From sequence record OZ035771.1: DNA of 64,000 bases. One strand, given 5' to 3'. A program made the position numbers and the translations under genes. Shown here piece after piece: positions 1 to 64,000 of the stretch. How positions within the stretch are numbered: position 1 is the stretch's first letter; each line of letters opens with the position of its first letter. The notes below the pieces were generated by a model. The model made no database searches. It was not told the DNA's origin and worked only from the letters and a program-made list of their open reading frames with translations. This stretch comes from Phapecoctavirus DIJ07P2.

Positions 1-681
1 AGCTTCTAAGTTATTCTTTAAGTTTGGTGTTTCGACATAACTTATGTTACCACCATTGCTAATCTGTGCAAAACCTGCTTCATAATCCCATTTTTCAAAA
101 GGATTTGTTACCAACCATACAGGTTGGTGAAAAGAGTTGGTAAGATAATCTCTTTCTACCAAACCTGGGTATTTTTCATTTAAAGCTGTTGCAAACTTAT
201 AGCACAAGGATTCTGCTGGAGTTCCATAAAGACTAAACGCCAAATTAGATCGTTCTTTAAACACAGCACACACATCTTTCATATGTTGCAGAATGCTTTT
301 ACCAAGTTCCTTTTTATCTTTTTCTTCTGGATAAAGGATTTCCAAAGCTTCGGCAAGACCTACATAACCAATACTAATAGAAGCATAACCACCTTCAAAC
401 AAAACACCAATTTCATCATTGGCATTTAAACGCGCTAAAGCCCCTTCCATGAAAAGAATAGGGTTTTCAGATGCTTTGGTATGCCTAATACGGTTTACAC
501 GTAACATGTGAGCATCGTAGGCTATCTCCATATGTTTATTAAGGAGGTCGGTGAAAGATTCTCCTTTACTTCTCGCTTCCGCAGCAATCAGAGGTAAATT
601 GATAGAAACTACTCCAAGGTTGAATCGTCCATCATATTTTTCTCCTTGCTCTGTTGCATAGTATGACAAGAAACTTCTACA
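1..681 (-). CDS. nrdD: Anaerobic ribonucleoside-triphosphate reductase NrdD, exon 2 (3' part; continues beyond window start)
   Basis: Minus-strand translation from 681 downward reads CRSFLSYATEQGEKYDGRFNLGVVSINLPLIAAEA ... GGNISYVETPNLKNNLEA with no stop before position 1; collinear with class III RNR as recalled from T4 NrdD. Confidence 0.85.
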
Positions 682-1451
682 CATTATGTTCAAAGTGGCT
701 CGCAAGGCCACTCCCGCACCATTACGTGCTGCTGCATGTCACCATGCAGATCAGACTATATCTTCATGCTTAAAGCATGTCTACCATTTGGGGTGTCATA
801 GGCTTACACCCTACGCTGCTACATTCATCACAGCTAGTCGTTAGGCATTTCGTAACAGAACTCATAATCATAATTATTTGGTGCTCCTTGCTTTAAGATT
901 GCAGATATTCTTTTTCTGTCCAACCCTAAAGCGTCAGCACAACATCTCAGACTTTTAAAGTAAAAAACTTCACCAGTAGCCTTATGAGTAGCTTTTACAC
1001 TGTGACACCTTGTGTAGAAAGCATAACAGTTATTATCGTAACCCTCTTGCGTGTTGTCTGGACAAGATCCCCACTCAAGATTGTATACACTGTTGTCTTT
1101 CCTATTGTCACCTTTATGCTTCACATAAGGTAAATTGTCTGGATTGGGTAAAAACGCTTCAGCTACAAGTCTGTGCACCCGAAAGCAAACAGTTTTCTTG
1201 TTTTTACGTATTCTGACAAGTTGGTATCCTGTGTTTATTTCTTCCCACGAGCGAAGGATTCTTTCATCCTTATACCTGGTACAATAAACATTTCCAAGCT
1301 CGTCAATTTCATACCCTTCAAAATCACGAATTTGTTTTCTCATATCAGTACCCCCTTCTTCTGTGTTGGGAGTTCTGTTACGTTTAGCACGGGATTGTCT
1401 CTGTTGAGAGTTCCCCCGTTTAGGCAGATTTTACATGAGCAGTTATAGTTT
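682..1451 (-). mobile_element. Group-I-like self-splicing intron interrupting nrdD, carrying an HNH homing endonuclease ORF
   Basis: nrdD reading frame breaks after ...TSMG (last exon codon GGT, ends in U) and resumes at CRSFL; intervening 770 nt begins with in-frame stop, contains core-like sequence CTAAACGGGGGAAC...AGACAATCCCGTGCTAAA and ends in ...AACATAATG (terminal G) before exon 2. Confidence 0.75.
834..1343 (-). CDS. HNH homing endonuclease (intron-encoded)
   Basis: 169 aa; GYEIDELGNVY N-terminal motif and HRLVAEAFLPNP...NLEWGS HNH-type motif; lies wholly inside the nrdD intron. Confidence 0.8.
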   Translation of the reverse strand: MRKQIRDFEGYEIDELGNVYCTRYKDERILRSWEEINTGYQLVRIRKNKKTVCFRVHRLVAEAFLPNPDNLPYVKHKGDNRKDNSVYNLEWGSCPDNTQEGYDNNCYAFYTRCHSVKATHKATGEVFYFKSLRCCADALGLDRKRISAILKQGAPNNYDYEFCYEMPND

Positions 1452-2324
1452 ACCCATACTCGTAACGGTACCATCTGCTGATCCCGTAACTTCTTTGTTC
1501 AAAGGGACAGAAATAAAATCTGGATAAATACGATCAGCACAACATGCCAAAGCTTGTTGCTTAAGGTCGTAGTTAGGATCACTAGGTTTCATGTTAACAC
1601 CTTCTTGTAAAAAGAAAATAACTTTAGGGAATACAGGCGTTACATGATCTTTGCCTAGACCGTTACTATGCACTTTAAGATAGTTAGCTGTGATCATTCT
1701 GCCAAAAACAGAGGTATCCAGACCCATACTGATTGTAATAAAAGGAGATTGTCCATTAACACTCATTAAAGTGTTAACCTGATACAAAAGAGTTTGCATA
1801 GCGTCATATACATCTTGTTCGGTCATTTCTAGGGCTTCTTTCCTTGCATAACAACCGTAGCGACGTTTGGTTATCTCCATGTTTTTAAGGAAACTGGCTT
1901 CAACATAAGGACTAAGACCTTTATCAATGTGCGCACACGTCTGACCTCCATACTGACTGGAGGCAACAGCTTGAATGATTTGAGTTAGCACTGTAGTAGC
2001 TACTCCAATAGATTTTGGTTTTTCTATCTGTGCAGCACCGATCTTAAAACCATTCTCTAACATATCTTGATAATTAACAAGACAACAGTTTGTAAGAGGA
2101 GAGAGTAGGTAATCCAAGTCGTGAATATGTCCAAAACCTTCTGTATGCCATTCTGACAAGTTTTTTGGCAGTATCTGTGTCATTGCCATATGTTTGCTTA
2201 AAATCCCCGCCAAGAGATCTCTATGCGTGTTAACGAGGTGGGAAGGTTTGTTTGCATTCTCTCTAGTGTATGTTTCTGAAGTGCGATCTAAAAAAGAAAA
2301 AACATCTTGGTACAAATCTTTCAT
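1452..2324 (-). CDS. nrdD: Anaerobic ribonucleoside-triphosphate reductase NrdD, exon 1
   Basis: N-terminal part RENANKPSHLVNTHRDLLAGILSKH...HIHDLD...NCCLVNYQDMLENGFKIGAAQIEKPKSIGVAT typical of class III RNR; track ORF 1443-2324 terminates in intron-encoded KL-stop. Confidence 0.88.
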
Positions 2325-2427
2325 TATTAATCCTTATTTTGTGAGTAGAACTATTATTCTACCTCTTCCAACCGAAAAAAGCTTTGAGGGAAATCAAAAA
2401 AGGCGCAAAGTGCGCCTTTAAGTTTTA

Positions 2428-3774
2428 TCATTTGGAGAGGAATTGTCTTCCCATGATCTTACCGTTCTTCACAGCAGTCCCATCGTGTCCATTGTAATCC
2501 CAGGTTCCATCGATATTACGCAAGAAGCTATCACGAACAGTATAGGCTTTACCGTTCTCTACTTTACTTTCTTCCACAATGATTGCCATAACAAGCTTAT
2601 TTTCAATTTCGGTAGTAACCGATTCTTTGATACCCTCTGTAACTTCACGATCATATTGGATATAAACTCGCTCCTCGGTTACTTGCACGTCTACCACATT
2701 TTTAAATGTGTAGGTCTGTTGCGTAGTGTAGAGGACACGAACGACACTCTTCTTACCTACTGGCGGCTTCTGACGACGCTTGCGGTAACGTGGAGACGGG
2801 TTAAGTTTAATATAACCTACAATATCTGATCCATCTCCAGAGTGGCTCCAATACAACGTCTCTGCCAACAAACCTTTTCCTTGGTCCCCATTTCGAAAAA
2901 GAACATTAACAGGACCATCACAAGGGCGTCTACCTCCGATGTGGGCTTGGTATTTTGCTGTTCTTGGGAGAACAAAATATTCTTCAATCTGCCATTCACT
3001 ATCGTATTTCTCCCATTCAAAGTGGTTGGCTTTACATACTTCTAAAACACCATTTTTGTAACGGACTTGAACAAAGTCTTCACAAGGTTGAATACCTGTA
3101 TTAGGAATATAGGTAGGCTCTGTGTCTTCTGGTTCAAAAGTCTCTTTTTGTTGTTCCACATCTTCCACTTTTCTTACATGCTTAGTATAAAACATATCTT
3201 TAAACTCCTGTGCTTCAACCTCAACTGCAAATTCATGTTCTCTGACAGCCGGAGGCACAAGGCTTCCACACTCAAGATGTAGAGCATCCAGACCTGCCAT
3301 TTTATCGTAAAAGATAACTTTTCGATACTTCTTACCGTCTTCTGGAATAGCAGGGTCTACTCGTTTAAGACGGGAAGCATCGCTTTTAGTCCAAAAACTC
3401 TTCCCTGTTGTATTATTGAAAGTAGTAATCATTTCTTCAATTTCTTCTTCAGAAAGGTTACTAGTGTCTGTGTAAACATCTTCAATTTTTAGCGTTTTAG
3501 TTTTCTTAAAAATTAAATCTAGCATTGCATCTCCTGTAAAACGTAGTTCATTATCTCCTACTGTCGGCTCTCCAGTAAATTCATCGGTCCCAACTGTGTG
3601 ACAGATGTATGGAAAATTTGTGCAACCGTGTAAAAGAGCATATTGTCCTGTAAGTTTAGGATCTGTCTCTTTAGTCCAACCATATGCAATCTCAATAGCT
3701 TTGCAAAGCCTATCAAACAAGCCACGATTGTTTGCCGCTGTTACCAAATCCTGTTTATGTGCATATACATTCAT
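2428..3774 (-). CDS. Hypothetical protein (448 aa)
   Basis: Long ORF in operon orientation with nrdD; no motif recognised by eye. Confidence 0.6.
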   Translation of the reverse strand: MNVYAHKQDLVTAANNRGLFDRLCKAIEIAYGWTKETDPKLTGQYALLHGCTNFPYICHTVGTDEFTGEPTVGDNELRFTGDAMLDLIFKKTKTLKIEDVYTDTSNLSEEEIEEMITTFNNTTGKSFWTKSDASRLKRVDPAIPEDGKKYRKVIFYDKMAGLDALHLECGSLVPPAVREHEFAVEVEAQEFKDMFYTKHVRKVEDVEQQKETFEPEDTEPTYIPNTGIQPCEDFVQVRYKNGVLEVCKANHFEWEKYDSEWQIEEYFVLPRTAKYQAHIGGRRPCDGPVNVLFRNGDQGKGLLAETLYWSHSGDGSDIVGYIKLNPSPRYRKRRQKPPVGKKSVVRVLYTTQQTYTFKNVVDVQVTEERVYIQYDREVTEGIKESVTTEIENKLVMAIIVEESKVENGKAYTVRDSFLRNIDGTWDYNGHDGTAVKNGKIMGRQFLSK

Positions 3775-4325
3775 AATAATCCTCCTCGTTTTATTGCAAT
3801 AGATGCCCTAGGCTCTGCGATACCAGTGGCGTATAAATATGGATGACCTTGTGGAGAAGTTCTCATCCCAAACGAACCTAATTCTAACCCATACATATCT
3901 TCCACGTCAAGACCAATATCTGTCTCTATGATTTGAGTTTGAACTTTGTAATACGTCCAAAAGAAATAGCGCATAGTTTCGGCATACTCTTTGATGGACG
4001 CTCCTGGATAAAACTCAATAATTTCCAACTTCAAGAAAATGTTAAAATGAACATCATCTAATTCTTCCTCTGTTCGGTAGCAAGGTGTTAGAGCCATATA
4101 AGGATGATCTGTTGAAAATTCAAAACCATCTTTCTCCATCTGGAGGAAAGACTGCTCTGCACTGGCTACGTAGAACTTACCATTAGGATGCCCCAAGGGG
4201 CGATCCTCTTTACCTTCTGGTAATGTATATGCAAGGATATCTGCATCTACAAGATAAGGGACTTCCAACATCTCCGCAAACCGTCCATAGTAATCAATAG
4301 CTTGAGCAATAACAGCTACGTTCAT
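3771..4325 (-). CDS. Hypothetical protein (184 aa)
   Basis: ORF with 4-nt overlap coupling to neighbours. Confidence 0.55.
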   Translation of the reverse strand: MNVAVIAQAIDYYGRFAEMLEVPYLVDADILAYTLPEGKEDRPLGHPNGKFYVASAEQSFLQMEKDGFEFSTDHPYMALTPCYRTEEELDDVHFNIFLKLEIIEFYPGASIKEYAETMRYFFWTYYKVQTQIIETDIGLDVEDMYGLELGSFGMRTSPQGHPYLYATGIAEPRASIAIKRGGLL

Positions 4326-4573
4326 GATCTTCCTCCTGTGCGGAAAGCGCGTTTAGTAATGTTGGACATAATGATTAAATCTTGTAAAGTCATATCTGGG
4401 AACTGTTGTTCTAAAACTCCCTCGACAGCCCCTATAATATCTGACAATTCAACAAGTTGCATTATTTTGCAATCCTGCTCAACAGCATCAAAAAGTTCTT
4501 CTACTTCCTCTTTAATCTTTTCTATGCTGCCATAAGGTTGTTTCTTAATGTCTGTTATGTGATACCCTGCCAT
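4322..4573 (-). CDS. Small acidic protein, possibly MazG-like nucleotide pyrophosphohydrolase
   Basis: 83 aa with EE..E...D...E..D acidic helix pattern (EEVEELFDAVEQD...LVELSDIIGAVEGVLEQQ); weak by-eye similarity only. Confidence 0.35.
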   Translation of the reverse strand: MAGYHITDIKKQPYGSIEKIKEEVEELFDAVEQDCKIMQLVELSDIIGAVEGVLEQQFPDMTLQDLIIMSNITKRAFRTGGRS

Positions 4574-7204
4574 TTAACGATCCTCTCTGATTTGATTAAT
4601 CTTACGAGCAAGGGCAGCTATAAGCTTATCTTCTTCAGATACAGGAGCCGTGCTCTTACCTAAACGATGCATGTCTAAAATCTCTTGAACAGTTCGGTTC
4701 CATTGCAGACATTTAATACAACGTGTATGTGCAACATACAGAAGATTTCGTTCTGATTCTTCAAGACCTACCCACTCACCCTTCTTATCGTAATTAGAAG
4801 GGAAGTCATTTGCAACAATAACCTGATCCCATTCCAAACCTTTTGATTTGTGGGCTGTAGTTAAAGTAACTTTAGCCGTTGGAGAGTTACGGTGCATACG
4901 TAAAGTGTATGCAATATTATTAGCTTTACCAGAAACAACAATGTTTAAAAGTCGTTTTGCATCAGGATCTGATTCTGCACACTCTACAAATTCTTCCCAA
5001 GAAGTGTAAGGTAGAACTGTCTCATGCTTAACTTTGTCCAAATCACCTCTACGTAAAGCATTAACACTATCAACCATAGAAATGAAATCTTTGGTATCTA
5101 CGTTAATAATAATCTCTTCTCCGTTAGCGATTCGATCCATTGCCTCCATAAGCAAGGTTAAATTCTTGCGAAAGATGATAGTGTAAGGTTTTGTATAGTC
5201 TACAACATCTGATTTGTAGCTACCTACTACAGTATCAAAGCCTTTACCAACCAAAGGATGACGCAAAGGTTCTTTATCGCTTAAAATCATATTGGCAATG
5301 TTTGCCACTTTGGGGCCAAAACGGAAGCAAGCAGTTAATGGAAGCTCTGCCCCATACTTAGCTGTTTCAATCATCATATTAGAGCTACCTCTAAATTGAT
5401 AAATGCAGTTGTGGCTAAGAATTTCATTGCCAAAGAAGTTAGCAGTATCCTCTACTTCAATATCATAATAGATACCCTCACTATCTACAATGTCCACAAT
5501 CTCTTCTGCCGTTACAGTATCACCATCTTTTACCAACACAGACATGCCTTTAAACAAACCCGCTGCCGGAATTAAGTTATATTTGGCAGTGTCTACAGAG
5601 GACATGCATTCTTTTAAAGATGCAAACGGAACTATTTCAAGGATCTTTTGTGCAAAACTCAATGCTTCACAATAAGAATTGAAATATTTACGTACACGGT
5701 AACGACCTTCCAATTTAGCAACACTTACGCTTACACCTGCTTTAATGAGTGAAGCATAGATCGGCATTTCACTTTCTGTCCACTCAAAACTGACTTGTGT
5801 TCCTTTACAACCTTGTGCTCGCAAAGTCACTGTTAACATTTTTCTTTCATCTACTGCACAATTGATGCTGTGCCAATGTGGATAAGCAAAATGATAGTCT
5901 TTATCCTCTAAAAGTTTAAAACCATTCTGTCCGAATTGTTCAAAGATGTTATTGATCCTTTCTTGATTAATGCCGCGTGAACTTGCTTCAAATACACAAG
6001 TAGGAATGCCATATTGTAAACTGTATGCCATTTCTTTTTCCATAGCAGCTTCGCGATTTTCAACAATGTCCAACACCCATAATTTCTGTGCTTTTTCAGA
6101 ACGTGTACGTTGCCCCAGTTTAGAAAAACCTTCTTTATCATCGAATTTGTTAGTGATCCCTACTCGGAAACCTAAATCTTTCCTCCACATTAGGTATACC
6201 ACCATCTGGTCATCTTTCAGAACATAAGATGAAGCCCAAATACGATGGTTATGTGTCATATCTAAAGTTTTACCTGTAGCAGTAATAATATTCCTACCTT
6301 TTGTACGTGTAGATAAAGTCTTATTTGTTACTTTTCTAAATGTAACTTTACCATTAGAATAAGACTCTACCTTATCACCGATTTGCAGGTCTTTCATTGT
6401 AACCTGACCATTCTCGGTGTTAAGTACCGTGTTTTCCGACACACATTGAAATTCATCACCCACAACAACAATACGTTTAGCCGATTTAGCATTACGAAGG
6501 ATAGACAGGAATGCAGGGTTAACATCCTGGAATTCATCTCCAAAAATAATATCGTATCCTAAATCTTCTTTGCTCAATTCAAAGAGTTTCACATAGGTGT
6601 CATGAGTCATAATGGTTTCTGATTTAGGATCAATACGCTCACGCCAAAGTTGCTTCGCATATTTAACAACTTCGTTAATAAGTTTTTGTTCGTTGATGTT
6701 TTTACGTTTTAGGTCTGACATGTGCACTTTAGGAAAATGTTTATGTCCGATATGTTCATCGTCAGAAAACTCATATTTAGCTAAAGTTTGTTTTACCATT
6801 AACCCGATCATTGCACGAGTCAGTAGCACTTTACCATTCTTATCGATCAAGTTCTGAATCTTAAATTTCTTGGCAATCTCACTACCAGTTCCAGCTACGT
6901 TAACATATTGACCTTCTGGACGAGATAATTTGTGTCGAAGGTTTTGTGGAAGACGCTGGTAACAGATAGAATGTAGCGTTCGGCACATAACATTGGGCGG
7001 CATTTTACGTCGAGCTTCCTCTGCCATACTTTTGTTAAATGCCAAATATAGAATACTATCATTTGTGCCATTAGCCAACATATACAGTGTTGACGTTTTA
7101 CCTGATCCAGATTTAGCTTGAATTGTAACGAAACGATTTTCTTTATACCCGCTTTCAATAGCGTATTGTTCATCAGTAGGTGTAAAACTCAATTGTGTAG
7201 ACAC
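4574..7204 (-). CDS. SF1 (UvrD/PcrA-like) DNA helicase containing an intein
   Basis: Walker A AKSGSGKTS, motif II IFGDEFQD, motif III VVVGDEFQ|CIYQFRGS split by insertion, C-terminal TAHKSKGLEW and VAHTRC motifs. Confidence 0.85.
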   Translation of the reverse strand: MSTQLSFTPTDEQYAIESGYKENRFVTIQAKSGSGKTSTLYMLANGTNDSILYLAFNKSMAEEARRKMPPNVMCRTLHSICYQRLPQNLRHKLSRPEGQYVNVAGTGSEIAKKFKIQNLIDKNGKVLLTRAMIGLMVKQTLAKYEFSDDEHIGHKHFPKVHMSDLKRKNINEQKLINEVVKYAKQLWRERIDPKSETIMTHDTYVKLFELSKEDLGYDIIFGDEFQDVNPAFLSILRNAKSAKRIVVVGDEFQCVSENTVLNTENGQVTMKDLQIGDKVESYSNGKVTFRKVTNKTLSTRTKGRNIITATGKTLDMTHNHRIWASSYVLKDDQMVVYLMWRKDLGFRVGITNKFDDKEGFSKLGQRTRSEKAQKLWVLDIVENREAAMEKEMAYSLQYGIPTCVFEASSRGINQERINNIFEQFGQNGFKLLEDKDYHFAYPHWHSINCAVDERKMLTVTLRAQGCKGTQVSFEWTESEMPIYASLIKAGVSVSVAKLEGRYRVRKYFNSYCEALSFAQKILEIVPFASLKECMSSVDTAKYNLIPAAGLFKGMSVLVKDGDTVTAEEIVDIVDSEGIYYDIEVEDTANFFGNEILSHNCIYQFRGSSNMMIETAKYGAELPLTACFRFGPKVANIANMILSDKEPLRHPLVGKGFDTVVGSYKSDVVDYTKPYTIIFRKNLTLLMEAMDRIANGEEIIINVDTKDFISMVDSVNALRRGDLDKVKHETVLPYTSWEEFVECAESDPDAKRLLNIVVSGKANNIAYTLRMHRNSPTAKVTLTTAHKSKGLEWDQVIVANDFPSNYDKKGEWVGLEESERNLLYVAHTRCIKCLQWNRTVQEILDMHRLGKSTAPVSEEDKLIAALARKINQIREDR
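5408..6445 (-). mobile_element. Intein (346 aa) within helicase motif III
   Basis: Starts CVSENTVLNTENGQVTMKDLQIGDKV (block A), has TLDMTHNHRIW (block B), ends YDIEVEDTANFFGNEILSHN followed by extein Cys; codon checks at 6443-6445 (Cys) and 5408-5410 (Asn). Confidence 0.8.
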
Positions 7205-7218
7205 GTATTTCTCCTCTC

Positions 7219-7734
7219 TTAATAAAAACTCTTGACAATCCTCATCATTTCCTTAGCTCTGCTGGCGTAAGGTTCTTTTAGATTAGGTGGCAAATGTGCA
7301 TTAATGTACCCCATTTGTTTTTCCCATGTCCACTTATCTTTAAATCTTGGCATGGTGTCTCCTGCTAAACTGTTTTCTTTTCGTGTTTGAATAATCCAAT
7401 TACATGGAAAATGCACACCACCTTTACGGAAGGGAATATAATGTCCCAATGTGAATGCCTTATTGTTCTTTAAACGTCCAGCTAAATTAAGATTAACAAT
7501 AAGACTACGAAACACGTAGTATTGATAAAGATTGTCAACAGTATATACAGAGTAGTATGCTCTAAGTGCATTATCTCTACTAAGATTACCAACATCCAAA
7601 CTGCACCAGTTTAAATTACTTGGATCGTAGTTGTGATTATCAATCCATTCTTCTCTTTCCTCAAATTCTGCATTAACAGCAGACTGCCCTGCTGTAGATA
7701 CAAAAAGAGAATTTGCATCAAAGAACATACTCAC
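7219..7734 (-). CDS. Hypothetical protein (171 aa)
   Basis: ORF in leftward operon. Confidence 0.55.
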   Translation of the reverse strand: MSMFFDANSLFVSTAGQSAVNAEFEEREEWIDNHNYDPSNLNWCSLDVGNLSRDNALRAYYSVYTVDNLYQYYVFRSLIVNLNLAGRLKNNKAFTLGHYIPFRKGGVHFPCNWIIQTRKENSLAGDTMPRFKDKWTWEKQMGYINAHLPPNLKEPYASRAKEMMRIVKSFY

Positions 7735-7742
7735 TCCCCCCT

Positions 7743-8096
7743 TTAGTTTACATCGTTTAGAGCATTACCAATCTTTAAGATAATAACATCGTTAAGAGCT
7801 TCTTCTCCATTAAGGCCAGAGAAAGCAGGAGTAACGAAAGTTACCATGTAATAATGGTCTTCTTGTAGGATTGCGATAACGCCGTCTAGTTTAACATCTC
7901 CTGTGAAACGAAAAACTTTCAACTTTTGTTCTAAAGGAAGATCTCCTTCGACATTTAAAACCATATCTCCGACACCAAACTTTTCTGCCCCGATGTAGAT
8001 GTAAGCTTGGTCCTCTTTTTTATGGTAATACAATGTTGCTTGTTTGTCTTGTAGTGTTGTGATACCAAACACATCTACATCAATAATATTTTTCAA
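7743..8096 (-). CDS. Hypothetical protein (117 aa)
   Basis: ORF in leftward operon. Confidence 0.5.
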   Translation of the reverse strand: MKNIIDVDVFGITTLQDKQATLYYHKKEDQAYIYIGAEKFGVGDMVLNVEGDLPLEQKLKVFRFTGDVKLDGVIAILQEDHYYMVTFVTPAFSGLNGEEALNDVIILKIGNALNDVN

Positions 8097-8209
8097 AAAA
8101 TTCTCCTCTTATTTTGTGTTGACCTTATTTCGCATTAACCTGTGGGATACAGAGTTGCGAGATCTGTTTAGAACCTTACCAATCCCTGCATGACTATACC
8201 CTTCACTAT

Positions 8210-8572
8210 TTAACCTAAACACATACGTGCGATCAGACCCTGGATGAGTTTATCTGCTTCTTCACGATCATAGTCGGTATCTTCTATACCACCATCTTCG
8301 TCACGATAAACTTTACCTTCCAGGTACCCAGCATCGATCAAACCAATAATCAAATCGAACTGCCAACAAGAATTACCGAAAGGACGTTTTCCACTGAAAC
8401 TGTCTTCTTCTTCCCAAAGTGTAGAGAGCAGTCGTCTGAAATATTCACGCACAGTAACAGTGCCAAGATCATCGTCTTCAAAAACAACATCTAAAGCATC
8501 TGGTTCAGCTTTATCTACAACAGGCACATAACGTTGACCATTAATAACAACATCTACAATCGTTTCTCTCAT
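8210..8572 (-). CDS. Hypothetical acidic protein (120 aa)
   Basis: ORF; overlaps next gene start by 4 nt. Confidence 0.5.
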   Translation of the reverse strand: MRETIVDVVINGQRYVPVVDKAEPDALDVVFEDDDLGTVTVREYFRRLLSTLWEEEDSFSGKRPFGNSCWQFDLIIGLIDAGYLEGKVYRDEDGGIEDTDYDREEADKLIQGLIARMCLG

Positions 8573-8928
8573 TTTTCCTCCTTCTTGTATTCTAAGAACA
8601 TGTCAACTTCATAAGCTGTCCGTTCATCAAATTTGCTAGGATCTACTAAAATAAAAAGTTGTTTATTTATATCTTGAAACTCTTTTACTACAATGTAAAG
8701 GTGTTTCTTACAAGAGAAGCCTGTTGCTTGATAAGCATCACCCCAATCATCCACACCTTTTAATGTTTCTACATACTTACATTTTATTTTATCTTTACCA
8801 TCTTGGTAAAGTGCTTCACCTCCGAACCATGTGAAGAATTTAGTGCGATCTGCCCCAACCTTGAAGCCGTCACGAGCAGAAGCACTGACAGACACCGCCA
8901 ACATTAGGACAAACAGCAACTTTTTCAT
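8569..8928 (-). CDS. Putative secreted protein or lipoprotein (119 aa)
   Basis: N-terminal signal-peptide-like MKKLLFVLMLAVSVSASA. Confidence 0.55.
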   Translation of the reverse strand: MKKLLFVLMLAVSVSASARDGFKVGADRTKFFTWFGGEALYQDGKDKIKCKYVETLKGVDDWGDAYQATGFSCKKHLYIVVKEFQDINKQLFILVDPSKFDERTAYEVDMFLEYKKEEK

Positions 8929-9236
8929 TACATCTCCTCGTCAGACTTTTTGTTTTTGTCGAAGACAACGTGCCACTGGCTACCACACCCATCGTTGATG
9001 TAGAACATGATGTAGTTATCATCTTCATCTACAGCATGTCGGTATTCCAATTCGTAGCTATACAGATGAACATTACCTTCGCAACTAGGAGGATTCCAAA
9101 AGTAGACTTCATCATGAGTTTCACACCACTTGTATTGGCTTAAGTCTTCAAATACCAGTGAAGAAGGGTTTGGATGATCCTTAACAGCTTCTTCGTATGC
9201 CTGGTGAACTTCCACTGCTTTCGTTAATGTGCTCAT
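8928..9236 (-). CDS. Hypothetical protein (102 aa)
   Basis: ORF; start overlaps upstream stop (TAATG). Confidence 0.5.
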   Translation of the reverse strand: MSTLTKAVEVHQAYEEAVKDHPNPSSLVFEDLSQYKWCETHDEVYFWNPPSCEGNVHLYSYELEYRHAVDEDDNYIMFYINDGCGSQWHVVFDKNKKSDEEM

Positions 9237-9409
9237 TATGCCTCCTCATAAGCCTTACAGATGACCAAACGCCAAGTCTGCTTGTAGTGTTCTCTTTTCG
9301 CAAGAGCCTCTTTGTAAGAGGGTATACGTTGCGACAGAAGCATCCATTCACAATCTGCACCCATTCTTCCATAAAGCGCGTAACGGATGTTACTTTGTTT
9401 ATCTCCCAT
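9236..9409 (-). CDS. Hypothetical small protein (57 aa), self-derived
   Basis: ATG preceded by TAAGGAGG RBS; MGDKQSNIRYALYGRMGADCEWMLLSQRIPSYKEALAKREHYKQTWRLVICKAYEEA; stop overlaps next start; preferred over track ORF 9181-9372. Confidence 0.5.
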   Translation of the reverse strand: MGDKQSNIRYALYGRMGADCEWMLLSQRIPSYKEALAKREHYKQTWRLVICKAYEEA

Positions 9410-9452
9410 AAATGCCTCCTTAATCTTGTTTACAAGTATACCCTCTAATTAG

Positions 9453-9650
9453 TTACACTTTTTCCCAAGTACCAAAAGCACAGGAAGGGTAGATTCCAAC
9501 TTGAGGGTTTCCGTTATCATCTTTGAAAGTAAAACTGTTGTTGTCTTTATCAAGAACTGTAGAATAAATCTTACCAACAGTAACGCAGTTGGAAGCTTGA
9601 CCCAGTTCAGTGAGAGTAAGACATTTCATTTTCTGTTTCTTTGTAGCCAT
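9453..9650 (-). CDS. Hypothetical protein (65 aa)
   Basis: ORF with AAGGAG RBS. Confidence 0.5.
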   Translation of the reverse strand: MATKKQKMKCLTLTELGQASNCVTVGKIYSTVLDKDNNSFTFKDDNGNPQVGIYPSCAFGTWEKV

Positions 9651-9732
9651 TTATAAAATCTCCTTAGTAAGTGAATCTTTATTCTACACAAAGAGCTTTG
9701 CACATGTCAAGTAACTCTTTGTCAGATTAGTC

Positions 9733-10002
9733 TTAATGATTGGTGATGTTGATCACAATCTTGGTTTCAACTTTAGCCCAACAGGAGTCTGCTTCATTAA
9801 AACGACTATTCACAATGTATTCTCCTGCACGAGAACCTGTTAAACACACTGCACCTGTATCTGTAGCCAAATAGTATTCTCGTTCTTGTTCATCTACTTC
9901 TGCAATGTAATAGTAGAAAACAGACATAGGTTCAATTTCAGATAAACGGTATAACTTTGGAACAGGGGATTTCTCGATAAACTCAACAGAAGTTTTACTC
10001 AT
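9733..10002 (-). CDS. Hypothetical protein (89 aa)
   Basis: ORF coupled to next gene. Confidence 0.5.
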   Translation of the reverse strand: MSKTSVEFIEKSPVPKLYRLSEIEPMSVFYYYIAEVDEQEREYYLATDTGAVCLTGSRAGEYIVNSRFNEADSCWAKVETKIVINITNH

Positions 10003-10235
10003 TTGTTTTCTCCTAGATCTAAACTAATTAAGAAGTCACGAAGGATGATCATTTGTTCTGTAGACAATGATAATACACCTTCTCCATAAATATCACCAGA
10101 CCATTCAGCAGTAAAATCTAACACACCAGTACCAGGGAACCAGTCTACTGTGATCTGATTACCATTAGAATCAGGTAGTACACCATTAACTAACATAACA
10201 CACTCTCCTATTATTGTTCTTGATCTTACGATCAT
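9999..10235 (-). CDS. Hypothetical protein (78 aa)
   Basis: ORF downstream of intergenic repeat. Confidence 0.45.
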   Translation of the reverse strand: MIVRSRTIIGECVMLVNGVLPDSNGNQITVDWFPGTGVLDFTAEWSGDIYGEGVLSLSTEQMIILRDFLISLDLGENK

Positions 10236-10307
10236 CTACCGATAAGAACAAGTACTTAAATCTCTGTTCTTCGAACATCTAACGATAGAGATTAATCTAT
10301 TACATAA

Positions 10308-10370
10308 TCTACACTCGCTATCGCTCGACCCTTCGGGGTTAGGGTAGCATATTTTTTGAAAAAAGTCAAC
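10308..10370. repeat. Intergenic repeat copy 1 (ACTCGCTATCGCTCG ... TTAGGGTAGCATATTTTTTGAAAAAAGTCAA)
   Basis: About 60 bp near-identical to 36054-36116; includes UUCG-type hairpin and, on minus strand, a TTGACT -35-like box. Confidence 0.6.
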
Positions 10371-10372
10371 AC

Positions 10373-10690
10373 TTATTTTTTGGTAAGTAGATAAATCAAT
10401 TGTTCACCTGCTTCTGGTGCATATAGTGCTTTAGTATCGAAGTCAAAGAAGTGAGTGACCCCTGTTACTTTGGATACCCGGATAGATAATCGTGCAAGCT
10501 TAAGCAGATTATCCATTTCCGCAATCTTTGCACGAAACACTGCACGTGTAGCGTCAAAAGCTGCATGTGGCATGTATTTACGATTTAGACTACTACGTTT
10601 AAATTTACGATAATCTGCAATGATCTTGTTGCGTTCTTTGTTCAAGTGCTTTACCAGTGCAGTGTATACATGTGGTTCTTTGTTAGCCAT
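10373..10690 (-). CDS. Hypothetical basic protein (105 aa)
   Basis: Start moved to internal ATG (MANKEPHVY) preceded by GAGGAG RBS. Confidence 0.5.
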   Translation of the reverse strand: MANKEPHVYTALVKHLNKERNKIIADYRKFKRSSLNRKYMPHAAFDATRAVFRAKIAEMDNLLKLARLSIRVSKVTGVTHFFDFDTKALYAPEAGEQLIYLLTKK

Positions 10691-10895
10691 TGTTAATCTC
10701 CTCTTCATATGTTGGTAGTGCATGGTATGCGATCACAGGTGCCAAGTCAAAATAAAAATGACCATTGATAACAGCTATCGTGCCATTGCGTGTTTTGTTA
10801 ACTTCACAGAATCCCTTCTTGCCGTTTGCCATGATTACAAGCCACTCTCCGATAGGAACATCCTCGGTACCAGATACTTTAATCCATCCACTCAC
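10683..10895 (-). CDS. Hypothetical protein (70 aa)
   Basis: ORF overlapping neighbours by a few nt. Confidence 0.45.
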   Translation of the reverse strand: MSGWIKVSGTEDVPIGEWLVIMANGKKGFCEVNKTRNGTIAVINGHFYFDLAPVIAYHALPTYEEEINNG

Positions 10896-11149
10896 TTTAC
10901 TTCCCCTTTGTAATCGGACACTATACCAGGTCTTACTTTTGCCTTAAGATGTTTCAACTCTACCATAGGAGTTGCCACTTGTATAGGGCTAACTTCAACC
11001 TTGTAGATAGTATATTCATAAGTCGCATATTTACCGATGGAATGCAAATACTTAATTGCGTGTTCAGGGGAATCTGCTTCAACATACCCTAAATCTTTCG
11101 TAGTACGACCTTCGGTATCGCCTTCAGTGGTTACGTGATAAAGTGTCAT
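10892..11149 (-). CDS. Hypothetical protein (85 aa)
   Basis: ORF with ATGA coupling. Confidence 0.5.
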   Translation of the reverse strand: MTLYHVTTEGDTEGRTTKDLGYVEADSPEHAIKYLHSIGKYATYEYTIYKVEVSPIQVATPMVELKHLKAKVRPGIVSDYKGEVK

Positions 11150-11469
11150 AAAACCTCCTTCTGGTTGGCTGCTTCAATCATAACGTTAAGAGTCTCCATA
11201 CCGCTTTCAACTGCTTGAGCAATCTCTTGGAACACTGTTTTCTTAAAGATGTATAAAGATCCTGCCTGTAAGCGTTGCACACAGCATAAGAGGGTTTGGT
11301 GATCCATAACAAAGTCTCCATAAGCACAATCAATTTTCCCTGTGATTGGGTTGTCTCGTGAGCGAGGATCGTATTCTAATGTGATATGCGTTACACCAGG
11401 TAAAGTAACAAACTGACAACGGATGTTGACACGTGGTGCAATTGACACGCTAAACAAACTGTTTGACAT
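11146..11469 (-). CDS. Hypothetical protein (107 aa)
   Basis: ORF with ATGA coupling. Confidence 0.5.
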   Translation of the reverse strand: MSNSLFSVSIAPRVNIRCQFVTLPGVTHITLEYDPRSRDNPITGKIDCAYGDFVMDHQTLLCCVQRLQAGSLYIFKKTVFQEIAQAVESGMETLNVMIEAANQKEVL

Positions 11470-11616
11470 TTAAACCTCCTCGTAGTAAGGCAAAGCTTTG
11501 ATCAGCTGTTCTGAAGTGCCATTCTCTGTCCATGTAACCCCGTTGTCAAGAGAAACATACCCTTTCTTATCGATAAATTTACGGAGACAACCAGTGAACT
11601 TGTTTTTGTAGATCAT
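11470..11616 (-). CDS. Hypothetical small protein (48 aa), self-derived
   Basis: MIYKNKFTGCLRKFIDKKGYVSLDNGVTWTENGTSEQLIKALPYYEEV; stop immediately precedes next start. Confidence 0.4.
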   Translation of the reverse strand: MIYKNKFTGCLRKFIDKKGYVSLDNGVTWTENGTSEQLIKALPYYEEV

Positions 11617-12047
11617 TTCTTCTTTCCTTTCTTTAATTTGTTGTGACCTTTACCCTTATAAAGCTTGTGATTACGAGCAGATGGGTTATTTTGGTTCTCC
11701 AGTCGGCTAACAGGTGTATTCCAAAGATTTCCTGCTACAAAAGATGCTGCCACAAGTTCTTCCAGGTATACGAAATCCAAAGCAGGTATCTTTGTTTCCC
11801 TCATCTTGCGTTCTACATTAGACAACACGCCTTCTTCCTTACTGTCTTCTTTTTCAATTACAGACCAACCCTCTTCCTGCCAAGCTTCCCCTCTGAACCA
11901 AGTTTCCATGTTATAACCGTGTTCGTCGAGAATAACACCATCTCGCATCTCAAACCATTCACCACCGCAAAAATAGCTGTGCTCAACACGTCTACCTTCC
12001 TTCATTGCTTCTTTAGCTTCGGTCCAAGTCAGTTTGATGTTTTGCAT
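11613..12047 (-). CDS. DUF2829-like protein (possible Tad2-type anti-Thoeris sponge) with basic tail
   Basis: WTEAKEAMKEGRRVEH...GGEW...WFRGEAW..EGWSV pattern recalled for DUF2829; first gene downstream of a leftward promoter. Confidence 0.35.
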   Translation of the reverse strand: MQNIKLTWTEAKEAMKEGRRVEHSYFCGGEWFEMRDGVILDEHGYNMETWFRGEAWQEEGWSVIEKEDSKEEGVLSNVERKMRETKIPALDFVYLEELVAASFVAGNLWNTPVSRLENQNNPSARNHKLYKGKGHNKLKKGKKK

Positions 12048-12077
12048 TTGTTTTCTCCTCTCGTTTTGTATGAGTTG

Positions 12078-12105
12078 ATCTTAACAGGACTAAAAAGCAT
12101 GTCAA
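12078..12105 (-). promoter_or_regulatory. Leftward sigma70-type promoter (-35 TTGACA, 16-nt spacer, -10 TAAGAT)
   Basis: Reverse complement of 12078-12105 reads TTGACATGCTTTTTAGTCCTGTTAAGAT; followed by GAGAGGAG RBS and the 11613-12047 ORF. Confidence 0.5.
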
Positions 12106-12108
12106 TAC

Positions 12109-12137
12109 TTGATCTGAAATTATTTTCAGGTATCATA
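12109..12137 (+). promoter_or_regulatory. Rightward sigma70-type promoter (-35 TTGATC, -10 ATCATA/TATCAT)
   Basis: Divergent from the leftward promoter; precedes first rightward gene at 12162. Confidence 0.4.
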
Positions 12138-12161
12138 TATGAATATTAACAAGAGAGGTAG

Positions 12162-12455
12162 ATGATGAACATTACTTTAGCAACTAAGAATATTTCTGAA
12201 ACAATTAACGGTTTTGGTGTCATTGTAGCCTTACACGGTAACAACGAGAAATGGTTGGCTTCTTTTGAAGAGGATCGTCAGCACAACATTATTTTAGATG
12301 CTCCTATAAAAATTATGCATATTGTTGGTGAAAGCAAAGTGCTCACTTCCTCCCGTTCAAAAGAACAAATTACAAATGAATTAGTAAAACTGCTTGACAA
12401 TGTTCTTAACATGTTTGATAATGCACCCATCGATACAAAACGTGTCTTAATGTGA
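12162..12455 (+). CDS. Hypothetical protein (97 aa)
   Basis: First ORF of rightward block. Confidence 0.5.
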   Translation: MMNITLATKNISETINGFGVIVALHGNNEKWLASFEEDRQHNIILDAPIKIMHIVGESKVLTSSRSKEQITNELVKLLDNVLNMFDNAPIDTKRVLM

Positions 12456-12467
12456 GAGGAGAACAAA

Positions 12468-12752
12468 ATGTACTATTCACAAGACGAAGCAGCAAACATT
12501 AAACTGGCAGTTGGCGATCTTATTGTGTCACCTAACTACCATTGGGATAACACAGATTTGGTTGAAGTAGTAACTCATGTTGGGTTTGAGGGCGTTGTGC
12601 TCTACACCCTGGGCGGAGGTGTTGTTGGGGAAATGGAACGTTATACAACAACGAAGAAACTGGTAAGCTCTTATCGCATGTTTTTACACCAAGGTTCGGA
12701 AGAGTATACAGCTTTCTTGTTGAAATTAGACGCAGATCGGGAGAAGGCATGA
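12468..12752 (+). CDS. Hypothetical protein (94 aa)
   Basis: ORF with GAGGAG RBS. Confidence 0.5.
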   Translation: MYYSQDEAANIKLAVGDLIVSPNYHWDNTDLVEVVTHVGFEGVVLYTLGGGVVGEMERYTTTKKLVSSYRMFLHQGSEEYTAFLLKLDADREKA

Positions 12753-13108
12753 TGAAAATTGTACACGATGAAATTCAAATAGAAGAAAGTGACCTGATGG
12801 ATTTGGATGCAGCTTTGGGGAAGGTAATCTATGCAGGAATTAAAGCCTTCCGTGAGAAGGCAAACAATAGCACGTTTGTCATGATCCCCACTAAACTGAT
12901 GCGTGTTTTGTATCCAAATAGAAGTGCGCCGTATACAGATGAAGAAGAGGAGACAGGTAGAAGGGAGTGGTTAAATATTTTAGAAAAGATGGAGAATGCT
13001 TTTATTGATAGCGGTAATCCAGAAATCGTGTATGCTGAAGATCAAAGGAAGGCACGATTAGAGGGCCGTCTTTTATTCGCTAGTTATTTTGATAATCTTT
13101 GGAGCTAA
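12749..13108 (+). CDS. Hypothetical protein (119 aa)
   Basis: ATGA-coupled ORF. Confidence 0.5.
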   Translation: MMKIVHDEIQIEESDLMDLDAALGKVIYAGIKAFREKANNSTFVMIPTKLMRVLYPNRSAPYTDEEEETGRREWLNILEKMENAFIDSGNPEIVYAEDQRKARLEGRLLFASYFDNLWS

Positions 13109-13110
13109 AT

Positions 13111-13287
13111 ATGTCTGAATTCTTCACAATGGCTTTCTTAGGGATCTATCTGATTATTAGTGCTGTTGGCTTAATCATGTCTCTAATAGAAGAAATGGGA
13201 ATTAATTGGAATTGTGCATTCGGTATAGCTCTTATGCTCACTCCGGTTTGGATCTACATCTGCAAAGCAGTTGAACTAATTGGTTAA
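13111..13287 (+). CDS. Small membrane protein (58 aa)
   Basis: Start at ATG (MSEFFT); hydrophobic stretch FLGIYLIISAVGLIMSLI. Confidence 0.45.
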   Translation: MSEFFTMAFLGIYLIISAVGLIMSLIEEMGINWNCAFGIALMLTPVWIYICKAVELIG

Positions 13288-13298
13288 TAGGGGGTAAT

Positions 13299-13550
13299 AT
13301 GATTCAGTTCCAAAAAGGTCAAAAGATGACGGTATACGACGCAAAAGATATGGAATTTGCACTTGAACTTCTCGAAGATGCAGGTTTTGTGTGGATCAAC
13401 GGCGGAGAGAAGCCTACGGCTTGGCTTCCACATGAAAAAGTAGTCAACCACACCTTTCCTGACAGTATCAACTGGCATTCTGATGGTAAGATTTGCCGTG
13501 GAAGTTACCCAACAGGTGTCGAGTGGACCATTAAATTAGGAGGGCTTTAA
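13299..13550 (+). CDS. Hypothetical protein (83 aa)
   Basis: ORF with purine-rich RBS. Confidence 0.5.
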   Translation: MIQFQKGQKMTVYDAKDMEFALELLEDAGFVWINGGEKPTAWLPHEKVVNHTFPDSINWHSDGKICRGSYPTGVEWTIKLGGL

Positions 13551-13551
13551 T

Positions 13552-13890
13552 ATGTTTAGTAAAGAGATGAGAGACGTAATTGCCACTCTGGTAGTTGATC
13601 ATGGTGTTGAAGTTGAGCGTCACGTTTGGAAAGATGAGCCTCCTTTCTTTGATTTGGCATCACGGGCTAAAAGTCACATGTATCTCCTTGAAGACGATAA
13701 GGATTTTATTCTGCGTATGCGTTATGATCGAGAGTTTAGAATTCCTCTTGACACAGATCCTGATGATGTAGTATTGTGGTTGGCAGAGCATTTCGCATTT
13801 AACGCTCTACACGGAAGAAGTTTTGGTAATGAACGTTGGGATACCATTTGTCGTAAACATAATATTGAACCAGAATACGGGAGTCTTTAA
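13552..13890 (+). CDS. Hypothetical protein (112 aa)
   Basis: ORF in operon. Confidence 0.5.
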   Translation: MFSKEMRDVIATLVVDHGVEVERHVWKDEPPFFDLASRAKSHMYLLEDDKDFILRMRYDREFRIPLDTDPDDVVLWLAEHFAFNALHGRSFGNERWDTICRKHNIEPEYGSL

Positions 13891-14141
13891 TGCTAAATAT
13901 CAAGCCTAAGATGATTACTGAAGATCAAAAAGATTACATTTATAAATGTGGTCGGGTGTGGAAAGAATACACTAAAGGTAATGAAGTTATTGTAGTTACG
14001 GAACATGCTATTTCTTTATCAGATCTTTTTGGTGATTATTTGCAAGTCATTAAAATTGGTATTGACAGAGGTTTGGTGCAGGTGTTAACATTATCCCAAG
14101 TTGAAGCAGAACACTTAGACAAAATCATTGTCGAGTTCTAA
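13890..14141 (+). CDS. Hypothetical protein (83 aa)
   Basis: ORF with TAATG coupling. Confidence 0.5.
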   Translation: MLNIKPKMITEDQKDYIYKCGRVWKEYTKGNEVIVVTEHAISLSDLFGDYLQVIKIGIDRGLVQVLTLSQVEAEHLDKIIVEF

Positions 14142-14154
14142 GAGGAGAAAGAAT

Positions 14155-14319
14155 ATGATCTCTTTAGAATCAATAGCTTTTAAGAAGGGGTATACCGCAG
14201 GGTTCAAGTTTGGTATGTTTAATAAAGTAAATCCATATTGTCCAAAGACACACAAAAAGGAATTCGAAGAATGGGAAGATGGATTTTCTAAAGGCTACCA
14301 GGCAAAGGGTTGGTTGTAA
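14155..14319 (+). CDS. Hypothetical protein (54 aa)
   Basis: Start at internal ATG after GAGGAG RBS. Confidence 0.4.
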   Translation: MISLESIAFKKGYTAGFKFGMFNKVNPYCPKTHKKEFEEWEDGFSKGYQAKGWL

Positions 14320-14328
14320 GGAGAGAAT

Positions 14329-14493
14329 ATGATTTTAAACTTCATCATCAACTTGTGTTTGACATTGGGACTACTCTGTGCAATAGTATCCCCTCTGGTT
14401 GGTGAATATTTTTCTGAACTGGCGATGTTTATAGTTCTTGGTGCGGCTGTTGCTAACATGTTTGTCGCTGCGATTTGTATGTTGTGGGAATAG
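14329..14493 (+). CDS. Small membrane protein (54 aa), self-derived
   Basis: TAAGGAGAG RBS; two hydrophobic segments (MILNFIINLCLTLGLLCAIV..., ...AMFIVLGAAVANMFVAAICM). Confidence 0.45.
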   Translation: MILNFIINLCLTLGLLCAIVSPLVGEYFSELAMFIVLGAAVANMFVAAICMLWE

Positions 14494-14504
14494 GAGGGAA
14501 GTTT

Positions 14505-14861
14505 ATGAAAAAATTAATCTTAGCCACATTGCTGGCTACCGTAAGCTTCACCACTTACGCTCAAAAATTTGTAGCAGTTAAAACAGATATTGGTAAAGAT
14601 GTTGTGATCACAGGCAACAAGTTTTACTATACACCTGGGAATGGTGTTCTAGAAGAGTGCAAAGATGTTGAGGCATATACAGGAAAAGAAGATAACACGG
14701 AACGTCCTTTTTATTCGATTATAGCTACTTGCAAAAATGAAATAGTAGCTATTAAACAATACAAAGATGCACCTGGAGGAGAGTACTTATTAATCAAGAA
14801 TATTAAGAGTGAAAAAACTGCAAAGTTTACAGTAATTATTTTAAAAGGAGAAACGTTCTAA
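14505..14861 (+). CDS. Putative secreted protein (118 aa)
   Basis: Signal-peptide-like MKKLILATLLATVSFTTYAQ after AGGAGGG RBS. Confidence 0.55.
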   Translation: MKKLILATLLATVSFTTYAQKFVAVKTDIGKDVVITGNKFYYTPGNGVLEECKDVEAYTGKEDNTERPFYSIIATCKNEIVAIKQYKDAPGGEYLLIKNIKSEKTAKFTVIILKGETF

Positions 14862-16000
14862 TGAAATACACTATTTTTGGAGATGTGGCTGTTGTAAATA
14901 AGGAATATGGTGTTGAAGCTAATAAACTTCCTGCTGGAGTTTGGGTTGTCAACTGCGATCCGCACGGTAACTACTCTTTAGTGCGTGGCGAAAGTTTCTC
15001 TCTTCCGAACACTCTTTATGGGGAAACTAAAGACCGCGCCGCACATATTATTAAAACATTTGCTCGTCGTAGTAAAGAAGGTAAAAATACTGGGGTGTTA
15101 CTGACAGGGACAAAGGGCAGTGGTAAGACGATGTTAGCTAAACTGATTAGCATGTCCCTAATGTCCACAGAAGGTTTAGGTATTCCAACCATTTTGGTGA
15201 CACAGCCTTACACAGATGCTGGATTCTTAGAATTTATGAGTAAAATTACAGATCGTGCTGTTGTTTTATTTGACGAGTTTGATAAAGTGTACGCTAAGAA
15301 AGAAGATCAGGAAGCACTGTTGACCTTGTTGGATGGAACAGGAAGTGGAAATAAACTTTACATCCTCACTAAAAATAGTGGCTATATCTCGGAATATTTT
15401 GTAAACCGTCCTAGTCGTATCTACTACAGTTTCAATTACGATAAACTGTCTAGTGAAACTATGTTAGATTACTTGGATAAGAACTTGGTAAATAAAAAGC
15501 ACGTAGATAACTTCCAACGTTTATGGGATGTTAGCACAGAGTTGTCTTTCGATGTTATTCAAGGCATTGTAGAAGAATTGAATTTCTATCCAAAAATGAC
15601 TTTTAAAGAATGTCTGGAAATGATGGGTATTTCTTTAGGCAACGATGCTAAATGGAATGTGGCTTCTATCGTAGCTAATGGCAAAACACTGAAGGTGAAT
15701 TGGATCAATAACTGGCACGACTTCACCCCTACTAAGTTTTTGTCGGGTGCTTGTTCCCTGAACATCTATCTGCAAAGCTTGAAAGATGATGAAGTTGAAG
15801 CAATGGAAACCAACAGTTATGTTATCCTGGATGAAGATGGTGATCCACATATTGATCTATGTGCAACGGCGGATGGTCTAACTTGTGATCTGATTGAAGG
15901 TGGTAAGATTCTGGTTATGAGCACTACACCAGGAAACACTCTGCGAGTGGTGCTGGAGCCTGTAACACAACGTTCCACCACACTGGGTAGCGTGTTCTAA
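14861..16000 (+). CDS. AAA-family ATPase
   Basis: Walker A GTKGSGKT, Walker B VVLFDEFDK, sensor-like ILTKN. Confidence 0.7.
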   Translation: MKYTIFGDVAVVNKEYGVEANKLPAGVWVVNCDPHGNYSLVRGESFSLPNTLYGETKDRAAHIIKTFARRSKEGKNTGVLLTGTKGSGKTMLAKLISMSLMSTEGLGIPTILVTQPYTDAGFLEFMSKITDRAVVLFDEFDKVYAKKEDQEALLTLLDGTGSGNKLYILTKNSGYISEYFVNRPSRIYYSFNYDKLSSETMLDYLDKNLVNKKHVDNFQRLWDVSTELSFDVIQGIVEELNFYPKMTFKECLEMMGISLGNDAKWNVASIVANGKTLKVNWINNWHDFTPTKFLSGACSLNIYLQSLKDDEVEAMETNSYVILDEDGDPHIDLCATADGLTCDLIEGGKILVMSTTPGNTLRVVLEPVTQRSTTLGSVF

Positions 16001-16017
16001 TAAGGCTACCTTATTAA

Positions 16018-16039
16018 ACCCGCTTCGGCGGGTTTTGTT
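16018..16039 (+). terminator. Intrinsic terminator (ACCCGC-TTCG-GCGGGT + T-tract)
   Basis: GC hairpin with UUCG loop followed by TTTTGTT just after AAA ATPase stop; same hairpin recurs at 39114 and 45251. Confidence 0.6.
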
Positions 16040-16077
16040 ATATTGATTTCAGTTTAATAGGAAGAGAATTGTTAGAT

Positions 16078-17076
16078 ATGCCAGTAAAGAAGAGTATTGA
16101 AACATATATGGAAGAATGTAAGCCGATAGCTGAGGCTAAAGGGATTACCATTCTCGGCACGTATGGAGAAGATAAAGGTGTGCATACGAAGATGATCAAT
16201 AGTTGTGAGCATGGTCATGAATGGAATACTACAACGTTTCACAGTTTTAAAGATGGTCGAGGTTGTCCTAAGTGCGCCTACAGGGAACGTTCGAAAAAGA
16301 GAAGCAAAGCTATCACTATTCCAGACCAGCAACACATACAAGATTTTATGAAGGTAGGTAAATTTAAGGAAGGCACTATTTTCACCAATACAGGGGAACG
16401 TAAAGGGTGTGATATAGTATGGATGGTTGAATGTCCTGTTTGCTCTCATGATGAATATGTGGAAGCTGGGGTGTGTGATGGTAAATTCTATGCTACCGGA
16501 AGTCATCTTAAACGTGGGTGTCTCCCTTGCCGCTGTTCTACGAGTTACAAATACACAGAGGATCAGACCACCTATAGAACAAGAAAGGAAGTAGAAAGGA
16601 GAGGATATATATTGGTAGGATGGATCGGTAAACCTTCAACAATGGGTAAGTTTAAATATAGATGTAAGGAGCACGGGGAACAGATAGGGCGTGCAGATGG
16701 TTTGCTACATAAGGGGAGTGGGTGTCCGCAGTGCGGGGGCCAAAATCAACAACAATGTTACATTAATCATATTTATGATGAAGATGGTATTCTTTGTGCA
16801 CTGAAGTTTGGTATTGCCAATAGTAGTGATCGCCGTATCAAAGAACAGAATAGCCGCAATGTGTTTACTATGAGACAAGTTCAAGTGTGGCAGTTCCCCA
16901 CTGTGAAGCAGTGTAAAAATTCAGAAAAGTATTGCAAAAAGGTGTTAGACACAGAAGCAGTGAGCAAATATGCTATGCCAGACGGCTACACAGAAACAGT
17001 GGAGCTATCTTGTCTGGCATCAATACAAAACATTTATAAACTTTATGGTGGAATATTACAGGAGGAAACATGTTAG
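16078..17076 (+). CDS. Cys-rich protein with repeated G-x-G-C-P-x-C zinc-ribbon-like motifs; possible nuclease
   Basis: DGRGCPKCAY, KRGCLPCRC, GSGCPQCGG repeats; function not assignable by eye. Confidence 0.5.
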   Translation: MPVKKSIETYMEECKPIAEAKGITILGTYGEDKGVHTKMINSCEHGHEWNTTTFHSFKDGRGCPKCAYRERSKKRSKAITIPDQQHIQDFMKVGKFKEGTIFTNTGERKGCDIVWMVECPVCSHDEYVEAGVCDGKFYATGSHLKRGCLPCRCSTSYKYTEDQTTYRTRKEVERRGYILVGWIGKPSTMGKFKYRCKEHGEQIGRADGLLHKGSGCPQCGGQNQQQCYINHIYDEDGILCALKFGIANSSDRRIKEQNSRNVFTMRQVQVWQFPTVKQCKNSEKYCKKVLDTEAVSKYAMPDGYTETVELSCLASIQNIYKLYGGILQEETC

Positions 17077-17435
17077 TTGACGTTCAAATTATGCGCAACG
17101 AAAGAATGGACTTCTTTGAAGCAGTAGAGAAACATCTGATCAGATGGGACTATGAATTTGTTCCTGCTGGATGTGGACCAGTAGAGCATTTAGCGGAAGA
17201 CGACGATGTATACATGATCATTCGTCAAGTGTACCAGACAGACCAGTGTGAAGAAACTCCCGAACTGATTTTGTTTGAGTGTAAAGATCTTGCAAAATAT
17301 TTTGACTATGGCGGAAAAGAGGGTCATAATCTCTCCAGATACAATAAACGTCTACTTATCTTAGACTACATGCGGAACAATAAACACAAACTCATCGACG
17401 CAGACGCAGTTTATGGCTACTGGTGGATGGATTAA
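17070..17435 (+). CDS. Hypothetical protein (121 aa)
   Basis: ORF overlapping upstream stop. Confidence 0.5.
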   Translation: MLVDVQIMRNERMDFFEAVEKHLIRWDYEFVPAGCGPVEHLAEDDDVYMIIRQVYQTDQCEETPELILFECKDLAKYFDYGGKEGHNLSRYNKRLLILDYMRNNKHKLIDADAVYGYWWMD

Positions 17436-17448
17436 CAAAGGAGAAACT

Positions 17449-17628
17449 ATGGCACGTTTAGCAGACCATGAAATCTTTAAACCTATTCTGAACCACTATG
17501 ATGAACTTAAAGCAGTGTTGGATTGTTATAGAGAGGATGAAGAACGTTTGGAAGTCAATCTTAAGATAGTTCTGATGAAAGCTTTTCAAGACGGGCAAGC
17601 TAAAGTTTTAGAAGGCATGAAAAAATGA
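17449..17628 (+). CDS. Hypothetical protein (59 aa)
   Basis: Start at ATG (MARLADH) after AAAGGAG RBS. Confidence 0.45.
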   Translation: MARLADHEIFKPILNHYDELKAVLDCYREDEERLEVNLKIVLMKAFQDGQAKVLEGMKK

Positions 17629-18167
17629 GAATAACTGATGAATATGTATTCTTCTTTTCACATAAAGATGTGTTTAGTAATTGGTATATTGCACCCTTTA
17701 CAGAAACTGAACCAGGTTACAATGAGACTTTCTGTTGTGTTGAGCAATATATGATGTGGCGTAAGGCTTTGCTGTTCAAGGATCATGCGATTGCAGCAGC
17801 TATCCTTGATCACTCAACTATACGTGACAACGAGAGGAAACAAGCATACTACAAACGTATGGGTCGAGCGGTATCTGGTTTTAATAATGATATGTGGGAA
17901 GAGAACCGTGAGCGTATTGTTATGCGAGGTTTATGCTTGAAATATGTACAGAATCCAGATTTGTATGCAGACTTACACCTTTACCAATACAAAACGTTTG
18001 TTGAAGCAAGTCCTTACGATAAGGTTTACGGTATTGGAATGGGAATGTATGAACCAGGGGTGCTAAATCCGGTCAACTGGAAAGGGCAAAATCTTTTAGG
18101 TAAATATCATAACAAACTGATCGAAATACTTTTCCCAGACAAAATACCGCAAAGACGATATTTGTGA
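17625..18167 (+). CDS. NADAR-domain (YbiA/DUF1768-like) protein
   Basis: FFFS..DVFSNWY, CCVEQYMMWRKALLF, VEASPYDKVYGIGMG, GQNLLGKYHNKLIEIL match the NADAR pattern as recalled. Confidence 0.65.
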   Translation: MRITDEYVFFFSHKDVFSNWYIAPFTETEPGYNETFCCVEQYMMWRKALLFKDHAIAAAILDHSTIRDNERKQAYYKRMGRAVSGFNNDMWEENRERIVMRGLCLKYVQNPDLYADLHLYQYKTFVEASPYDKVYGIGMGMYEPGVLNPVNWKGQNLLGKYHNKLIEILFPDKIPQRRYL

Positions 18168-18223
18168 TATTTTAACTTTTTTCATTTTTAGAACAAAGGT
18201 GTCACTTTGTAGCACAGAAATAA

Positions 18224-18259
18224 GGCTCCTACAGCACCGTAGAGAGCCTATTATTTTGT
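18224..18259 (+). terminator. Putative intrinsic terminator after the NADAR gene
   Basis: AGGCTC...GAGCCT stem followed by ATTATTTTG. Confidence 0.45.
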
Positions 18260-18390
18260 CCTATACAAACCCTTGTCTTTTTCAGTTTGCATCACTAGGA
18301 TTCGATCTGAGTGGGTTCCTGAAGGTCTGCCAATAAGATTAAAGGTTATCTCAAATTCCCACTACCTATTATCTCAAAAATCCCTCAAAT

Positions 18391-18456
18391 TATTTAAACT
18401 TTTTAAGAATTTACAAAAGTGAAAGTTGAAAACCAAAATTTAAAGTTTAGGAAAAT
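18391..18456. repeat. AT-rich direct repeat, copy 1
   Basis: TATTTAAACTTTTTAAGAATTTACAAAAGTGAAAGTTGAAAACCAAAATTTAAAGTTTAGGAAAATT; near-duplicate at 18529-18593. Confidence 0.6.
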
Positions 18457-18528
18457 TATCTTAAAATGTCAGATACAAAACAAAACTCAAAAGTCAAGGA
18501 AAATTTTAAAAATTTTGCGCGCCCACAG

Positions 18529-18593
18529 TATTTAAAGTTTTTTTGCTTTTACAAAAATGAAAGTACAAAAGCAAAATTTAAAGTTTACAAAAA
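18529..18593. repeat. AT-rich direct repeat, copy 2
   Basis: TATTTAAAGTTTTTTTGCTTTTACAAAAATGAAAGTACAAAAGCAAAATTTAAAGTTTACAAAAATT. Confidence 0.6.
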
Positions 18594-18607
18594 TTTATGC
18601 AGATGGG

Positions 18608-18655
18608 AATGAGAAGAGTTCTCATATGGAAATGCAAATGATAATGATTCGCATT
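18608..18655. promoter_or_regulatory. Fur-box-like palindromic operator candidates (AATGAGAAGAGTTCTCAT; AATGATAATGATTCGCATT)
   Basis: Resemble the 19-bp Fur consensus GATAATGATAATCATTATC as recalled. Confidence 0.35.
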
Positions 18656-18693
18656 TAGGTTTATAAATGAGATTGATTCTTATTTGATAAGGT

Positions 18694-18714
18694 AAATGAT
18701 AATCATTCTCATTT
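18694..18714. promoter_or_regulatory. Fur-box-like operator candidate (AAATGATAATCATTCTCATTT)
   Basis: About 15 of 19 positions match the Fur consensus by eye; shares ATCATTCTCAT core with sites at 28963 and 29141. Confidence 0.4.
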
Positions 18715-18972
18715 AGAGAATGACGCGCAGGGGCGGTGTTTGTCTCGCGCTCCCGTGTCCCCTCGCCATGTAATAAGAATAACAGATCCAGCCAGGAAAG
18801 CAAGCGATTATTTTATCTTTACATTTCTTTACAAATATATAGCGCCCAGCCTACCGGCGATCAACCTTCCAACCAGCGCCCTGGTATGTTAGCCCCGCCT
18901 TTACGCCGTGGGGGTGGCGCTTCCTCTTCTGTATGTAAAACAGTATAAGCCCGATCCCTGGGCTTGTCAAGA

Positions 18973-19239
18973 TTATTTTTTGTTTTCTTGCCAGGTTAGG
19001 ACACCTAGCCAAAAATGAATATCACCTTTTCCCCAATGTGGTATATTGCTTTCTTTCCCACCTTCACGCGCCCAGGTAAAACCGCCCGTGTAACTTTGTA
19101 ATTGATAACTATCCTCGACCTTATAATCTGATAGGTTGAGAACTGTTTCAACCTTTAAGCCCGTTGCGCTTGCTACCTGGTGCACCGTGCCGCCTTGCCA
19201 GCCCAATGAGTGCATAAGGTGTAATGTAGTATTTGTCAT
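18973..19239 (-). CDS. Hypothetical protein (88 aa) in GC-richer spacer
   Basis: Only leftward ORF in this region; weak RBS. Confidence 0.3.
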   Translation of the reverse strand: MTNTTLHLMHSLGWQGGTVHQVASATGLKVETVLNLSDYKVEDSYQLQSYTGGFTWAREGGKESNIPHWGKGDIHFWLGVLTWQENKK

Positions 19240-19348
19240 GGTGTCGCCCTTTCTTTGTTGTGCGCCCTGGTTGGCGCGGTAGAAAGATGATAGCCCTTTC
19301 CTTTATATATAGCAAGCAAAAAGAAAATAAAAAAGATTGAAAAAGTGA

Positions 19349-19407
19349 TTGACGTTCGCCAGGTGGCGGCATAATATTTACCACGTAGGGCGGCAATGGT
19401 GCCGCTC
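19349..19407 (+). promoter_or_regulatory. Promoter + 5' stem-loop cassette (-35 TTGACG, -10 TAATAT, hairpin GCGGC-AATGGT-GCCGC)
   Basis: 17-nt spacer; hairpin starts a few nt after predicted +1. Confidence 0.55.
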
Positions 19408-19426
19408 ATTATTTGGAATTAAGATC

Positions 19427-19624
19427 ATGGCAACATTGCACATTGTGGCGAAAGCTGGACAAATCAACGTAGTAGTAAACGGTTTTACTGAGTTCAGTCA
19501 TCCCCAGGATGATCATGAAACGGTTTTATCTTTCATTGATTCACTGTTAGAAATGGGAGTCATTACAGAAGACCAGCACGCTACAAAATGCAAACGCGTT
19601 AATCAGATTGCAGGAATAGAATAA
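19427..19624 (+). CDS. Small hypothetical protein (65 aa)
   Basis: First ATG downstream of cassette hairpin; track start at 19349 lies upstream of the promoter. Confidence 0.5.
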   Translation: MATLHIVAKAGQINVVVNGFTEFSHPQDDHETVLSFIDSLLEMGVITEDQHATKCKRVNQIAGIE

Positions 19625-19630
19625 AAAGTA

Positions 19631-19689
19631 TTGACAACAACCAACAACCTGATAAGATGTATCACATAAGGCGGGAAATGGTTTCCCGC
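19631..19689 (+). promoter_or_regulatory. Promoter + 5' stem-loop cassette (TTGACA, TGnTAAGAT, GCGGGAA..TTCCCGC)
   Basis: Extended -10; hairpin followed by ACAACAGAAGAGAG RBS region. Confidence 0.55.
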
Positions 19690-19713
19690 TCACAACAGAA
19701 GAGAGAAATCATC

Positions 19714-19986
19714 ATGGCATCATATAGCGCAACAATGATCGTAGCTGGTACCACTGGTAAACCTATGAGCGGTGGCGGATCTTTCGCTAATATTAATATT
19801 GATGGGCGTTTATCCCTGGACGCAGCGATCACCGTGGCGCGGGAAACATTTAAGAAAGAATGTGATTTCAACAAGCAAGATTATTTAGGTTTTGCTATTG
19901 AAAAAACGGCGCGTTTTGTTGATTATAAAAGTCCGAAAATGGTTGATACTACACTAAAAGCGCAAGATGTAGCCTTTTTGCTTTAA
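19714..19986 (+). CDS. Small hypothetical protein (90 aa)
   Basis: ATG (MASYSATMIV) after cassette and AGAGAG RBS. Confidence 0.5.
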   Translation: MASYSATMIVAGTTGKPMSGGGSFANINIDGRLSLDAAITVARETFKKECDFNKQDYLGFAIEKTARFVDYKSPKMVDTTLKAQDVAFLL

Positions 19987-19989
19987 GGC

Positions 19990-20045
19990 TTGACATTAAC
20001 GAATAATTTGTTAATATGTTACATAAAGCGGGAACTATTCCCGCT
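19990..20045 (+). promoter_or_regulatory. Promoter + 5' stem-loop cassette (TTGACA, TAATAT, AGCGGGAA..TTCCCGCT)
   Basis: Same architecture as other cassettes. Confidence 0.5.
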
Positions 20046-20062
20046 ATTTGTAAGGTGGTAGA

Positions 20063-20320
20063 ATGTTTTACATCAAATTAAAAGGTCACGTGATCGCGTT
20101 CAAGGATAACGCTTTTTACAGATTAGCAAAATATGCGTTAATACATCCCCATTATGTTTATATAAGGGGGCGTGATGAAATAAATATCTTTGATCAAACA
20201 ACATGCGAGAACATCGAGATCCGCAAGGTTGGCGTACGTGACTATCGTACATCTTTCTACCCTTGCAAGGATTCAGCAAGTCTTTTTAAAGTATGCCAAT
20301 TGTTGAAAAAAGGTGGTTAA
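20063..20320 (+). CDS. Small hypothetical protein (85 aa)
   Basis: AAGGTGG RBS. Confidence 0.5.
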   Translation: MFYIKLKGHVIAFKDNAFYRLAKYALIHPHYVYIRGRDEINIFDQTTCENIEIRKVGVRDYRTSFYPCKDSASLFKVCQLLKKGG

Positions 20321-20321
20321 T

Positions 20322-20879
20322 ATGGGCCGCGAATATGTGATCCAGTCTTGGGTAAAACATGAAGCAGATGATCCGCGCATCATTCCTGATTATCTTGTCG
20401 ATGAATCCACGGGCTATAGCGGGGAGCAAATAGGTAACAGATTAGCACGTAGTAACGGCAACGTAAAAGCGCGTTATGTGCGCCCTGGCTGGCTGGCAAA
20501 TGGTAACGCTGATTTATCCAGTGCGGAAGATGCGAGCGACGGCGCGAAAGATAATCCTTTGTACAAAGTTGATCCGGCTTTTCGTGTCCTGGATGAATAC
20601 CCCAGCAAGATAGCGGCGCTCGATCAGGCCCTGGAAAGTAAGCGCATCACCTGGACCGCTTACAACATGGCAAAAAACGTACTTGATGGTAAATTGATTC
20701 AAGCTGAAAGAAAATTAGCCAAAATTGCAGCCATAGCCCAGGAGGAAGACGAGGAGACAACGGAAGAGGAAGAGTACGAAGAGATCCCGCCGTTGTTGTG
20801 TGTTGATGCTTTTCCTGATTATCAGCCGACAGAGGAAGAAAAAAGGATCGCACTAGAAAACTTTGAAAATAGTCTTTGA
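20322..20879 (+). CDS. Hypothetical protein with acidic C-terminal tail (185 aa)
   Basis: ATG after AAAAGGTGG RBS; C-terminus EEDEETTEEEEYEE. Confidence 0.5.
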   Translation: MGREYVIQSWVKHEADDPRIIPDYLVDESTGYSGEQIGNRLARSNGNVKARYVRPGWLANGNADLSSAEDASDGAKDNPLYKVDPAFRVLDEYPSKIAALDQALESKRITWTAYNMAKNVLDGKLIQAERKLAKIAAIAQEEDEETTEEEEYEEIPPLLCVDAFPDYQPTEEEKRIALENFENSL

Positions 20880-20932
20880 CATATCGCCGCCACTGGCATA
20901 ATATTTACCACGTAGGGCGGCAATGGTGCCGC
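20876..20932 (+). promoter_or_regulatory. Promoter + 5' stem-loop cassette (TTGACA, TAATAT, GGCGGC-AATGGT-GCCGC)
   Basis: Near-identical to cassette at 19349. Confidence 0.55.
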
Positions 20933-20962
20933 TCATAGTGAAATTATGCAAGAGGCTTACAA

Positions 20963-21058
20963 TGATTAATAAAGGAAATAGCTTGACGGTTGGAACGATT
21001 AACGCTATCATTCTCGCCGTTCCATTTTGGGTTGTAGTAGCGGCTATTATTTTCTAAA
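20963..21058 (+). CDS. Micro-ORF, hydrophobic peptide (31 aa), self-derived
   Basis: AAGAGG RBS 6 nt before ATG; MINKGNSLTVGTINAIILAVPFWVVVAAIIF. Confidence 0.4.
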
Positions 21059-21066
21059 AAATATTC

Positions 21067-21127
21067 TTGACAACGTTTTTTAATCTGATAAGATGTATCA
21101 CATAGGGCGGCGGAATACTTCCCCGCC
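21067..21127 (+). promoter_or_regulatory. Promoter + 5' stem-loop cassette (TTGACA, TGATAAGAT, GGGCGGCGGAA..TTCCCCGCC)
   Basis: Conserved block TAAGATGTATCACATAGGGCGG. Confidence 0.55.
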
Positions 21128-21148
21128 AAAACAAAAAAGGGTAACACA

Positions 21149-21511
21149 ATGAGCAAGCAAATCAATACTATCATGTTTAATCTGGTATCTTTCCGCGATG
21201 ATATGAAAAATTTACCACGTGAAACGGTTGATATTCATGTTTCAGCTTATCGCGCCCTTATTGACATGTTACCGCTAAAACGTGATCAACATGCCGCTAA
21301 TATGATGCTTAATGCTATGCTTAAAAAGATGATTCAAACGGATCTCACCCTGGCATATGAGTATCAAGGGCGCTTATATGCAAATTACAACAGAGCGGTA
21401 CCTGGTCTGGGAAGTACTGAAGAGTTGCACGGCTTAAACCTGGATCAAAACACTTGGGATAGTATGCGCCGCGTTATGGTATGGGCCGAAAGCGGTAAAA
21501 TTTACGAATAA
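21149..21511 (+). CDS. Small hypothetical protein (120 aa)
   Basis: ORF after cassette. Confidence 0.5.
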   Translation: MSKQINTIMFNLVSFRDDMKNLPRETVDIHVSAYRALIDMLPLKRDQHAANMMLNAMLKKMIQTDLTLAYEYQGRLYANYNRAVPGLGSTEELHGLNLDQNTWDSMRRVMVWAESGKIYE

Positions 21512-21517
21512 AAACGG

Positions 21518-21575
21518 TTGACACTGTTTTTTATTCTGGTATAGTTTATCACGTAGGGCGGCAATGGTGCCGCCA
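21518..21575 (+). promoter_or_regulatory. Promoter + 5' stem-loop cassette (TTGACA, TATAGT, GGCGGC-AATGGT-GCCGCC)
   Basis: Same architecture. Confidence 0.5.
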
Positions 21576-21594
21576 ACAATAAAAGGTTAACATC

Positions 21595-21774
21595 ATGACC
21601 ATCATTGCAAAAACTGAGATTATAGGTTTAGATTCGATCCTCCTGGCTTATGAGGAAACTTTAAAAATGTATGTAGTGACCTATGGTGATTATGTGCGTG
21701 AATACGAATACATTGATCTTGCTTTCGAATGTTACATTCGCCAGGTCAATAAAGCCTATAACGATTATCGTTAA
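21595..21774 (+). CDS. Small hypothetical protein (59 aa), self-derived
   Basis: ATG after AAAAGG RBS; MTIIAKTEIIGLDSILLAYEETLKMYVVTYGDYVREYEYIDLAFECYIRQVNKAYNDYR. Confidence 0.45.
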   Translation: MTIIAKTEIIGLDSILLAYEETLKMYVVTYGDYVREYEYIDLAFECYIRQVNKAYNDYR

Positions 21775-21793
21775 AAGTTTTAGTCTTATACTA

Positions 21794-21846
21794 TTGACAA
21801 TGAGTGATAGTATAAGCATAATAACTTTTATCGGGAATACTTCCCA
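21794..21846 (+). promoter_or_regulatory. Promoter + imperfect 5' stem-loop cassette (TTGACA, CATAAT)
   Basis: Hairpin CGGGAA-TAC-TTCCC(A) degenerate. Confidence 0.45.
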
Positions 21847-21870
21847 CTAACCAAAAAAGAGAGTAATATC

Positions 21871-22236
21871 ATGGCTATTAATATCAATGTTTCCTCTTAT
21901 GCTACCCTGGCTGACACGGCTAAAATTGAATTATCCAGCATTGAGGCGGTGCATATTAGCGCCCGTCGTTGGTTTCAACAGTCCTACGGTAACACATATT
22001 TTTCTTTAATGGTTGACGTTGAGATCGGCGGTAAACTGATCGAGGTGGTTAACGTTCCGTTTCAATATGGTTATGGTGATCATTTTGATACCGTCGCCCT
22101 GGAAGAATTTAGCAAGGTTATTAATATGGAAGGTAAAGAGTTTTCACGCGGCGCGTATCTTTCCCGTTTTTGCCGTGATAATGGGATCACTGTATACAGT
22201 CATGCGAGCGATGTTAAACGTAAAAAAGATTTATAA
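21871..22236 (+). CDS. Small hypothetical protein (121 aa)
   Basis: ORF after cassette; N-terminus MAINI shared with 22744 ORF. Confidence 0.5.
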   Translation: MAININVSSYATLADTAKIELSSIEAVHISARRWFQQSYGNTYFSLMVDVEIGGKLIEVVNVPFQYGYGDHFDTVALEEFSKVINMEGKEFSRGAYLSRFCRDNGITVYSHASDVKRKKDL

Positions 22237-22243
22237 AAAGCAT

Positions 22244-22302
22244 TGACAGCACGAATAAAAAGAGTAAACTGTATTACATAGAGAGCGGGAACACTTCCCG
22301 CC
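22244..22302 (+). promoter_or_regulatory. Promoter + 5' stem-loop cassette (TTGACA, TAAACT, GCGGGAA..TTCCCGCC)
   Basis: Conserved block TAAACTGTATTACATAG. Confidence 0.5.
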
Positions 22303-22326
22303 TCACTGAAAAAAGAGATTAACATC

Positions 22327-22566
22327 ATGGCTAAATCAAAAATGTTCTTAGGTCACAAAAATAAAACTCATTGGAATGTAAGCCTTTGGATTAATAACGA
22401 TGAATCGTTATATCGGTTGGCGAAAGAATTTATCGCCGCTAATACTAATCGTAATGATGCTGCCCGTGATATGATGTTATTCCTGGAACAAACTGGACAA
22501 GATAAAACTCCAGACGGTTTCAAGTATAGCACTACAGCGATCCGCGCCGCGATGGTTGGAATGTAA
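22327..22566 (+). CDS. Small hypothetical protein (79 aa)
   Basis: ORF after cassette. Confidence 0.5.
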   Translation: MAKSKMFLGHKNKTHWNVSLWINNDESLYRLAKEFIAANTNRNDAARDMMLFLEQTGQDKTPDGFKYSTTAIRAAMVGM

Positions 22567-22661
22567 AGGAGATATAAAAATGAAACATCGTTCTACCTAT
22601 CTAACAAAACGTTTTAGCTTAGATCATAAATTGGGCTATTACGGAAGAAATAGAAAATAAT

Positions 22662-22721
22662 TTGACAACGTTTAAAATTAGTGTAAGATGTATCACATAG
22701 GGCGGGAAGTGGTTTCCCGCC
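22662..22721 (+). promoter_or_regulatory. Promoter + 5' stem-loop cassette (TTGACA, TAAGAT, GGGCGGGAA..TTCCCGCC)
   Basis: Same architecture. Confidence 0.55.
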
Positions 22722-22743
22722 AACAACAGAGAGATTAAAGATT

Positions 22744-22971
22744 ATGGCTATCAATATTGTTCGCGTATCCGGCACCGTTGGCACTTCCCAAGTTATTGCA
22801 GTTGTAACAAACAAAAAGATTAATGATGTATGTGAAAGCTTGAATAAGTGGGCTATTGTTAATTTTGGGGAATATGCAAGCGTCGAGTACATCGAATCCT
22901 ACCAGGTGCCAACCATCAGCCTAACCGATCTCAACGTTGATCGCTTGTTGTGCCTGGATGAATTAATCTGA
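22744..22971 (+). CDS. Small hypothetical protein (75 aa)
   Basis: ORF after cassette. Confidence 0.5.
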   Translation: MAINIVRVSGTVGTSQVIAVVTNKKINDVCESLNKWAIVNFGEYASVEYIESYQVPTISLTDLNVDRLLCLDELI

Positions 22972-22982
22972 AAAAAGATTGT

Positions 22983-23037
22983 TGACACCGGAAAGAAAAA
23001 GAGTAGAATATATTACATAGGGCGGCAATGGTGCCGC
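22983..23037 (+). promoter_or_regulatory. Promoter + 5' stem-loop cassette (TTGACA, TAGAAT, GGCGGC-AATGGT-GCCGC)
   Basis: Same architecture. Confidence 0.55.
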
Positions 23038-23062
23038 TCACAACAGAAGAGAGATTATCACG

Positions 23063-23278
23063 ATGGCTAATATCCGCACTTTACTGAAAAATGCAAGTCA
23101 AGTTTTATTTTCAGATGATGAGTATTTCAATAAAGACATTACAGGCGTGAAAAATTTAAAAGACGTGAAGGATGTTATCGGTATTCGTGGATCTTTACGT
23201 AAAGGTGACTACTATGGTAACAAGGTGCAATATAAACTGTCAAAGGATTACAATTTTACTTTGACAATTATTTCATAA
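23063..23278 (+). CDS. Small hypothetical protein (71 aa)
   Basis: ORF after cassette. Confidence 0.5.
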   Translation: MANIRTLLKNASQVLFSDDEYFNKDITGVKNLKDVKDVIGIRGSLRKGDYYGNKVQYKLSKDYNFTLTIIS

Positions 23279-23283
23279 AACCG

Positions 23284-23345
23284 CTTGCAATACTGCAAAA
23301 ATAAAGTAAACTGTATTCATCAAGGCGGTGGAATAGCCAACCGCC
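23284..23345 (+). promoter_or_regulatory. Promoter + 5' stem-loop cassette (CTTGCA, TAAACT, GGCGG..CCGCC)
   Basis: Weaker -35; hairpin retained. Confidence 0.45.
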
Positions 23346-23369
23346 TAACAAAGAGAAGAGGAAAACATC

Positions 23370-23537
23370 ATGATCACTTTCGCTACCCGTGAAGCCGCTC
23401 GCAACGTTGCACGTAAAGTTAACGCCGCCAACCTGGGCGCTACGCTTAAAGCTCCGGTAAAAGATGAATCAGGCAAATGGATCTTCCCTGGTCTGCGTCA
23501 TGCTGACAAGTTAGGTACTTTAAGCCTTAAAAAATAA
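23370..23537 (+). CDS. Small basic protein (55 aa), self-derived
   Basis: GAGAAGAGG RBS; MITFATREAARNVARKVNAANLGATLKAPVKDESGKWIFPGLRHADKLGTLSLKK. Confidence 0.45.
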   Translation: MITFATREAARNVARKVNAANLGATLKAPVKDESGKWIFPGLRHADKLGTLSLKK

Positions 23538-23540
23538 TCG

Positions 23541-23580
23541 TTGACTTTTCGTTATAGCGCCTTACAATGGGCGCTATAGA
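23541..23580 (+). promoter_or_regulatory. Promoter variant (TTGACT, TTACAAT) with hairpin AGCGCC..GGCGCT overlapping the -10
   Basis: Differs from canonical cassette in that the stem-loop spans the -10 element. Confidence 0.4.
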
Positions 23581-23612
23581 GAAGAGAAACCACTACTAAC
23601 AAGGAAACCATT

Positions 23613-23834
23613 ATGATCACTTTCGCTATTGTCGCCGTTGTTGCTGGTCAAGTTTACGTAAATGAGACATTTACTACAGAAGACAAGGCAGCAGGAGATA
23701 TAACCGCCGTTTACAATGAGTGCAAGGCAGTAGAAAGGATGTTAGCGCCTTGTATGCTAATGAGTGAACGCCAGGACGGAATAACAGTATTTACTAACAT
23801 TGGAACAGGGTACCAAATGGTAGTAACAAAATAA
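23613..23834 (+). CDS. Small membrane-anchored protein (73 aa)
   Basis: N-terminal hydrophobic MITFAIVAVVAGQVYV. Confidence 0.5.
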   Translation: MITFAIVAVVAGQVYVNETFTTEDKAAGDITAVYNECKAVERMLAPCMLMSERQDGITVFTNIGTGYQMVVTK

Positions 23835-23837
23835 AGC

Positions 23838-23895
23838 TTGACACCGATTTAATTTTTAGTAAACTGTTACACGTAGGGCGGGAATAGTTCCCGCT
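23838..23895 (+). promoter_or_regulatory. Promoter + 5' stem-loop cassette (TTGACA, TAAACT, GGGCGGGAA..TTCCCGC)
   Basis: Same architecture. Confidence 0.55.
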
Positions 23896-23913
23896 CAAAA
23901 AGAGAGAAAGATC

Positions 23914-24267
23914 ATGAAAGCACAAAATGCAATTAAAGAGTACATCCTTGCCGCTATCGGTTTTAATGATTACGGTATTACAACAGAAAAAGAGAAGATC
24001 GCGGAATTGATGCGCCGTTTTAATTCCGAGTACTGGTACCCTGATAACCAATCACGTTTTAATTATAGTATTGTTAAAGCACTTGCATCATGGTTACAAG
24101 GTTTGCCATCAGATATTAATATCGCTTTCGAATATTGGGAAGTGGATCGCTTGTTAACATCCTGGGGATACATTAAAGAGAATAGCAGCGATGATAAAAT
24201 CCAACGAGAAAGGGAAAATTATTGGCTTTATATTGCAGGCGTGATCCTTGCTTGCTCTTATGAATGA
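23914..24267 (+). CDS. Small hypothetical protein (117 aa)
   Basis: ORF after cassette. Confidence 0.5.
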   Translation: MKAQNAIKEYILAAIGFNDYGITTEKEKIAELMRRFNSEYWYPDNQSRFNYSIVKALASWLQGLPSDINIAFEYWEVDRLLTSWGYIKENSSDDKIQRERENYWLYIAGVILACSYE

Positions 24268-24273
24268 TAAACC

Positions 24274-24328
24274 TTGACAATTTTACAAAACAGTTTAAAT
24301 TAACAATATAGCGGCAATGGTGCCGCTC
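24274..24328 (+). promoter_or_regulatory. Promoter + 5' stem-loop cassette (TTGACA, hairpin AGCGGC-AATGGT-GCCGCT)
   Basis: -10 less clear (TTTAAAT/TAACAAT). Confidence 0.45.
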
Positions 24329-24346
24329 ATATAAAGAGGAAACAAA

Positions 24347-24493
24347 ATGAATACATCTAATCGCGCAGAAAAAATTCAATCTTCCAAGATCCGCAAGGCC
24401 TGGAACGAGGAAGTGATCCGCAAAGGCGACAAGCGTAATAAAACAAAGCGCGGGAAGAGTGACAAATATAATTGGATGGATTTAGAGGATTAA
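24347..24493 (+). CDS. Small basic protein (48 aa), self-derived
   Basis: AAAGAGG RBS; MNTSNRAEKIQSSKIRKAWNEEVIRKGDKRNKTKRGKSDKYNWMDLED. Confidence 0.45.
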   Translation: MNTSNRAEKIQSSKIRKAWNEEVIRKGDKRNKTKRGKSDKYNWMDLED

Positions 24494-24500
24494 CATAACA

Positions 24501-24527
24501 AGGGCGCACCAAGCGCCCTTTCTTTTT
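24501..24527 (+). terminator. Intrinsic terminator (AGGGCGC-ACCAA-GCGCCCT + TTTCTTTTT)
   Basis: GC stem followed by T-tract directly after stop at 24493. Confidence 0.65.
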
Positions 24528-24548
24528 ATATGCAGAGGATAAACAAAG

Positions 24549-24734
24549 ATGACTTTAAACGAGCTTAAAACAGCCTACAACGCAACATTAAAAATAGCCG
24601 TGCGTTACCGTGATGCGTATGGTTTTATCGCGCAGGGCGTGATCCTGGGCTTTTCTGACGATGGTTTGATCTATGTTGATGCACATCACAACAAGGTTAA
24701 ACCTGAAAACGTCATTAATATAAAATATCTTTAA
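24549..24734 (+). CDS. Small hypothetical protein (61 aa)
   Basis: ORF after terminator, no cassette upstream. Confidence 0.4.
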   Translation: MTLNELKTAYNATLKIAVRYRDAYGFIAQGVILGFSDDGLIYVDAHHNKVKPENVINIKYL

Positions 24735-24740
24735 AAATGG

Positions 24741-24800
24741 TTGACACCATAACCGGACCTGTTAAACTGTATTACATCAGGCGGGGAATAGTTCCCCACC
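24741..24800 (+). promoter_or_regulatory. Promoter + 5' stem-loop cassette (TTGACA, TAAACT, GCGGGGAA..TTCCCCAC)
   Basis: Same architecture. Confidence 0.55.
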
Positions 24801-24819
24801 ATACAAAAAGGTAAATATT

Positions 24820-25026
24820 ATGATCACCGCAAAACAAGAAAAAATCATTATCGACGTTGCAGCCGTTGCCGCTATCGCTATTATTGGATCTTATTATGAT
24901 ACCCGTTTCCCGTCGGCTATGCATGAGGTCGCCGCCGTTGCATCAGTTGGCGTACTGTTTTACGTTGGTAAACGCTATTTATCACCAATGATTAACAAGC
25001 TGACACCGTGGAAAAATAAAGGTTGA
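24820..25026 (+). CDS. Small membrane protein (68 aa)
   Basis: Hydrophobic IIIDVAAVAAIAIIGSYY and VAAVASVGVLFYVG segments. Confidence 0.5.
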   Translation: MITAKQEKIIIDVAAVAAIAIIGSYYDTRFPSAMHEVAAVASVGVLFYVGKRYLSPMINKLTPWKNKG

Positions 25027-25078
25027 TCCTGTTTTACATTATGTTATAGTTATCGTGTAGGGCGGCAATGGTGCCGCG
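25023..25078 (+). promoter_or_regulatory. Promoter + 5' stem-loop cassette (TTGATC, TATAGT, GGCGGC-AATGGT-GCCGC)
   Basis: Same architecture; track ORF start at 25068 falls inside the hairpin. Confidence 0.5.
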
Positions 25079-25097
25079 CCCCTTTGAGGATGCAATC

Positions 25098-25382
25098 ATG
25101 AGTAAAGCTAACACCGTGCTAATGTTTTCCCTGATTAATGATCTCGCTTACTTGTCCAACATGACGCAGGAGGGTAACACATTAACGGCAACATTCACCA
25201 ATAAGCTTGACCGAGTGATCATCGTCTCACTGAAAACAGTTAGTAAAGGCTTTTACTTGTTAGCTTATCATTGTATCACTGATACCGATGAGACAAGCCA
25301 GGACTATAGCGCCCCTTTCCCTGAATCAATGGCACGGGAGATCATCGCCGCCGTTGTAAATGATGGTTTGTTTACTGCATAA
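25098..25382 (+). CDS. Small hypothetical protein (94 aa)
   Basis: Start moved to ATG (MSKANTVL) downstream of hairpin. Confidence 0.5.
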   Translation: MSKANTVLMFSLINDLAYLSNMTQEGNTLTATFTNKLDRVIIVSLKTVSKGFYLLAYHCITDTDETSQDYSAPFPESMAREIIAAVVNDGLFTA

Positions 25383-25400
25383 AATAATTTAGAAAAAGGC

Positions 25401-25460
25401 TTGCAATCATTTTGAGATAGTGTATATTTAATTCATAGGGCGGCGGGAATAGTTCCCAAA
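25401..25460 (+). promoter_or_regulatory. Promoter + imperfect 5' stem-loop cassette (TTGCAA, TATATT)
   Basis: Hairpin GGGCGGCGGGAATAGTTCCC degenerate. Confidence 0.4.
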
Positions 25461-25480
25461 GCAAACGAGAGGATTACACG

Positions 25481-25600
25481 ATGAGCAAGTACACAGTAGA
25501 ATACACGGTAGAGAATCCGGCAGTATCCGAAGGTAAAAAGATGACATTTACCATCAGTATAATCGCTTTCGTTGTCACTATCTTATCAATCATCTTATAA
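25481..25600 (+). CDS. Micro-ORF, single-pass membrane peptide (39 aa), self-derived
   Basis: GAGAGG RBS; MSKYTVEYTVENPAVSEGKKMTFTISIIAFVVTILSIIL. Confidence 0.4.
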   Translation: MSKYTVEYTVENPAVSEGKKMTFTISIIAFVVTILSIIL

Positions 25601-25610
25601 GGTGCACACC

Positions 25611-25772
25611 ATGAAAACAACAGATATTATCAAAGAGATCGCCCTTGCCGCTGGCGTTGAGATCGAGGAAGTGATCGCGCTCAATCTTACAGAAAACGAT
25701 CTGCGCAACTATGAAGCGGAAAGCGTGAAAGCAAGTGGCGCGGTCCTGGCATATAATCCGGCTAACAAATAG
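25611..25772 (+). CDS. Small hypothetical protein (53 aa)
   Basis: ATG (MKTTDIIKEI) after AAGGTG RBS. Confidence 0.45.
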   Translation: MKTTDIIKEIALAAGVEIEEVIALNLTENDLRNYEAESVKASGAVLAYNPANK

Positions 25773-25773
25773 T

Positions 25774-25830
25774 TTGACAAGCTGAATCAACCTGATAAGA
25801 TGTATCACATAGGGGCGACAAGCGCCCCGC
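25774..25830 (+). promoter_or_regulatory. Promoter + 5' stem-loop cassette (TTGACA, TGATAAGAT, GGGGCG-ACAA-GCGCCCC)
   Basis: Same architecture with different hairpin sequence. Confidence 0.55.
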
Positions 25831-25849
25831 CTAACAGAGAGATAGAATC

Positions 25850-26128
25850 ATGACCATCGCCAAATTATCCGCCGAAGAAATCGAACAAGTGCTAACTACT
25901 AACCTGGAACAATGGAAACGTGAGGCAGATATACAATCAGCACAATGGCTTAACGAGAAGTTAACACCGGATGATCTGAGTAAGATTATAGATCCTCAAT
26001 TCTACGAAGATATTCACGACACCGTTTTAAGCGTCGAGGATGTACTTGATAAGCATTATATTGCTACTGATTTGCAGGTTTACGGGCGTAAAAACTTTAT
26101 TACTATTCACGACATTTACAATAACTAA
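25850..26128 (+). CDS. Small hypothetical protein (92 aa)
   Basis: ORF after cassette. Confidence 0.5.
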   Translation: MTIAKLSAEEIEQVLTTNLEQWKREADIQSAQWLNEKLTPDDLSKIIDPQFYEDIHDTVLSVEDVLDKHYIATDLQVYGRKNFITIHDIYNN

Positions 26129-26136
26129 GGGATAAC

Positions 26137-26265
26137 ATGAATCCGAAAGATATGCAAGCATGGAAAGGGTACGACGATCTAAGCGCCTTGCGCAATAAGT
26201 CAAGCCGTAACCTTAGACGGTTAGAAGCAAAGAAAAAGAAAAAACAGTTTGACAAGTCCGCTTAA
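26137..26265 (+). CDS. Small basic protein (42 aa), self-derived
   Basis: MNPKDMQAWKGYDDLSALRNKSSRNLRRLEAKKKKKQFDKSA; 3' end overlaps next cassette -35. Confidence 0.35.
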   Translation: MNPKDMQAWKGYDDLSALRNKSSRNLRRLEAKKKKKQFDKSA

Positions 26266-26306
26266 TCTGGTAAAGTGTATCTCGTAGGGCGGCAATGATG
26301 CCGCTC
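26249..26306 (+). promoter_or_regulatory. Promoter + 5' stem-loop cassette (TTGACA, TAAAGT, GGCGGC-AATGAT-GCCGC)
   Basis: Same architecture. Confidence 0.55.
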
Positions 26307-26325
26307 ACAAGAAGAGAGAAAAATC

Positions 26326-26610
26326 ATGAAGATCACAAAAAGCCTAACTAATTATGCAGCACGTCGCGGATTATGCTTAACCGTTGAAAACTCAGGGAAA
26401 GAAGACTTTTTGTGTTTTTGGGAGCTTGAAAATGATTGCGAGTGGATGTTTTCTTATTCTATCTGCGAAGATCAAAACGGTTGTTTGTTAACCTGGCGCG
26501 GTAATATCTATTTACCGGAAGAAATTAAAGAAGAGTTACCAGGTACGATCATGACAGAGAGACAGCTTAAGGAAGTGATCAATTTTGTAGGGCAAAACAT
26601 TAAAAAATAA
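26326..26610 (+). CDS. Small hypothetical protein (94 aa)
   Basis: ORF after cassette. Confidence 0.5.
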   Translation: MKITKSLTNYAARRGLCLTVENSGKEDFLCFWELENDCEWMFSYSICEDQNGCLLTWRGNIYLPEEIKEELPGTIMTERQLKEVINFVGQNIKK

Positions 26611-26611
26611 T

Positions 26612-26674
26612 TTGACAGCACGCAAACAACGTAGTAAAGTTTACCACATAGGGCGGCGGAATGGTCCACCGCTC
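26612..26674 (+). promoter_or_regulatory. Promoter + 5' stem-loop cassette (TTGACA, TAAAGT, GGGCGGCGGAATGGTCCACCGCTC)
   Basis: Same architecture. Confidence 0.5.
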
Positions 26675-26695
26675 ACAACAGAAGAGAAACAAATC

Positions 26696-26866
26696 ATGAT
26701 CCCGACTATGTTTTATGTATCGCGCAAAGGTCACAATATTTTTTGGTCTGAAGATTTAAATGAAGCCATGACGTTTGCCCGTGATCGTGTTGCTATCGGT
26801 GGCGTTAACATCACCGTAACCGATGAAAATGGCATTGAATACTATAACGGCGACGATGAAGAGTAA
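26696..26866 (+). CDS. Small hypothetical protein (56 aa)
   Basis: Start moved to ATG (MIPTMFYVS) downstream of hairpin. Confidence 0.45.
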   Translation: MIPTMFYVSRKGHNIFWSEDLNEAMTFARDRVAIGGVNITVTDENGIEYYNGDDEE

Positions 26867-26931
26867 TTAATAAGGCGGGGAATACTTCCCGCCACGCAGT
26901 GAATTTTCCGTTTGGGAAGTAAAAAATAAAT

Positions 26932-26993
26932 CTTGACGATAATTTGTTATCTGATAGAATGTATTTCGTAGGGCGGGGCAATAAGGCAAGCCC
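26932..26993 (+). promoter_or_regulatory. Promoter + 5' stem-loop cassette (TTGACG, TAGAAT, GGGC..GCCC)
   Basis: Same architecture; a second hairpin (GCGGGGAATACTTCCCGCC) sits just upstream at 26875-26895. Confidence 0.5.
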
Positions 26994-27010
26994 ACAAAGA
27001 GGAAAATAAA

Positions 27011-27379
27011 ATGAGCAAATCAGCAATTAAAGCACTTGAAAAAGCACAAGAAGTGATCGCAACGTCAACCACTGGCGCAAAGGTTAATCTCGTTTGTTAT
27101 CTGACAGATGAAACTATCCGTAAAAATTGGCGTAATGCTGATTTACTGGCTTGCTTATTGATTAATAGTGTCGCTAATGCTTTCCAGTGTGAAACAGCCG
27201 AGAGCCTGGAGGAAAACTTGTTTGATAATATGGATCAAGCCATTGAAACCTATATACAATCAAACCTGGATAGCTGGAACAGTAAAACATGGCCCGACAA
27301 TTTACGCGATACAACTGATCAACTGATCCGCCTTGCCCTGATGGTTGAACGCGATAACGTTTACAACAGCACAAAGTAA
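27011..27379 (+). CDS. Small hypothetical protein (122 aa)
   Basis: ORF after cassette. Confidence 0.5.
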   Translation: MSKSAIKALEKAQEVIATSTTGAKVNLVCYLTDETIRKNWRNADLLACLLINSVANAFQCETAESLEENLFDNMDQAIETYIQSNLDSWNSKTWPDNLRDTTDQLIRLALMVERDNVYNSTK

Positions 27380-27388
27380 GATTATACA

Positions 27389-27410
27389 AGGGCGCACTAA
27401 GCGCCCTTTA
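27389..27410 (+). terminator. Putative terminator hairpin (AGGGCGC-ACTAA-GCGCCCT)
   Basis: GC hairpin after stop; weak T-tract. Confidence 0.4.
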
Positions 27411-27443
27411 ACGTAAAGAAATGTAAATAATGCGCTATCCCTA

Positions 27444-27470
27444 TTGACAGGGGATCGGCGTTATATTATA
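27444..27470 (+). promoter_or_regulatory. Sigma70-type promoter without stem-loop (TTGACA, TATATT)
   Basis: Last promoter of the array, precedes 27518 ORF. Confidence 0.45.
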
Positions 27471-27517
27471 TTTAACTTACTGGCAGCAAACAACGAAACG
27501 AAACAAAGGACAACATC

Positions 27518-27937
27518 ATGAACATTAAATCAAATAATCCAGCTTACTCCTTCGATAACGCTTTTTGTCACGGTAGCGCCGCCAAAGGCTTCGAAATCGA
27601 TGGTAAATTGGTTATCGTGAACGTTGACGGGGAAGAGGTTGCAGTGTATCCGGTAAACGATGTTAAAAGCCGTTTACAATGCCGCATGGATGTTACCGCA
27701 TATCAGCTTGATCCGGTCCGTGTAGTTGCCCTGGTATTAGAGGAAGAGATCAAAGCAATGCATCACAGTAATAAGTTTATTGGTGACGCGCAGGATAATA
27801 TGAACGTTTGCCGCCATAAAGTTAATGAAGCATTGAAAGAATGCGGTTTTAAGGATCTGATGATTAAACGTGATGAAAAATTCCGCTTTCGTAATGACCT
27901 GGCAAACCGGATCTACTCAATCTATGAAGCTTTATAA
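27518..27937 (+). CDS. Hypothetical protein (139 aa)
   Basis: Last ORF of the array, followed by strong terminator. Confidence 0.5.
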   Translation: MNIKSNNPAYSFDNAFCHGSAAKGFEIDGKLVIVNVDGEEVAVYPVNDVKSRLQCRMDVTAYQLDPVRVVALVLEEEIKAMHHSNKFIGDAQDNMNVCRHKVNEALKECGFKDLMIKRDEKFRFRNDLANRIYSIYEAL

Positions 27938-27952
27938 TCGACAACAAAACAA

Positions 27953-27979
27953 GGGGCGCACAAAGCGCCCTTTCTTTTT
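27953..27979 (+). terminator. Intrinsic terminator (GGGCGC-ACAAA-GCGCCC + TTTCTTTTT)
   Basis: GC stem plus T-tract after stop at 27937. Confidence 0.65.
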
Positions 27980-27989
27980 GCCCGAACAA

Positions 27990-28900
27990 TGTTGATAGCT
28001 TTCGCCTATGAAAAACCGACACAGAACAAAACTGAATAAATCGCGGTATCGAGCTAATCAACCAGCAAACGAATAACCATACCTCCCAGGGTTACAGGCT
28101 GTTAGAGAGCCATTTAGAGCGGTTAAAATCGATCAACAACCAACAACAAACCATCAAAAACACCCTTTTACCTCCTTTCTAGTGCAATGATAACCATTAT
28201 CATCTACCCATGATTATCTATGCAATATAAGCGCATAATTATAATGTTGATAATAGTTCGCAACAACTAACCAACAAACAACATAAAACAATAAGCAAAC
28301 TAATCATAATCAAAGGAATAATAGCAAGATGATTGATAACGACAAACAATCGAACCATGATGAATACTAAGCAAGATAACGATAACACGACAAAACAACC
28401 AACTAACGAACAATAACAAACGAAACCATTAAAATAATAACTATTAGCAAAATAGTGCCTGAATGAAATCATTACAAAACGAATCATTCACAGAGTCATC
28501 ATTAGCACGCTATGCCGGACACATAGCGAGCTAATAATAAGCCAACTACACCCCAACAATCATAACCATCGGTGACGGTTATTTCTTGTTACTGCGTAGC
28601 TTGCAATAATTGCAAGCGTAATGACGCTTACACTTATTGCGCTGGCTTATTATTAGCATTATATGTAATTACCAAGATCATAACATTAGCGCAATAACAA
28701 TAGTCATTGTAATAATTACATGAGTTATCACTATCGTTCAGTGTGATCATCATTAGCACAGTGAATAATTGCACGTAGCAACATGAGCGAATAGCGACAG
28801 GTTGCATAGTGTGCACATAGTGTATAAACATACAAGAAAATAAAGGCTAATCTTTTGGGGGCGAATACTATCGCGTAGCGATATGTTGAGCACCTTCTCT
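27990..28900. other. Non-coding region with strong A+C strand skew, GATAA-type hexamers and palindromes
   Basis: Plus strand dominated by A/C (e.g. CAACAACCAACAACAAACCATCAAAAACACC); palindromes TGATAACCATTATCA (28188-28202) and CTTGCAATAATTGCAAG (28600-28616); no convincing ORF. Confidence 0.5.
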
Positions 28901-28962
28901 TAAACGTAAATAAAATCAGAAAATTCTTGATTTATTTTAGTTTTTATGTTAATAAACGTTTA

Positions 28963-28980
28963 AATAATAATCATTCTCAT
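28963..28980. promoter_or_regulatory. Fur-box-like operator candidate (AATAATAATCATTCTCAT) followed by TATAAATA
   Basis: Shares ATCATTCTCAT core with 18694 site. Confidence 0.35.
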
Positions 28981-29140
28981 ATAAATAATAGTCTGCTTGT
29001 CATGAGCGGGATTAGTTGACAATGTTCCGTCATATGATGAAGTTGCCAAGCCATTGATAAATAAGTGTTTGTGTGATTTATAATCAGGTGGCCCACCTTG
29101 TCGCTATGTTGGCATGAGCCTTGCATAAGTCATTGAATAC

Positions 29141-29161
29141 GAATGATAATTATTCTCATTC
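29141..29161. promoter_or_regulatory. Fur-box-like palindromic operator candidate (GAATGATAATTATTCTCATTC)
   Basis: Near-palindrome; matches Fur consensus at most positions by eye. Confidence 0.4.
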
Positions 29162-29501
29162 GCATGATATTTGGGAATTGTCGCTGCGTGGACCTGACGG
29201 CCCGAAAATTCGCGTTAAGCACTTCTTACGTATACGCCATGATTTTTGCCATATGATATTGATTCTATTAGATATTCTTGCCATTATTGCCATGAAACAT
29301 GGTGTCCCGAAATAATCTCTCCCCGTAGATATTTTGGGTTACTTTTTATACAAGAGTGGGGTGTCAAAAATAATCAGTATATATGGGATAATTGATAGGA
29401 ATCCCCTATGATAATTCGATTGTAATTCCCTAAGATTGATCGTATGATGTTGGTGATTGATGATTGCCATGAAAGATGGCTAACGATGAGAGGAGATTGT
29501 C

Positions 29502-29876
29502 ATGCAAGAGAGTAAAAATGTTCCGTTGAGTAGTGCAACATTGCTTCGCTTCTATAAAGCATGGATTGCCAACTATCCTGCAATGAATCGCACAACGAGT
29601 GGCTTATGTGGTTGTCTGGTAGATTATGTAAATGATTTTGTTGGTGAGACAACTAGAGAAGAAGATAGAAGATGGCGGGATAGTTTGTTGGACCGTTTGA
29701 AATATGAAATGAGGAAACAATTTACATGTGCAGGGCTGGACTATAATCTTCCGTTCAATGCAGATTGCATGGATTACCTTTCAGAGTGTATAAACTTGGC
29801 GTGTCATACCAACACGTTACGTCTTCAGTGGGTGAAAGACAGAATTGAAGATGCAAATAATGCTTGCATTGAATAA
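29502..29876 (+). CDS. Hypothetical protein, paralog family member A (124 aa)
   Basis: GAGGAG RBS; shares GLCGCL, LPFN and RLQWVKDRI motifs with ORFs at 33354 and 34659. Confidence 0.55.
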   Translation: MQESKNVPLSSATLLRFYKAWIANYPAMNRTTSGLCGCLVDYVNDFVGETTREEDRRWRDSLLDRLKYEMRKQFTCAGLDYNLPFNADCMDYLSECINLACHTNTLRLQWVKDRIEDANNACIE

Positions 29877-29925
29877 AGATGTTTGTATAATGGATGACAT
29901 AACAGATAGCCAATGAGGAGATGAA

Positions 29926-30135
29926 ATGAAGAATTTGAAAACTGTCACAATGTTCTTGACTAATCCTACACGTGTGCAAGCACTGGCTAAAGCCAGCCGT
30001 GTAGCTGTAGAATTCCAAAACTTTAAGCCGTCCGTTGTGACAGGCAGTGAAACGTGTGTTATCGATTTCATTAACGAATACTTCCGAGGGAATCCGGTTG
30101 GTCGTTACTTTATTAAGGGTCTGAAGGATGCATAA
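29926..30135 (+). CDS. Hypothetical protein (69 aa)
   Basis: ORF with GAGGAG RBS. Confidence 0.5.
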   Translation: MKNLKTVTMFLTNPTRVQALAKASRVAVEFQNFKPSVVTGSETCVIDFINEYFRGNPVGRYFIKGLKDA

Positions 30136-30358
30136 CATGAAACGCATGAAAATTCGTATTGAGAATGATGGTGGTTATAAAGGATTGGCACATGCAAAAT
30201 TTCCACTTGTGTTGGAAGCTACGGTGGAATACAGTGGGCTTGCTCATGTGCGATTCTCGAAGATGATGGAAGTGCAGGAATGGTTTTGGGACGAGATAGA
30301 TGCACGAGAAGGAGAAGATTATGTTTTCTTTCCTCACGAATATAACATTGTCTATTAA
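30128..30358 (+). CDS. Hypothetical protein (76 aa)
   Basis: Overlapping-coupled ORF. Confidence 0.5.
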   Translation: MHNMKRMKIRIENDGGYKGLAHAKFPLVLEATVEYSGLAHVRFSKMMEVQEWFWDEIDAREGEDYVFFPHEYNIVY

Positions 30359-30370
30359 AGGTTGTGTGCA

Positions 30371-30610
30371 ATGATCACACCACAACAGAATGAAGCAGCA
30401 ATGGATCTTCTTGATAGTTTGTATTTCGATAATTGGTACTCTGAATGTGAATGGATGAATATGCAAACTCTGAAAGAGAAGACAAAAGCGTTGATTACAG
30501 TAGATCAATTTCTTGCAGAGACGGAAAGAATGAATTATGATATGGCATCTCGCGCACGACGCGTTTCCATTTTCAATAAAATGTTAGCATTATGGGGAGG
30601 TAGAAAATGA
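30371..30610 (+). CDS. Hypothetical protein (79 aa)
   Basis: Start at ATG (MITPQQ). Confidence 0.5.
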   Translation: MITPQQNEAAMDLLDSLYFDNWYSECEWMNMQTLKEKTKALITVDQFLAETERMNYDMASRARRVSIFNKMLALWGGRK

Positions 30611-30834
30611 GACAATTCACTATACTGGAAGCACATGTGCAATGTGTTGCAGATTATGTCAAAGAACATTCAAGTTTGTTGGATGTAACCTGTGCAGTGC
30701 AAAATGATGTAGGTATTGTCTGTGTGCAACATATCCTATCTGAAACTCGTTACGAAGTATTCCGTGCTACCTTGTTTGGATGTGATCGTGTGAACTGGGT
30801 AAAAGAACGTGTAGCAGAAGAAATAATTGGTTGA
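30607..30834 (+). CDS. Hypothetical protein (75 aa)
   Basis: ATGA-coupled ORF. Confidence 0.5.
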   Translation: MRQFTILEAHVQCVADYVKEHSSLLDVTCAVQNDVGIVCVQHILSETRYEVFRATLFGCDRVNWVKERVAEEIIG

Positions 30835-30859
30835 CAGAAGGATCTGTCTTTGTCATAAT
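30831..30859 (+). promoter_or_regulatory. Sigma70-type promoter (TTGACA, 17 nt, CATAAT)
   Basis: Precedes ORF at 30889. Confidence 0.45.
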
Positions 30860-30888
30860 CATCTCATCGAAACAGAGAGGAGAAAATC

Positions 30889-31302
30889 ATGAAAAAGTTT
30901 ATTTGCACCCGTTCCACTAACAGTGATATCCTTGTAGGTAAGGTTATCAAAGGAGAACTCTTCCATGCAAACGGTAAGAAATATATTCTGCTGAAAGATT
31001 CTTTCAACGGGGAATATCCGCGCTGCACTTTCTTCAATTACAACACTCCATTTGCTTTAGAAGGAGATGCTTGGGAATGGGCTGAACTCAATCCTTGTTG
31101 TGAGGAAGAAGAATCTATGTTCTTAGGTTTAAACGTTTACCGTGTAGATTACACCATGTGCGGAGCGGAACATTCTGTTCGCGTAGAAGCCGAATCCAAA
31201 CTACAAGCACCTTTCAAGGCAGGATTGACTTTGGGTCATTGTTTGGCAAACATTGAAGATGTTGTGATCCAAAGAGTTGTTTTAGAGAAAGAGGCTATTT
31301 GA
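30889..31302 (+). CDS. Hypothetical protein (137 aa)
   Basis: GAGAGGAG RBS. Confidence 0.55.
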   Translation: MKKFICTRSTNSDILVGKVIKGELFHANGKKYILLKDSFNGEYPRCTFFNYNTPFALEGDAWEWAELNPCCEEEESMFLGLNVYRVDYTMCGAEHSVRVEAESKLQAPFKAGLTLGHCLANIEDVVIQRVVLEKEAI

Positions 31303-31327
31303 CAGAAGACGGTACAATATTTAAAAT
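31299..31327 (+). promoter_or_regulatory. Sigma70-type promoter (TTGACA, 17 nt, TAAAAT)
   Basis: Precedes ORF at 31357. Confidence 0.45.
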
Positions 31328-31356
31328 ATAAAGATTAACCACAAAAGGAGAGAAAC

Positions 31357-31656
31357 ATGCAAGTTGAAGACCTGATCAAGATTCTGAATAAAGCCAAAGA
31401 GAAGGGTGCTATCAAAGACTGGAAACGTGAAACAAGTGAAGATTTATCTCATTGTTGTCGAGAATTTTACATTGAAGGTATTGCTAACGATCATTATACT
31501 ATTGAATGGTATATTAACTTAATGACTCTTAAACACGGTTCATTTGAGGTTTGGTTTGATGACATTGATGTAAATGGTTTTCATCCTGGCTATAAAATCG
31601 CTATGCAGTTATCTTATCGTAGAGAAGTTGTAGCACATTTGGGTTTACATAACTAA
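31357..31656 (+). CDS. Hypothetical protein (99 aa)
   Basis: AAGGAGAG RBS. Confidence 0.55.
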   Translation: MQVEDLIKILNKAKEKGAIKDWKRETSEDLSHCCREFYIEGIANDHYTIEWYINLMTLKHGSFEVWFDDIDVNGFHPGYKIAMQLSYRREVVAHLGLHN

Positions 31657-31666
31657 GGAGAAAAGA

Positions 31667-31990
31667 ATGCAAGCAGTTGTTAACGAAGCTATTATGAACT
31701 TATCCTTCTTGTTAGCTGGTTTAGGAGGTGTTCTCATAGGTTTGGCTCTTATCTGGTGTATTCGTCGATTAATCGGGTACCGACAAAAAGGTGTTTCATG
31801 TTTTGTATCTTACAATTTTACAACTGCTTACAGCAATGAGGTTGGATCTGGTAATGCTCAAGCATTTTTACCAACATATCCTCCTACGGTGGAGGATATT
31901 CGAAACTTGGAAGTAGAACTTATGGGACTAAGTGATAACTATACATCTCTCGTTATTCAAAATATTTTTCGACTAAAACAGGAGGCGTGA
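31667..31990 (+). CDS. Membrane protein (107 aa)
   Basis: TM segment LSFLLAGLGGVLIGLALIWCI. Confidence 0.5.
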   Translation: MQAVVNEAIMNLSFLLAGLGGVLIGLALIWCIRRLIGYRQKGVSCFVSYNFTTAYSNEVGSGNAQAFLPTYPPTVEDIRNLEVELMGLSDNYTSLVIQNIFRLKQEA

Positions 31991-32203
31991 ATGAAGGCAC
32001 ATTACCCTCATCCCTTTGATCCTAAAAACAAAGCCGTAATTCTTCGTCAGTGGCAACGGGTTTGTCGTACTAAATGTCCAATTAATAGCCAACACAATGT
32101 GGACAAGGATTATCTTGGGACATTTGTTGAATACACTTACATAGACAAAAACAAGCGTAAACAACATGTCGAGGAATACTGCTTAAAAGTAGAATGGCTG
32201 TAA
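31991..32203 (+). CDS. Hypothetical protein (70 aa)
   Basis: ORF coupled to upstream gene. Confidence 0.5.
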   Translation: MKAHYPHPFDPKNKAVILRQWQRVCRTKCPINSQHNVDKDYLGTFVEYTYIDKNKRKQHVEEYCLKVEWL

Positions 32204-32215
32204 ATAATAAATACC

Positions 32216-32244
32216 TTGACAAGTGTTTATTCGTTTTGTAAAGT
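32216..32244 (+). promoter_or_regulatory. Sigma70-type promoter (TTGACA, 17 nt, TAAAGT)
   Basis: Precedes the recombinase gene. Confidence 0.45.
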
Positions 32245-32273
32245 GAGAATACAGCAATGGTTTAGGAGTGGTT

Positions 32274-32945
32274 ATGAAAAAGTTTGTTGTTTACAGTCGT
32301 CTTTCTAAACAGAAAAAAGGTGAGGCACAATATGGTATGGAGAGCCAAGAGAACGATATCCGTTACTTCTTAGACTCTGTGCCTGATGCTGAAGTTATTG
32401 GTCAATTTTCTGAATACTATTCGGGTAAGGGCGATTGGAAGCAACGTAAGGAACTGGTTAAAGCGGTTGAAATGTGTAAAGCTACCGGAGCAACTTTATT
32501 GGTAGCTAAAGTTGACCGCTTGGGTCGTAACAACGCATCCGTAGCAACTCTTCTAGAAATGATTGATGTTAAGATAGCCATCATGCCAGACGCAGATAAA
32601 ATGGTTATACAGCTTCTGTCTGTTCTGGCTGAACAAGAAGTTAGAGGTATTGCTGATCGTATTAAAAAGGGTCTTGCTGTAGCAAAAAGCAAAGGTGTTT
32701 TATTAGGCAGTGCTAATCCTAAAACTGCTGCTGCACGTAGAAAAGGAAAAATGGAATACAATTCTGTTAAAGCAGACGCTTTTGCAGAGACATTTCGTGA
32801 ACGCTTGGAGATCCTTAGAGATTTAAATACACCTTACAAAACTATTGCTGAAAAATTCAATAGTAAGAAAATAGCAACAGCACGTGGTGGTAAATGGGAT
32901 GCTAAAACTGTTTCTCGTTTGTGTGCCAGACTTAACATTAAATAG
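32274..32945 (+). CDS. Serine recombinase (resolvase/invertase family)
   Basis: YSRLS N-terminal motif, LVAKVDRLGRN, AEQEVRGIADRIKKGLAVAKSKG match resolvase catalytic-domain motifs as recalled; C-terminal HTH-like region. Confidence 0.65.
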   Translation: MKKFVVYSRLSKQKKGEAQYGMESQENDIRYFLDSVPDAEVIGQFSEYYSGKGDWKQRKELVKAVEMCKATGATLLVAKVDRLGRNNASVATLLEMIDVKIAIMPDADKMVIQLLSVLAEQEVRGIADRIKKGLAVAKSKGVLLGSANPKTAAARRKGKMEYNSVKADAFAETFRERLEILRDLNTPYKTIAEKFNSKKIATARGGKWDAKTVSRLCARLNIK

Positions 32946-32953
32946 GAGAGGAT

Positions 32954-33376
32954 ATGAAACAAGAAAATGAATCTGTAGATCACTTAATCATGCTGTCAGC
33001 CCTTTTTGCCGGATGGGACGTATTTTTTGAAAATTTATTCAATTCTGCTACAGATGGTTCCGATTTTATGCGGCAGTTTAAACGACGAACTGTTGAGGAC
33101 TATGCTTTCTATTCAGGTCGGATTGAAAAAGGTTACGAAGATACAAATACAACACTCACCATTAAAGTTTTAGATGTGATGTTTAGTGTTATAGATGCTA
33201 TCGACGAAAGTCTTCCGATCCTAGACAATTGTAATACGAAAGCCTATGTTTACAAAATAGCTCGTGCTTATGTGTCTGCAAACAGTTGTCTTCTTTCCAC
33301 CCAGATTGCCGTGAACAATCTTGCCAACTTGTTTGACGAAGGAGAAACTTTTTATGACAATCGATTTGAAGTGTAA
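32954..33376 (+). CDS. Hypothetical protein (140 aa)
   Basis: ORF with GGAGAGG RBS. Confidence 0.5.
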   Translation: MKQENESVDHLIMLSALFAGWDVFFENLFNSATDGSDFMRQFKRRTVEDYAFYSGRIEKGYEDTNTTLTIKVLDVMFSVIDAIDESLPILDNCNTKAYVYKIARAYVSANSCLLSTQIAVNNLANLFDEGETFYDNRFEV

Positions 33377-33719
33377 GAGGATTCTTTTAGATTTCTATAA
33401 TAATTGGTTAGAACACCTCCGTCTCTTTCCAAGAGAAAGTGGTTACGCTGATGTTGGCTTATGCCGAGGTCTGCGTATGTATATAAGTGATGAATTTCGG
33501 GCCGAGCATTCTTTAGCATATTCTGTTTATGGTATGCAATTAGCCAGTTTTGAAAACGCTGGCTTAGATACAACTTTCCCATTTAACACAGCAAAATCTT
33601 TTGAGCAAGAGTGTAAGGAAAAACGTTGCATGTTTAATGAAAAACGTGTACAGTGGGTTAAGGATCGAGTTAAACAACTGGAACAAGAGTTGGATTTCTT
33701 TTATGACGAGGCAGAATAA
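33354..33719 (+). CDS. Hypothetical protein, paralog family member B (121 aa)
   Basis: Start at MTIDLK after AAGGAG; contains GLCRGL, GLDTTFPFN, RVQWVKDRV. Confidence 0.5.
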   Translation: MTIDLKCKRILLDFYNNWLEHLRLFPRESGYADVGLCRGLRMYISDEFRAEHSLAYSVYGMQLASFENAGLDTTFPFNTAKSFEQECKEKRCMFNEKRVQWVKDRVKQLEQELDFFYDEAE

Positions 33720-33991
33720 TGGATAGACAAACCTTAAAAACAATGGCAGATGCTACTAATTCCCCGTACTTTGAAAAAGTAAGTAAATTGGTAGTTCAAG
33801 CCGCAGAGGAAGGATATTATAACATAAACATCCACAACCCAAATCTTATACTAGAAATGCCAAGTGATAAGAAGATACAAGAGAGTATCTGTGAAGGTAT
33901 TGTTAGTTACTGGCGCGAGCGTGGGTGTGGTGCAAACATGGCTTTAGACAGTGCAAACATTGTAAGATATATAAATATTTCTTGGGGATGA
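33719..33991 (+). CDS. Hypothetical protein (90 aa)
   Basis: TAATG-coupled ORF. Confidence 0.5.
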   Translation: MDRQTLKTMADATNSPYFEKVSKLVVQAAEEGYYNINIHNPNLILEMPSDKKIQESICEGIVSYWRERGCGANMALDSANIVRYINISWG

Positions 33992-33995
33992 TTTT

Positions 33996-34607
33996 ATGAT
34001 TCAATGCACTCATATCCAAATTACTTGGAGAGATGAACTTTACCATTTGGGACAATTTACTGTAGGGGAAACATACCTTGTCATTAAACATAATCCTAAC
34101 ATCGCAAACTTTGACAGGATGGTTCTTGTTGAGGACGATCTAGGTCAAACTTATTCTTTAGATCTAAAATATCCGTTTTCTTACGGCTACGATTGGATCG
34201 TTACTTTTGAAGACGTGGAGGAAAATAAAACAATGAACGAAAAAAATTCTTGGTATTATCGTTGTGAACTGCCGCCAGTAGGTGAAAAGGTTATCTTTGT
34301 TCCTGATTTGGAAAGATATTCTTGGGACAGTTCTTATTCTGTTCCTAAAGAAGGCACCGAAGTTGAAGTTATTGCACATCGCACAACTTCGCATGGTAAC
34401 GATGTAGCAGTTGTTTTCTGGGATGATGAAGGCGCTGCTTGTGCAGGTGGCTTTGTTGCAGGTAATTTTGAACCGCTGCCAGATCCTTTGAAGGAGGCAA
34501 TTTTAGGCGTAGCTTCTTTTGGACTCTCTTACACATCTGCACAAGAGATCGTAGAAGGTATTTTAAACGGTACCGTTCCAAACGAAATTTTTAAACAGAT
34601 TAAATAA
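33996..34607 (+). CDS. Hypothetical protein (203 aa)
   Basis: ORF followed by terminator. Confidence 0.55.
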   Translation: MIQCTHIQITWRDELYHLGQFTVGETYLVIKHNPNIANFDRMVLVEDDLGQTYSLDLKYPFSYGYDWIVTFEDVEENKTMNEKNSWYYRCELPPVGEKVIFVPDLERYSWDSSYSVPKEGTEVEVIAHRTTSHGNDVAVVFWDDEGAACAGGFVAGNFEPLPDPLKEAILGVASFGLSYTSAQEIVEGILNGTVPNEIFKQIK

Positions 34608-34612
34608 TAGTT

Positions 34613-34637
34613 GCACCCCGTTCTGCGGGGTGTTATT
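34613..34637 (+). terminator. Intrinsic terminator (CACCCCG-TTCT-GCGGGGTG + T-rich)
   Basis: Hairpin immediately after stop at 34607. Confidence 0.55.
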
Positions 34638-34658
34638 GTATACGTAAAGGAGGCGCTA

Positions 34659-35019
34659 ATGTATTACACTGAAGACTACATATTGTATAACTTTTTTAAA
34701 GGCTGGTTGAAATGGGCTGAACAAGCTCCTGTCGGAGATTGTGTTTTTCCTTGGGATTCTCGTCAAGGTTTGTGTCGTTGTTTGGAAGATTGGCTTATAA
34801 CCACAAACTACAACTCAGAAACTAAGAAATCTACATCACAGAGACTAAAAAATGTTATTTGAAGAAGATGGTTTAGATCCGATTTATCCTTTCGGTGAGG
34901 AAAGTTTCCACAATGGTCTTTTCCTTGGCACTCAACATTATGATAAAGATCGTGTAGATTGGGTAAAAGAAAAGGTAGCACAGTATGAATGGGGGTTAAG
35001 AATTATCACCGCTGGTTAG
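34659..35019 (+). pseudogene. Paralog family member C with +1 frameshift (possible pseudogene, programmed shift or sequence error)
   Basis: Frame 0 encodes ...GLCRCLEDW... to stop at 34862; +1 frame from 34861 encodes GLDPIYPFG...DRVDWVKEKV, the conserved C-terminal half; A6 run near junction. Confidence 0.45.
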
Positions 35020-35189
35020 AAAGCTATCTTAAGAAATGCGAACTTGGTGTTCCAGGTTATACTTACGACACGGACGAGATTCTTGATGAAATGGAAGTTT
35101 GGTTTAAAGAGCCTCGTGAACTATTGGCAAATATTCTAATGGCTTGGGATGGTACGGCACAAAGCATCGAAGGAGGTAGAAATGAGTAA
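34989..35189 (+). CDS. Hypothetical protein (66 aa)
   Basis: ORF overlapping the end of the frameshifted paralog. Confidence 0.45.
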   Translation: MGVKNYHRWLESYLKKCELGVPGYTYDTDEILDEMEVWFKEPRELLANILMAWDGTAQSIEGGRNE

Positions 35190-35316
35190 GAAATTGTTTA
35201 ATATTCGTGAGAATCGTGATGGATCGTTCTCTGTAGTCAATGAATTTAACGTTTCGGTTGGGACTTTTATTACTAAACGTCAAGCAGAACAAGTAAGAGA
35301 TACTTTAAACAAGTAA
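35182..35316 (+). CDS. Small hypothetical protein (44 aa), self-derived
   Basis: GAAGGAGG RBS; MSKKLFNIRENRDGSFSVVNEFNVSVGTFITKRQAEQVRDTLNK. Confidence 0.45.
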   Translation: MSKKLFNIRENRDGSFSVVNEFNVSVGTFITKRQAEQVRDTLNK

Positions 35317-35333
35317 GTTTTTAAGGGGGACTT

Positions 35334-35753
35334 ATGTTAGGTAAGATCAAAGCTTTTTTCAAACGTGTTATTGAAGGAAGTCCAACAGAAGGTGCATTAG
35401 GAAGATCCCTAACAGGAGAACCACTTGCCATAATTTCTATCAGTCGGCATGGTGGATATTCCATTCGACAAACACCTTTAGGTATAAAAGGTAGTATGCT
35501 TTCTTGGACAATATCTCAAGTTGGTGATAACAGGCTTGCAGCTATAGCATTGCTTCGTGGGGAGTATGACTATTGTTTATCAGCATCTTGTAAAAAGCAC
35601 CTTATAGAGCACATTAGAGACAGAGTAGAAAGAGAAGGCGGATACTTCTTCGAAACTAAGAGAAACCAACAAGGGACTCTTGACTTCACTAAGGTTTACT
35701 GGGACAATCATACTCGTCAAACTGTTGAACAAATTCTGGAGGAAAGATGTTAA
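35334..35753 (+). CDS. Hypothetical protein (139 aa)
   Basis: AAGGGGG RBS. Confidence 0.55.
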   Translation: MLGKIKAFFKRVIEGSPTEGALGRSLTGEPLAIISISRHGGYSIRQTPLGIKGSMLSWTISQVGDNRLAAIALLRGEYDYCLSASCKKHLIEHIRDRVEREGGYFFETKRNQQGTLDFTKVYWDNHTRQTVEQILEERC

Positions 35754-35956
35754 AAGCTTTTGCTATATACTCTACTGTAGGATTCTTTTATTGGATTATA
35801 GTTATTGTTGGATGTTGGTTAGGTTCTTGTGTTGTAATGGGAGAATGGTTAACATACAATGTATTTGAATGGGATGTAGTTTGTAGATCATTACTTGTTA
35901 TATGGACTGTTATTGTTTGTTGGATAACTGTTAGTCTAACATTGGATCTATACTGA
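35747..35956 (+). CDS. Small membrane protein (69 aa)
   Basis: Two hydrophobic segments. Confidence 0.45.
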   Translation: MLKAFAIYSTVGFFYWIIVIVGCWLGSCVVMGEWLTYNVFEWDVVCRSLLVIWTVIVCWITVSLTLDLY

Positions 35957-36053
35957 TTAATAGATGGTAGATAGATGATCATAGTTTATCTACCTTCACT
36001 TACGTTTCATACCTCACTATCGTGAGTAACATGAAACATTATTATATAGAAAT

Positions 36054-36116
36054 CTACTACTCGCTATCGCTCGTAAACATATGTTTAGGGTACCATATTT
36101 TTTTGAAAAAGTCAAT
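36054..36116. repeat. Intergenic repeat copy 2 (ACTCGCTATCGCTCG ... TTAGGGTACCATATTTTTTTGAAAAAGTCAA)
   Basis: Near-identical to 10308-10370, same orientation. Confidence 0.6.
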
Positions 36117-36249
36117 GCTGATTCACCTATCAATTATCTGTTTAAGATAAGTCTTACCTATCAATCTAAGTCTTAACTAGTATTGCACCTATAGTAAGAC
36201 TATTCCTATAGTTATTAACCCTCTTCTTCTGTAGAATGTAATTAGATCC

Positions 36250-36278
36250 TTGACAAACTCACAAAACTTGTGTTACAT
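36250..36278 (+). promoter_or_regulatory. Sigma70-type promoter (TTGACA, 17 nt, TTACAT)
   Basis: Precedes ORF at 36317 with AGGAGG RBS. Confidence 0.45.
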
Positions 36279-36316
36279 TGTGTCTCACAGGTGAATAATA
36301 CCGAACAGGAGGAAGA

Positions 36317-36532
36317 ATGAGTTCCAATTTTCTATACAAAGCAAAAGATTCACGAGATGGAGAGAACCATTGGTGGTTGATCACAGAAGATGGTGTTATC
36401 ATCCTACCGTGGGACGGAGAGACGAAAGTTCAAATATTAGAGAAAGTAAAAGGTGTTAGTTTTAATGTTAGTCATGACATAACAACTTTCAAAGCTTTTG
36501 CTATGAATCCTAGTCTTGTTGCTGAATGGTAA
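36317..36532 (+). CDS. Hypothetical protein (71 aa)
   Basis: ORF after promoter. Confidence 0.55.
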   Translation: MSSNFLYKAKDSRDGENHWWLITEDGVIILPWDGETKVQILEKVKGVSFNVSHDITTFKAFAMNPSLVAEW

Positions 36533-36545
36533 TCCAGGAGAAAAT

Positions 36546-36764
36546 ATGACTAAAATGTATGCAGCCGTTGATAAGCTGGATGGGTCTGATTCTGTTTTTA
36601 TTTTGAATAAAATGGGTGTCTTAGTTTATGCCCGAACTTCTCAAAACATAGAACACCAAGTGGAAGCAGCACAAATTTTAGAGCAAATAACCCCTCCATA
36701 CCTATACTCAAATGTTGAGCGTTTTAACGATGCACTTGGTTTGACGTTAATAGCGGAATGGTAA
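36546..36764 (+). CDS. Hypothetical protein (72 aa)
   Basis: Start at MTKMY after AGGAG. Confidence 0.5.
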   Translation: MTKMYAAVDKLDGSDSVFILNKMGVLVYARTSQNIEHQVEAAQILEQITPPYLYSNVERFNDALGLTLIAEW

Positions 36765-36964
36765 TAATGGCGAAAATGTTGGAAATTGATAATGTCGTAA
36801 CAATCACTACGTCCATACCTTGTCCTCCTATGCCTTGCCCCTATTGTGGTGGTGCAGGATATGTTATGGCGGATGTAGGTCAAATTTACGAGTGTAACCC
36901 GTGCAAAACCACAGGCTATATCGAAATAGAATCAGAGGAGAAACACTATGAGCCAAAACGCTAA
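36758..36964 (+). CDS. Small Cys-rich protein (68 aa)
   Basis: CPPMPCPYCGG...CNPCKTTG zinc-ribbon-like. Confidence 0.5.
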   Translation: MVIMAKMLEIDNVVTITTSIPCPPMPCPYCGGAGYVMADVGQIYECNPCKTTGYIEIESEEKHYEPKR

Positions 36965-37397
36965 AGAAAAAGAAGTAATCACGGTAATCCGTCAGATGGA
37001 AGGTGCCGAAAACAATGCTTTTGTTACTAAGATTCTTCTTAATATCTTTGAAGATATTATTTTAAACAATCCTGGTCATAAAGATTATCAGTATGATGTT
37101 ATGATGGGTGCTTTGCTTGAGATTAACAAAAACACTTTTGCTGAATATGAGCAACACATGCTTTTACCAGAGGAAGATCAGGATTATTTGTTATCTGGTG
37201 CTTTAAGTGCACAAGAAAATTTCTACCACGTTCTTAATATGGCTTATGCAGATGAACTTGCTGTTTCCCTTGAAGAGCGTATTCAAATGGTTCGTGATGT
37301 GATGAATGAACAAATCCAAGAAGTTGAAGACTTGGTAGCAGAACCTTTAGCAGAAATTCGTGCAGCTATTGAAAAACAAAAAGGAACTCAATCATGA
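36948..37397 (+). CDS. Hypothetical acidic protein (149 aa)
   Basis: ORF in operon. Confidence 0.55.
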   Translation: MSQNAKEKEVITVIRQMEGAENNAFVTKILLNIFEDIILNNPGHKDYQYDVMMGALLEINKNTFAEYEQHMLLPEEDQDYLLSGALSAQENFYHVLNMAYADELAVSLEERIQMVRDVMNEQIQEVEDLVAEPLAEIRAAIEKQKGTQS

Positions 37398-37561
37398 TGC
37401 AAGTAGGTGATGTGGTTTGCCTTAAAGGTGCAAACAAACAAATGACAGTAATAGAAAGTTATGGTGAATCTTGTAAAGTAACTTGGTTCGATGAAAACGG
37501 GGAATTGCAACACGCCATATTCGATCAAAAAGCTTTGAGGAAGGTTGAAGAAAAAGAATGA
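37394..37561 (+). CDS. Small hypothetical protein (55 aa), self-derived
   Basis: AAGGA RBS; ATGA coupling to next gene. Confidence 0.45.
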   Translation: MMQVGDVVCLKGANKQMTVIESYGESCKVTWFDENGELQHAIFDQKALRKVEEKE

Positions 37562-37821
37562 GCCATCCGTCAATATTTTTCTGTTTTGTAGATCTTGAAA
37601 ACGAGTCTTTAATCGTTGATAGTGAGGGTTACTTCACTTATTGGGAATCCGAGCACGAAACTATAAGCGTAGTGAAAGAAATTATGCAAACTAATCCAAA
37701 CCTACCAGCACATAAGTACGGTATTGCAAAAGTGTTTGTTACTAAAACAGAGTACACAAAAGAGCGAAGCACTTTGTATCATAATATTGAAGTGATTCAC
37801 TATTTCAAAGATGTTATTTAG
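37558..37821 (+). CDS. Hypothetical protein (87 aa)
   Basis: ATGA-coupled. Confidence 0.5.
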   Translation: MSHPSIFFCFVDLENESLIVDSEGYFTYWESEHETISVVKEIMQTNPNLPAHKYGIAKVFVTKTEYTKERSTLYHNIEVIHYFKDVI

Positions 37822-37829
37822 GAGGTTAT

Positions 37830-38438
37830 ATGGAAGAGAAGATTTGGGATGGTAAAGATCCTTTAGAAGTGGGACATGTAGCACGTGTCAAAAAATCTAC
37901 TACAGGCCCTGGTTTTTCTGGTTCGTATCATATACCAGAAGAGGGTCAGCACGTTACAATTTTGGCTCGTGACAAACAAAACGGAGCAACGCCTGTGTGG
38001 ATTGTTCGTTGGTATGACAAAGATCTTAACATTTGCTTGTCACCTATTATGGCTCATTTGCTGGAAGCCCCTTGCTCTGAAGAAGCTCTCATTTTTGTTT
38101 CGGCTTTTCAGAAAGCCACAGGTTTAACATTAGATGCAAAAGATGTGCAAAAAGCATTTGACATTATTCAGGAAGACAACGATACTACATCTAACGACGA
38201 ACTGGTTGAAGTTACAATCTTATCTTCAGCAGATATTCGAGAGATTGATAATTGTGATTTTCCAATCACATTTAAAATGTCACAGAAAGACGTGCAGTCA
38301 TCTGGAAGTTGTTTTGGTATACCTCGTTGGTTTTTTGATTCTATCAAAAATTCTACTACAGAGGGATCAGATTATGATCAAGATGACATGCTTTGGTTCT
38401 TAAAAAACCGAGAGATTGTTCTCTCACCACTTAAGTAA
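37830..38438 (+). CDS. Hypothetical protein (202 aa)
   Basis: GGAGG RBS. Confidence 0.55.
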   Translation: MEEKIWDGKDPLEVGHVARVKKSTTGPGFSGSYHIPEEGQHVTILARDKQNGATPVWIVRWYDKDLNICLSPIMAHLLEAPCSEEALIFVSAFQKATGLTLDAKDVQKAFDIIQEDNDTTSNDELVEVTILSSADIREIDNCDFPITFKMSQKDVQSSGSCFGIPRWFFDSIKNSTTEGSDYDQDDMLWFLKNREIVLSPLK

Positions 38439-38447
38439 GGAGAAATA

Positions 38448-38549
38448 ATGGTTTCATTTATCGTAGGTGTAGTTGTAGGCTATCTTATTAACAAATATCA
38501 AGACGTTATCACGGCAAAAGTAAAAGACATTTTAGACTCATCTAAATAA
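38448..38549 (+). CDS. Micro-ORF membrane peptide (33 aa), self-derived
   Basis: AAGGAG RBS; MVSFIVGVVVGYLINKYQDVITAKVKDILDSSK. Confidence 0.4.
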   Translation: MVSFIVGVVVGYLINKYQDVITAKVKDILDSSK

Positions 38550-38574
38550 TCTATCAAAGCTGCATCTTCAATAG

Positions 38575-38775
38575 GTGCAGCCTTTTAAAAGGAGATACGG
38601 CATGACTAAACGCACTGATTTTAAATGTATGCATTGTGGGAAATCTTTTGGGGATCATCAAGCTCGCACATTCAATTGTCCACGTAAAGGTCGCGGAAAT
38701 TTTAAAGGTTTTAATACCGCACATGTTTATTCTCCAGATTACGATAAACCAGAAGAAGAAAAATTTGTTATTTAA
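38575..38775 (+). CDS. Small Cys-containing basic protein (66 aa)
   Basis: CMHCGKSFGDHQARTFNCP zinc-finger-like. Confidence 0.5.
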   Translation: MQPFKRRYGMTKRTDFKCMHCGKSFGDHQARTFNCPRKGRGNFKGFNTAHVYSPDYDKPEEEKFVI

Positions 38776-38787
38776 TAAGGAGGTAAT

Positions 38788-39069
38788 ATGGAACTCGTTC
38801 AAGAACTGTATAATGCTTTAGGAGCAAAAGGAAAAGATTGGCCCGAACATGCGCTTATTGCTATAAGAGACTCCGATGGTGAGATTAAGTTTTCAAGCGT
38901 AAGTAAAGAGCACATTGTACAAACAAAACTGGGTATTTATATGCGTGGAACTTATTGCTTATTCAACACCAGAATGGTAGAAGCCCCTGTTATCGAGGAT
39001 GGAACAAAAGGTTGCCCCACAATCGTAACAAAAGCTGAATATGAGAAGTTTTTCTACGCTAAGGCTTGA
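38788..39069 (+). CDS. Hypothetical protein (93 aa)
   Basis: AAGGAGG RBS. Confidence 0.55.
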   Translation: MELVQELYNALGAKGKDWPEHALIAIRDSDGEIKFSSVSKEHIVQTKLGIYMRGTYCLFNTRMVEAPVIEDGTKGCPTIVTKAEYEKFFYAKA

Positions 39070-39113
39070 CACAGAAACAATACTATAGGATAGTGATTCT
39101 ATCGTAGCAATAG

Positions 39114-39136
39114 AACCCGCTTCGGCGGGTTTTTTC
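39114..39136 (+). terminator. Intrinsic terminator (ACCCGC-TTCG-GCGGGT + TTTTTT)
   Basis: Identical hairpin to 16018; strong T-tract. Confidence 0.65.
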
Positions 39137-39160
39137 ATATCTGTAGCAATAGGAGGTCGT

Positions 39161-39391
39161 GTGTTAAATAAAATCGAAGAAGGTTGTATGGCATTTTTGG
39201 TAGATAACCCGTTTCCGTTTATGGTTAAGATCCACATAGGAGAGTATTTAGGTAATGACGAATGGGATTGTAGTATCAATAGTGAAATGCACCACTACCA
39301 ACCAACAATCCTTAAGACGGATCAAATGGCGCGTATTACAGTAGAGGATGAATTGATTATTGAGTTATACGAGAGAGCACTACACAAGTAA
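39161..39391 (+). CDS. Hypothetical protein (76 aa, GTG start)
   Basis: AGGAGG RBS. Confidence 0.45.
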   Translation: MLNKIEEGCMAFLVDNPFPFMVKIHIGEYLGNDEWDCSINSEMHHYQPTILKTDQMARITVEDELIIELYERALHK

Positions 39392-39460
39392 GCTAGAACC
39401 CACCTAAATCAAACAGAGACGCTCTAAAATAGGAAAGGCACCCAAGTGGGTGCCTTTATT

Positions 39461-39733
39461 TTATTCTTCGTTAGATTGCGTTTCAGACGCGTTAAATTCG
39501 GTTTCAGTACAACTTGCTAGGTAACTTATGTTTTGCATCACTACAACTACAGGTGTTTTAAGTTTATCTTCTAGCCCAGCAGCCACTTGAGCCAAGGCAT
39601 TATCAATATTTGATTTCCTAACACCTGTTCCATGCCCTGTTGCCAAGTAAAGATTACCTTCCCCTTTTTGTGTAGCATTAGCAAAGTAGTAAACGTAATG
39701 TGCAAGGTAGTAATCACGGATTTCTTCAGTCAT
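39461..39733 (-). CDS. Hypothetical protein (90 aa)
   Basis: Last gene of the leftward block. Confidence 0.5.
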   Translation of the reverse strand: MTEEIRDYYLAHYVYYFANATQKGEGNLYLATGHGTGVRKSNIDNALAQVAAGLEDKLKTPVVVVMQNISYLASCTETEFNASETQSNEE

Positions 39734-39747
39734 TTTATTCTCCTAAT

Positions 39748-39767
39748 AAGAAAGGGGCCGAAGCCCC
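39748..39767 (-). terminator. Intrinsic terminator on minus strand (AGGGGC-TTCG-GCCCCT + T-tract)
   Basis: Lies between SIR2 stop and next RBS. Confidence 0.55.
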
Positions 39768-39776
39768 TTGAGTGGT

Positions 39777-40577
39777 TTATTTGTTTAAATGGTCTTCAAC
39801 CATTTTGATAAAGCCTTCATCACTGAAGACTGTTCCTGCTTTCTCTCGGTAGACAAGCACTCCACGTTCTTCGTAGAGAGTTTGTTCTACAAAATTCAAA
39901 CCTGGGTTAACTACAACCATCTTAACCCCAATATTCAGGGCAGGGAAGAGTTCCCAGTTGAAGTTGATTACTTGGTTAGAGCAGCCTACAACGATAACCA
40001 TATCTTGTGATGTTAGTTGATCCAGTTTGTGATACATGTCTGTGTAGAGCGGTGCATTCTCACCAAAAAACACCACATTAGGCTTCACATATTTGTAATC
40101 GTCTACATCAATAGCTGCGTAACCCACATCTTTGATAATTTTGTTATCAACAACAACTTCTGGCAAGAAACCATGAACGTGCAATATTTCTTCTCTATCG
40201 ATTCCAGCGCGTTCTAATAGATCGTCAACGTTAGTAGTGATGTTAATAATCCTTTCTGCACCGTATTTTTCGAACCATTCTCCAATCTGAAGATGTGCTG
40301 GATTCGGGTCAACTTTCTCTAATTCCACGCGACGTTTATTGTAGAAGTCGTGAGTTTTACGGTAGAGGTTATATCCTTCCACATCTAAGCCACCCATAGC
40401 ATCAGGAATACCCTGTTCTTGCTGATAACCGGCACGGAAGTTGAAAATGTCACAAACCTCAGAAAGATCATAAGAAGACCATAACGCCTCCCCTGAAGAA
40501 GTATCTGTTCTAAAAGCTGGGATACCGCTATCCACAGATAGTCCTGCGCCAGTTATGAATATGACTCTACGCGGCAT
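39777..40577 (-). CDS. SIR2-family (sirtuin-like) NAD-dependent protein, zinc-ribbon-less
   Basis: GAGLSVDSGIPAFR, TTNVDDLLERAG, LHVHG, VVFFGE, VVGCSNQV motifs; no CxxC pairs. Confidence 0.7.
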   Translation of the reverse strand: MPRRVIFITGAGLSVDSGIPAFRTDTSSGEALWSSYDLSEVCDIFNFRAGYQQEQGIPDAMGGLDVEGYNLYRKTHDFYNKRRVELEKVDPNPAHLQIGEWFEKYGAERIINITTNVDDLLERAGIDREEILHVHGFLPEVVVDNKIIKDVGYAAIDVDDYKYVKPNVVFFGENAPLYTDMYHKLDQLTSQDMVIVVGCSNQVINFNWELFPALNIGVKMVVVNPGLNFVEQTLYEERGVLVYREKAGTVFSDEGFIKMVEDHLNK

Positions 40578-41307
40578 AAATCTCCTCCTTATATTTTTCG
40601 CAAATGCTTTTATTTGCAGGTTTATATTTTTCTTTCATCACCTTCAATCTTAGCTTCTCCAGAGCTATAGCACATCTCTCTGGATCGTTGAAACCATATT
40701 TGCAATACGTGGTCTTGTCAAACACAAACTTGAAAAAGAATGTTCTCTCTCTTGTTGCCACAAACACACAACTTAATCCTGAAGTGTTATCTATACGCTT
40801 CTTTTCTTTTTTGATATAAGATCCTTTCAAAATTTCTTGTTTTGCTAAAGCTCTAGCTACAATAGCTTCCTCTTTAGTTTTGAAACCTGAAACAGAGAAA
40901 GTTTCTTGGTTGTAGTTTATAACCCAAAGAAAAACACCATCCTTTTCATAAATACCTTCTAACCCATCCACATGTCTATTATTATTATTTAATAAATAGT
41001 TACTATCTAATAAATTACTTTCCGCATTATTAAGTTTATTGCCGTCGTCATGGTCTATAACATCTGGACAGTAATTATGGTACATTTTAAAACAAACTCT
41101 GTGCTCCAAGTATACAATACCATCTATTTTGACATGAGAGTAACCAACTTTATCAATAGTCCCTGCAATCTTCCCTGCGTATCTGCTATTCCACCTTTTG
41201 TTCTCTTTTGTTGTAGAAGGTTTAGGTTTCCAAACAAGACGACCATTCTCCACACTAAACCTTGATAACAAGTAATCTCTATCTGGTAAGGGTTTTCGTT
41301 CTATCAT
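40567..41307 (-). CDS. Freestanding homing endonuclease (HNH with AP2-like DNA-binding domain)
   Basis: HRVCFKMYHN...IDHDDGNKLNN HNH-like motif and VSGFKTKEEAIVARALAKQE AP2-like segment; overlaps SIR2 start by 11 nt. Confidence 0.65.
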   Translation of the reverse strand: MIERKPLPDRDYLLSRFSVENGRLVWKPKPSTTKENKRWNSRYAGKIAGTIDKVGYSHVKIDGIVYLEHRVCFKMYHNYCPDVIDHDDGNKLNNAESNLLDSNYLLNNNNRHVDGLEGIYEKDGVFLWVINYNQETFSVSGFKTKEEAIVARALAKQEILKGSYIKKEKKRIDNTSGLSCVFVATRERTFFFKFVFDKTTYCKYGFNDPERCAIALEKLRLKVMKEKYKPANKSICEKYKEEIYAA

Positions 41308-41792
41308 TCACCCTCGTCCTCCTCAAATGGATCATAAGAATCATATTCGTAAGTATCATCTTCTGAAAATTCTACTTCAAAGTAAATATCAAACTCTGCA
41401 AACAAACGTAGAATGTTGGACATGCTGTAATAGTTATCATAAGCTTCCTCTGCTTCATAGTAGAGGCGTAGCAAACGTTCAGCTTCTTCATCTTCTACCC
41501 ATTTATGATCGACATAGACAGAAGCAGCGTAGGTATTGTAGGCTTGTTCCCGAATATCGACAAGATTTCGGCTCAACAGTTCAGGGAAGTCCTTATAATT
41601 TACATTCAGTCTTCCGCATAACCACAAAGCAATATCATGCCAATCTGCATCCATACCACTAAAGCAACTTGCTTCTTCTCCAAAAGAAGCTTCTCCTAAA
41701 TCACCACTAATACGAACAACATTAGATGAATTATAGCCACACGTTTCACAATCAGAGTAACTATTATGCACATTGATATTTACTTGAAACAT
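41304..41792 (-). CDS. Hypothetical acidic protein (162 aa)
   Basis: ATGA-coupled. Confidence 0.5.
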   Translation of the reverse strand: MFQVNINVHNSYSDCETCGYNSSNVVRISGDLGEASFGEEASCFSGMDADWHDIALWLCGRLNVNYKDFPELLSRNLVDIREQAYNTYAASVYVDHKWVEDEEAERLLRLYYEAEEAYDNYYSMSNILRLFAEFDIYFEVEFSEDDTYEYDSYDPFEEDEGE

Positions 41793-41803
41793 ATTCCCTC
41801 CTA

Positions 41804-41835
41804 TAAAAGAAAAGCCCCCTGAAACAGGAGGCTTT
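41804..41835 (-). terminator. Putative minus-strand terminator hairpin
   Basis: AGCCTCCTG-TTTC-AGGGGGCT then TTTCTTTT on minus strand. Confidence 0.45.
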
Positions 41836-41850
41836 GTTCAGATGTTGGCA

Positions 41851-42501
41851 CTATACCAGACTTTGTAGGTATTTGTCAAGGGCTTCTTGATCACCTTGGC
41901 AAACATAGCAACGAAAGTCTTTAACAGATGGTACTTTATTCTCATCCCAGTCCCACATTATATTACCTTTGTAACGTGAACTAGGGAAGTCGAAAAATGC
42001 TGTATGGGTGATGTGGTGTGGACCGCCCCAAACCTCTGTAAAGGTGAACTGCGGATACGCTACCTTCACCGCCTCCATAAACCAAGCTTTACGAATCAAA
42101 GCATTGTTGATAAAATGCGCGTGACGTTCCATTTCTTCCCAGTTCTTCCACACACTTTTCTCGTCAAGGGAGAATACAAGATCCTCTTCAATATACAAGC
42201 CATCTTCGCATTCATCAAAATCTGCCTCAAGACCTCCTACAGGTTCGTCGAGTCTAACACCATCAAAAGCAGAATATACCCACCAACCATCTTCCAGTAA
42301 GGCTTTGATAGGGACGAAGCCTTTATCAGCATATTGATCGAATTGTTTGACACGGTGGCTTGTGCAGTCTTCAAACTCACATTCTAAACGATATGCACCT
42401 TTTCGACGAGCCTCAAGACCGTGTGTACTGAAAATAACAACACTTCCTTCACCATCATTACGATCTACTTGATAAGCAACCACTGGTTTTGAATTTGACA
42501 T
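41851..42501 (-). CDS. Hypothetical protein (216 aa)
   Basis: ORF in operon. Confidence 0.55.
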   Translation of the reverse strand: MSNSKPVVAYQVDRNDGEGSVVIFSTHGLEARRKGAYRLECEFEDCTSHRVKQFDQYADKGFVPIKALLEDGWWVYSAFDGVRLDEPVGGLEADFDECEDGLYIEEDLVFSLDEKSVWKNWEEMERHAHFINNALIRKAWFMEAVKVAYPQFTFTEVWGGPHHITHTAFFDFPSSRYKGNIMWDWDENKVPSVKDFRCYVCQGDQEALDKYLQSLV

Positions 42502-43184
42502 TATTTCTCCTTATCTAGAAGATTGTTAGACAAAAACACTGCACGAGCAAAACCACGTGCGGTTAGTGATCTAAGTTGTTTTGTTTTTGCACTAGCTCCA
42601 CCTAAGCTTTTCCAACCCCAGAAGCAGCCTATATGATCTACTGGTTTCTTCACTGGTTGAACAAAACCATTGCCGTGCCAAATACAAGTTTTCTTTGTAT
42701 ACCCATCACGGGTAGGCATTTTAGGATGAAAGCTTCCTTCCTCTTCAAACAAATACCCACCATACTCATAAGGATCAAAGTAAAAATCTGGTTTACGCCA
42801 TAAGGTTGAAAGTTTACCTACTGGGTTCTCAATCATCCAAGGAACATTATATTTGTTACCCAAAGCTTCCACTACACGAATATTAGCTAAAGCTTCATCT
42901 AATTCCTCTGTGCTACGTTCGTGTTTGCTACCACTACCTGCTAACATAGTGCAAGGTGGAAATCCAAAAATAATATCGGGTTTAGGTATTCCATGATCTT
43001 CAGGGTTGAATGTAGAATCTATCCAAGCATTCACATAGGTTATGTTTGGGTGCTCCATCCTAACCTCGTATTTACCGTGATCCCCTTCATCAGCGTTTAC
43101 ACAAAAACACTTGTGACCTGCTTCGGCATAACGTAACACCATGATCCCAGATCCGTCAAACATAGACAAAACTGTTTTACTCAT
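42501..43184 (-). CDS. Short C5-methyltransferase-like protein
   Basis: Motif I-like SMFDGSG, motif IV-like FGFPPC (Pro-Cys), motif VI-like ENPVG; only ~227 aa; start moved to M15 after GGAGGGG RBS. Confidence 0.45.
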   Translation of the reverse strand: MSKTVLSMFDGSGIMVLRYAEAGHKCFCVNADEGDHGKYEVRMEHPNITYVNAWIDSTFNPEDHGIPKPDIIFGFPPCTMLAGSGSKHERSTEELDEALANIRVVEALGNKYNVPWMIENPVGKLSTLWRKPDFYFDPYEYGGYLFEEEGSFHPKMPTRDGYTKKTCIWHGNGFVQPVKKPVDHIGCFWGWKSLGGASAKTKQLRSLTARGFARAVFLSNNLLDKEK

Positions 43185-43575
43185 TACCCCTCCATTCAAG
43201 ACAAGCCATAACTTTACGCCAATCACTTTCTGTTAGGAAGATCTGTTCTGAACTGATCCACAAATCTAAATCTTCTACATCTGGAAGGCGGTAGCGTAAC
43301 TCCAAGAGATCATGTTCTTCAGGAGAAATGTATCCCAAATGTTCTGCCATATCGTGGAACCAAGCCCAACCGTGCATATTTTTAACTACATGCTCTCGTT
43401 GCGTCATGACTTTACGTTTCAGTCCAAACCAAGAAGTGATTACCACTTTACTCTCTCGGAGACGTTTGTCAATAGCCACTGTTTCTTTTTCGATACTCAA
43501 CAACTTCACTCTTGCTTTGTTGAGATCCGCATGTGTTACTTTGAAGTAACTTTGTGACTGATCACACCAACCCAT
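43177..43575 (-). CDS. Hypothetical protein (132 aa)
   Basis: ORF in operon. Confidence 0.5.
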   Translation of the reverse strand: MGWCDQSQSYFKVTHADLNKARVKLLSIEKETVAIDKRLRESKVVITSWFGLKRKVMTQREHVVKNMHGWAWFHDMAEHLGYISPEEHDLLELRYRLPDVEDLDLWISSEQIFLTESDWRKVMACLEWRGNE

Positions 43576-43576
43576 A

Positions 43577-44248
43577 TCAATAACCTCCTTCGTAAGGTTT
43601 CACCTTAGCCCTATCATAATATAACATCTCTGCCTCCTTCCGTTTACGAATAGCTTCTTCTTTACTGTTACCATAGTATAAACTAATATGCTCTCCATTG
43701 ACTCGGATGTATGCAATCCATTTGCCCCTATCTTTTCTGTATTTTACCCCACAAATACCGGATAGATTATCTTTCCTTAGTTTTTGATCATAAGATTGCA
43801 TTGCGAGTGAAGCCCACTCACAGGTTTCTTTGCTATAAACATCAGCAGAATTAATTCTGTTTAAGGTTGTGTTTTGTGGTCTACTACCCATATCCTCAAC
43901 GAAATTCAAAAAACCTAAGTCCCCCTTCTCTAACCATCTACAGCATACAGAAACTCCACTACCTCCATACTTAGGATAATTCGGTGAGTTCTCATTGGTG
44001 CACCTGTCTATCATGGCATTGTAGGAATTATATGTATATCTATCCTCAATGAACTTGTAATGGTAACGCTCACAACCACAAGATTTAGTTTTACCAGATT
44101 TTAATCTTTCGGCTGTAGTAACAAACTTCTCACCGCAATGACAAATACAATTCCATTTTGTAGATCGTCCAGTCTCCTTAATTGCTACATCAAGAACTGT
44201 TATACCATTGAATACCATTCCAGACAGGTTTTCTAATTTCCTCCCCAT
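43577..44248 (-). CDS. Freestanding homing endonuclease-like protein with AP2-like domain
   Basis: Cys cluster CICHCGEKF...SCGCE and ICGVKYRKDRGKWIAYIRVNGEHISLYYGNSKEEAIRKRKE AP2-like segment; start moved to M27. Confidence 0.55.
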   Translation of the reverse strand: MGRKLENLSGMVFNGITVLDVAIKETGRSTKWNCICHCGEKFVTTAERLKSGKTKSCGCERYHYKFIEDRYTYNSYNAMIDRCTNENSPNYPKYGGSGVSVCCRWLEKGDLGFLNFVEDMGSRPQNTTLNRINSADVYSKETCEWASLAMQSYDQKLRKDNLSGICGVKYRKDRGKWIAYIRVNGEHISLYYGNSKEEAIRKRKEAEMLYYDRAKVKPYEGGY

Positions 44249-44249
44249 A

Positions 44250-45185
44250 CTATTCCTCAAAAGGTTTAAGTAAGTGTTTATTAGCGTGGAATCTTTTGAT
44301 GTAATCATCTTCTCCCATACTTTCATAAAGCTTCATCACGACATGGAAGGATTCATAGGCATATTCACGAAACCAACCACTAGTGATAGATGTGCAAACT
44401 TTAGATAAAGCCATCATAAAACTTTGCTTAGGTGTTGGACCTCCGATCTCTTCACCGAAAGGAATTTGTGAACGTTCCAAAGCCAAAACACACGCTTCTT
44501 CATAAACACCTAACAGGCGCACATGTTTTGGTTGAGCAAAAAACTTTTCTTTGCTGGTCATAACTTCACTTCCATCTTTCATATAAGATTTATATGCTGG
44601 AGCATCCATTACCGCGATTGCTTCATGGATAGAATCATGATCATAAACATACGGAACCTCATCACCTTTAAAGAAGTCTTTACTTTTTACGTTTAAGTTC
44701 GGATGAGAGTAAGTGTATGTTTCTTTCTCACGCAACTCATAAATACTCTTAAGATTTTCTGGGATCTTTGCGCCCAGTGACCGCATGAAATGAATATCTT
44801 TCATAGTTTTAAAGAAGTGAGGACTATCCTTTTTAAAACGATGACTCATTTTAAGAAGGTAGAGCACATCTAAAGGAGCAACAACATGTCCAGCGTAAGT
44901 TCGACGAACATCATCAGAATCTTCACAATAACTAATCAAAGCTTCTGTGCTATCTCCTTGAGAAGCAATATCGTATTCCAAATGTGCACCAGCTATCATT
45001 TTGACGTGGCCTTTGTTCCCTTTACGTTCTACAAGTTCAACAAACTCGTCTTGAGAGAACATTTTTGATAATTCTTCCCACTCTTGTTCTGTACAGAGAT
45101 AATCTAAATCTACACAAGGGCGATACAAGTCTTTTCCCATGTCCATAGCATGAATTTGTAATGCACGGCTACCAATTAACACCAT
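44250..45185 (-). CDS. Hypothetical protein with possible Pol-beta-type nucleotidyltransferase motif
   Basis: LIGSRALQIHAMDMGKDLYRPCVDLDY loosely resembles GS...D.D signature; speculative. Confidence 0.4.
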   Translation of the reverse strand: MVLIGSRALQIHAMDMGKDLYRPCVDLDYLCTEQEWEELSKMFSQDEFVELVERKGNKGHVKMIAGAHLEYDIASQGDSTEALISYCEDSDDVRRTYAGHVVAPLDVLYLLKMSHRFKKDSPHFFKTMKDIHFMRSLGAKIPENLKSIYELREKETYTYSHPNLNVKSKDFFKGDEVPYVYDHDSIHEAIAVMDAPAYKSYMKDGSEVMTSKEKFFAQPKHVRLLGVYEEACVLALERSQIPFGEEIGGPTPKQSFMMALSKVCTSITSGWFREYAYESFHVVMKLYESMGEDDYIKRFHANKHLLKPFEE

Positions 45186-45245
45186 AATATTTCTCCTCTA
45201 TTGGTTGATAGGTTAAGTTTATCAAGCTTCCAGATTTCTGTCAAT

Positions 45246-45266
45246 AAAAAACCCGCCGAAGCGGGT
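45246..45266 (-). terminator. Intrinsic terminator on minus strand (ACCCGC-TTCG-GCGGGT + T-tract)
   Basis: Third copy of the same hairpin as 16018/39114, inverted. Confidence 0.6.
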
Positions 45267-45275
45267 TATTATTTA

Positions 45276-45548
45276 CTAACACATTGAGGAAGAAGAGATC
45301 CAAACACCTCTTGTGGTTAAACCATTTTCATCCAACTCTACACCATAATCTTCACAAATGAAATCAATATAGTGATCTGCGGCTGGCGTTCCTGTAGGGT
45401 AATAAGTTTCTCCGTTACCGTAGTCACCTATCCAAGCTTGTTCCTGAAACTGTTCACAAAGTTCTTCGATTTCCTTACGAAACTTTCTTTGTGCTTGTTC
45501 CATCTCTTTAACTTTCTTTTTTATCAGCAGTTCGCCTTCAGACTCCAC
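45276..45548 (-). CDS. Small acidic protein, W-SSS-C-tail family member 1
   Basis: Ends ...GVWISSSSMC. Confidence 0.55.
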   Translation of the reverse strand: MESEGELLIKKKVKEMEQAQRKFRKEIEELCEQFQEQAWIGDYGNGETYYPTGTPAADHYIDFICEDYGVELDENGLTTRGVWISSSSMC

Positions 45549-45557
45549 AATCTCTCC

Positions 45558-45773
45558 TTAACAGCTACTACTGTGCCAAACGCCTTGAGAATTAACGACG
45601 AAACCATCATCACCTTCACCATAACAAGAAGAGGATTGCCAATCTTCAAAACAGATTGCGTTATCTTCTAAACTAAGACCAAAACCAGCATCTTCAGCTT
45701 CTTTTGTAAGTTCGTCCACTAAAGCCATAATAGCTTGGGCTTTTTCAGTTAATTCTTCAACATTACGATCACT
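45558..45773 (-). CDS. Small acidic protein, W-SSS-C-tail family member 2
   Basis: Start moved to MSDRNVEEL after GGAGGAG RBS; internal EDWQSSSC and C-terminal GVWHSSSC. Confidence 0.55.
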   Translation of the reverse strand, partial: SDRNVEELTEKAQAIMALVDELTKEAEDAGFGLSLEDNAICFEDWQSSSCYGEGDDGFVVNSQGVWHSSSC

Positions 45774-45775
45774 CA

Positions 45776-46051
45776 TTAGTATTTCTCCTCCGGTTGGAAA
45801 ACTGAACGACAAGCCCACATACTAGCTTCTTTTAAATGTTTAATAGCACAACGGATTTGATCAATACGCTCGTATGCAACATCTAATTCTTTTTCTGTGC
45901 CGTCAAAAGACCCATGATATGCTTCACAATACTCTTCCTCTAAAGCTTTGAAGATTAAACCTAAACGCTCTTCTGCATCTTTAATAGCGTTAACCTTGCC
46001 AATCTTATCGTCAGTATGCGCCTTATAACCTTTGATATCTTCGATTCCCAC
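45776..46051 (-). CDS. Hypothetical protein (about 91 aa, GTG start)
   Basis: AGGAGG RBS 5 nt before GTG. Confidence 0.45.
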   Translation of the reverse strand: MGIEDIKGYKAHTDDKIGKVNAIKDAEERLGLIFKALEEEYCEAYHGSFDGTEKELDVAYERIDQIRCAIKHLKEASMWACRSVFQPEEKY

Positions 46052-46062
46052 TTTACCTCCTA

Positions 46063-46260
46063 TTAACAACTTAAAGAAGATGGATGCCAATTTGTCCCAG
46101 TATTCTCATTTTCATCTTCTGGATCATAATAACCACCCATCCCATATTCAGGGGAGAAACGGAAACCTTCTCCAGTCTCGTCTGCTAACTGCTCTGCTTC
46201 CGCTAAAGCATCATAAGCTGCTTTTACGGCTTCTTCTACTGTTTTAAACTTGGTCGTCAT
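46063..46260 (-). CDS. Small acidic protein, W-SSS-C-tail family member 3
   Basis: Ends ...TNWHPSSLSC; GGAGAGGAG RBS. Confidence 0.55.
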   Translation of the reverse strand: MTTKFKTVEEAVKAAYDALAEAEQLADETGEGFRFSPEYGMGGYYDPEDENENTGTNWHPSSLSC

Positions 46261-46534
46261 AAAATTTCTCCTCTCCTAAAGACATGGTGACATGAAATGC
46301 ACGATATGTAAATTCGTTGTCCGTTGTATTTGAATAAAACTCAAATTGAACAACACCGTCTTGAGAAGACAAATACATGCCAATTTGAACTGTACCTTCT
46401 GGTACTAGGTAAGCATACTCTGGGCGTAGTGTTACATTGTAAAAATAAAGTTCACCAACACCCATTTCATCCCAAGCTTCCCAAGCGGTAACGAAGTTAC
46501 TTTCAAAACTTGTTACTGATCCGAACTCTGCCAT
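46244..46534 (-). CDS. Hypothetical protein (96 aa)
   Basis: ORF in operon. Confidence 0.5.
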   Translation of the reverse strand: MAEFGSVTSFESNFVTAWEAWDEMGVGELYFYNVTLRPEYAYLVPEGTVQIGMYLSSQDGVVQFEFYSNTTDNEFTYRAFHVTMSLGEEKFYDDQV

Positions 46535-47025
46535 AAAACCTCCTCAATTTTGTAGTTTGACTCCATCTCCAACACATTTCCACGAACGTCTCTCCGAAGA
46601 AAGGCATAAGCTTTATTAGGTATTGTAGACTCATATTTAACCATATCTGGCACAGCAAAAGATACTACTACTCCTGCTGGGCTTCTGTCAAGAGCCTTAT
46701 TAATATTTCTAAGGATATCGTTAGCCAAGATTTCTGCCAATTCTCCAAGAACAGTTTCTGTTATATCTTTATATCCCATTAAGTATTTGTTGATATCTTT
46801 CATCTCCGTATTGTTCAGAGTATAGTCCAAAGGATAGAAATTCAAAGCGGAGTCACTTTTATGTGTCCACATGAAATGCACCCGATCCGAGCAGAATCGT
46901 AACCCTCTTTGAAGAATATCTTCTACAACAGGCAGAATTTCTTTTGTCACATCATTAACCATGTTGTAATCTAAGATTTCTGCCAAGTTTGTTCTTTGTT
47001 CACCACGTTTACGTTTAGGAATCAC
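46513..47025 (-). CDS. Hypothetical protein (170 aa)
   Basis: ORF in operon. Confidence 0.5.
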   Translation of the reverse strand: MIPKRKRGEQRTNLAEILDYNMVNDVTKEILPVVEDILQRGLRFCSDRVHFMWTHKSDSALNFYPLDYTLNNTEMKDINKYLMGYKDITETVLGELAEILANDILRNINKALDRSPAGVVVSFAVPDMVKYESTIPNKAYAFLRRDVRGNVLEMESNYKIEEVLWQSSDQ

Positions 47026-47620
47026 TTGTTATTGCCCTCATTACCAAAGGTCGTAGAAAATCGTAAATCTCTTGTTTTGTTTTCCCACGAATGTTTAAAC
47101 AAGGAACATTATTGGCTTTAGCTATCTTCCAAGCCGTAGCTGTTCCACCTTTTGCATCTCCATGTTTATCAGTATTAGCACAAGCCAACAAGAAACATGA
47201 TGGAGCAGGATTCTCCAAATCTCTACCTAACACTTGATGCACATTACGTTGGTGCAATTTTCTAGCACCCTGCTTAAGCTTTTCATAGGCTGGGTGAACA
47301 TCTTTGATCCATTGCACAGAGATAGCATAGTTCATTGTATCTGGTTTTGCAAGAACAATAACATCCCCTGGAATCTGATTACCTTTGAAATTTTCCCAAG
47401 GAACATAAATCTCCTTGTTAGTAGGATTTTCAGACTCTTGGACACCTGTTTCAAAAGCAGAATCACTACCCTCTGCCTTCCCAGACCTTAATTTAAACCC
47501 AAGGTTTGAAAGCCATTTCCCTATGCCTACCATCAAAGCCCACTCTTCTTCGGATATGTCTCTACTTCCAACTCCCGTATAGAACAGTTCTGCCATAATC
47601 ACCTCAACAAGTAATTTCAA
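47015..47620 (-). CDS. DprA/Smf-like (SLOG Rossmann-fold) protein
   Basis: YTGVGSRDIS, LRSGKAEGSDSAF, HQRNVHQVLG, GGTATAWKIA segments resemble the DprA fold as recalled. Confidence 0.4.
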   Translation of the reverse strand: MKLLVEVIMAELFYTGVGSRDISEEEWALMVGIGKWLSNLGFKLRSGKAEGSDSAFETGVQESENPTNKEIYVPWENFKGNQIPGDVIVLAKPDTMNYAISVQWIKDVHPAYEKLKQGARKLHQRNVHQVLGRDLENPAPSCFLLACANTDKHGDAKGGTATAWKIAKANNVPCLNIRGKTKQEIYDFLRPLVMRAITSDS

Positions 47621-47912
47621 AAGGTGTATAGGGTTCCGTATTTCTCATGATCCAAGGACTGCTAGGATTGCTCGGATCATAAGGACCAAAAGGTTTTATG
47701 GTAGGTTGTGTTTCTTTCTTCTGAATCTCTTCAAAAATACGACGAAGTTCAGAATATTCTTGATCCACCATAAGATTCGGTGCATCTGATTCTACAGCTT
47801 GCAGATTATCTTCCTTAAAAAGAATCTCACGAACAAGATTAACATCTTCTGTTTCTAAGATAACTTCTTTACGGATATTGCCTACACTTTGAATAATTGT
47901 AATCTTATACAT
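47604..47912 (-). CDS. Hypothetical protein (102 aa)
   Basis: ORF in operon. Confidence 0.5.
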   Translation of the reverse strand: MYKITIIQSVGNIRKEVILETEDVNLVREILFKEDNLQAVESDAPNLMVDQEYSELRRIFEEIQKKETQPTIKPFGPYDPSNPSSPWIMRNTEPYTPFEITC

Positions 47913-48655
47913 TAATCCTCCTCAAGAGTTGAATAAAATTGAAGACCACCGTCCATATCGAAATAAGCAAATGTTAAGTTATTATTGAACACAGATCCAG
48001 TATCCATATAAACACGATTCGCATTGATAATAGGTGTTTTTACATAAGAGTGTCCATGAAACACATAGTCCACACCCATCACAACAGGAAGTTTCATTCC
48101 CTCTTTAGCACAGTCCACCATATCTCTGTCCCACATAAGTGCTTCAGCAAAACGGTTTTCCTGTGTTTTTGTCATCTTCAAAGTGTATTCTGGAATATCT
48201 GTTACAGGGAGATATTCCAAAGAAGATGGATACCCACCATGAATAAACGCAAGTTTCATGCCTCTGTAGTTAACAATGAGAACAACAGGTAAATCTTCTG
48301 TCATCATTGCTAAGGCTGTAGCTCCTTCTTCACCACATTCTTCAAGGACTGTATATCCTCCATTTTGATACCAACACTCGAAGTAGCTACGATCTCCTTC
48401 CAGCATAGCTTTAATCATCATGTCTTCATGATTTCCACGAATAGCATAGCGATTGTGTTTACGAGTAAATTCTAAAACACAACGAAAGTTTTGCTTTCCA
48501 CGGTCAGTAAGATCTCCTAAAGATACAACTACATCTGTATCTCGGATACCTAACTTTGCCTTTCCTTTTTCATACAAATTATAACAACCGTGCAGATCTC
48601 CAATTATAAAAAGATCTTGATCGCTTTTAACAGTAATTTCTCTATGTATGATCAC
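47912..48655 (-). CDS. Ser/Thr protein phosphatase (metallophosphoesterase)
   Basis: GDLHG, GDLTDRG, GNHE calcineurin-like motifs. Confidence 0.8.
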   Translation of the reverse strand: MIIHREITVKSDQDLFIIGDLHGCYNLYEKGKAKLGIRDTDVVVSLGDLTDRGKQNFRCVLEFTRKHNRYAIRGNHEDMMIKAMLEGDRSYFECWYQNGGYTVLEECGEEGATALAMMTEDLPVVLIVNYRGMKLAFIHGGYPSSLEYLPVTDIPEYTLKMTKTQENRFAEALMWDRDMVDCAKEGMKLPVVMGVDYVFHGHSYVKTPIINANRVYMDTGSVFNNNLTFAYFDMDGGLQFYSTLEED

Positions 48656-48981
48656 TTATCCTCCTCAAAATCTAAGAAAATAAAAATATTCACCTTTCCT
48701 TCAATCTTTTGTTCTAAAACAAGATCGGCAAATTCTGCATAAGCTTTCTCTTCAACTTTTTCAATATGCTCTGCGGCATCTTTAAAAGGTGTATCCCCAT
48801 CCACCTTTACTAATAAGAAAAGAGATCGCATTTCGACGCTTTTACTGTTACGAGGAAGGAAATCTACAGCTTCAACAATTCTCCAACCCAAATAGCCAGG
48901 AGTTTTATGAATCTCCCCTAAATGCTTTTCTAAGATTTTACGACCCTCGTCGATAAGGGCTTGTTCTGTAGTAATTTCCAT
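48652..48981 (-). CDS. Hypothetical protein (109 aa)
   Basis: ATGA-coupled. Confidence 0.5.
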   Translation of the reverse strand: MEITTEQALIDEGRKILEKHLGEIHKTPGYLGWRIVEAVDFLPRNSKSVEMRSLFLLVKVDGDTPFKDAAEHIEKVEEKAYAEFADLVLEQKIEGKVNIFIFLDFEEDK

Positions 48982-48991
48982 TCCTTCCTCC

Positions 48992-49582
48992 TCAAATTAT
49001 TAACGAAACCGCATGACTAAATTTTGGTTCAGATATAACCTCTGCTACAGTCACATATGTATCGTGCAGCCAAAAAGATTCTACTCTACAAACACAAATA
49101 CCGTTGATAATGAAATCTACACAGGCTTTATTATTTTCGCACACTTGTTGTCTATAAACAACCCCTAAAGAGTCATAAAGTGATCTCACTGTTGCTACCA
49201 TTTCATCTGTTTCATCTTCGTGCGAAACAAAGAAAACGAATACAGACAAGTTGTTAGCGAAAGTACTGCTATTCTCTACTTCAACCGACTTACAAGGTAA
49301 AAAGGAGTAATATTTACCGTTAGGTATCAATTTCGCCTCAACCTGGTTAAGTATGCTTTGAGATGGTTTTGTTACATAAAAAAGATTTTCTGTTGGGTTT
49401 TCAACATTACTCCTTACTATGCAACGAGTGGGGTTCGAAGGATCAAAAACATGATCGAAATCGACACACACAGGTAAGTTAACAACTTTAAACTTTTTGC
49501 TAAGAATGCTTACTGCGGTAAAAATCAAACCAGCGTTTATTTTGCCAGTGAAAGTTGAACGCATAACTACTCCTCGGATCAT
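48992..49582 (-). CDS. Hypothetical protein (196 aa)
   Basis: ORF in operon. Confidence 0.5.
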   Translation of the reverse strand: MIRGVVMRSTFTGKINAGLIFTAVSILSKKFKVVNLPVCVDFDHVFDPSNPTRCIVRSNVENPTENLFYVTKPSQSILNQVEAKLIPNGKYYSFLPCKSVEVENSSTFANNLSVFVFFVSHEDETDEMVATVRSLYDSLGVVYRQQVCENNKACVDFIINGICVCRVESFWLHDTYVTVAEVISEPKFSHAVSLII

Positions 49583-49773
49583 TCTACCAAAGAGAATTCC
49601 GCCTCTTCCAGGTAGATTACAGACCTTGTTGCATGATATTTAACGCTCCAGAAATTACCTTCGCGCCGTAAAAGTATCTCATTCACATCAAGATTACTTA
49701 GAAAAACCATATAACTTAAAGCTTGTTGACGCGTTGAGAATTGTTTCTCTAAAAGTTCTTCTCCGCTCTGCAT
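49579..49773 (-). CDS. Hypothetical protein (64 aa)
   Basis: ATGA-coupled. Confidence 0.45.
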   Translation of the reverse strand: MQSGEELLEKQFSTRQQALSYMVFLSNLDVNEILLRREGNFWSVKYHATRSVIYLEEAEFSLVE

Positions 49774-49783
49774 AATCCCTCCT

Positions 49784-49810
49784 TAAAAATACTCCCTCCG
49801 AGAAGGGAGT
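49784..49810 (-). terminator. Putative minus-strand terminator (ACTCCCT..AGGGAGT + T-tract)
   Basis: Hairpin followed on minus strand by ATTTTTAA and GGAGGG RBS. Confidence 0.45.
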
Positions 49811-50021
49811 ATAAGTATATCACGTAGTTGTTATGTTGTCTTCTTGGATACCAGAATCCACTTCTGCAAACATATCTTCTGCACTGTAATTATTTCCAGT
49901 CCAGCGTGATAGAAGGATAGCACCAATCTCTTTTGCATGAGATTCAGACTCCGCATAAACGTTAGTCCCAGTGTCACCTTTTTCTTTTCATGTGCATAAA
50001 TGCAGTAATAATTGTAAGCCA

Positions 50022-50258
50022 TTAGTCTTCCCAGTCATTGTTCTCGGTAGAGTGAACCAAAGCTCGCACGATGCCGCCATAGTCTACTGCTTGGTTTGCA
50101 GCATGTTCGGCATAAACTTCAATAGCTTTTTTGAAGAAAAGAGCAGTAGCTGCTTCAATATTATCCATTTCACCCTCTACATCAGTAGAAAGTGAAAGGT
50201 TGAGGCTTTCATCTACTTCATCAAAATCAATAGCCACTGTCATAATTAGTTTACCCAT
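50022..50258 (-). CDS. Hypothetical acidic protein (78 aa)
   Basis: ORF in operon. Confidence 0.5.
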   Translation of the reverse strand: MGKLIMTVAIDFDEVDESLNLSLSTDVEGEMDNIEAATALFFKKAIEVYAEHAANQAVDYGGIVRALVHSTENNDWED

Positions 50259-50270
50259 AGTTCACACTCC

Positions 50271-50780
50271 TTAAACAAAATAAAATGGTTGAGAGAGGCC
50301 CAAACGATTCTTTGGGTCGTATACATACCAAGCGTATGCTGTCTTATCTGTTCCACCTGCAACAAACGAAGGCCGTTCTGAAAGAACTATAAGGTTTGTC
50401 GGTGGATTCTTTTGATGGAACTCTCGTCGTTTCTTTGACTCCAAGAAGCCCAACCGAAGAAGATAAATACAAACATCCGCCTCTTTTAAGCTCTTTTCCA
50501 AGAACTCCATTGCTAACTTAAATGGAGGGTTTGTGATTATAATGTCGGGACGATTTTCCCACTCGTGACTAAAATAATCCTTACCTTCTTCAAGTTCACA
50601 ATATTCTGAACCTTCAGGAAAATGGCGATAAATCGCTTCAGCTTCACCTCTGCAAGGTTCTGCAAAAACCCAACCTTCTTCCTTTAGATTTTTGAAATCT
50701 ATAACACTAAACAAACTATTGATTGCTTTTTGCGGTGTAGGATAATAATCGCTCGTTGGGCGATCATAATCTAATGCCAT
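50271..50780 (-). CDS. Small N6-adenine DNA methyltransferase-like protein
   Basis: IIITNPPF motif (N/DPPF/Y catalytic motif IV); 169 aa. Confidence 0.45.
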   Translation of the reverse strand: MALDYDRPTSDYYPTPQKAINSLFSVIDFKNLKEEGWVFAEPCRGEAEAIYRHFPEGSEYCELEEGKDYFSHEWENRPDIIITNPPFKLAMEFLEKSLKEADVCIYLLRLGFLESKKRREFHQKNPPTNLIVLSERPSFVAGGTDKTAYAWYVYDPKNRLGLSQPFYFV

Positions 50781-51198
50781 CTAAAATCTCCTCTTTTGTA
50801 ATATTATCCAACTCTTTAAAAGATGAAATCTCGTTTAATAATCCTATTTGATCAGCCTCTAGAGGATAAGTGTTTTTATCTGTTTTTCTAGACAAAATAT
50901 CCTCAACAAACTTATCAATAGCCAAAGAAGAATCATAAAATTTTAAAAGTTGGTAATCCATAGGAGATATTTTGTCATCTCTTAGAAATATTTCTAACAT
51001 GTTTTCAGGAGTATCGTGGTTTAGTTTATGTTCACCAAAAATATTAACTTCGTAAACATCTTTGCCAAACCAACGTTTCTTCTTTTCAACAGTATAGGTT
51101 TTTGCCACCAGACCATCTAAACAGTTTCTTGCCCTCTTACATGTTTGACGGTAAGAGTGGATAGCGCCTTCAACAAACTTAGCAGGAACTTGTAACAT
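50764..51198 (-). CDS. Hypothetical protein (144 aa)
   Basis: ORF in operon. Confidence 0.5.
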   Translation of the reverse strand: MLQVPAKFVEGAIHSYRQTCKRARNCLDGLVAKTYTVEKKKRWFGKDVYEVNIFGEHKLNHDTPENMLEIFLRDDKISPMDYQLLKFYDSSLAIDKFVEDILSRKTDKNTYPLEADQIGLLNEISSFKELDNITKEEILDGIRL

Positions 51199-51216
51199 TA
51201 TTAATCTCCTATGTTT

Positions 51217-51238
51217 AAGAAATGCCCCCGAAGGGGCA
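51217..51238 (-). terminator. Minus-strand terminator (TGCCCC-TTCG-GGGGCA + T-tract)
   Basis: Between HslV-like stop and next RBS. Confidence 0.5.
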
Positions 51239-51243
51239 GTTTG

Positions 51244-51936
51244 TTAAATAGCGGTTCCTTCGAAATCCGCCACATTTACGAGATTAATATTTTCAGATTT
51301 AGAAGTCAAGTTGTTTTCTGCAACAGATTTTTCTTCAGTATCCGCCTCGTTACCTGCCACGTTACGAGGTTCTTCTTCACCGTAGGGATTACCGAATTTC
51401 AAAAGATTGATTAATTCTTCTTTGGAGAAGTTTTCTAAATCATCGTCTGTTAATTCAATAATCTCGTCTTGTTCTTCAATAAATGTTTCACCACCAGAAA
51501 AAGCATCTCGCTTTTTAGCTACTTCCATAGCTTGTTCTGGTGTTGCCCCTGCATCAAGAGCAGCTAAAGCAAAGTCTGACCCACTTCCTACTGCATAATA
51601 TTCTTCATCAATCGGATATGCACGTGTTGGATTGTTACCTTCGTGCAGGAAAATACGTCCGTCTGGATGAACAACAAGCGCAATAAACTCTTCATCTTCT
51701 TTATCTGGATCAGAATGAATCATCAAACCAGGGACAGCATCACGTGCTGCTTCGCACTGTAGGTTTTGTTCAAACCATTGAAAGAAAGAAAGCACGGAGG
51801 TCAGACGACCAGCACCACCTACAAGGTAATCTCCAATTTTTCGGACCTTTTTGAAATTAATAGAATCTACACGTCCGCCAAAAGTTACCTTACCATCACT
51901 CAAAATCTTATTCTTGGTTGCAATAATTGTCGTCAC
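51244..51936 (-). CDS. HslV/proteasome-beta-like Ntn peptidase with acidic C-terminal extension
   Basis: MTTIIA N-terminus (Thr after Met), FKKVRKIGDYLVGGAG and YYAVGSGSDFALAAL resemble HslV; about 60-aa acidic tail. Confidence 0.6.
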   Translation of the reverse strand: MTTIIATKNKILSDGKVTFGGRVDSINFKKVRKIGDYLVGGAGRLTSVLSFFQWFEQNLQCEAARDAVPGLMIHSDPDKEDEEFIALVVHPDGRIFLHEGNNPTRAYPIDEEYYAVGSGSDFALAALDAGATPEQAMEVAKKRDAFSGGETFIEEQDEIIELTDDDLENFSKEELINLLKFGNPYGEEEPRNVAGNEADTEEKSVAENNLTSKSENINLVNVADFEGTAI

Positions 51937-52439
51937 TATTCTTCCTCCTCTGTTAATGTTTTAAGAACCGCTTTCCCGCCATTCACATATTTGCAGATGT
52001 ATTCTATCGCACGTAGTGTCTCTTTGTCAACAAAAATTTGATCAGACGTTGCGAGCGGGTTATTAAGAAGATCACTGCAATCACGAACAAGCAGTGCTTT
52101 CTTATTAAACAAATTACTTAAGAACAGTAACTTCGCCTCTTCTTCTGTTATGTGCAGAAGGCTAGGATCGGAGCCAGCTATTCCTATTATACAATCAAAC
52201 AAGCTTTCTTTACTATCAGAAAGTTCTTGAAAATGGTTTAAAAGCCAATCTTCTCCTAGACACCAACATTTAAACATTTCCAGTTTATCTCGGAGGGTCA
52301 TATTCTCTAAAGTAAGAGCAATCTCTTTTTCAATATGGTTTACACAAATTTGACGAAATTCGTTAGGTTTTACGAGTCCCGTTTGATAGCACTCATCTAT
52401 ACCACTTCTTCCGATAGCTATTGTTGCTACACCCATCAA
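51936..52439 (-). CDS. Hypothetical protein (167 aa)
   Basis: Stop-start overlaps HslV-like gene. Confidence 0.5.
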   Translation of the reverse strand: MMGVATIAIGRSGIDECYQTGLVKPNEFRQICVNHIEKEIALTLENMTLRDKLEMFKCWCLGEDWLLNHFQELSDSKESLFDCIIGIAGSDPSLLHITEEEAKLLFLSNLFNKKALLVRDCSDLLNNPLATSDQIFVDKETLRAIEYICKYVNGGKAVLKTLTEEEE

Positions 52440-52471
52440 TCCTCCTTATAAATGGCTTCCCTGCCACGTTA

Positions 52472-53230
52472 TTAAATAAACACTTCAGTAATCAGTTTAG
52501 ACAAACGTCCACGTTTATTATCGTCCGTTGTCAGTTCAACATATCCAATAAAATCTACAATTGGCTCACGAACACCTTCTTCATTTTCTGGATATAAAAG
52601 TTCCAAAATTTGATGCAGACCATTGCTACGTTTTTTAATTGCATATGTCTGGCGAACATCGCCTAATACAATAACATGCGTATTAATACCTGCACGTTCA
52701 ATAAGAAGTTTAAGTGTTTCTGTTGACATAAGTTGTGCTTCGTCAATAATGACAATTGTATTATCCAGGGTAGCTCCCAACAAATAGTTAGGAATATTCA
52801 ATTCGATCTTACCTGATCCAATATCATTTTCCAATTTATTGGCTGTCATGAATTGCTGGAAAATACGTTTTGTAGATTCGTAGTGTGCTGCTAGTTTATC
52901 TGTTTTATCCCCAGACAAGAAACCAATCTGGTCATCTCCGACTTCAGTAGGGTTCTTGATAAAAAGTAGTTTACGGAAGTCTCCTGAACGAAGCATCTGC
53001 AAAGCTTTCCATAAAGCAACAGAGGTTTTACCAGTCCCTGCCGGAGCATTTACAACAGTCAGATCATTCCAAATCATGCTTTGAACAATCTTATTTTGGT
53101 CCCCTTCAGGCATAAATTCATCTAAACGGTAATCGTCATTACCTACCGCTTTTGCTGCATAACGGCTTTCAATCTTTGCTGAATTAGCCAGTTTCTGCCG
53201 TTGTGTTTTAGCTGCGGTTTTATTTCCCAT
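52472..53230 (-). CDS. phoH: PhoH-like ATPase
   Basis: Walker A PAGTGKTS and Walker B VIIDEAQ; start moved to MGNK after AAGGAG. Confidence 0.85.
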   Translation of the reverse strand: MGNKTAAKTQRQKLANSAKIESRYAAKAVGNDDYRLDEFMPEGDQNKIVQSMIWNDLTVVNAPAGTGKTSVALWKALQMLRSGDFRKLLFIKNPTEVGDDQIGFLSGDKTDKLAAHYESTKRIFQQFMTANKLENDIGSGKIELNIPNYLLGATLDNTIVIIDEAQLMSTETLKLLIERAGINTHVIVLGDVRQTYAIKKRSNGLHQILELLYPENEEGVREPIVDFIGYVELTTDDNKRGRLSKLITEVFI

Positions 53231-53246
53231 AGTAGCACTCCTTTTA

Positions 53247-53266
53247 GAAGGGGCCGAAGCCCCTTT
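53247..53266 (-). promoter_or_regulatory. Conserved GGGGC-CGAA-GCCCC stem-loop between lysozyme and phoH
   Basis: Same hairpin as at 39754 and 58609, here without minus-strand T-tract. Confidence 0.4.
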
Positions 53267-53267
53267 A

Positions 53268-53768
53268 TTAGTTGTAAGCATCTAAAGTTCCAGAAGTCAG
53301 AACTTTAATTACTCGTTCAGCACGGTTTGGCGTCTGGCTATACCATCGGCTTTTACGCATGTTTTTACCTGCTTGAGTATAATATGCATTGCTGATTAAA
53401 GTCAAGCTATTTTTAAACCCTTCAGCACCTTTTAACCCCAACTGGAAAACCATGTTGATTATTCCCAATTTACGAGTATCACTCACCTTATCATAGATTG
53501 GTGATAAGATAGCACTGTTTTTTATGTCTCTCTTCACTTTTGCAACATCGTCAGCAAAGATTTGACGGGCTTCTTTTTCTGTGATAACTCCATTGGTCTT
53601 ACGACCAAGGAGATTATCTAAGATTTGAATAGCCTTTGCTTTATCTTTTATTTTAGTCAGAAGGTGTCCTATGCCGACTGTCCAATAACCAAGATGGTCT
53701 TGATAAACAGTAAGCTTCAGTCCTTCATCGACTCGTAGCATATCAAACTCATCTACTACTTTAGCCAT
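53268..53768 (-). CDS. T4-type lysozyme (endolysin)
   Basis: FDMLRVDEGLKLTVYQDHLGYWTVGIGHLLTK and NMVFQLG...SRWYSQTPNRAERVI closely parallel T4 lysozyme as recalled. Confidence 0.9.
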   Translation of the reverse strand: MAKVVDEFDMLRVDEGLKLTVYQDHLGYWTVGIGHLLTKIKDKAKAIQILDNLLGRKTNGVITEKEARQIFADDVAKVKRDIKNSAILSPIYDKVSDTRKLGIINMVFQLGLKGAEGFKNSLTLISNAYYTQAGKNMRKSRWYSQTPNRAERVIKVLTSGTLDAYN

Positions 53769-53775
53769 TTACTTC

Positions 53776-53925
53776 CTATTCGTCATCTCCTACTCCGTGA
53801 TCCAACTCGTTAAACAACAGGTGTTCTGGAGAAGTTTCACGTTTTGGTTTCGTTTTCTTTATGTTGGACTTCAGCTCATTTGCCAAAGCACGAGAAAAGA
53901 TCTTACGTTTCTGTTTACTTTTCAT
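53776..53925 (-). CDS. Small basic protein (49 aa), self-derived
   Basis: MKSKQKRKIFSRALANELKSNIKKTKPKRETSPEHLLFNELDHGVGDDE. Confidence 0.35.
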   Translation of the reverse strand: MKSKQKRKIFSRALANELKSNIKKTKPKRETSPEHLLFNELDHGVGDDE

Positions 53926-53930
53926 AATTG

Positions 53931-54191
53931 TTACTCCGCAATTTGAGCCATGAGATCACGCAGTTCGGTAAAACCGCCTACGTATGTTACCTCCCCGTTC
54001 ACTTCAGACAGAATTTGTGGAAATGTGCGTGGAGGAACTCCGGTAAGATCAACAACTGTTTTAGTCATTGATTCTAAATCGTAGTCTTGGTCAAGACTTA
54101 AATATTCAAACTGTTTATTGCGCATGGTTAATAGTTGTTTTGACATTTCGCAAAATTGACAGTTAGGTTTACCAAAAATTACAAATTCCAT
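53931..54191 (-). CDS. Glutaredoxin/thioredoxin-like redox protein (probable RNR reductant)
   Basis: 86 aa with CQFC active-site motif; lies between rmlD and lysozyme in the nrd operon. Confidence 0.6.
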   Translation of the reverse strand: MEFVIFGKPNCQFCEMSKQLLTMRNKQFEYLSLDQDYDLESMTKTVVDLTGVPPRTFPQILSEVNGEVTYVGGFTELRDLMAQIAE

Positions 54192-55033
54192 TACCTCTCC
54201 TTATTAAGTAATACTGCTAAAGACCGTTCAATACCTTTATTTAAATCTGATTTTGTAAGATAGTGACTGGTTACTAATTGTGACTTCACCGGACGTGCTG
54301 CTGGAGCATTATAGGTTGAAGCTGATACCGCCGATATCTTAACAGGTTCTGGCATCTGTGTCAAGATCTTTTCCGCAAACTCCGCCCAAGAAATAAGATG
54401 GCTTCCTGCAAAATGGTAAGTCTTTACAGATCTTGACCAACCTGTTTTTAATACTTCAAAAATAGCTTCTGCTAAATCTGGGGCATATGTTGGACAAGAG
54501 AACTGATCAGCAACAATAATAAAATCACGTTGTCCATCATTATAGCGAGACAACATGGTTTTTAGAAAGTTATTTCCAAATTCACTATATACAGACGCTG
54601 TTCGAATAATATATGCGTTTGGGTTAACTCCTCGCACCATTTTTTCACCGAGTTCTTTCGTATACCCATAATTGTTTATCGGGTTAGGTGTAGTGTCTTC
54701 AAAAATAGGATGAGAATAATTAAAAATATAGTCTGTAGAAATATGCACAAAATCAATTTTAAGTTTGCTGCACACTGCCGCAATATTTGCAGGGCCATAG
54801 GCATTAACAGCCAAAGCAGTAGCAAAATCCTGTTCTGCTTTATCTACAGCCGTATAAGCAGCGCAATTAATAACACCATCTACATAATCTTCAACAATAG
54901 CGTTTCGCACAGCTTCAAAATTTGTAATATCTACACGTTCTTTAGGATAAATTAAAGACACATTTGAAGGAGCCACTTTACGTAAAGCTTGTCCCAGTTG
55001 TCCATTACCACCCAATACCAGATATGTTAGCAT
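54191..55033 (-). CDS. rmlD: dTDP-4-dehydrorhamnose reductase
   Basis: LVLGGNGQLG Rossmann motif, STDYIF and YGYTK motifs. Confidence 0.8.
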   Translation of the reverse strand: MLTYLVLGGNGQLGQALRKVAPSNVSLIYPKERVDITNFEAVRNAIVEDYVDGVINCAAYTAVDKAEQDFATALAVNAYGPANIAAVCSKLKIDFVHISTDYIFNYSHPIFEDTTPNPINNYGYTKELGEKMVRGVNPNAYIIRTASVYSEFGNNFLKTMLSRYNDGQRDFIIVADQFSCPTYAPDLAEAIFEVLKTGWSRSVKTYHFAGSHLISWAEFAEKILTQMPEPVKISAVSASTYNAPAARPVKSQLVTSHYLTKSDLNKGIERSLAVLLNKER

Positions 55034-55593
55034 ACACCCTCGCTACGTAGCTGTTGAAAAGACTTAGCCATTGCATCTTTTGTTGATAAGATAGGTTTAA
55101 AATCTTCGTCAAAAATCATATCGAAGCCCCAATCAATCCCTATATCAGGATCATCCCAACGTAAACTTTGTTCGCTGGAAGGGTCGTATGGAGTTGTGCA
55201 TTTGTATTCGAAGATAGCATCCATACTCAACACTATAAAACCATGCGCCAAACCAGGTGGAAGCCAGAACTGTGTATGGTGTCGTGCACGAAGAACAACA
55301 CCGTCCCAAGCACCGTAAGTAGGACTATCTTTACGTAGGTCTACAGCGAAATCCAATACTTCCCCACTTACACAACGAACAAGCTTACCTTGCGGATTAT
55401 TTGTTTGAAAGTGCATTCCTCGCAAAACACCGAAGTTTGATTTAGACATGTTATCTTGAACGAAAGTTTGTCTACCGATGATATCTTCGTATTTTTGTTC
55501 ATTATATGTTTCTAAAAAGAAACCACGATCATCTTTATAAACGTCTGGTTTGATAATTACCGCACCTTCAATTTTTGTTTTTTCTACTTTCAT
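55027..55593 (-). CDS. rmlC: dTDP-4-dehydrorhamnose 3,5-epimerase
   Basis: KIEGAVIIKPDVYKDDRGFF, GMHFQ, WLPPGLAHGF cupin motifs; start moved to MKVEKTK after GGAGAG. Confidence 0.8.
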   Translation of the reverse strand: MKVEKTKIEGAVIIKPDVYKDDRGFFLETYNEQKYEDIIGRQTFVQDNMSKSNFGVLRGMHFQTNNPQGKLVRCVSGEVLDFAVDLRKDSPTYGAWDGVVLRARHHTQFWLPPGLAHGFIVLSMDAIFEYKCTTPYDPSSEQSLRWDDPDIGIDWGFDMIFDEDFKPILSTKDAMAKSFQQLRSEGVC

Positions 55594-55737
55594 TTTCTCT
55601 CCGCTAATTTGAGTAGGTATTGCCCGTACTCTGTTTTCTTCAGTGAGTTTCCATGATATACCAAAGTCTCTAAAGAAATCCACCCTTTTTTGAAAGCAAT
55701 TTCTTCCAGGCACGCAATCTTCAACCCTTGACGGTTC

Positions 55738-56658
55738 TCAATAGTTTGCACTCCAACCCAGTTCAGACTCTATCTTAGAAGGATTGATTTCATAACGCAA
55801 GTCATGCCCTTTACGATCTTCAACAAAAGTTATCAAGTTGGAAGAAGGGTAGGTTCCTGCTTCTGGATGTACAGCATCCATGTAGTCACAAACCATATAG
55901 ATGATCTCCATATTGGTTTTGGGATTACGTGTTCCCACATTATACGTTTTACCTGGTTCTCCACCTGTTGCCACTTGAAGAATAGCTCGCGCATGATCCT
56001 CAACAAAAAGCCAGTCTCGCACCTGATCGCCTTTACCATACACCGGAATCTCTTTATTCGTCAAGATACTTGTGATGATTTTTGGGATCAGCTTTTCTGG
56101 ATGTTGATAGGGTCCAAAGTTATTGGAGCAGTTGGTTATCACAACAGGCAAATCGTAGGTACGGTGCCAAGCTTTCACAAGATGGTCAGATGCTGCCTTA
56201 GACGCACTGTATGGGCTTGAAGGGGCATAAGCTGTCTCTTCGGTAAAGGGAACGCCAGAGTCTGCCATATCGCCGTACACTTCGTCTGTGGAGACGTGTA
56301 CGAACATCTTCAGTTTATTCTTTGGGAGGAGCCTTGCAGCTTCCAATAAATTGTATGTACCAATAATATTGGAGTCGATGAAAACTCGTGGATTCTTGAT
56401 AGAATTATCCACATGACTCTCTGCCGCTAAGTGAATGATGAAATCGGGATTGCACTCTACTACTAAACTTTTTACTTGGGCTTCGTTTGCCAAATCTGTC
56501 ATGCTTAGTTTAACGTGAGTGATATCGCCTACATTCTCAATATCTGCTGCATAGCTCATCTTATCAACGACAAAAACTTCGTTATTAGGATCTTGACAAA
56601 GAGAGCGCACCACGGCACTCCCAATAAAACCAAGACCACCTGTTACCAGATAGCGCAT
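55738..56658 (-). CDS. rmlB: dTDP-glucose 4,6-dehydratase
   Basis: MRYLVTGGLGFIGS, YSASKAASDHLV (YxxxK), HVSTDEVYG. Confidence 0.85.
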   Translation of the reverse strand: MRYLVTGGLGFIGSAVVRSLCQDPNNEVFVVDKMSYAADIENVGDITHVKLSMTDLANEAQVKSLVVECNPDFIIHLAAESHVDNSIKNPRVFIDSNIIGTYNLLEAARLLPKNKLKMFVHVSTDEVYGDMADSGVPFTEETAYAPSSPYSASKAASDHLVKAWHRTYDLPVVITNCSNNFGPYQHPEKLIPKIITSILTNKEIPVYGKGDQVRDWLFVEDHARAILQVATGGEPGKTYNVGTRNPKTNMEIIYMVCDYMDAVHPEAGTYPSSNLITFVEDRKGHDLRYEINPSKIESELGWSANY

Positions 56659-56667
56659 CAGTTCTCC

Positions 56668-56994
56668 TTACCAGACGTTTTGTGATACTAATGTTTCAGT
56701 TTCAATATTATACTTATTAAGCAGTTCAAAATAGATCTCATTCGCTTTTTTATTTAAGCTTGTGAGGTCTATGGCACAAGCACCACAGCCGCTACACAGC
56801 TTGACACCGAAGACACAATCTTCAGGATCTGCATCGTACCACGGGGAAATGTTTTCCAAGCCCAAACCTTCGCAGAGAAACCAATTAAAGTCCCCATCGA
56901 ACTGGTCTTCAACTTGTGGGTCGTCTCCAAATATTTCTTTCCATTTATCATATGGTGCACCCTGTAACATACGCCATTCGATATCAATACCCAT
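56668..56994 (-). CDS. Cys-containing small protein (108 aa)
   Basis: CSGCGAC cluster; upstream of rmlB. Confidence 0.5.
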   Translation of the reverse strand: MGIDIEWRMLQGAPYDKWKEIFGDDPQVEDQFDGDFNWFLCEGLGLENISPWYDADPEDCVFGVKLCSGCGACAIDLTSLNKKANEIYFELLNKYNIETETLVSQNVW

Positions 56995-57148
56995 TATTCA
57001 TCTCCTCCTCTTCTTGAGCAGCTTTAATAATTGCTTCATAAATATCGTAAGCAATACCTCCACAACATCTAGCTTCGAAAGCTATTGCTTCTGCAATGTG
57101 ATCTGTTAATTCTCGTGGAATGCGGACATACTCTTTTTCACTCTCCAT
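56984..57148 (-). CDS. Small protein (54 aa), self-derived
   Basis: MESEKEYVRIPRELTDHIAEAIAFEARCCGGIAYDIYEAIIKAAQEEEEMNNGY; overlaps both neighbours. Confidence 0.4.
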   Translation of the reverse strand: MESEKEYVRIPRELTDHIAEAIAFEARCCGGIAYDIYEAIIKAAQEEEEMNNGY

Positions 57149-57290
57149 CTTCTACCTCCAACCCTTCTTTTTCAAAGACTACTACTCGCCCCTCACCATG
57201 ACAATTCAGGCAAGGAAATGTTACCATAATTTCCACTTCCATTTGTCCAGTCCCACCACACACAGGACAAAAAATAAGTTTTTCAGCCAT
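57138..57290 (-). CDS. Zinc-ribbon micro-protein (50 aa), self-derived
   Basis: AGGAGG RBS; CPVCGG...CLNCHG two CxxC pairs; TAATG overlap with upstream stop. Confidence 0.45.
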   Translation of the reverse strand: MAEKLIFCPVCGGTGQMEVEIMVTFPCLNCHGEGRVVVFEKEGLEVEDGE

Positions 57291-57499
57291 TATTCCTCCT
57301 TAATTATTTCAAACTTGGCAACACCATTTACAATAATATGACCACAAGACATAACTCCTAGCCAAGGATCGCCGTTTTTCTTCAGGCGTTTACCGAATAC
57401 ATCACAAAAACCATTCTTCATTTCAGAGGCTTCATAAGAAGCCCCTTTATCAAAAACGTCTTTGAATGTGTCGATTATACCAACACATTTCAAAATCAT
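57290..57499 (-). CDS. Hypothetical protein (69 aa)
   Basis: ORF just downstream of nrdB. Confidence 0.5.
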   Translation of the reverse strand: MILKCVGIIDTFKDVFDKGASYEASEMKNGFCDVFGKRLKKNGDPWLGVMSCGHIIVNGVAKFEIIKEE

Positions 57500-58584
57500 T
57501 CGAAGTCAAGCTCCTCATCATCAGAGAGATCTTTGTTAGCTGAATTTAATTTGTAGTTAGTTAACTGAATCTCTTGGGCTGCTGACTGAATCAAATCAGG
57601 ATTCAACCATTTTTCCATCCAAGCTAAAGGACTATGTTTAGGTGCTTTAAACTTGGCTTTCATTTTCAATCGACGATAAATAGGAGCAGCATTGAAATAA
57701 ACCCATTGTTTAGACAATTCGGCGTTAAGACCTACAATAAAACGCCCTTCACTAAACAGGTAGTCACACCACTGTTCCTCTTGTTCAACAACAGTGTCGA
57801 GAATCAAAGTCAACTCTTCGATATTGTCTTCGTAAATTTTACGCCAAATTGGGTCATGCATCAATGCATCAATTACAGCATAATCCATCTTAACATGCAA
57901 GATTTCATCTAGCATAATTTTCTGGATCAGTTTACAAGCTCCAACAAACAGTTGTTGTTCTGCCATAGCAAAAGTAGCAGAGAAGGAAGATATAAACTGA
58001 ATACCTTCTAACCCAATCAGGGCTACCATCCCTTTAAGAATCAGCAGTCGAAGTTCATCGTTAGCTTCAATCAATCCTAGAGCATACTTATGACCAGCTT
58101 CTTCCAACTGACCCATGATATCAGCAATGATACCCATACGATTGAAAATTTTATCATTAATCATAATCTGATTGATGACTTCGATTGGATCTGGAGTACA
58201 TTGACGGATTATTTCAGAATACGTTAACGCATGGAGAACTTCCATTTCACTCTGCTTCATCATCATAGCACAGGCTTCATTGTTACTCAAGAATGGAGAG
58301 AACAAAGTGATGATTGATTTTGCAAGAGAATCATTTTCCCATTGGAACGATAAGTTTTTAATCATAACATCATAGTTGTTTTTAGAACAAGCTACGAAAT
58401 CTTTACGTGTCTGATCCAAGTTAACTTCGTTTTCATCCCAATCTTGTGCTTTTTGAAGTTTGTAGAGTTTGTGCATTTCTGGATAAGTCACGTTAACAGA
58501 ATCAAAGATCCCTAATTGTTCCCCTAAAAATACTGGATATTTTCCTGTTTTGTAAACTTCATTGTGTAAATTAATTGCTGCCAT
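57496..58584 (-). CDS. nrdB: Ribonucleotide reductase small subunit (class I)
   Basis: 362 aa with E..H iron-ligand motifs (EMEVLHALTYSE, LEGIQFISSF, EILHVK). Confidence 0.9.
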   Translation of the reverse strand: MAAINLHNEVYKTGKYPVFLGEQLGIFDSVNVTYPEMHKLYKLQKAQDWDENEVNLDQTRKDFVACSKNNYDVMIKNLSFQWENDSLAKSIITLFSPFLSNNEACAMMMKQSEMEVLHALTYSEIIRQCTPDPIEVINQIMINDKIFNRMGIIADIMGQLEEAGHKYALGLIEANDELRLLILKGMVALIGLEGIQFISSFSATFAMAEQQLFVGACKLIQKIMLDEILHVKMDYAVIDALMHDPIWRKIYEDNIEELTLILDTVVEQEEQWCDYLFSEGRFIVGLNAELSKQWVYFNAAPIYRRLKMKAKFKAPKHSPLAWMEKWLNPDLIQSAAQEIQLTNYKLNSANKDLSDDEELDFE

Positions 58585-58601
58585 TTAAAATTCTCCTCGA
58601 T

Positions 58602-58622
58602 AAAAAAGGGGGCCGAAGCCCC
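58602..58622 (-). terminator. Minus-strand terminator (GGGGC-TTCG-GCCCC + TTTTTT)
   Basis: Between endonuclease stop and nrdB RBS. Confidence 0.55.
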
Positions 58623-58629
58623 TTTATAT

Positions 58630-59286
58630 TTAGCCTCGAAACACTGTTTTTGTTTCAGCCAGATGCCAATAGAAATCCGCCTTGTTTACAAGAGTGTTGT
58701 ACACCTCTTGATAAAAATGTTCTTCCTCTTTGTAACGATCCGCTGTTTCCCTGATTGACTTAGCTTTATCCTTTAGCCAAGCGAAGTGTGCCTCTTCCTC
58801 TGTAGCGAAGTAACCTAAATGCTTACCTTTGCTCCCAGAAGCTTTGGCATAAATCTTACCATCTTTCCTAACATGTGCTCCTAGTAAGTATTTTCTTTCA
58901 TACCTCTTAGCATAACTTAAGAGTGTATTTATGTAAGGAGGAACAAACCTACAATATTCAGGACAGTAAACAGTATTTCCTTCAAGAACAAGATCTTTAT
59001 CTAAAACAAAGCCTTCCACGTTATGTTCTTGATACCAGTTATCAAAGTTTGAAAAGGTGAACCAAGCATCACACACGGTAACATCTTTATAACCTGGTCT
59101 AATGTTTTCCATACGATATGCGCGATTAAACATGCCTTTCCAAGCTGCATAGGAAGGATCTATGAATGTATTAACCCTTTTTCCATTGATAACACCACCT
59201 TCCCACAATCTACGTTCAACATCCACAATCAAGGGGATTTCTCCCCTCTCTGTGAGAACGGTAACTTTACGTTTACCCTTCTTCAT
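58630..59286 (-). CDS. Freestanding homing endonuclease-like protein (AP2-like domain) between nrdA and nrdB
   Basis: GKHLGYFATEEEAHFAW AP2-like segment; intergenic position between nrdA and nrdB. Confidence 0.55.
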   Translation of the reverse strand: MKKGKRKVTVLTERGEIPLIVDVERRLWEGGVINGKRVNTFIDPSYAAWKGMFNRAYRMENIRPGYKDVTVCDAWFTFSNFDNWYQEHNVEGFVLDKDLVLEGNTVYCPEYCRFVPPYINTLLSYAKRYERKYLLGAHVRKDGKIYAKASGSKGKHLGYFATEEEAHFAWLKDKAKSIRETADRYKEEEHFYQEVYNTLVNKADFYWHLAETKTVFRG

Positions 59287-59297
59287 CTGTTCTCCTA

Positions 59298-61541
59298 CTA
59301 CATTTTACAGGCACTACACCCTTCGTCTTCAGAATCTTCTTGTGCTAAAGAATCTGCTGATTTTGTTCTACTGTTAAGATAATACAACGACTTGCCACCC
59401 AATCTAGCAAAATTCAGAATAAACTGCATCTCGGCTTTCACTGATAAACGTCCACCTACCAATTTAGAATAATCTAGCCAAGAATCACAAGAAATTCCTT
59501 GGTCTGTAAACTTGGTAAAGATACCATACATTTCTGCAAGGTCTTTAGCCGGAGTATCCCAGGCGGATTGGTAGAACATTTTCAGTTTTTCGTAGTCTGG
59601 AACAATAAATAATACACTACCTTTCTGACTTTGTTTATACATAATAGTATCACGAACAGGGTACAGAGAGTTAGTAGTATTGCTTACCAAACTGCTGGAC
59701 TCATTAGGTGCAATAGCAGCCAAGACACTATTACGGATACCACCTTGTTCAATGATTTCAGCACGTAAACCTTCCCAGTCCATTTTAAGATCAAAGTTAC
59801 CGACACTATCTACTGCTTTAGCATAGGTGTCAATCGGTAGCCAACCTTGAGGCCATTTGGTCTTATCGATCCATTCTGCATTACCTTTTTCCTTAGCCAG
59901 ACGCAAAGAGGCTTTTGCCAACCAAAAGTAATGACGTTCTGCAAGTTCATGCATTAATTTTTTAGCATAATCATCTGAATAATTTACAAAATTACTTGCC
60001 AAGTAATGTGCTAAGTTTGTAATGCCTACACCAATAGATCTACGTGCTTTAGCAGTTATTTCGTTATGTTTAAATGGATAATCCATTGTTTCAATAACGT
60101 TGTCAATTGTCAATACAGTGTAGTATGCAACATCCTCATATTCTTCAGGTAATACACGACCAGCAACAATAGAAGATAAGAAACATAAAGCCAATTCTTG
60201 ATCTTCTGTATTTTCACCAGTAAAGAGATCCGGCATACTGTGAAAAGCTTTAGTTGGTAAGAAGATCTCTTGACACAGGTTTGATTGATACACCGTATCC
60301 AAGAAAGGTGTATGGTTGTTAACGTTGTCAGCAAAGAACATGTAAATACGTCCTGTTTCTGCACGTTGAACAATAATCTCTGTCAGAAGATCACGAGCCT
60401 TAACAAATTTTTTCTTAATGCGACGTCGGCTTACTTTGTCATAAACTGCATCAAACTCTTCTTCACTTTTATACAAAGCTTCATAAAGTTCAGGAGCATC
60501 ATCACAACTAACTAACATCCAGTCTTCGTTTTTTGCTGCTCGACGCAAGAACGAACGGTTAACAACAATAGAATAATCCAGTTTGTCTACTCGTTTATCT
60601 ATAGGTGTTGTTGGATTCTTCAGTCGAATCAGATCGTCGAAGTCTGGTTCAAGTATGGTAAAGGTAACTGTAGCACTACCTCCACGGCTTGCTTGCTTCG
60701 AAGCTCCAACACTATCTTCCATCCATTTCAGATACGGAAGAAGACCACCGTGAATAATACGATTATTCTTAACACCTTGACCTGTGGCACGAGTTTGAAG
60801 ATTAACACCAATACCTGCGTTATTCAATGTATACTCATGAGCTAAGTAATTAGCAATGGCTAAAGATTCTGCCGTATCGTCTGCACGGAATAAACAACAA
60901 GACGCACTTCCTTTGATTGGAGTTCGTAGAGTCGTCAGATACGGCGATGGCAGATTAATCTTAAGATCGCTAACATAAGTATAAAGTTTTTTAATATCTT
61001 CTATACGGCGTTCTTTTGGTTGGATCTCCATAACCTTCATTGCGATACCAATGAAAAGAAACTGTGGAGACTCATGCACCACATCGTTTACTGCATCTCG
61101 AATAAGATATTTATCTACCATCTGACGTAAAACAGAATAACCATAAGTTAGATTTTTATTATGCTTTACAATCTTACCGATTTCTTTGATCTCTTCGTCA
61201 GTATAATCCATTTTAGCCCAATGTCCACGTTCTACCATATCATGATAAAAGGTATTCAGTGAAGGGATACTGTGGTATCCCCCATGAGCCTGTTTGTAAA
61301 TCATACCCAGAAGAAGTCTTCCTGCCATATCACTGTAAGCTTGTGTTTTCTTGTCAATACACGCTGCAATCATTGCTTTATGCAGATCACGTGTAGACAC
61401 ACCGTCATAACACCGCTTCACAGCTTCTAATTCAATTTCAGACCAGTTTAGTTTACCTGCTGCAAATTCAGACCACTTGCGAAGTTTTTCTGGATTAAAC
61501 TCCTCTGTCTTACCGTTAGATTTAGTTACAAAACGAATCAA
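59298..61541 (-). CDS. nrdA: Ribonucleotide reductase large subunit (class Ia)
   Basis: 747 aa; N-terminal ATP-cone-like segment, catalytic-core similarity by eye. Confidence 0.9.
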   Translation of the reverse strand: MIRFVTKSNGKTEEFNPEKLRKWSEFAAGKLNWSEIELEAVKRCYDGVSTRDLHKAMIAACIDKKTQAYSDMAGRLLLGMIYKQAHGGYHSIPSLNTFYHDMVERGHWAKMDYTDEEIKEIGKIVKHNKNLTYGYSVLRQMVDKYLIRDAVNDVVHESPQFLFIGIAMKVMEIQPKERRIEDIKKLYTYVSDLKINLPSPYLTTLRTPIKGSASCCLFRADDTAESLAIANYLAHEYTLNNAGIGVNLQTRATGQGVKNNRIIHGGLLPYLKWMEDSVGASKQASRGGSATVTFTILEPDFDDLIRLKNPTTPIDKRVDKLDYSIVVNRSFLRRAAKNEDWMLVSCDDAPELYEALYKSEEEFDAVYDKVSRRRIKKKFVKARDLLTEIIVQRAETGRIYMFFADNVNNHTPFLDTVYQSNLCQEIFLPTKAFHSMPDLFTGENTEDQELALCFLSSIVAGRVLPEEYEDVAYYTVLTIDNVIETMDYPFKHNEITAKARRSIGVGITNLAHYLASNFVNYSDDYAKKLMHELAERHYFWLAKASLRLAKEKGNAEWIDKTKWPQGWLPIDTYAKAVDSVGNFDLKMDWEGLRAEIIEQGGIRNSVLAAIAPNESSSLVSNTTNSLYPVRDTIMYKQSQKGSVLFIVPDYEKLKMFYQSAWDTPAKDLAEMYGIFTKFTDQGISCDSWLDYSKLVGGRLSVKAEMQFILNFARLGGKSLYYLNSRTKSADSLAQEDSEDEGCSACKM

Positions 61542-61557
61542 CTTCTCCTCCCTATTA

Positions 61558-61812
61558 TTAATGCATATTCAAAACATCTACATCATAACCGAACTTCATT
61601 TCATTAAAAAGTCCATTAGCATATAGAAAACCTTCAAAATGAGTTATGTCATCAAACCCTTTTGCTTTTGCTCGACGGTCTGCTTCTTGTCTTTTAGGAG
61701 ATAAACGTTTTGAAGTGTCTAGAATTACAGTTACATTACAACCAACAGTTTCATCAAAATAGACTTCGATTTCACAGCCTTCATATTTATTATCAGTCAT
61801 TGTCCCTCTCAT
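61558..61812 (-). CDS. Hypothetical protein (84 aa)
   Basis: ORF upstream of nrdA. Confidence 0.5.
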   Translation of the reverse strand: MRGTMTDNKYEGCEIEVYFDETVGCNVTVILDTSKRLSPKRQEADRRAKAKGFDDITHFEGFLYANGLFNEMKFGYDVDVLNMH

Positions 61813-62219
61813 TGATTAGCATCATCTGCTTTCGCAGGATCATAAGAGTTACCGAAATCATCCATCTTAATATGTGACGCACCCCAACCTGTAAATTCTT
61901 CATCACCAAAATGAAAAATATCATTTTCTTGATAGATTCGTTTAAAACCACAATTAGGTGAAACAGGGAAAGTGAAAAGCGTTGTATTTGCAAACACTAC
62001 TCGCTTATCGTTATTGCTTCGGATATTCACATTACGCTCAACAGAATAGTGTGAATCTTCAGCCATACCCAGCATTACAAGCGACGCTCTAATAATAGCA
62101 TTTTGTTTCTCGTGTGGGATATTGCCATTGTGTTTATTTGATTCTAGTTTCCAGATAGGGGTAGACATTACAGTAGACATGCTTACGGTAGCCCAAGTTG
62201 TAGTATTTACTAATGACAT
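61809..62219 (-). CDS. Hypothetical protein (about 136 aa)
   Basis: Start moved to MSLVNTT after AAGGAG. Confidence 0.5.
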   Translation of the reverse strand: MSLVNTTTWATVSMSTVMSTPIWKLESNKHNGNIPHEKQNAIIRASLVMLGMAEDSHYSVERNVNIRSNNDKRVVFANTTLFTFPVSPNCGFKRIYQENDIFHFGDEEFTGWGASHIKMDDFGNSYDPAKADDANQ

Positions 62220-62318
62220 ATTTTCTCCTTCATTTTGAATGGGAGGACTCACCTCCTCCCAGTATTGTGCTATATTATACTAAAACTAATACTAAAGTCA
62301 ATAACTATTTAAAACAGA

Positions 62319-63317
62319 TCACCATTTAGTATGATTTGTTAAAAGTTGACGATGTTGAATCCAGCCTTTGAAATTGCCAGACCAAAACTTACCATTACGA
62401 TCTACATGGGTAATACCTGGCTCCCAAGAGTTAAAATCCCAGGGAGCATTGATAAACCAATCTTCAAAACAATTCTCTCCGTATTGTTCGCATGTTTCTT
62501 GCATTGGGGTGGCTTGATGTTCAAACGGAGAAGCATGAACCTTGCGCCCAGTCAGCAAACGACCATAGATATCTAAAGCTTTATCTTTAGTTGCATTTAA
62601 ACGACGATAGCTAACCTGTGCACAACACGACGCTGAAATAGCTTTAGCTTCTTCCAAAGTAAGCATAACAACTTCTCCAGATTCGTCTTGAACACAGTAT
62701 CCACCAAAAACAAAATGATCATCACCTTCTGTGCCAATATTATCGTAGAAATGATCTACATAAGGTGTATGCCATTGTCCTGGTTCCAGCACTTCTGGTG
62801 TAGATTCTTCATACTCTTTGTGCATCTCTTTAGCCAAAGCTTCGATAGTAGGATCAGCTTCTTTGTCATCACGTAGCCACCAGAAATTTTCATACTCTGT
62901 TGCTGTCAGAACTGTTTTAATTCGTTGGAAAGGTTCCAGAAGACGGTTTGCAACTTGTTTGTGGTACCCTGCCAAAGAGAATTCTTCTGCGAAACGTGCT
63001 GCACTAAGCGCGGCAAGATCCCACCACTCTTGAGCAGTATAACCTGCATCAATAAGAGCGTCATGATCAACACCTTTATCCTGCATACCAGGTTGGTTAG
63101 CCCCAAAACGATAAGGACGAGCAGGTTGATTTCGCACCATTTCAATCAGTGTTTTAACAGGTATAGCACGGCTAGAAGCAGCATTACGACTGAACAGGCG
63201 GTGAGTCATCAATTCTGAATGAATAATACGTGGATATTCCAGTTCAAAAGTTACAATCTCTTTTCCGTCTTCAGTGATGGAATGCGCAATAATACTAGCC
63301 GAAATCTGTTTTGTCAT
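62319..63317 (-). CDS. thyX: Flavin-dependent thymidylate synthase
   Basis: ThyX signature-like THRLFSRNAASSRAIP (RHR...S..R). Confidence 0.8.
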   Translation of the reverse strand: MTKQISASIIAHSITEDGKEIVTFELEYPRIIHSELMTHRLFSRNAASSRAIPVKTLIEMVRNQPARPYRFGANQPGMQDKGVDHDALIDAGYTAQEWWDLAALSAARFAEEFSLAGYHKQVANRLLEPFQRIKTVLTATEYENFWWLRDDKEADPTIEALAKEMHKEYEESTPEVLEPGQWHTPYVDHFYDNIGTEGDDHFVFGGYCVQDESGEVVMLTLEEAKAISASCCAQVSYRRLNATKDKALDIYGRLLTGRKVHASPFEHQATPMQETCEQYGENCFEDWFINAPWDFNSWEPGITHVDRNGKFWSGNFKGWIQHRQLLTNHTKW

Positions 63318-63326
63318 TTTTTCTCC

Positions 63327-63935
63327 TTAGTTTTTAAAATTGTTCAAAGTGTTAAAAACGTCCAAACATGTTAGCCACTGATCTTCTAAACCTGTGATCA
63401 CAACATTTGGTTTTTTCTTTAGTTCTTCTAGATGGTTATCTTTATAAGGTGTATTAAAATATATTTTAACCACTTCATCTGGAAAATATAGTAGGTTATC
63501 AGCCCTGTCATCTATTGCTATATCACAAGGCAATAAATATTTTTCTTTTGTAGCAAAAAAGCCGTTACCAGATCCTTTGCTAAAATCAATCGTATCTAAT
63601 GTTCTTAAAACATGTTTATGCTTGGAACTCAAGTGACCACCTTTTGTCACACTTGCGATCAAAATATTGCTGCCTTTCCTTGAAACACACTTTAAGAAAT
63701 CTGGCATACCTGTAACAAAACCCATTGTATCATAGAGATGAGGATTATCCAGGAATCCGTAAGGATCTATATTGAACTCCTCCCTGAAACCAGGGAAGTA
63801 GTTGGTAAGATCGTAGTCTGCATTTTTTGTGAATGTGTCTATCTTAACACCAAGTCCACTAATCTTATTCAACCATTCTAACCAAGCAACATCTAATGGA
63901 GCCACAACTAAATCCCAATCACATACGATCTGCAT
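63327..63935 (-). CDS. HAD-superfamily 5'(3')-deoxyribonucleotidase-like protein
   Basis: N-terminal IVCDWDLVV (DxD) and overall length typical of NT5C-like nucleotidases. Confidence 0.5.
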   Translation of the reverse strand: MQIVCDWDLVVAPLDVAWLEWLNKISGLGVKIDTFTKNADYDLTNYFPGFREEFNIDPYGFLDNPHLYDTMGFVTGMPDFLKCVSRKGSNILIASVTKGGHLSSKHKHVLRTLDTIDFSKGSGNGFFATKEKYLLPCDIAIDDRADNLLYFPDEVVKIYFNTPYKDNHLEELKKKPNVVITGLEDQWLTCLDVFNTLNNFKN

Positions 63936-64000
63936 AAAACCTCCTCTCTCTTTTAGTATAGTTATCTTATACTAACTTTCAATTTCCTGCAATAGGATTT

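Follow-up and report, generated by a model that had tools for sequence, protein, structure and literature searches.

The locus at positions 11613-12047 of Phapecoctavirus DIJ07P2 (OZ035771.1) raises the question of whether the protein that it encodes belongs to the Tad2 (DUF2829) family of phage sponges and, if so, whether it would bind the ligand of the canonical members. An earlier note had proposed, from the sequence alone, that the gene encodes a DUF2829 (Tad2-like) protein, with an implied function as a sponge for the Thoeris signal 3'cADPR. We analyzed this locus within a 64,000-nucleotide stretch of the phage DNA (hereafter, the window) through homology searches, profile comparisons and structure prediction. 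Our analysis identified a widespread, unannotated, minimal subfamily of the Tad2 superfamily, which in the Phapecoctavirus lineage is joined to a conserved polybasic tail. Since the residues that contact the ligand in Tad2 are replaced and the conserved, lysine-rich tail is unusual, the protein is probably a new Tad2 variant.

The ORF is encoded on the minus strand, starts with the ATG at 12047, ends with the TGA at 11613-11615, comprises 144 amino acids and has exactly the coordinates that had been given for it. The surrounding region (bases 10000-14000) shows 97-98% identity to E. coli myophages of the phAPEC8 group (e.g., ESCO13, Schickermooser, and phAPEC8_ev052), which belong to the genus Phapecoctavirus in the subfamily Stephanstirmvirinae, and comprises a block of small genes that are nearly all annotated as 'hypothetical protein'. 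The ORF is a real gene: the annotations of related phages also carry a CDS for it, the whole 144 amino acid protein is matched by phrog_22208 (PHROGs, E = 1.5e-99), and its close homologues (n = 21) are 62-99% identical to it. An ATGA stop/start overlap with the next gene, which is annotated likewise in the relatives, suggests translational coupling with the downstream 48 amino acid gene. On the opposite strand, a longer ORF of 168 amino acids (11643-12149, plus strand) overlaps the gene and is a mirror of its Lys/Glu-rich sense frame. The features of the locus are listed in Table 1.

Table 1. Coordinates of the features of the locus, given as positions in the window.
Feature	Position	Strand	Basis
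Probable sigma-70-type promoter, extended -10 (TGn)	12078..12105	-	Promoter scan: TTGACA 12105-12100, 16-nt spacer, TAAGAT 12083-12078, upstream TG
Divergent intergenic region, 114 bp	12048..12161	.	ORFs, annotation of relatives, Pfam analysis of neighbors
Shine-Dalgarno AGGAG	12055..12059	-	Sequence; 7 nt 5' of the ATG; kept in five phages
CDS, 144 aa	11613..12047	-	Orthologous to phrog_22208 and to genes annotated as 'hypothetical protein' in the phAPEC8 group
Predicted minimal Tad2-like (DUF2829-superfamily) domain, residues 1-65	11853..12047	-	Predicted fold and profile comparison
Lineage-specific middle region, residues 66-127	11667..11852	-	Orthologue alignment; AF2 pLDDT <60
Polybasic C-terminal tail, residues 128-144, KLYKGKGHNKLKKGKKK	11616..11666	-	Orthologue alignment; net charge +9; predicted disordered
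ATGA stop/start overlap with the next gene (48 aa, 11470-11616)	11613..11616	-	Sequence and ORF list

The gene had been described as the first one downstream of a leftward promoter, and this placement proved correct. It should be noted that the promoter scan by itself was not above chance (14 sites, with 13.4 expected). In five phages, however, namely the window, phAPEC8_ev052, tuntematon, PsgM04F, and the distant phi92, the flanks diverge while the -35 hexamer and the extended -10 (TGn) hold their position, and we accept this consensus-like site as a probable promoter. Leftward genes begin at 12047, with the gene under study in first place, and rightward genes begin at 12162, with a DUF7325 gene in first place. 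In two distant 150-kb phages, a full-length homologue occupies the second or third place counted from this divergence point and faces a DUF7325 gene as in the window, and the start of the early operon is a position shared in the Stephanstirmvirinae by genes of the phi92 gp217 type and by those encoding the 144 amino acid protein. The gene is probably transcribed early. Analysis of the neighboring genes in Pfam (DUF7247, DUF7325, a phage Tudor domain, an AAA ATPase, and a CapR-homology protein; all DUFs or hypothetical) gave no functional clue.

Direct database searches did not link the protein to any known domain family. Neither the protein nor its 18 orthologues had a match in Pfam or NCBIfam even at E≤10, and a PDB sequence search and the orthologue profile were also empty. 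The same was observed for the DUF2829 model itself, as PF11195 (gathering score, 25 bits) had no match at this threshold in any of these proteins; the residue pattern on which the assignment had been based is literally present (LTWTEAKEAMKEGRRVEHSYFCGGEWFEMRDGVILDEHGYNMETWFRGEAWQEEGWSVIE). An exhaustive profile search, in turn, recovered 193 representative clusters at E≤1e-3, nearly all of which match residues 5-66 only and many of which correspond to proteins of 58-70 amino acids. The consensus of this family is MT-x-x-EA-x-x-AM-x-x-G-x-KVTH-x-YF-x-x-x-E-x-x-x-M-x-x-G-x-I-x-x-E-x-GY...FW-x-x-R...GWSI, and residues A11, G18, H23, F26, E30, E42, G44, and W61 are conserved in at least 88% of 98 diverse members. 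Residues 4-65 of the 144 amino acid protein are also matched by phrog_3474 (bare 64 amino acid proteins; PHROGs, E = 2.7e-30). The members of phrog_3474, which are bare domains of 60-65 amino acids without the C-terminal half of the 144 amino acid protein, and phi92 gp217 share this domain with 45-63% identity and are all annotated as 'hypothetical protein'. The domain is acidic, with a net charge of -7 (family mean, -4.2). A homologue search that depends on a word index recovered a single fragment when queried with the N-terminal domain by itself, and likewise a single fragment when queried with the tail. P0052, a protein of 2489 amino acids that looked like a giant repeat relative, was discarded as a eukaryote-type Tudor-repeat protein, its resemblance being at the level of the fold and not of family membership.

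Structure prediction placed this domain in the Tad2 fold. The full-length AF2 model built from the orthologue alignment was mediocre (pLDDT 62.6), with values of 73-85 in the N-terminal domain and below 60 in the C-terminal half, and modeling of residues 1-67 with the 98-sequence alignment yielded a pLDDT of 91.6 and a pTM of 0.78. The predicted topology comprises helix alpha1 (residues 8-16), beta-strands at 20-23, 32-35, and 38-41, a single-residue strand or bridge at 46, a short helix at 55-58, and a last strand at 61-64. The model thus contains the N-terminal helix on an antiparallel beta-sheet and the short helix before the last strand that characterize Tad2, and residues 1-65 are confidently predicted in this fold rather than in a different one. 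A Foldseek search with the full-length model gave chains of SPO1 Tad2 as the top PDB matches (probability 0.95, target TM 0.60, E = 0.43). In BFVD, the model of residues 1-67 retrieved its own family first and then proteins labeled as DUF2829/Tad2-like in UniProt, including one of 63 amino acids (E = 3.5e-4, 33% identity). Tad2 (SPO1 gp34.65; PF11195; PDB 8SME, 8SMF, and 8WJE) is, like the 144 amino acid protein, a small phage protein with the helix motif x-x-A-[LIM]-x-A-[LM]-K-x-G-x-[KR]-V, and SPO1 Tad2 and the N-terminal domain are also alike in their antiparallel sheet, their short helix before the last strand and their terminal [DG]-W-x-[IV]-[IV].

Profile comparisons agreed with the predicted fold. 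PF11195 matched 44 of 119 distant relatives at E≤1 (best E = 5.8e-4; all sub-threshold); the two that were scored individually against it reached 17.5-18.8 bits, and P0108 aligned to positions 1-66 of the 73-position model with 18.8 bits (cutoff 25). For comparison with genuine Tad2 proteins, we used SPO1 Tad2 and 16 homologues taken from the supplementary tables of 10.1101/2023.05.01.538930. Alignment of the 98-sequence family to 15-17 of these sequences with hhalign had a probability of 91% (P = 1.1-1.3e-6), its confident part being alpha1 and beta1 only (21 columns) and the remainder colinear but weak; with a lower posterior threshold, colinearity extended as far as the [DG]-W-x-[IV]-[IV] at the C-terminus and was interrupted by a single gap of ~24 residues. 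A bridge between both groups is provided by phrog_2709, which is matched weakly by the 144 amino acid protein (6.6e-5) and by phi92 gp217, and over its whole length by SPO1 Tad2 (9.2e-10). The family profile also retrieved SptTad2 from the PDB at E = 0.27, a colinear match that is not significant alone. Since the fold, the profiles and the bridging family agree, residues 1-65 most probably constitute a remote member of the Tad2/DUF2829 superfamily, and we consider that the homology of the N-terminal domain to Tad2 and its predicted Tad2 fold are well supported. The proposed membership in DUF2829 is therefore upheld as remote homology and fold, and not as a direct match to PF11195.

The protein departs from canonical Tad2 in the ligand-binding site and in the oligomerization element. 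Genuine Tad2 proteins have invariant G17, R22, G24-W25-N26-G27, W73, D79, D84, and W85 (SPO1 numbering), and in HgmTad2 residues W21/N22/G23 and W87/L88/S90/T92/D93 contact gcADPR, their mutation abolishing binding (10.1101/2023.11.15.567273). According to the profile alignment, both gcADPR-contact motifs (GWNG after beta1 and W-L-x-S-x-T-D before the last strand) are absent from the 144 amino acid protein; the former aligns to the H23-S-Y-F26-C stretch and the latter to W50-F-R-G-E-A. All that survives of these Tad2 residues is the helix-capping Gly, an aromatic residue where SPO1 Tad2 has W25, and the final Trp. Likewise, the Tad2 insertion between beta2 and beta3, in which alpha2 forms a V-shaped dimer interface (10.1101/2023.05.01.538930), is missing, with a ~24-residue gap in the profile alignment and a tight hairpin at residues 32-41 in the model. 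Because this dimer element is absent, the pocket-forming tetramer may not form in the case of the N-terminal domain. In HgmTad2/AcrIIA7 (PDB 8KBI) and ModTad2/MoTad2 (PDB 9EIB), GWNG and W-L-A-S-Q-T-D are preserved and long insertions form a second pocket, whereas the 144 amino acid protein has neither these motifs nor these insertions. It also differs from Tad2 in an extra C-terminal extension of 79 residues that includes the polybasic tail.

The residues invariant in the family fall within the beta1-beta2 loop, the loop that follows it and the stretch ahead of the short helix, all of which correspond by alignment to the pocket elements of Tad2; this mapping is based on alignment and secondary structure rather than on superposition, with the pocket elements taken from 10.1101/2023.05.01.538930. 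We infer that the binding site may be retained with an altered chemistry, acidic and aromatic instead of W-N-G and S-Q-T-D. Taking into account that known sponge pockets are positively charged (PMC12265669), the acidic N-terminal domain argues against an anionic nucleotide ligand, unless it is metal-bridged. The ligands known for Tad2 relatives are 3'cADPR, His-ADPR, N7-cADPR, cyclic dinucleotides, and cUMP/cCMP (10.1101/2025.08.24.671296). With our family HMM, the 15 Tad2 homologues in Table S2 of that study (14 test proteins and the MoTad2 control) all scored no higher than 14 bits, and since none of them belongs to the mini-domain subfamily, the experimental results are not transferable to it. 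Regarding other anti-defence proteins, Atd1, an anti-TIR gene reported in Phapecoctavirus, encodes a MazG-like enzyme and is a different gene, and the recently described sponges Sequestin, Lockin, and TadIV-1 have folds that differ from that of the N-terminal domain.

The C-terminal half, which the earlier note did not mention, harbors the conserved polybasic tail. It begins with a middle region that comprises an acidic linker, two low-confidence helices (residues 72-84 and 92-104) and the conserved LE-x-LVAAS and W-x-TPVSR motifs, and residues 66-144 have no relative in Pfam, PDB or PHROGs other than phrog_22208. In phi92 gp217 and in alia, the same N-terminal domain is fused to an unrelated 110 amino acid module (phrog_11295) in place of the helical region and the basic tail. 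The 17 residues at the C-terminus (KLYKGKGHNKLKKGKKK) do not vary among 19 orthologues, and the motif KG[KR]GHN[KR]L[QK]K[RG]KKK is kept in P0023, P0024, P0033, and P0039, in which the N-terminal domain is ~45% identical and the middle region is unalignable. Compared with the window, the last 17 codons have 4 synonymous and 0 non-synonymous changes in PsgM04F, and 8 and 3, respectively, in L004. The tail (KGKGHNKLKKGKKK) is under purifying selection and, since the next gene of L004 is 115 nt away, its conservation is not explained by a downstream ribosome-binding site.

Pfam analysis revealed SEC-C motifs (PF02810) at the C-terminus of three distant family members (best E = 1.9e-8), and among the 72 members with a length of 85 amino acids or more, 9 have at least five Lys/Arg in their last 12 residues. 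C-termini that are basic or carry a SEC-C motif are found repeatedly in branches of the family that are unrelated to one another. The tail of the 144 amino acid protein resembles the SEC-C/SecA C-terminal tail in being a short, basic, Gly/Lys-rich peptide after a folded domain, and differs from it in lacking the C-x-C-x(8-9)-C-[CH] zinc-binding motif; it has no cysteines and no PF02810 match. By eye, its Y-K-G-K-G-H-N-K-L-Q stretch is similar to the K-Y-K-Q-C-H-G-R-L-Q of SecA, a similarity that serves as a lead only. The recurrence of a short basic C-terminal peptide suggests a role in polyanion tethering or, alternatively, in self-association with the acidic domain.

Analysis by tblastn identified the N-terminal domain (~60 amino acids) in about 470 records of enterobacterial phages, distributed among Stephanstirmvirinae, T4-like Klebsiella phages (Jiaodavirus and others), FelixO1-like phages, one Erwinia phage, and T5-like Epseptimavirus. 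Every inspected record annotates it as 'hypothetical protein', save for one orthologue labeled as 'tRNA methyltransferase' (LR597654.1). The T5-like phage saus132 encodes a standalone homologue of 65 amino acids in its left terminal repeat together with dmp, A1, and A2; the terminal repeat of T5 is the first-step-transfer DNA, which is the first to enter the cell. In KP179, the homologue is found among small ORFs between nrdH and gene 55, and in a FelixO1-like phage it is located between the DNA polymerase and ligase genes. The first 12 kb of T5 (first-step-transfer region) had no match to the family HMM, provided that the T5 sequence was among those searched, which is unconfirmed, and the first 50 kb of SPO1 encode no member of the mini-domain family. 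A scan of 185,579 bacterial and archaeal species genomes for the full-length protein, whose search patterns were derived from the C-terminal half and thus say nothing on bare N-terminal domains in bacteria or prophages, yielded only one contig of 541 bp. As the full-length protein is nearly absent from bacterial and archaeal genomes, this would be a gene of virulent phages.

We propose a two-part protein in which a stripped-down Tad2/DUF2829 domain (residues 1-65), which retains from Tad2 the N-terminal helix and a small antiparallel beta-sheet and lacks the beta2-beta3 insertion, would be followed by the C-terminal extension. The putative pocket would be formed by the most conserved residues of the domain, namely H23, F26, and E30 in the beta1-beta2 loop, E42-x-G44-Y45 in the next loop, and the aromatic W50/F51/W52 stretch before the short helix. 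The domain would act as a small sponge-like ligand-binding module during early infection, in counter-defence or host manipulation, with a ligand that is probably not 3'cADPR held in the canonical Tad2 manner, and the polybasic tail would either anchor the protein to a polyanionic surface, be it nucleic acid, the ribosome or a membrane, or drive its self-association. Taken as a whole, this reading, an early accessory ligand-binding module that is related to sponges and has a different ligand, is the one that we tentatively favor, with a confidence slightly below even. A bolder proposal, which we regard as speculative and rather improbable, is that the mini-domain of these ~470 records constitutes a distinct sponge clade whose acidic/aromatic pocket (H23, F26, E30, E42, Y45, and W61) would capture a signal that no known phage sponge takes, with the Phapecoctavirus tail tethering the protein to nucleic acid or ribosomes. 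Candidate signals would be a nucleotide derivative, either cationic or bridged by a metal, or a different immune messenger used by Enterobacteria. If true, such a localized sponge would represent an arrangement undescribed for any sponge family.

Other readings of the same data must be weighed. The fold, the remote homology and the plausible early expression would fit a canonical Tad2, that is, a homotetrameric sponge for the Thoeris signal 3'cADPR or His-ADPR, and some divergent homologues without an exact GWNG still inhibit Thoeris (e.g., homologue 79 in Table S2 of 10.1101/2025.08.24.671296). However, the contact residues are replaced by H-x-Y-F and W-F-R-G-E-A, the alpha2 dimer insertion is deleted (~24-residue gap), the surface of the domain is acidic, and PF11195 is unmatched at any threshold by the protein or its 18 orthologues. 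The search for the defining contact residues and for the dimer element was negative, which makes a canonical anti-Thoeris function decidedly unlikely, and the role as a Thoeris 3'cADPR sponge implied by the earlier note is left unsupported by these departures and by the lack of any Table S2 homologue in the subfamily.

A serious rival, although somewhat unlikely in our judgment, is a non-sponge protein for early host takeover, in which an SH3/Tudor-like barrel would bind a host or phage macromolecule and the tail would bind DNA, RNA or the ribosome. In line with this, the family profile picks up the Tudor repeats of P0052, and the N-terminal domain has conserved aromatics and two invariant acidic residues, a combination that is typical of cages binding cationic groups. 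The strictly conserved tail, with a charge of +9 over 17 residues, and the SEC-C motifs or Lys/Arg-rich stretches at the end of other family members also fit such a role; the SEC-C motif of SecA binds SecB and ribosomes. Moreover, the activity for which AcrIIA7, a relative of Tad2, was originally isolated is the inhibition of a protein-based system (10.1101/2023.05.01.538930). On the other hand, most family members are bare domains of 60-70 amino acids without a tail, which implies that the core function needs no tail, phi92 has the same domain with an unrelated, non-basic C-terminus, and ligand sponges are the closest structural relatives by a wide margin. As for a chance resemblance or a spurious ORF, with either the antisense ORF being the real gene or the 'tRNA methyltransferase' label being correct, this can be excluded for practical purposes. 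The antisense ORF is indeed longer, and the phAPEC8_ev052 record does give its orthologue that name; yet every homology falls on the minus-strand frame, which is conserved as protein with synonymous changes, belongs to a family of 193 representative clusters, has a fold predicted with a pLDDT of 91.6 and is preceded by its own Shine-Dalgarno sequence and promoter, leaving the antisense ORF with no support. The label itself was rejected, as no methyltransferase family or domain was detected at E≤10 in Pfam or NCBIfam and the fold is Tad2-like.

The interpretation of the protein as an early, sponge-related ligand-binding module bears on a family that is among the most versatile of phage sponges, and in which each new specificity has so far revealed or confirmed a bacterial immune signal. 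The mini-domain subfamily, which goes undetected by the Pfam model, is common among therapeutic phages directed at E. coli, Klebsiella, and Salmonella. Its recurring C-termini of the basic or SEC-C type suggest a localization element, which is unstudied in anti-defence proteins. If the domain is not a sponge, the Tad2 fold would have been re-used for another early function; if it is, the identity of its ligand would indicate which signaling defence these phages meet in Enterobacteria.

The public record of phAPEC8_ev052 (LR597654.1, L001 7613-8047) labels the orthologue of the Tad2-like gene a 'tRNA methyltransferase', a label that looks spurious because no methyltransferase domain was detectable. 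On the opposite strand of the window, the Tad2-like gene is accompanied by a long antisense ORF, the Phe/Leu-rich mirror image of the Lys/Glu-rich sense frame; this ORF would be chosen over the real gene by a naive longest-ORF caller.

Within the leftward gene block, we identified a second near-consensus promoter-like site upstream of a 65-aa ORF (9453-9650), which suggests an internal promoter of this block. The rightward operon opposite the Tad2-like gene begins with genes encoding a DUF7325 protein and a Phage_tudor domain protein, and the position of the DUF7325 gene opposite the Tad2-like gene is kept in a distant 150-kb phage (L003). Farther along, the ATPase gene is followed by the gene for the CapR-homology protein in a common early rightward block.

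Coordinates of the features in the window and in related phages
Feature	Sequence	Coordinates	Strand	Description
Promoter-like site	window	9681-9710	-	near-consensus; TTGACA, 18 nt, TAGAAT; 11/12 matches
Antisense ORF	window	11643-12149	+	168 aa; spans entire Tad2-like gene
DUF7325 protein gene	window	12162-12455	+	among first two genes of rightward operon
Phage_tudor domain protein gene (PF24144)	window	12468-12752	+	among first two genes of rightward operon
AAA/STAND-like ATPase gene	window	14861-16000	+	early rightward block
CapR-homology protein gene	window	16069-17076	+	three CapR-homology domains and possible treble-clef zinc finger in one protein; early rightward block
Standalone family member	saus132 (L005)	7432-7629		65 aa; left terminal repeat, first-step-transfer DNA
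phi92 gp217 gene	phi92 (L009)	1501-2052		same N-domain as Tad2-like protein plus unrelated 110-aa module (phrog_11295)

A tblastn search revealed a 78% identical orthologue in 'Pseudomonas phage PsgM04F' (OR584014.1), in a locus with Phapecoctavirus-like synteny. The recorded host of this phage is P. coronafaciens, which is unexpected for Phapecoctavirus-like phages. The sole match in bacterial genome assemblies, a 541-bp contig of a Lysobacteraceae assembly (JAPMLR010000052.1), is 99% identical to the phage gene and probably represents phage contamination of that assembly. The standalone member in saus132, a T5-like Epseptimavirus, adjoins a T5.015-like nicking endonuclease gene; no copy was found in the first 12 kb of T5 itself, provided that T5 was among the sequences searched.

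The profile of the mini Tad2-like domain family was also matched, repeatedly and at positions 10-48, by P0052, a eukaryote-type protein of 2489 aa with about 19 Tudor repeats together with SAM, EF-hand and deaminase domains. These repeated matches show that Tudor domains and the mini Tad2-like barrel resemble each other at the sequence level.

The C-terminal ends of distant family members (P0097, P0105, P0118 and P0119; P0051, P0059, P0084 and P0106) carry SEC-C zinc motifs or Lys/Arg-rich tails, a recurrence that parallels the polybasic tail of the Tad2-like protein, KGKGHNKLKKGKKK. The C-terminal module of phi92 gp217 exists also as a separate family and, by analogy with sponge-sponge fusions (PMC12265669), may have an additional anti-defence role.

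Follow-up and report, generated by a model that had tools for sequence, protein, structure and literature searches.

A NADAR protein of an Escherichia coli Phapecoctavirus and its probable role in countering DarTG1

The NADAR gene and its surroundings

We analysed a 64,000-nt stretch of DNA (hereafter the window) from Phapecoctavirus DIJ07P2 (OZ035771.1), an E. coli Phapecoctavirus of the Stephanstirmvirinae. The open reading frame at 17625..18167 (+) starts with ATG and encodes a NADAR protein of 180 aa, exactly as a first-pass annotation, made from the sequence without database searches, had described it. The NADAR region shares 95% DNA identity with Escherichia phage Mt1B1_P17 and its relatives. 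The start codon of the gene overlaps the stop codon of the preceding small ORF in an ATGA at 17625-17628, and the NADAR gene is therefore probably read from the same transcript as that ORF, both being translated from this shared message.

Upstream on the same strand lie an AAA ATPase gene (14861-16000), followed by a clean terminator-like hairpin found in a terminator scan (16016-16035), and a gene (16069-17076) for a 335-aa protein with three stretches of CapR homology (PF21817, E=4e-25) and a treble-clef zinc finger. RefSeq relatives of this CapR-domain gene are labelled 'endonuclease', and its product varies in length: it has 335 aa in the window and 332 aa in phage tuntematon but reaches 467 aa (Bas60) and 486 aa (vB_EcoM_REC). 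These features suggest a mobile or domain-swapping gene of the homing-endonuclease type, and on account of its variable length, its label and its mobile appearance we set it aside as a partner of the NADAR protein. The CapR-domain gene is followed, ahead of the NADAR gene, by two small ORFs (121 aa and 59–71 aa), which gave no matches and are absent from Justusliebigvirus. We saw no evidence of a functional partnership between the upstream genes and the NADAR gene, and there is no ART gene among its neighbours (AAA ATPase, CapR-domain protein, small ORFs).

Downstream, RNA folding places a putative intrinsic terminator at 18224..18258 (+), with the hairpin GGCTCCTAC...GTAGAGAGCC followed by TATTATTTTG. 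The fold of 18160-18270 has an energy of –30.3 kcal/mol (z=–5.07 relative to shuffled sequences, none of 200 being as stable), and the hairpin with its T-tract probably ends the rightward block. A simple terminator scanner made no call at 18224-18258, probably owing to the bulged stem; in phage phAPEC8, a 'terminator' annotation lies somewhere within the matched stretch. The next 800 nt or so contain no ORF of at least 100 aa, and the first gene called beyond them lies on the minus strand. The NADAR gene is thus the last of its block, with a hairpin and T-tract on its 3′ side, which agrees with the position proposed for it by the first-pass annotation.

The gap beyond the terminator is AT-rich and repetitive between 18386 and 18716. 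It holds a 72-nt direct repeat (18386-18457 and 18524-18595, 82% identity) and three copies of a unit with 29-nt spacing (AATGAnAAnGATTCnCATTT) at 18608-18716, an array that also includes a 22-nt inverted repeat (18664-18685 and 18694-18715). In phage tuntematon the corresponding intergenic gap carries 'repeat_region' annotations. These repeats could form an iteron-like or origin-like element, or a regulatory one. An Rfam scan of the whole 64,000-nt window at gathering thresholds returned no hits, and a tRNA scan of the window found none.

Further along the window, a SIR2-family (sirtuin) protein is encoded at 39777-40577 on the minus strand (PF02146, E=2e-20), adjoined by an ORF at 40567-41307 (minus strand) with a weak match to HNH endonucleases. 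Phage Bas60 carries a sirtuin, a cluster of macrodomain, phosphoribosyltransferase and HAD genes, and genes for Prs and Nampt. Because of the SIR2 gene in the window and these Bas60 genes, we conclude that Stephanstirmvirinae phages possess, in addition to the NADAR gene, a considerable set of NAD/ADP-ribose genes.

Fold, active site and subfamily of the 180-aa protein

The Pfam NADAR profile PF08719 matches the 180-aa protein at E=8e-35, with 120.9 bits against a gathering threshold of 35.1, a score that we regard as far beyond chance. The match runs from residue 11 to residue 161 and over profile positions 3–154 of 163, and so covers essentially the whole protein. NCBIfam TIGR02464, a domain-level model named 'riboflavin biosynthesis intermediates N-glycosidase', scores 114.2 bits (cut-off 73.7). 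The protein also matches PHROG 1017 (E=3.5e-51), a family with no assigned function, and the PADLOC model PDC-M42C. In structure-derived sequences, the Phytophthora nicotianae NADAR (PnNADAR; PDB 8BAU) is matched at E=1.2e-12 with the single sequence and at E=8e-36 with a profile; it is the sole PDB structure returned by the single-sequence phmmer search at E<=1, YbiA being absent from those matches.

An AlphaFold2 model built on 44 homologues has a mean pLDDT of 95.2 and a pTM of 0.88, and displays the alpha+beta NADAR fold, a helical core with small flanking beta sheets. When this model was used as a Foldseek query, the only significant PDB matches were 8BAU (TM 0.79) and E. coli YbiA (2B3W, TM 0.69). 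Two of the checks that had been suggested for the first-pass call, a search with the NADAR model and a structure prediction, thus support it: the profile score is significant, and the confidently predicted fold has as its nearest structure an enzyme crystallised in complex with ADP-ribose. Together, sequence and model indicate that the 180-aa protein is an intact, full-length, single-domain NADAR, and the claim that it carries NADAR/DUF1768 segments holds.

The active site can be read from PnNADAR, in which Schuller et al. described E43, K50, R79, W89, R93, E125, D130 and W133 as contacts of ADP-ribose (PMC11543638; the chain crystallised in 8BAU is numbered with an offset of 2 residues from that paper). 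In HMMER alignments these correspond to E40, K47, R81, W91, R95, E127, D132 and Y135 of the phage protein, so that Y135 in place of W133 is the sole substitution among the eight contacts. Across the 44 homologues, which are 39–91% identical to the 180-aa query, five of these residues (E40, K47, W91, E127 and D132) never vary, and conservation of R81 is 90% or higher. The first-pass annotation would have given up its call had the catalytic residues been lost; E40 and K47 are both aligned to 8BAU and invariant, and they remain so in an 8-sequence alignment with YbiA and T4 gp30.3.

E40 (codon GAG, 17742..17744, +) is the predicted catalytic glutamate and corresponds to E43 of PnNADAR, E36 of T4 AdfN and E88 of E. 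coli C7 DarG1. K47 (codon AAG, 17763..17765, +), the predicted catalytic or ADPr-binding lysine, corresponds to K50, K43 and K95 of the same three proteins. The roles of this Glu/Lys pair are taken from published work (PMC11543638; PMC11257639): mutation of E36 or K43 inactivates T4 AdfN, K43A abolishing its function, and the RB69 allele is inactivated by loss of the last helix (PMC11257639). That helix (residues 157–169) is present in the modelled phage protein. The third position, E127 (codon GAA, 18003..18005, +; E125 of PnNADAR), lies in a 'VEASP' motif that is invariant among the 44 homologues and is the acidic residue diagnostic of subfamily.

At this diagnostic position, YbiA and generic NADARs have Glu, the DarG1 proteins linked to DarT1 have Asp, and T4-type phage NADARs have His (PMC11543638). 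The phage protein has Glu, and T4 gp30.3 has His. With a profile of the clade, PnNADAR scores 126 bits and E. coli YbiA 62 bits, and no DarG1-type chain is listed at E<=10. The 180-aa protein accordingly belongs to the generic, Glu-type branch of NADARs. Membership of the DarG1/BC4488 family was ruled out by the Glu in place of Asp, a domain that starts at about residue 4 and the lack of an ART neighbour. T4-type membership was likewise ruled out by Glu where T4 has His and by a non-significant BLASTP comparison with gp30.3 (E=3.8), and at the sequence level the protein appears unrelated to T4 AdfN.

The first-pass description of the protein as YbiA-like stands at the level of superfamily and fold, given the TM score of 0.69 to 2B3W. 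In the strict sense it does not: the profile scores favour PnNADAR twofold in bits, and BLASTP against E. coli YbiA aligns only 96 C-terminal residues at 29% identity. YbiA sensu stricto was ruled out on these profile scores and on flanking genes without matches to riboflavin genes or to dinG/ybiB. The same data bear on a metabolic reading, in which the protein would be a YbiA-type N-glycosidase of reactive riboflavin-pathway intermediates, or a GTP cyclohydrolase II. That reading can draw on the TIGR02464 score of 114 bits, above the cut-off of 73.7, and on relatives labelled 'GTP cyclohydrolase II' or 'YbiA-like N-glycosidase'. However, the single NADAR domain (residues 11–161) leaves no room for a GTP cyclohydrolase II domain, the clade is nearer to PnNADAR than to YbiA, the flanking genes (14475-19239) gave no riboflavin-pathway match, and E. 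coli YbiA itself also hydrolyses G-ADPr (PMC11125620). Since the gene sits in a phage and its product is less close to YbiA than to PnNADAR, we consider a metabolic role the least likely of the rivals and highly improbable.

Annotations of the relatives are inconsistent, ranging over 'hypothetical protein', 'GTP cyclohydrolase II', 'N-glycosidase' and 'NADAR family protein'. We reject 'GTP cyclohydrolase II' (OM386667 REC_00034, MT496970, PQ571307) as a propagated mis-annotation, PF08719 being the only domain and no cyclohydrolase domain being present. Some NADAR homologues are labelled 'ribA/ribD-fused uncharacterized protein', and we infer that the cyclohydrolase name most likely originated in RibA/RibD-NADAR fusion proteins.

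The copy in phage vB_EcoM_REC shares 98.9% identity with the window protein. Seventy phage records hold a NADAR copy with at least 80% protein identity, and the locus matches 140 Stephanstirmvirinae-type records. The gene is under purifying selection, because dN/dS is 0.07–0.14 relative to the other Phapecoctavirus copies. In the tuntematon copy (90% identical), the differences from the window protein cluster in residues 34–88, with only two in residues 89–180, which hints that 17775-17895 (residues 51–90) is either a mosaic, recombined segment or a fast-evolving surface around helices 2–3.

Several records with other host names match at the locus. Phages listed as 'Campylobacter phage' (C. 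jejuni; MG065650, MG065639 and others) and as 'Acinetobacter phage vB_AbaM_ABPW7' (OP562383) share 88–94% DNA identity with E. coli Stephanstirmvirinae there; these host labels look doubtful, and the records may stem from contaminating coliphages. A Burkholderia NADAR that is 42% identical (5001-5480 on its contigs) is flanked by a Gp3-like protein (PF18897) with DUF7696 on one side and by a faint metallophosphatase match on the other. The neighbouring genes that we inspected include no DarT. This context looks prophage-like, and some of the bacterial NADARs nearest to the phage clade may themselves be prophage-borne.

The Bas60 orthologue and probable counter-defence against DarTG1

The 180-aa protein is 57% identical over 172 aa (E=3e-67) to bas60_0111 (QXV83846.1) of Bas60, that is, Escherichia phage PaulScherrer (MZ501100), now placed in Justusliebigvirus, the sister genus within Stephanstirmvirinae. 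A family HMM scan of six-frame ORFs, which covered 150,000 of the 150,425 bp of Bas60, found bas60_0111 as the only NADAR ORF, and we therefore identify it with the published AdfN-Bas60. In Bas60 an AAA ATPase gene and a CapR-type gene precede bas60_0111, which closes a rightward block; after a gap of some 800 nt comes a minus-strand ORF of 88 aa. The position of the window gene matches this order. An NJ tree places the window and Bas60 clades as sisters, with moderate bootstrap support for the joint clade (121/200). bas60_0111 and 17625..18167 are thus positional orthologues, an assignment that rests mainly on synteny because the bootstrap value is only moderate.

This orthology connects the gene to a published line of work. 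T4 gp30.3 (AdfN) strips DarT1-made ADP-ribose from phage DNA (Johannesman, Awasthi, Carlson, LeRoux; PMC11257639, preprint; PMC11825919, Nat Commun 2025). The NADARs of Bas32 and Bas60, which are unrelated to AdfN-T4, neutralise DarT1 in uninfected cells (that of Bas60 with no other phage factors) and allow three DarTG1-sensitive phages, RB69, T5 and Bas25, to form plaques on DarTG1 hosts again; the tested phage NADARs have no effect on DarTG2 (thymine) defence (PMC11825919). The idea of an anti-DarT NADAR was therefore already published in 2024–2025 for T4, Bas32 and Bas60, and the Phapecoctavirus gene adds another member. We found no mention in the literature of a Phapecoctavirus NADAR, nor of one tried against DarTG.

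We consider the 180-aa protein to be best explained as a guanine-ADPr DNA glycohydrolase of the AdfN-Bas60 type that counters DarTG1, with a probability of roughly three in four. Counter-defence against DarTG-like systems, the role put forward in the first-pass annotation, is the best supported one, given a syntenic, 57%-identical Bas60 orthologue that neutralises DarT1 and rescues phages on DarTG1 hosts. The range of that proposal narrows: guanine modification by DarTG1 is the expected target, and DarTG2, which acts on thymine and is not countered by the tested phage NADARs, falls outside it. From the orthologue we infer the same activity and physiological role for the Phapecoctavirus copy. 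Hydrolysis of G-ADPr by the 180-aa protein in vitro is very likely, because this activity is shared by members of each of the four NADAR families assayed (PMC11125620; PMC12945103).

A model that accommodates these data would run as follows. On infection of a DarTG1 cell, DarT1 would be activated and would ADP-ribosylate the N2 of guanine in phage DNA, blocking replication. The phage NADAR would bind ADP-ribosyl-guanine and hydrolyse the N-glycosidic bond between the ribose and N2 of guanine by means of Glu40, Lys47 and Glu127. With unmodified DNA restored, replication could resume and the phage would escape the defence. A stand-alone phage NADAR would in this way act as an 'orphan antitoxin' (AdfN, Bas60 type).

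Some points count against this explanation. Two NADARs that are active on G-ADPr in vitro, E. coli YbiA and T4 gp30.3, do not rescue uninfected cells from DarT1 (PMC11125620), and in-cell NADAR specificity is thus not predictable from activity in vitro. In addition, 43% of the residues are unlike those of the Bas60 orthologue, and W133 of PnNADAR is replaced by Tyr.

The substrate could also be wider than DarT1-modified DNA. The protein might be a broad eraser of N-glycosidic ADPr adducts whose chief targets in the cell are not DarT1 products but C-ADPr, G-ADPr or C-ADPr on RNA, or the products of DarT-unrelated toxins such as YarT or pierisin-like ARTs, the action against DarTG1 being only one facet. 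Its place in the Glu-type generic branch fits such a role, generic and YbiA NADARs removing C-ADPr from DNA and RNA as DarG1 proteins and the T4 NADAR do not (PMC12945103). A YbiA-family NADAR is the antitoxin of a non-DarT toxin, YarT, and the authors of the AdfN study note that such an enzyme acts whichever toxin placed the adduct. However, no phage defence based on C-ADPr is known, the biological role of C-ADPr being listed as unknown (PMC12945103), action against DarTG1 is the sole phenotype measured in vivo for the orthologue (PMC11825919), and the window holds no sign of a different target. We therefore judge a broad eraser of this kind unlikely.

The NAD/ADP-ribose genes of these phages bear on a further proposal, that the protein degrades small ADPr-based immune signals or toxins (cADPR-type or other N-glycosidic ADPr molecules) and not DNA adducts. 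Comparative genomics predicted such a function for phage NADAR, Macro, SLOG and Nudix domains (PMC9503650), and it would sit well with the macrodomain, phosphoribosyltransferase and sirtuin genes of Stephanstirmvirinae, with Prs and Nampt in Bas60 and with SIR2 in the window. However, the prediction is older than the biochemistry, every NADAR tested since acts on base adducts of nucleic acids (PMC11125620; PMC11543638; PMC12945103), removal of ADP-ribose from DNA explains the phenotype of the orthologue (PMC11825919), and cleavage of an immune signalling molecule has been shown for no NADAR. Signal degradation in place of removal of DNA adducts is very unlikely in our view.

A combined form is unlikely: the Stephanstirmvirinae NADAR might be a general eraser of base-linked ADPr, acting on G and C whether in DNA or in RNA, and perhaps also on small N-glycosidic signals. 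If so, it would protect against several ART-based or NAD-derived defences, not DarTG1 alone, and could cooperate with the macrodomain, sirtuin and NAD-salvage genes of the phages.

Returning to the preferred explanation, action against DarTG1, it predicts that phages with a Bas60-type NADAR are insensitive to DarTG1, though not necessarily to DarTG2. It would also allow a gene carried by about 140 deposited Stephanstirmvirinae genomes to be named by its function, as the anti-DarT factor NADAR of the AdfN-Bas60 type; many of the phages concerned are candidates for therapy against E. coli. With the concept and the closest orthologue already published, the practical value lies in corrected annotation across a widespread group of E. 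coli phages.

Comparison with known NADAR systems

Among known systems, DarG1 (BC4488 family; E. coli C7 and G. lovleyi) has the same chemistry and counters the same toxin as proposed for the phage NADAR. Its diagnostic residue is Asp (D171 of E. coli C7), it carries an N-terminal beta-beta-alpha DNA-binding extension, and its gene adjoins darT1 (PMC11543638), whereas the phage protein has Glu, no N-terminal extension and no ART gene nearby. E. coli YbiA shares the fold (TM 0.69), the Glu-type 'VE' motif and the catalytic Glu/Lys pair with the phage protein, but lacks the loop present at residues 138–150 of the latter. It is an N-glycosidase of riboflavin intermediates, encoded on the chromosome next to dinG and ybiB, with which it forms a LexA-controlled operon (PMC11125620). 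PnNADAR (8BAU) is the best structural match (TM 0.79, 28% identity) and the best PDB sequence match, with Glu at E125; it is a guanine-ADPr hydrolase of the generic NADAR family, crystallised with ADP-ribose. Unlike the phage protein, it is eukaryotic, has a 27-residue insertion before the last helix and plays no role in phage counter-defence.

The two phage systems differ in their relation to the protein described here. T4 gp30.3 (AdfN-T4) belongs to the same superfamily, its catalytic Glu and Lys align, and the same job is proposed for it, the removal of DarT1-made G-ADPr from phage DNA. However, AdfN-T4 needs the context of T-even infection and cannot act alone as an antitoxin, whereas the Bas60 type can (PMC11825919), and T4-type and Bas60-type phage NADARs represent independent acquisitions. 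AdfN-Bas60 itself differs from the window protein at 43% of its residues, carries a 7-residue insertion after residue 27 and ends in a different C-terminal tail, and its locus lacks the two small ORFs (121 aa and 59 aa) that separate the CapR-domain gene from the NADAR gene in the window. The two proteins are nevertheless close in length (183 vs 180 aa) and have an identical E/K/R/W/R/E/D active-site set, including the motifs VEQYMMWRK and VEASPYD.

Follow-up and report, generated by a model that had tools for sequence, protein, structure and literature searches.

The two long noncoding regions that bracket the early small-ORF cassette array of Phapecoctavirus DIJ07P2 carry palindromes that, judged from their sequence, are most likely true binding sites for host Fur. 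The window analysed here is a stretch of 64,000 nt from this phAPEC8-like phage, a virulent E. coli phage (OZ035771.1). Fur boxes are textbook elements. The phage palindromes match them in sequence, occur in large statistical excess and are conserved in sequence and position among relatives. Full-text literature searches returned Fur boxes in phages solely at the cargo genes of temperate ones, and the arrays suggest a previously undescribed link between phages and host iron sensing. Candidate functions of the boxes are those of an iron-responsive operator and of Fur sequestration.

A sequence-only reading of this DNA had reported five palindromic elements in the two noncoding regions, and all five are present there. 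Its statement that they share a core holds in part. The exact core ATCATTCTCAT occurs in two sites only (18702-18712 and 28970-28980), and the others differ from it by one or two bases. Two further boxes, in unit 3 of the left array and at 28186, had been overlooked. When the pattern AATGATAATCATTCTCATT is searched with up to three mismatches, six loci in the window match, versus 0.04 expected. The four units of the left array start at 18608, 18637, 18666 and 18695, and AT-rich repeats (18346-18600) lie beside them.

Table 1. Features of the two noncoding regions and the intervening cassette array (window coordinates; scores from the Fur matrix).
Feature	Position	Strand	Sequence	Score (bits)	Basis or remark
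Left array	18608-18723	.			Tandem and direct-repeat detection; four 29-bp units, one Fur-like palindrome each
Unit 1 palindrome	18608-18625 (as 19-mer, 18608-18626)	.	AATGAGAAGAGTTCTCAT (as 19-mer, AATGAGAAGAGTTCTCATA)	16.1	7-3-7; degenerate Fur-like
Unit 2 shifted site	18631-18649	.		18.3	6-bp offset, overlaps 18637 site
Unit 2 site	18637-18655	.	AATGATAATGATTCGCATT	24.4	
Unit 3 site	18666-18684	.	AATGAGATTGATTCTTATT	20.1	
Unit 4 shifted site	18689 (start)	.		12.9	Element span 18689-18713
Unit 4 site, proximal box	18695-18713	.	AATGATAATCATTCTCATT	27.4	Top score of window
Conserved noncoding unit	18714-18985	+ (provisional)			Alignments; GC-rich, adjoins proximal box
Early small-ORF cassette array	19631-27973	+			Bracketed by boxes; strong terminator 27951-27973 at its end
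Right noncoding region site	28186-28204	.	AATGATAACCATTATCATC	20.8	
Direct terminal repeat (physical genome ends)	28889-29217	.			Homology to exact 329-bp repeat of phage Schickermooser
Terminal-repeat site	28963-28981	.	AATAATAATCATTCTCATA	22.9	
Terminal-repeat shifted site	29136 (start)	.		17.8	6-bp offset; element span 29136-29160
Terminal-repeat site	29142-29160	.	AATGATAATTATTCTCATT	26.7	

Sites were scored with a palindromic 19-bp Fur matrix built from the best site of each of 16 E. coli K-12 Fur-regulated promoters, taken from the genome sequence. The window's six best matches are the six sites of 20.1 to 27.4 bits in Table 1. The host sites of the 16 promoters, scored leave-one-out, reach 24.5 bits at most, and their median is 17.9. 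Six matches of at least 20 bits compare with 0.02 expected per simulated window and 0.009 expected in its 3 kb of noncoding DNA, and no match in the other 61 kb of the window reaches 18 bits. Weight-matrix scoring, which the sequence-only reading had proposed as a check, thus puts the phage sites well clear of background, and they outscore most validated E. coli Fur sites. They have the 7-1-7 dyad TGATAATnATTATCA in the proper register and read AATGA[T/G]AATnATT[C/A]TCATT. Motif discovery on 11 phage regions with no Fur prior returned AAATGAGAATSATTCTCATTT, which correlates with the E. coli Fur matrix at r = 0.936 (null maximum 0.68) and aligns to it only at offset 1; at neighbouring offsets r is 0.05. 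In an informal comparison, the consensus sequences of ArgR, Zur, NsrR and TyrR were rejected on half-site spacing.

The enterobacterial Fur regulon (ryhB, fhuA, fepA-fes, fecI and iucA) uses the same 19-bp 9-1-9 (7-1-7) dyad in the same register. The fhuA Fur box of E. coli is TATAATAATCATTCTCGTT, and site 28963 differs from that of ryhB at one position in 19. Phage sites score as high as validated sites or higher and likewise include overlapping sites shifted by 6 bp. Such pairs occur in the window at 18631/18637, 18689/18695 and 29136/29142, as well as in T5 and Justusliebigvirus alia; overlapping Fur dimers have been described on sites arranged in this way (Chen 2007, PMC2189734). Unlike boxes of the host regulon, those of the phage lie in a virulent genome with no iron genes downstream, mostly do not overlap recognisable -35/-10 elements, form 29-bp tandem units and sit within a terminal repeat. 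They also favour TGAGAAT (G 0.71 at box position 6), whereas the E. coli regulon favours TGATAAT, a preference that could have its source in a different binder. At least 120 bacterial species carry the phage-consensus palindrome AATGAGAATSATTCTCATT. Of ten downstream genes sampled, at least eight have iron or metal uptake functions, an association by position; they encode four TonB-dependent receptors, FTR1, a ZnuA/SitA-like protein, a multicopper oxidase and an FbpA-like binding protein. The G variant is a typical box upstream of iron-uptake genes across many bacterial phyla. Capture of a host promoter fragment was rejected as a source of the left array because it matches none of 5,426 E. coli genomes.

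About 20 plus-strand sigma-70 promoters (TTGACA, 16-nt spacer) populate the cassette array, and no Fur box lies inside the array or at any of these promoters. Most boxes in the window do not overlap a convincing promoter; a promoter scan finds none over the terminal-repeat boxes 28963 and 29142. Among neighbouring proteins, a NADAR domain is the sole assigned function and the rest are unknown PHROGs, with neither iron-related cargo nor an initiator-like protein found. A terminal repeat of 328 bp has been reported previously (Korf 2019, PMC6563267), and many GenBank records begin or end at the position of the repeat in the window. The repeat boundaries bear a separate motif, AGCACYTTCT. A 50-bp segment between two boxes is inverted between isolates, which shows that the arms recombine. 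Near contig ends in IMG/VR, boxes show 8 observed versus 4.3 expected occurrences (p about 0.06).

Among other phages, Justusliebigvirus and rV5-like phages carry the same boxes, as does the injection stop signal region of T5; a motif search across related phages had also been proposed from the sequence alone. In Mydovirus, Seunavirus, Certrevirus, Vequintavirus, Av-05 and Justusliebigvirus, the boxes are kept while their flanks diverge. J. alia conserves box positions on both sides of its cassette array even where the DNA cannot be aligned, and carries a site identical to 29142-29160. T5 and phiR2-01 have 4 to 9 boxes of 18-27 bits (at least 8 sites in phiR2-01; 21-27 bits for the T5 sites at 9552, 9656 and 9691/9697). 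In T5 the boxes fall within the annotated injection stop signal, close to where calculation places the first-step-transfer shear point, and overlap no recognisable promoter.

The left array has direct BLAST similarity to T5-like phages. In Repeat Region 3 of T5, the injection stop signal with palE-palJ and the DRC repeats, as in the window, the Fur-like palindromes sit among repeats in noncoding DNA that is associated with a terminal repeat. The settings differ in other respects. In T5 the array is placed about 9.6 kb into a repeat of 10.2 kb, versus 329 bp for the repeat in the window, and adjoins paired DnaA boxes and DRD repeats, whereas the window has no DnaA-box cluster. A search for paired DnaA boxes (IRC/IRD) found one DnaA-like box in the two noncoding regions and no excess in the window as a whole. 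No homologue of any T5 terminal-repeat protein (tblastn) and none of the A1/A2 transfer proteins was found in the sequence searched. The T5-like, rV5-like and phAPEC8-like phages share the motif, and no shared proteins were detected in these regions.

The proximal box is near-invariant across Vequintavirinae and Stephanstirmvirinae while its flanks diverge, and always lies 147-158 nt upstream of a conserved core. Some lineages retain this single box only, at the same distance from the core. This favours an operator role. Other lineages carry a different repeat at this position, as expected of a regulatory region that has changed its regulator. In relatives, the proximal box occupies the spacer of a weak promoter (TTGAAT-18-CAGAAT). 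The corresponding candidate in the window is poor (GTAAAT-18-GAGAAT), and the scan calls no plus-strand promoter there.

The conserved noncoding unit that follows ends in a hairpin (18947-18965) and a T-run. It contains another hairpin (18870-18876/18881-18888) and a candidate helix (18855-18859/18904-18908). In a covariation test, 5 of 5 pairs show compensatory changes, a result equalled by none of 500 shuffles. Once distant homologues are added, only one hairpin is well supported, and a second cannot be placed in register. Overall covariation in a consensus fold of eight sequences is weak, and the folding energy of 18714-18990 is ordinary on either strand (z about -1). The region next to the array has no Rfam match and no tRNA; ARAGORN did not recover the tRNA-Met and tRNA-Ile that the annotation of Klebsiella phage K45PH128C2 places at the equivalent position. 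An open frame in 18736-18948 is unconvincing as a small protein gene, since it lacks an ATG, has a low-complexity product and shows no conservation beyond that of the underlying DNA.

These observations are accommodated by a model in which genuine high-affinity host Fur sites in noncoding DNA combine iron-gated repression of the conserved unit with Fur titration; on sequence grounds, we give this model somewhat better than even chances. Dimers of Fe2+-Fur would bind the 7-1-7 motif TGAGAATnATTCTCA in the noncoding DNA. In a newly infected cell with ample iron, the positions predicted to be bound by Fur are the array at 18608-18713, site 28186 and, in each copy of the terminal repeat, both of its sites. 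Locally, the most obvious target would be the conserved unit directly to the right of the proximal left box. With plentiful iron, Fur would repress or roadblock its transcription, and in an iron-starved host this block would be released. Terminal-repeat and T5-type sites probably act likewise on unmapped transcripts, or may serve as Fur-bound boundaries. As the genome replicates, the boxes could collectively draw Fur away from host promoters.

The last step could instead be the whole function. Multicopy Fur boxes derepress Fur-regulated reporters, which is the basis of the Fur titration assay, and a cell contains several thousand copies of Fur. Boxes with no local target might sequester Fur during genome replication and derepress the host regulon (iron uptake, nrdHIEF, RyhB), which would provide phage replication with iron or dNTP capacity. 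The phage sites are stronger than almost all host sites, clustered, noncoding, duplicated via the terminal repeat and not tied to promoters, and viral contigs contain arrays of up to 16 sites. We nevertheless regard a pure sponge as unlikely. In several lineages a single box remains, its distance to the conserved unit fixed, and a sponge would need more than one. What the phage would gain during a short lytic cycle is also speculative. Less probable still is that the palindromes are operators or iterons for a phage-encoded protein that resembles or mimics Fur in specificity and acts in early transcription, replication or end processing. The regular 29-bp spacing is iteron-like, the G at box position 6 is systematic, the boxes lie beside AT-rich repeats and in the terminal repeat, and most neighbouring proteins have no assigned function. 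Iterons and transcription-factor decoy arrays are likewise tandem, regularly spaced protein-binding repeats in noncoding DNA. Unlike iterons, the phage repeats have as their core the site of a host global regulator rather than of a replicon-specific initiator, and their spacing is not helically phased. A phage regulator is disfavoured because three phage groups share the motif with no shared proteins detected and tblastn finds no Fur homologue in the window (64 kb of a genome of about 150 kb). The bacterial distribution of the G variant and the 6-bp offsets, which match Fur clusters, also argue against it. An iteron function fits poorly with T5, whose replication origins are reported mid-genome and outside the terminal repeat in a paper on the T5 region that does not mention Fur (10.1101/866236).

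Two further explanations assign the palindromes an architectural role. Fur bound to the AT-rich flanks might act as an anti-silencing or boundary element that shields the early block from H-NS or read-through transcription, or confines them to it. Fur-dependent anti-silencing of H-NS at the E. coli ftnA promoter is a model for such an activity. About 20 strong promoters lie between the flanking boxes with no box overlapping them, the flanks are repeat-rich and noncoding, and the bracket is conserved in a sister genus. By analogy this is conceivable but quite improbable, as T5 has a different arrangement and the fixed spacing between box and conserved unit is left unexplained. It is very improbable that the palindromes are structural elements, cruciforms or hairpins for DNA ejection arrest, packaging or end recognition, with only an incidental likeness to Fur boxes. 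The position of the T5 boxes in the injection stop signal, the two boxes within the terminal repeat and the inversion of a segment between two boxes are compatible with such a role. However, a structural role would not keep one specific sequence across unrelated phages, terminal-repeat boundaries have their separate motif, and the paired DnaA boxes of the T5 region are absent here.

Host Fur boxes have been reported on temperate phage DNA at stx1 of Shiga-toxin phages and sitABCD of lambdoid phages (PMC6969025; PMC5552940). Those boxes are single and lie at the promoter of a cargo gene from which the lysogen benefits. The arrays described here differ from them in occupying noncoding DNA of strictly virulent phages with no iron cargo. 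A broader proposal, tentative and in our view doubtful, is that at least three unrelated groups (T5-like, rV5-like and phAPEC8-like phages) couple both their genome ends and their early regions to the host Fur-iron circuit. Their arrays would gate early development or DNA transfer by iron status, or titrate Fur and thereby derepress iron uptake. The T5 injection-stop palindromes, long enigmatic, would be Fur boxes, and the proximal box of the rV5-like and phAPEC8-like phages would control a conserved structured noncoding RNA not described before.

If host Fur does bind the arrays, iron status would be an input or a target of infection by phAPEC8-, rV5- and T5-like phages, which are widely used therapeutic and model phages. 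The T5 injection stop palindromes would gain a concrete and easily tested candidate ligand, and the conserved structured noncoding unit a candidate regulator. Such a connection would also be relevant to phage therapy in iron-limited host tissues.

The four Fur-like sites and the additional palindrome located by the sequence-only reading are all present where it placed them. A best-site mismatch search of the window yields six loci against 0.04 expected, including two that had been overlooked (18666-18684 and 28186-28204). The four elements on the left are consecutive units of a 29-bp tandem repeat, with starts at 18608, 18637, 18666 and 18695.

That reading proposed scoring with a Fur position weight matrix as a check, and the outcome favors its claim. 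A palindromic 19-bp matrix (consensus AATGATAATCATTATCATT, 16.6 bits) was refined on 16 classical Fur-regulated promoters of E. coli K-12 MG1655 (fepA-fes, fepD-entS, fepB-entC, fhuA, fecA, fecI, cirA, tonB, exbB, fiu, fhuE, feoA, ryhB, fhuF, sufA and fur). Across all 64 kb, its six top matches coincide with the six phage sites (20.1-27.4 bits); the host promoters, when scored by leave-one-out, reach 24.5 bits at most (ryhB), with a median of 17.9. Six matches of at least 20 bits compare with 0.02 per simulated window and 0.009 in 3 kb of noncoding DNA. A chance origin of the sites is excluded. Three of them are accompanied by a second site offset by exactly 6 bp (18631, 18689 and 29136), an arrangement described for overlapping Fur dimers (Chen et al. 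2007, PMC2189734). The E. coli ryhB box and phage site 28963 are identical at 18 of 19 positions.

Features of the two noncoding regions and the block between them (scores from the E. coli Fur matrix)
Feature	Position	Score (bits)	Remarks
Left noncoding region	18168-19656		Broken by one small minus-strand gene, 18973-19239
Palindrome	18608	16.1	
Fur-like site	18637	24.4	
Fur-like site	18666	20.1	
Fur-like site (proximal box)	18695	27.4	
Conserved GC-rich noncoding unit	18714-18985		Right of proximal box; ends in a hairpin, then a T-run
CU-rich stretch, TTCCTCTTCTGT	18920-18932		Within the conserved unit
Small-ORF (cassette) block	19650-27940		~35 small ORFs without assigned function
Right noncoding region	27938-29501		
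Terminator	27951-27973		Strong; closes the cassette block
Fur-like site	28186	20.8	
Fur-like site	28963	22.9	
Fur-like site	29142	26.7	

Motif discovery was started from 300 random seeds, without a palindrome constraint or Fur prior, on the complete noncoding regions of 11 phage lineages (12.6 kb); it converges on AAATGAGAATGATTCTCATTT (about 39 sites). The correlation of this motif's frequency matrix with the E. coli matrix is r = 0.936 when the two are aligned at the correct offset and 0.05 when shifted one base either way; permuting columns gives at most 0.68. The sole systematic difference is that the phage motif favors TGAGAAT (G 0.71) and the E. coli regulon TGATAAT. In a scan of one genome per species, the perfect phage-consensus palindrome occurs in at least 120 bacterial species from many phyla. 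Among ten genes sampled directly downstream, four encode TonB-dependent receptors and the others an FTR1 iron permease, a ZnuA/SitA-type metal-binding protein, a multicopper oxidase, an FbpA-like binding protein, a ferredoxin-reductase-like enzyme and a porin.

Genes run on the plus strand between about 12 kb and 40 kb of the window, and the gene layout agrees with the earlier description of two long noncoding regions bracketing a small-ORF array. A gene for a NADAR-domain protein (17625-18167; Pfam E = 8e-35) lies directly left of the left region. Each intergenic gap of the cassette block holds roughly one plus-strand sigma-70 promoter (about 20 across 19631-27472), in which a perfect TTGACA is combined with a 16-nt spacer, so the cassettes look like individually promoted early genes. 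The matrix scan of the window finds no Fur box inside this block. The boxes thus bracket an early block driven by host RNA polymerase and are not operators of its promoters.

AT-rich direct repeats occupy 18346-18600, left of the box array, with TTATCTCAAAATCCC repeats at 18346-18394 and 72-nt copies at 18386 and 18524 that are 82% identical; they could be an unwinding element or sites for another factor. On the right, 28000-28700 is a strongly strand-asymmetric A/C-rich tract (AT skew +0.21, GC skew -0.15) with CAACAAAC-type repeats spaced 128 bp apart at 28144, 28272 and 28400.

phAPEC8-like myoviruses of the genus Phapecoctavirus, subfamily Stephanstirmvirinae (tuntematon, iGC_PHA_EC001 and Schickermooser among them), cover 94-100% of the window with an identity of about 95%. 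In tuntematon and Schickermooser, a 50-bp segment with boxes 18666 and 18695 is inverted relative to this phage (window 18664-18715; L001 4167-4217 and L017 1165-1215), and its edges are the outer arms of the two palindromes. Justusliebigvirus alia, from a sister genus, has four boxes on each side of the equivalent block, and those on the right persist in a region that is mostly no longer alignable. The left array, together with the adjoining 250 nt or so on its right, is recognizable in Vequintavirinae (V18, SSE121, PBES02, POP17, a Klebsiella Mydovirus and Av-05), where identity is 70-75%. The proximal box hardly varies across these alignments; the flanks have diverged, and zero to four boxes lie upstream. 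The annotation of Klebsiella phage vB_Kpn_K45PH128C2 places tRNA-Met and tRNA-Ile on top of the boxes and conserved unit (L014 1504-1657); ARAGORN finds neither, and this is probably a mis-annotation.

Two of the right-hand boxes have a further setting. Schickermooser carries an exact 329-bp direct terminal repeat, given as 328 bp by Korf et al. 2019 (PMC6563267), which maps to window 28889-29217, and many GenBank records start or stop at positions of this repeat. Boxes 28963 and 29142 lie within it, so each virion genome carries them twice; their distances from the physical ends are 57-74 bp and 236-253 bp. The boxes are ruled out as a cleavage motif because the repeat edges (28886-28900 and 29214-29228) share a separate motif, T(T)R|AGCACYTTCT, which is also kept in alia and is likely the terminase cleavage or recognition motif.

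BLAST also matches the left array to T5-like phages, whose injection stop region (T5 9552-9715) contains four to nine near-consensus Fur boxes. The T5 sites (NC_005859) at 9552 (22.3 bits), 9656 (27.4) and 9691/9697 (22.3/21.4) fall inside the annotated 'injection stop signal' in the left terminal repeat, and phiR2-01 has at least eight sites of 18-24 bits (L015 2009-2238; record 9168-9397). The T5 boxes are located between DnaA-box inverted repeats and DRD repeats, and the major nick (9748-9749) is about 33 bp away, whereas those of the window have no DnaA-box cluster. Davison listed these T5 sites as palindromes and DRC repeats and proposed DnaA involvement, with Fur unmentioned (10.1101/866236). 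T5 terminal-repeat proteins, including A1 and A2, have no tblastn match in the window or two relatives.

The noncoding unit that adjoins the proximal box is conserved across Vequintavirinae, Stephanstirmvirinae and additional large phage contigs, and a search with its core (TACCGGCGATNNACCTT) recovers more distant homologues in such contigs. Its terminal hairpin differs in sequence in other lineages, where a hairpin with a T-run is kept. For an internal hairpin (18870-18876/18881-18888), all five tested pairs are compensatory, with 96% pairing, and none of 500 shuffles is as good. The unit shows no unusual fold stability and matches no Rfam family or tRNA; it may be an undescribed phage RNA. 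A plus-strand promoter candidate with a box in its spacer (TTGAAT-18-CAGAAT) is clear in relatives and weak here. By eye, a minus-strand candidate (TTGCTT-16-TATTCT, 18803-18776) is directed toward the boxes, with a counterpart in Klebsiella and Cronobacter phages (TTGCAA-17-TATATT).

Wherever boxes occur, a distance of 147-158 nt separates the proximal box from the core downstream of it. In place of the boxes, three IMG/VR contigs from one lineage of distant homologues (L166, L173 and L188) have a different repeat, GTGATAGTT/GTTACTAT/GTGACTATT, which precedes the TACCGGCGAT core by about 60-230 nt and stands ahead of the same CTGAATGACGGGCAGGGG block; this suggests a swap of regulator. Another lineage retains the core alone. 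Two features together point to an operator at the left locus: the fixed distance of a single box from the conserved unit, and the replacement repeat in a sister lineage. An iron-responsive operator for the conserved unit is a tentative model that we consider somewhat improbable.

The weight of evidence, drawn from sequence comparison, favors host Fur boxes kept by selection. The sites very probably would bind Fur in vitro, and it is reasonably likely that in vivo they serve mainly to bind Fur. Among four rival explanations, a pure Fur sponge ranks highest. A phage-encoded binder with Fur-like specificity comes next; no Fur homologue was found encoded in the window. Fur-dependent anti-silencing is placed below it, and purely structural palindromes are last. 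The full-text literature searched, which covers a minority of subscription journals, describes phage Fur boxes solely at cargo genes carried by temperate phages (sitABCD, stx1). It yielded nothing on Fur boxes in virulent phages, in Phapecoctavirus or in the terminal repeat of T5, though an earlier mention may exist.

Recruitment of Fur without a classical promoter is a better account of the arrays, of the copies in the terminal repeat and of the T5 arrangement. Fur recruited in this way could serve as a boundary or roadblock, or could be sequestered as phage genomes multiply. At least 120 IMG/VR contigs contain the best site as an exact 19-mer, compared to 0 and 3 for two composition-matched controls. 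Among 120 such loci listed, the sites fall in noncoding DNA, as long open frames hold 17% of sites versus 71% of all positions, and 46 loci have two to seven sites clustered within 300 bp. Two unrelated viral contigs from IMG/VR contain 16 (L102) and 12 (L020) sites of at least 18 bits. Fur-box arrays may be widespread beyond the phages of enterobacteria.
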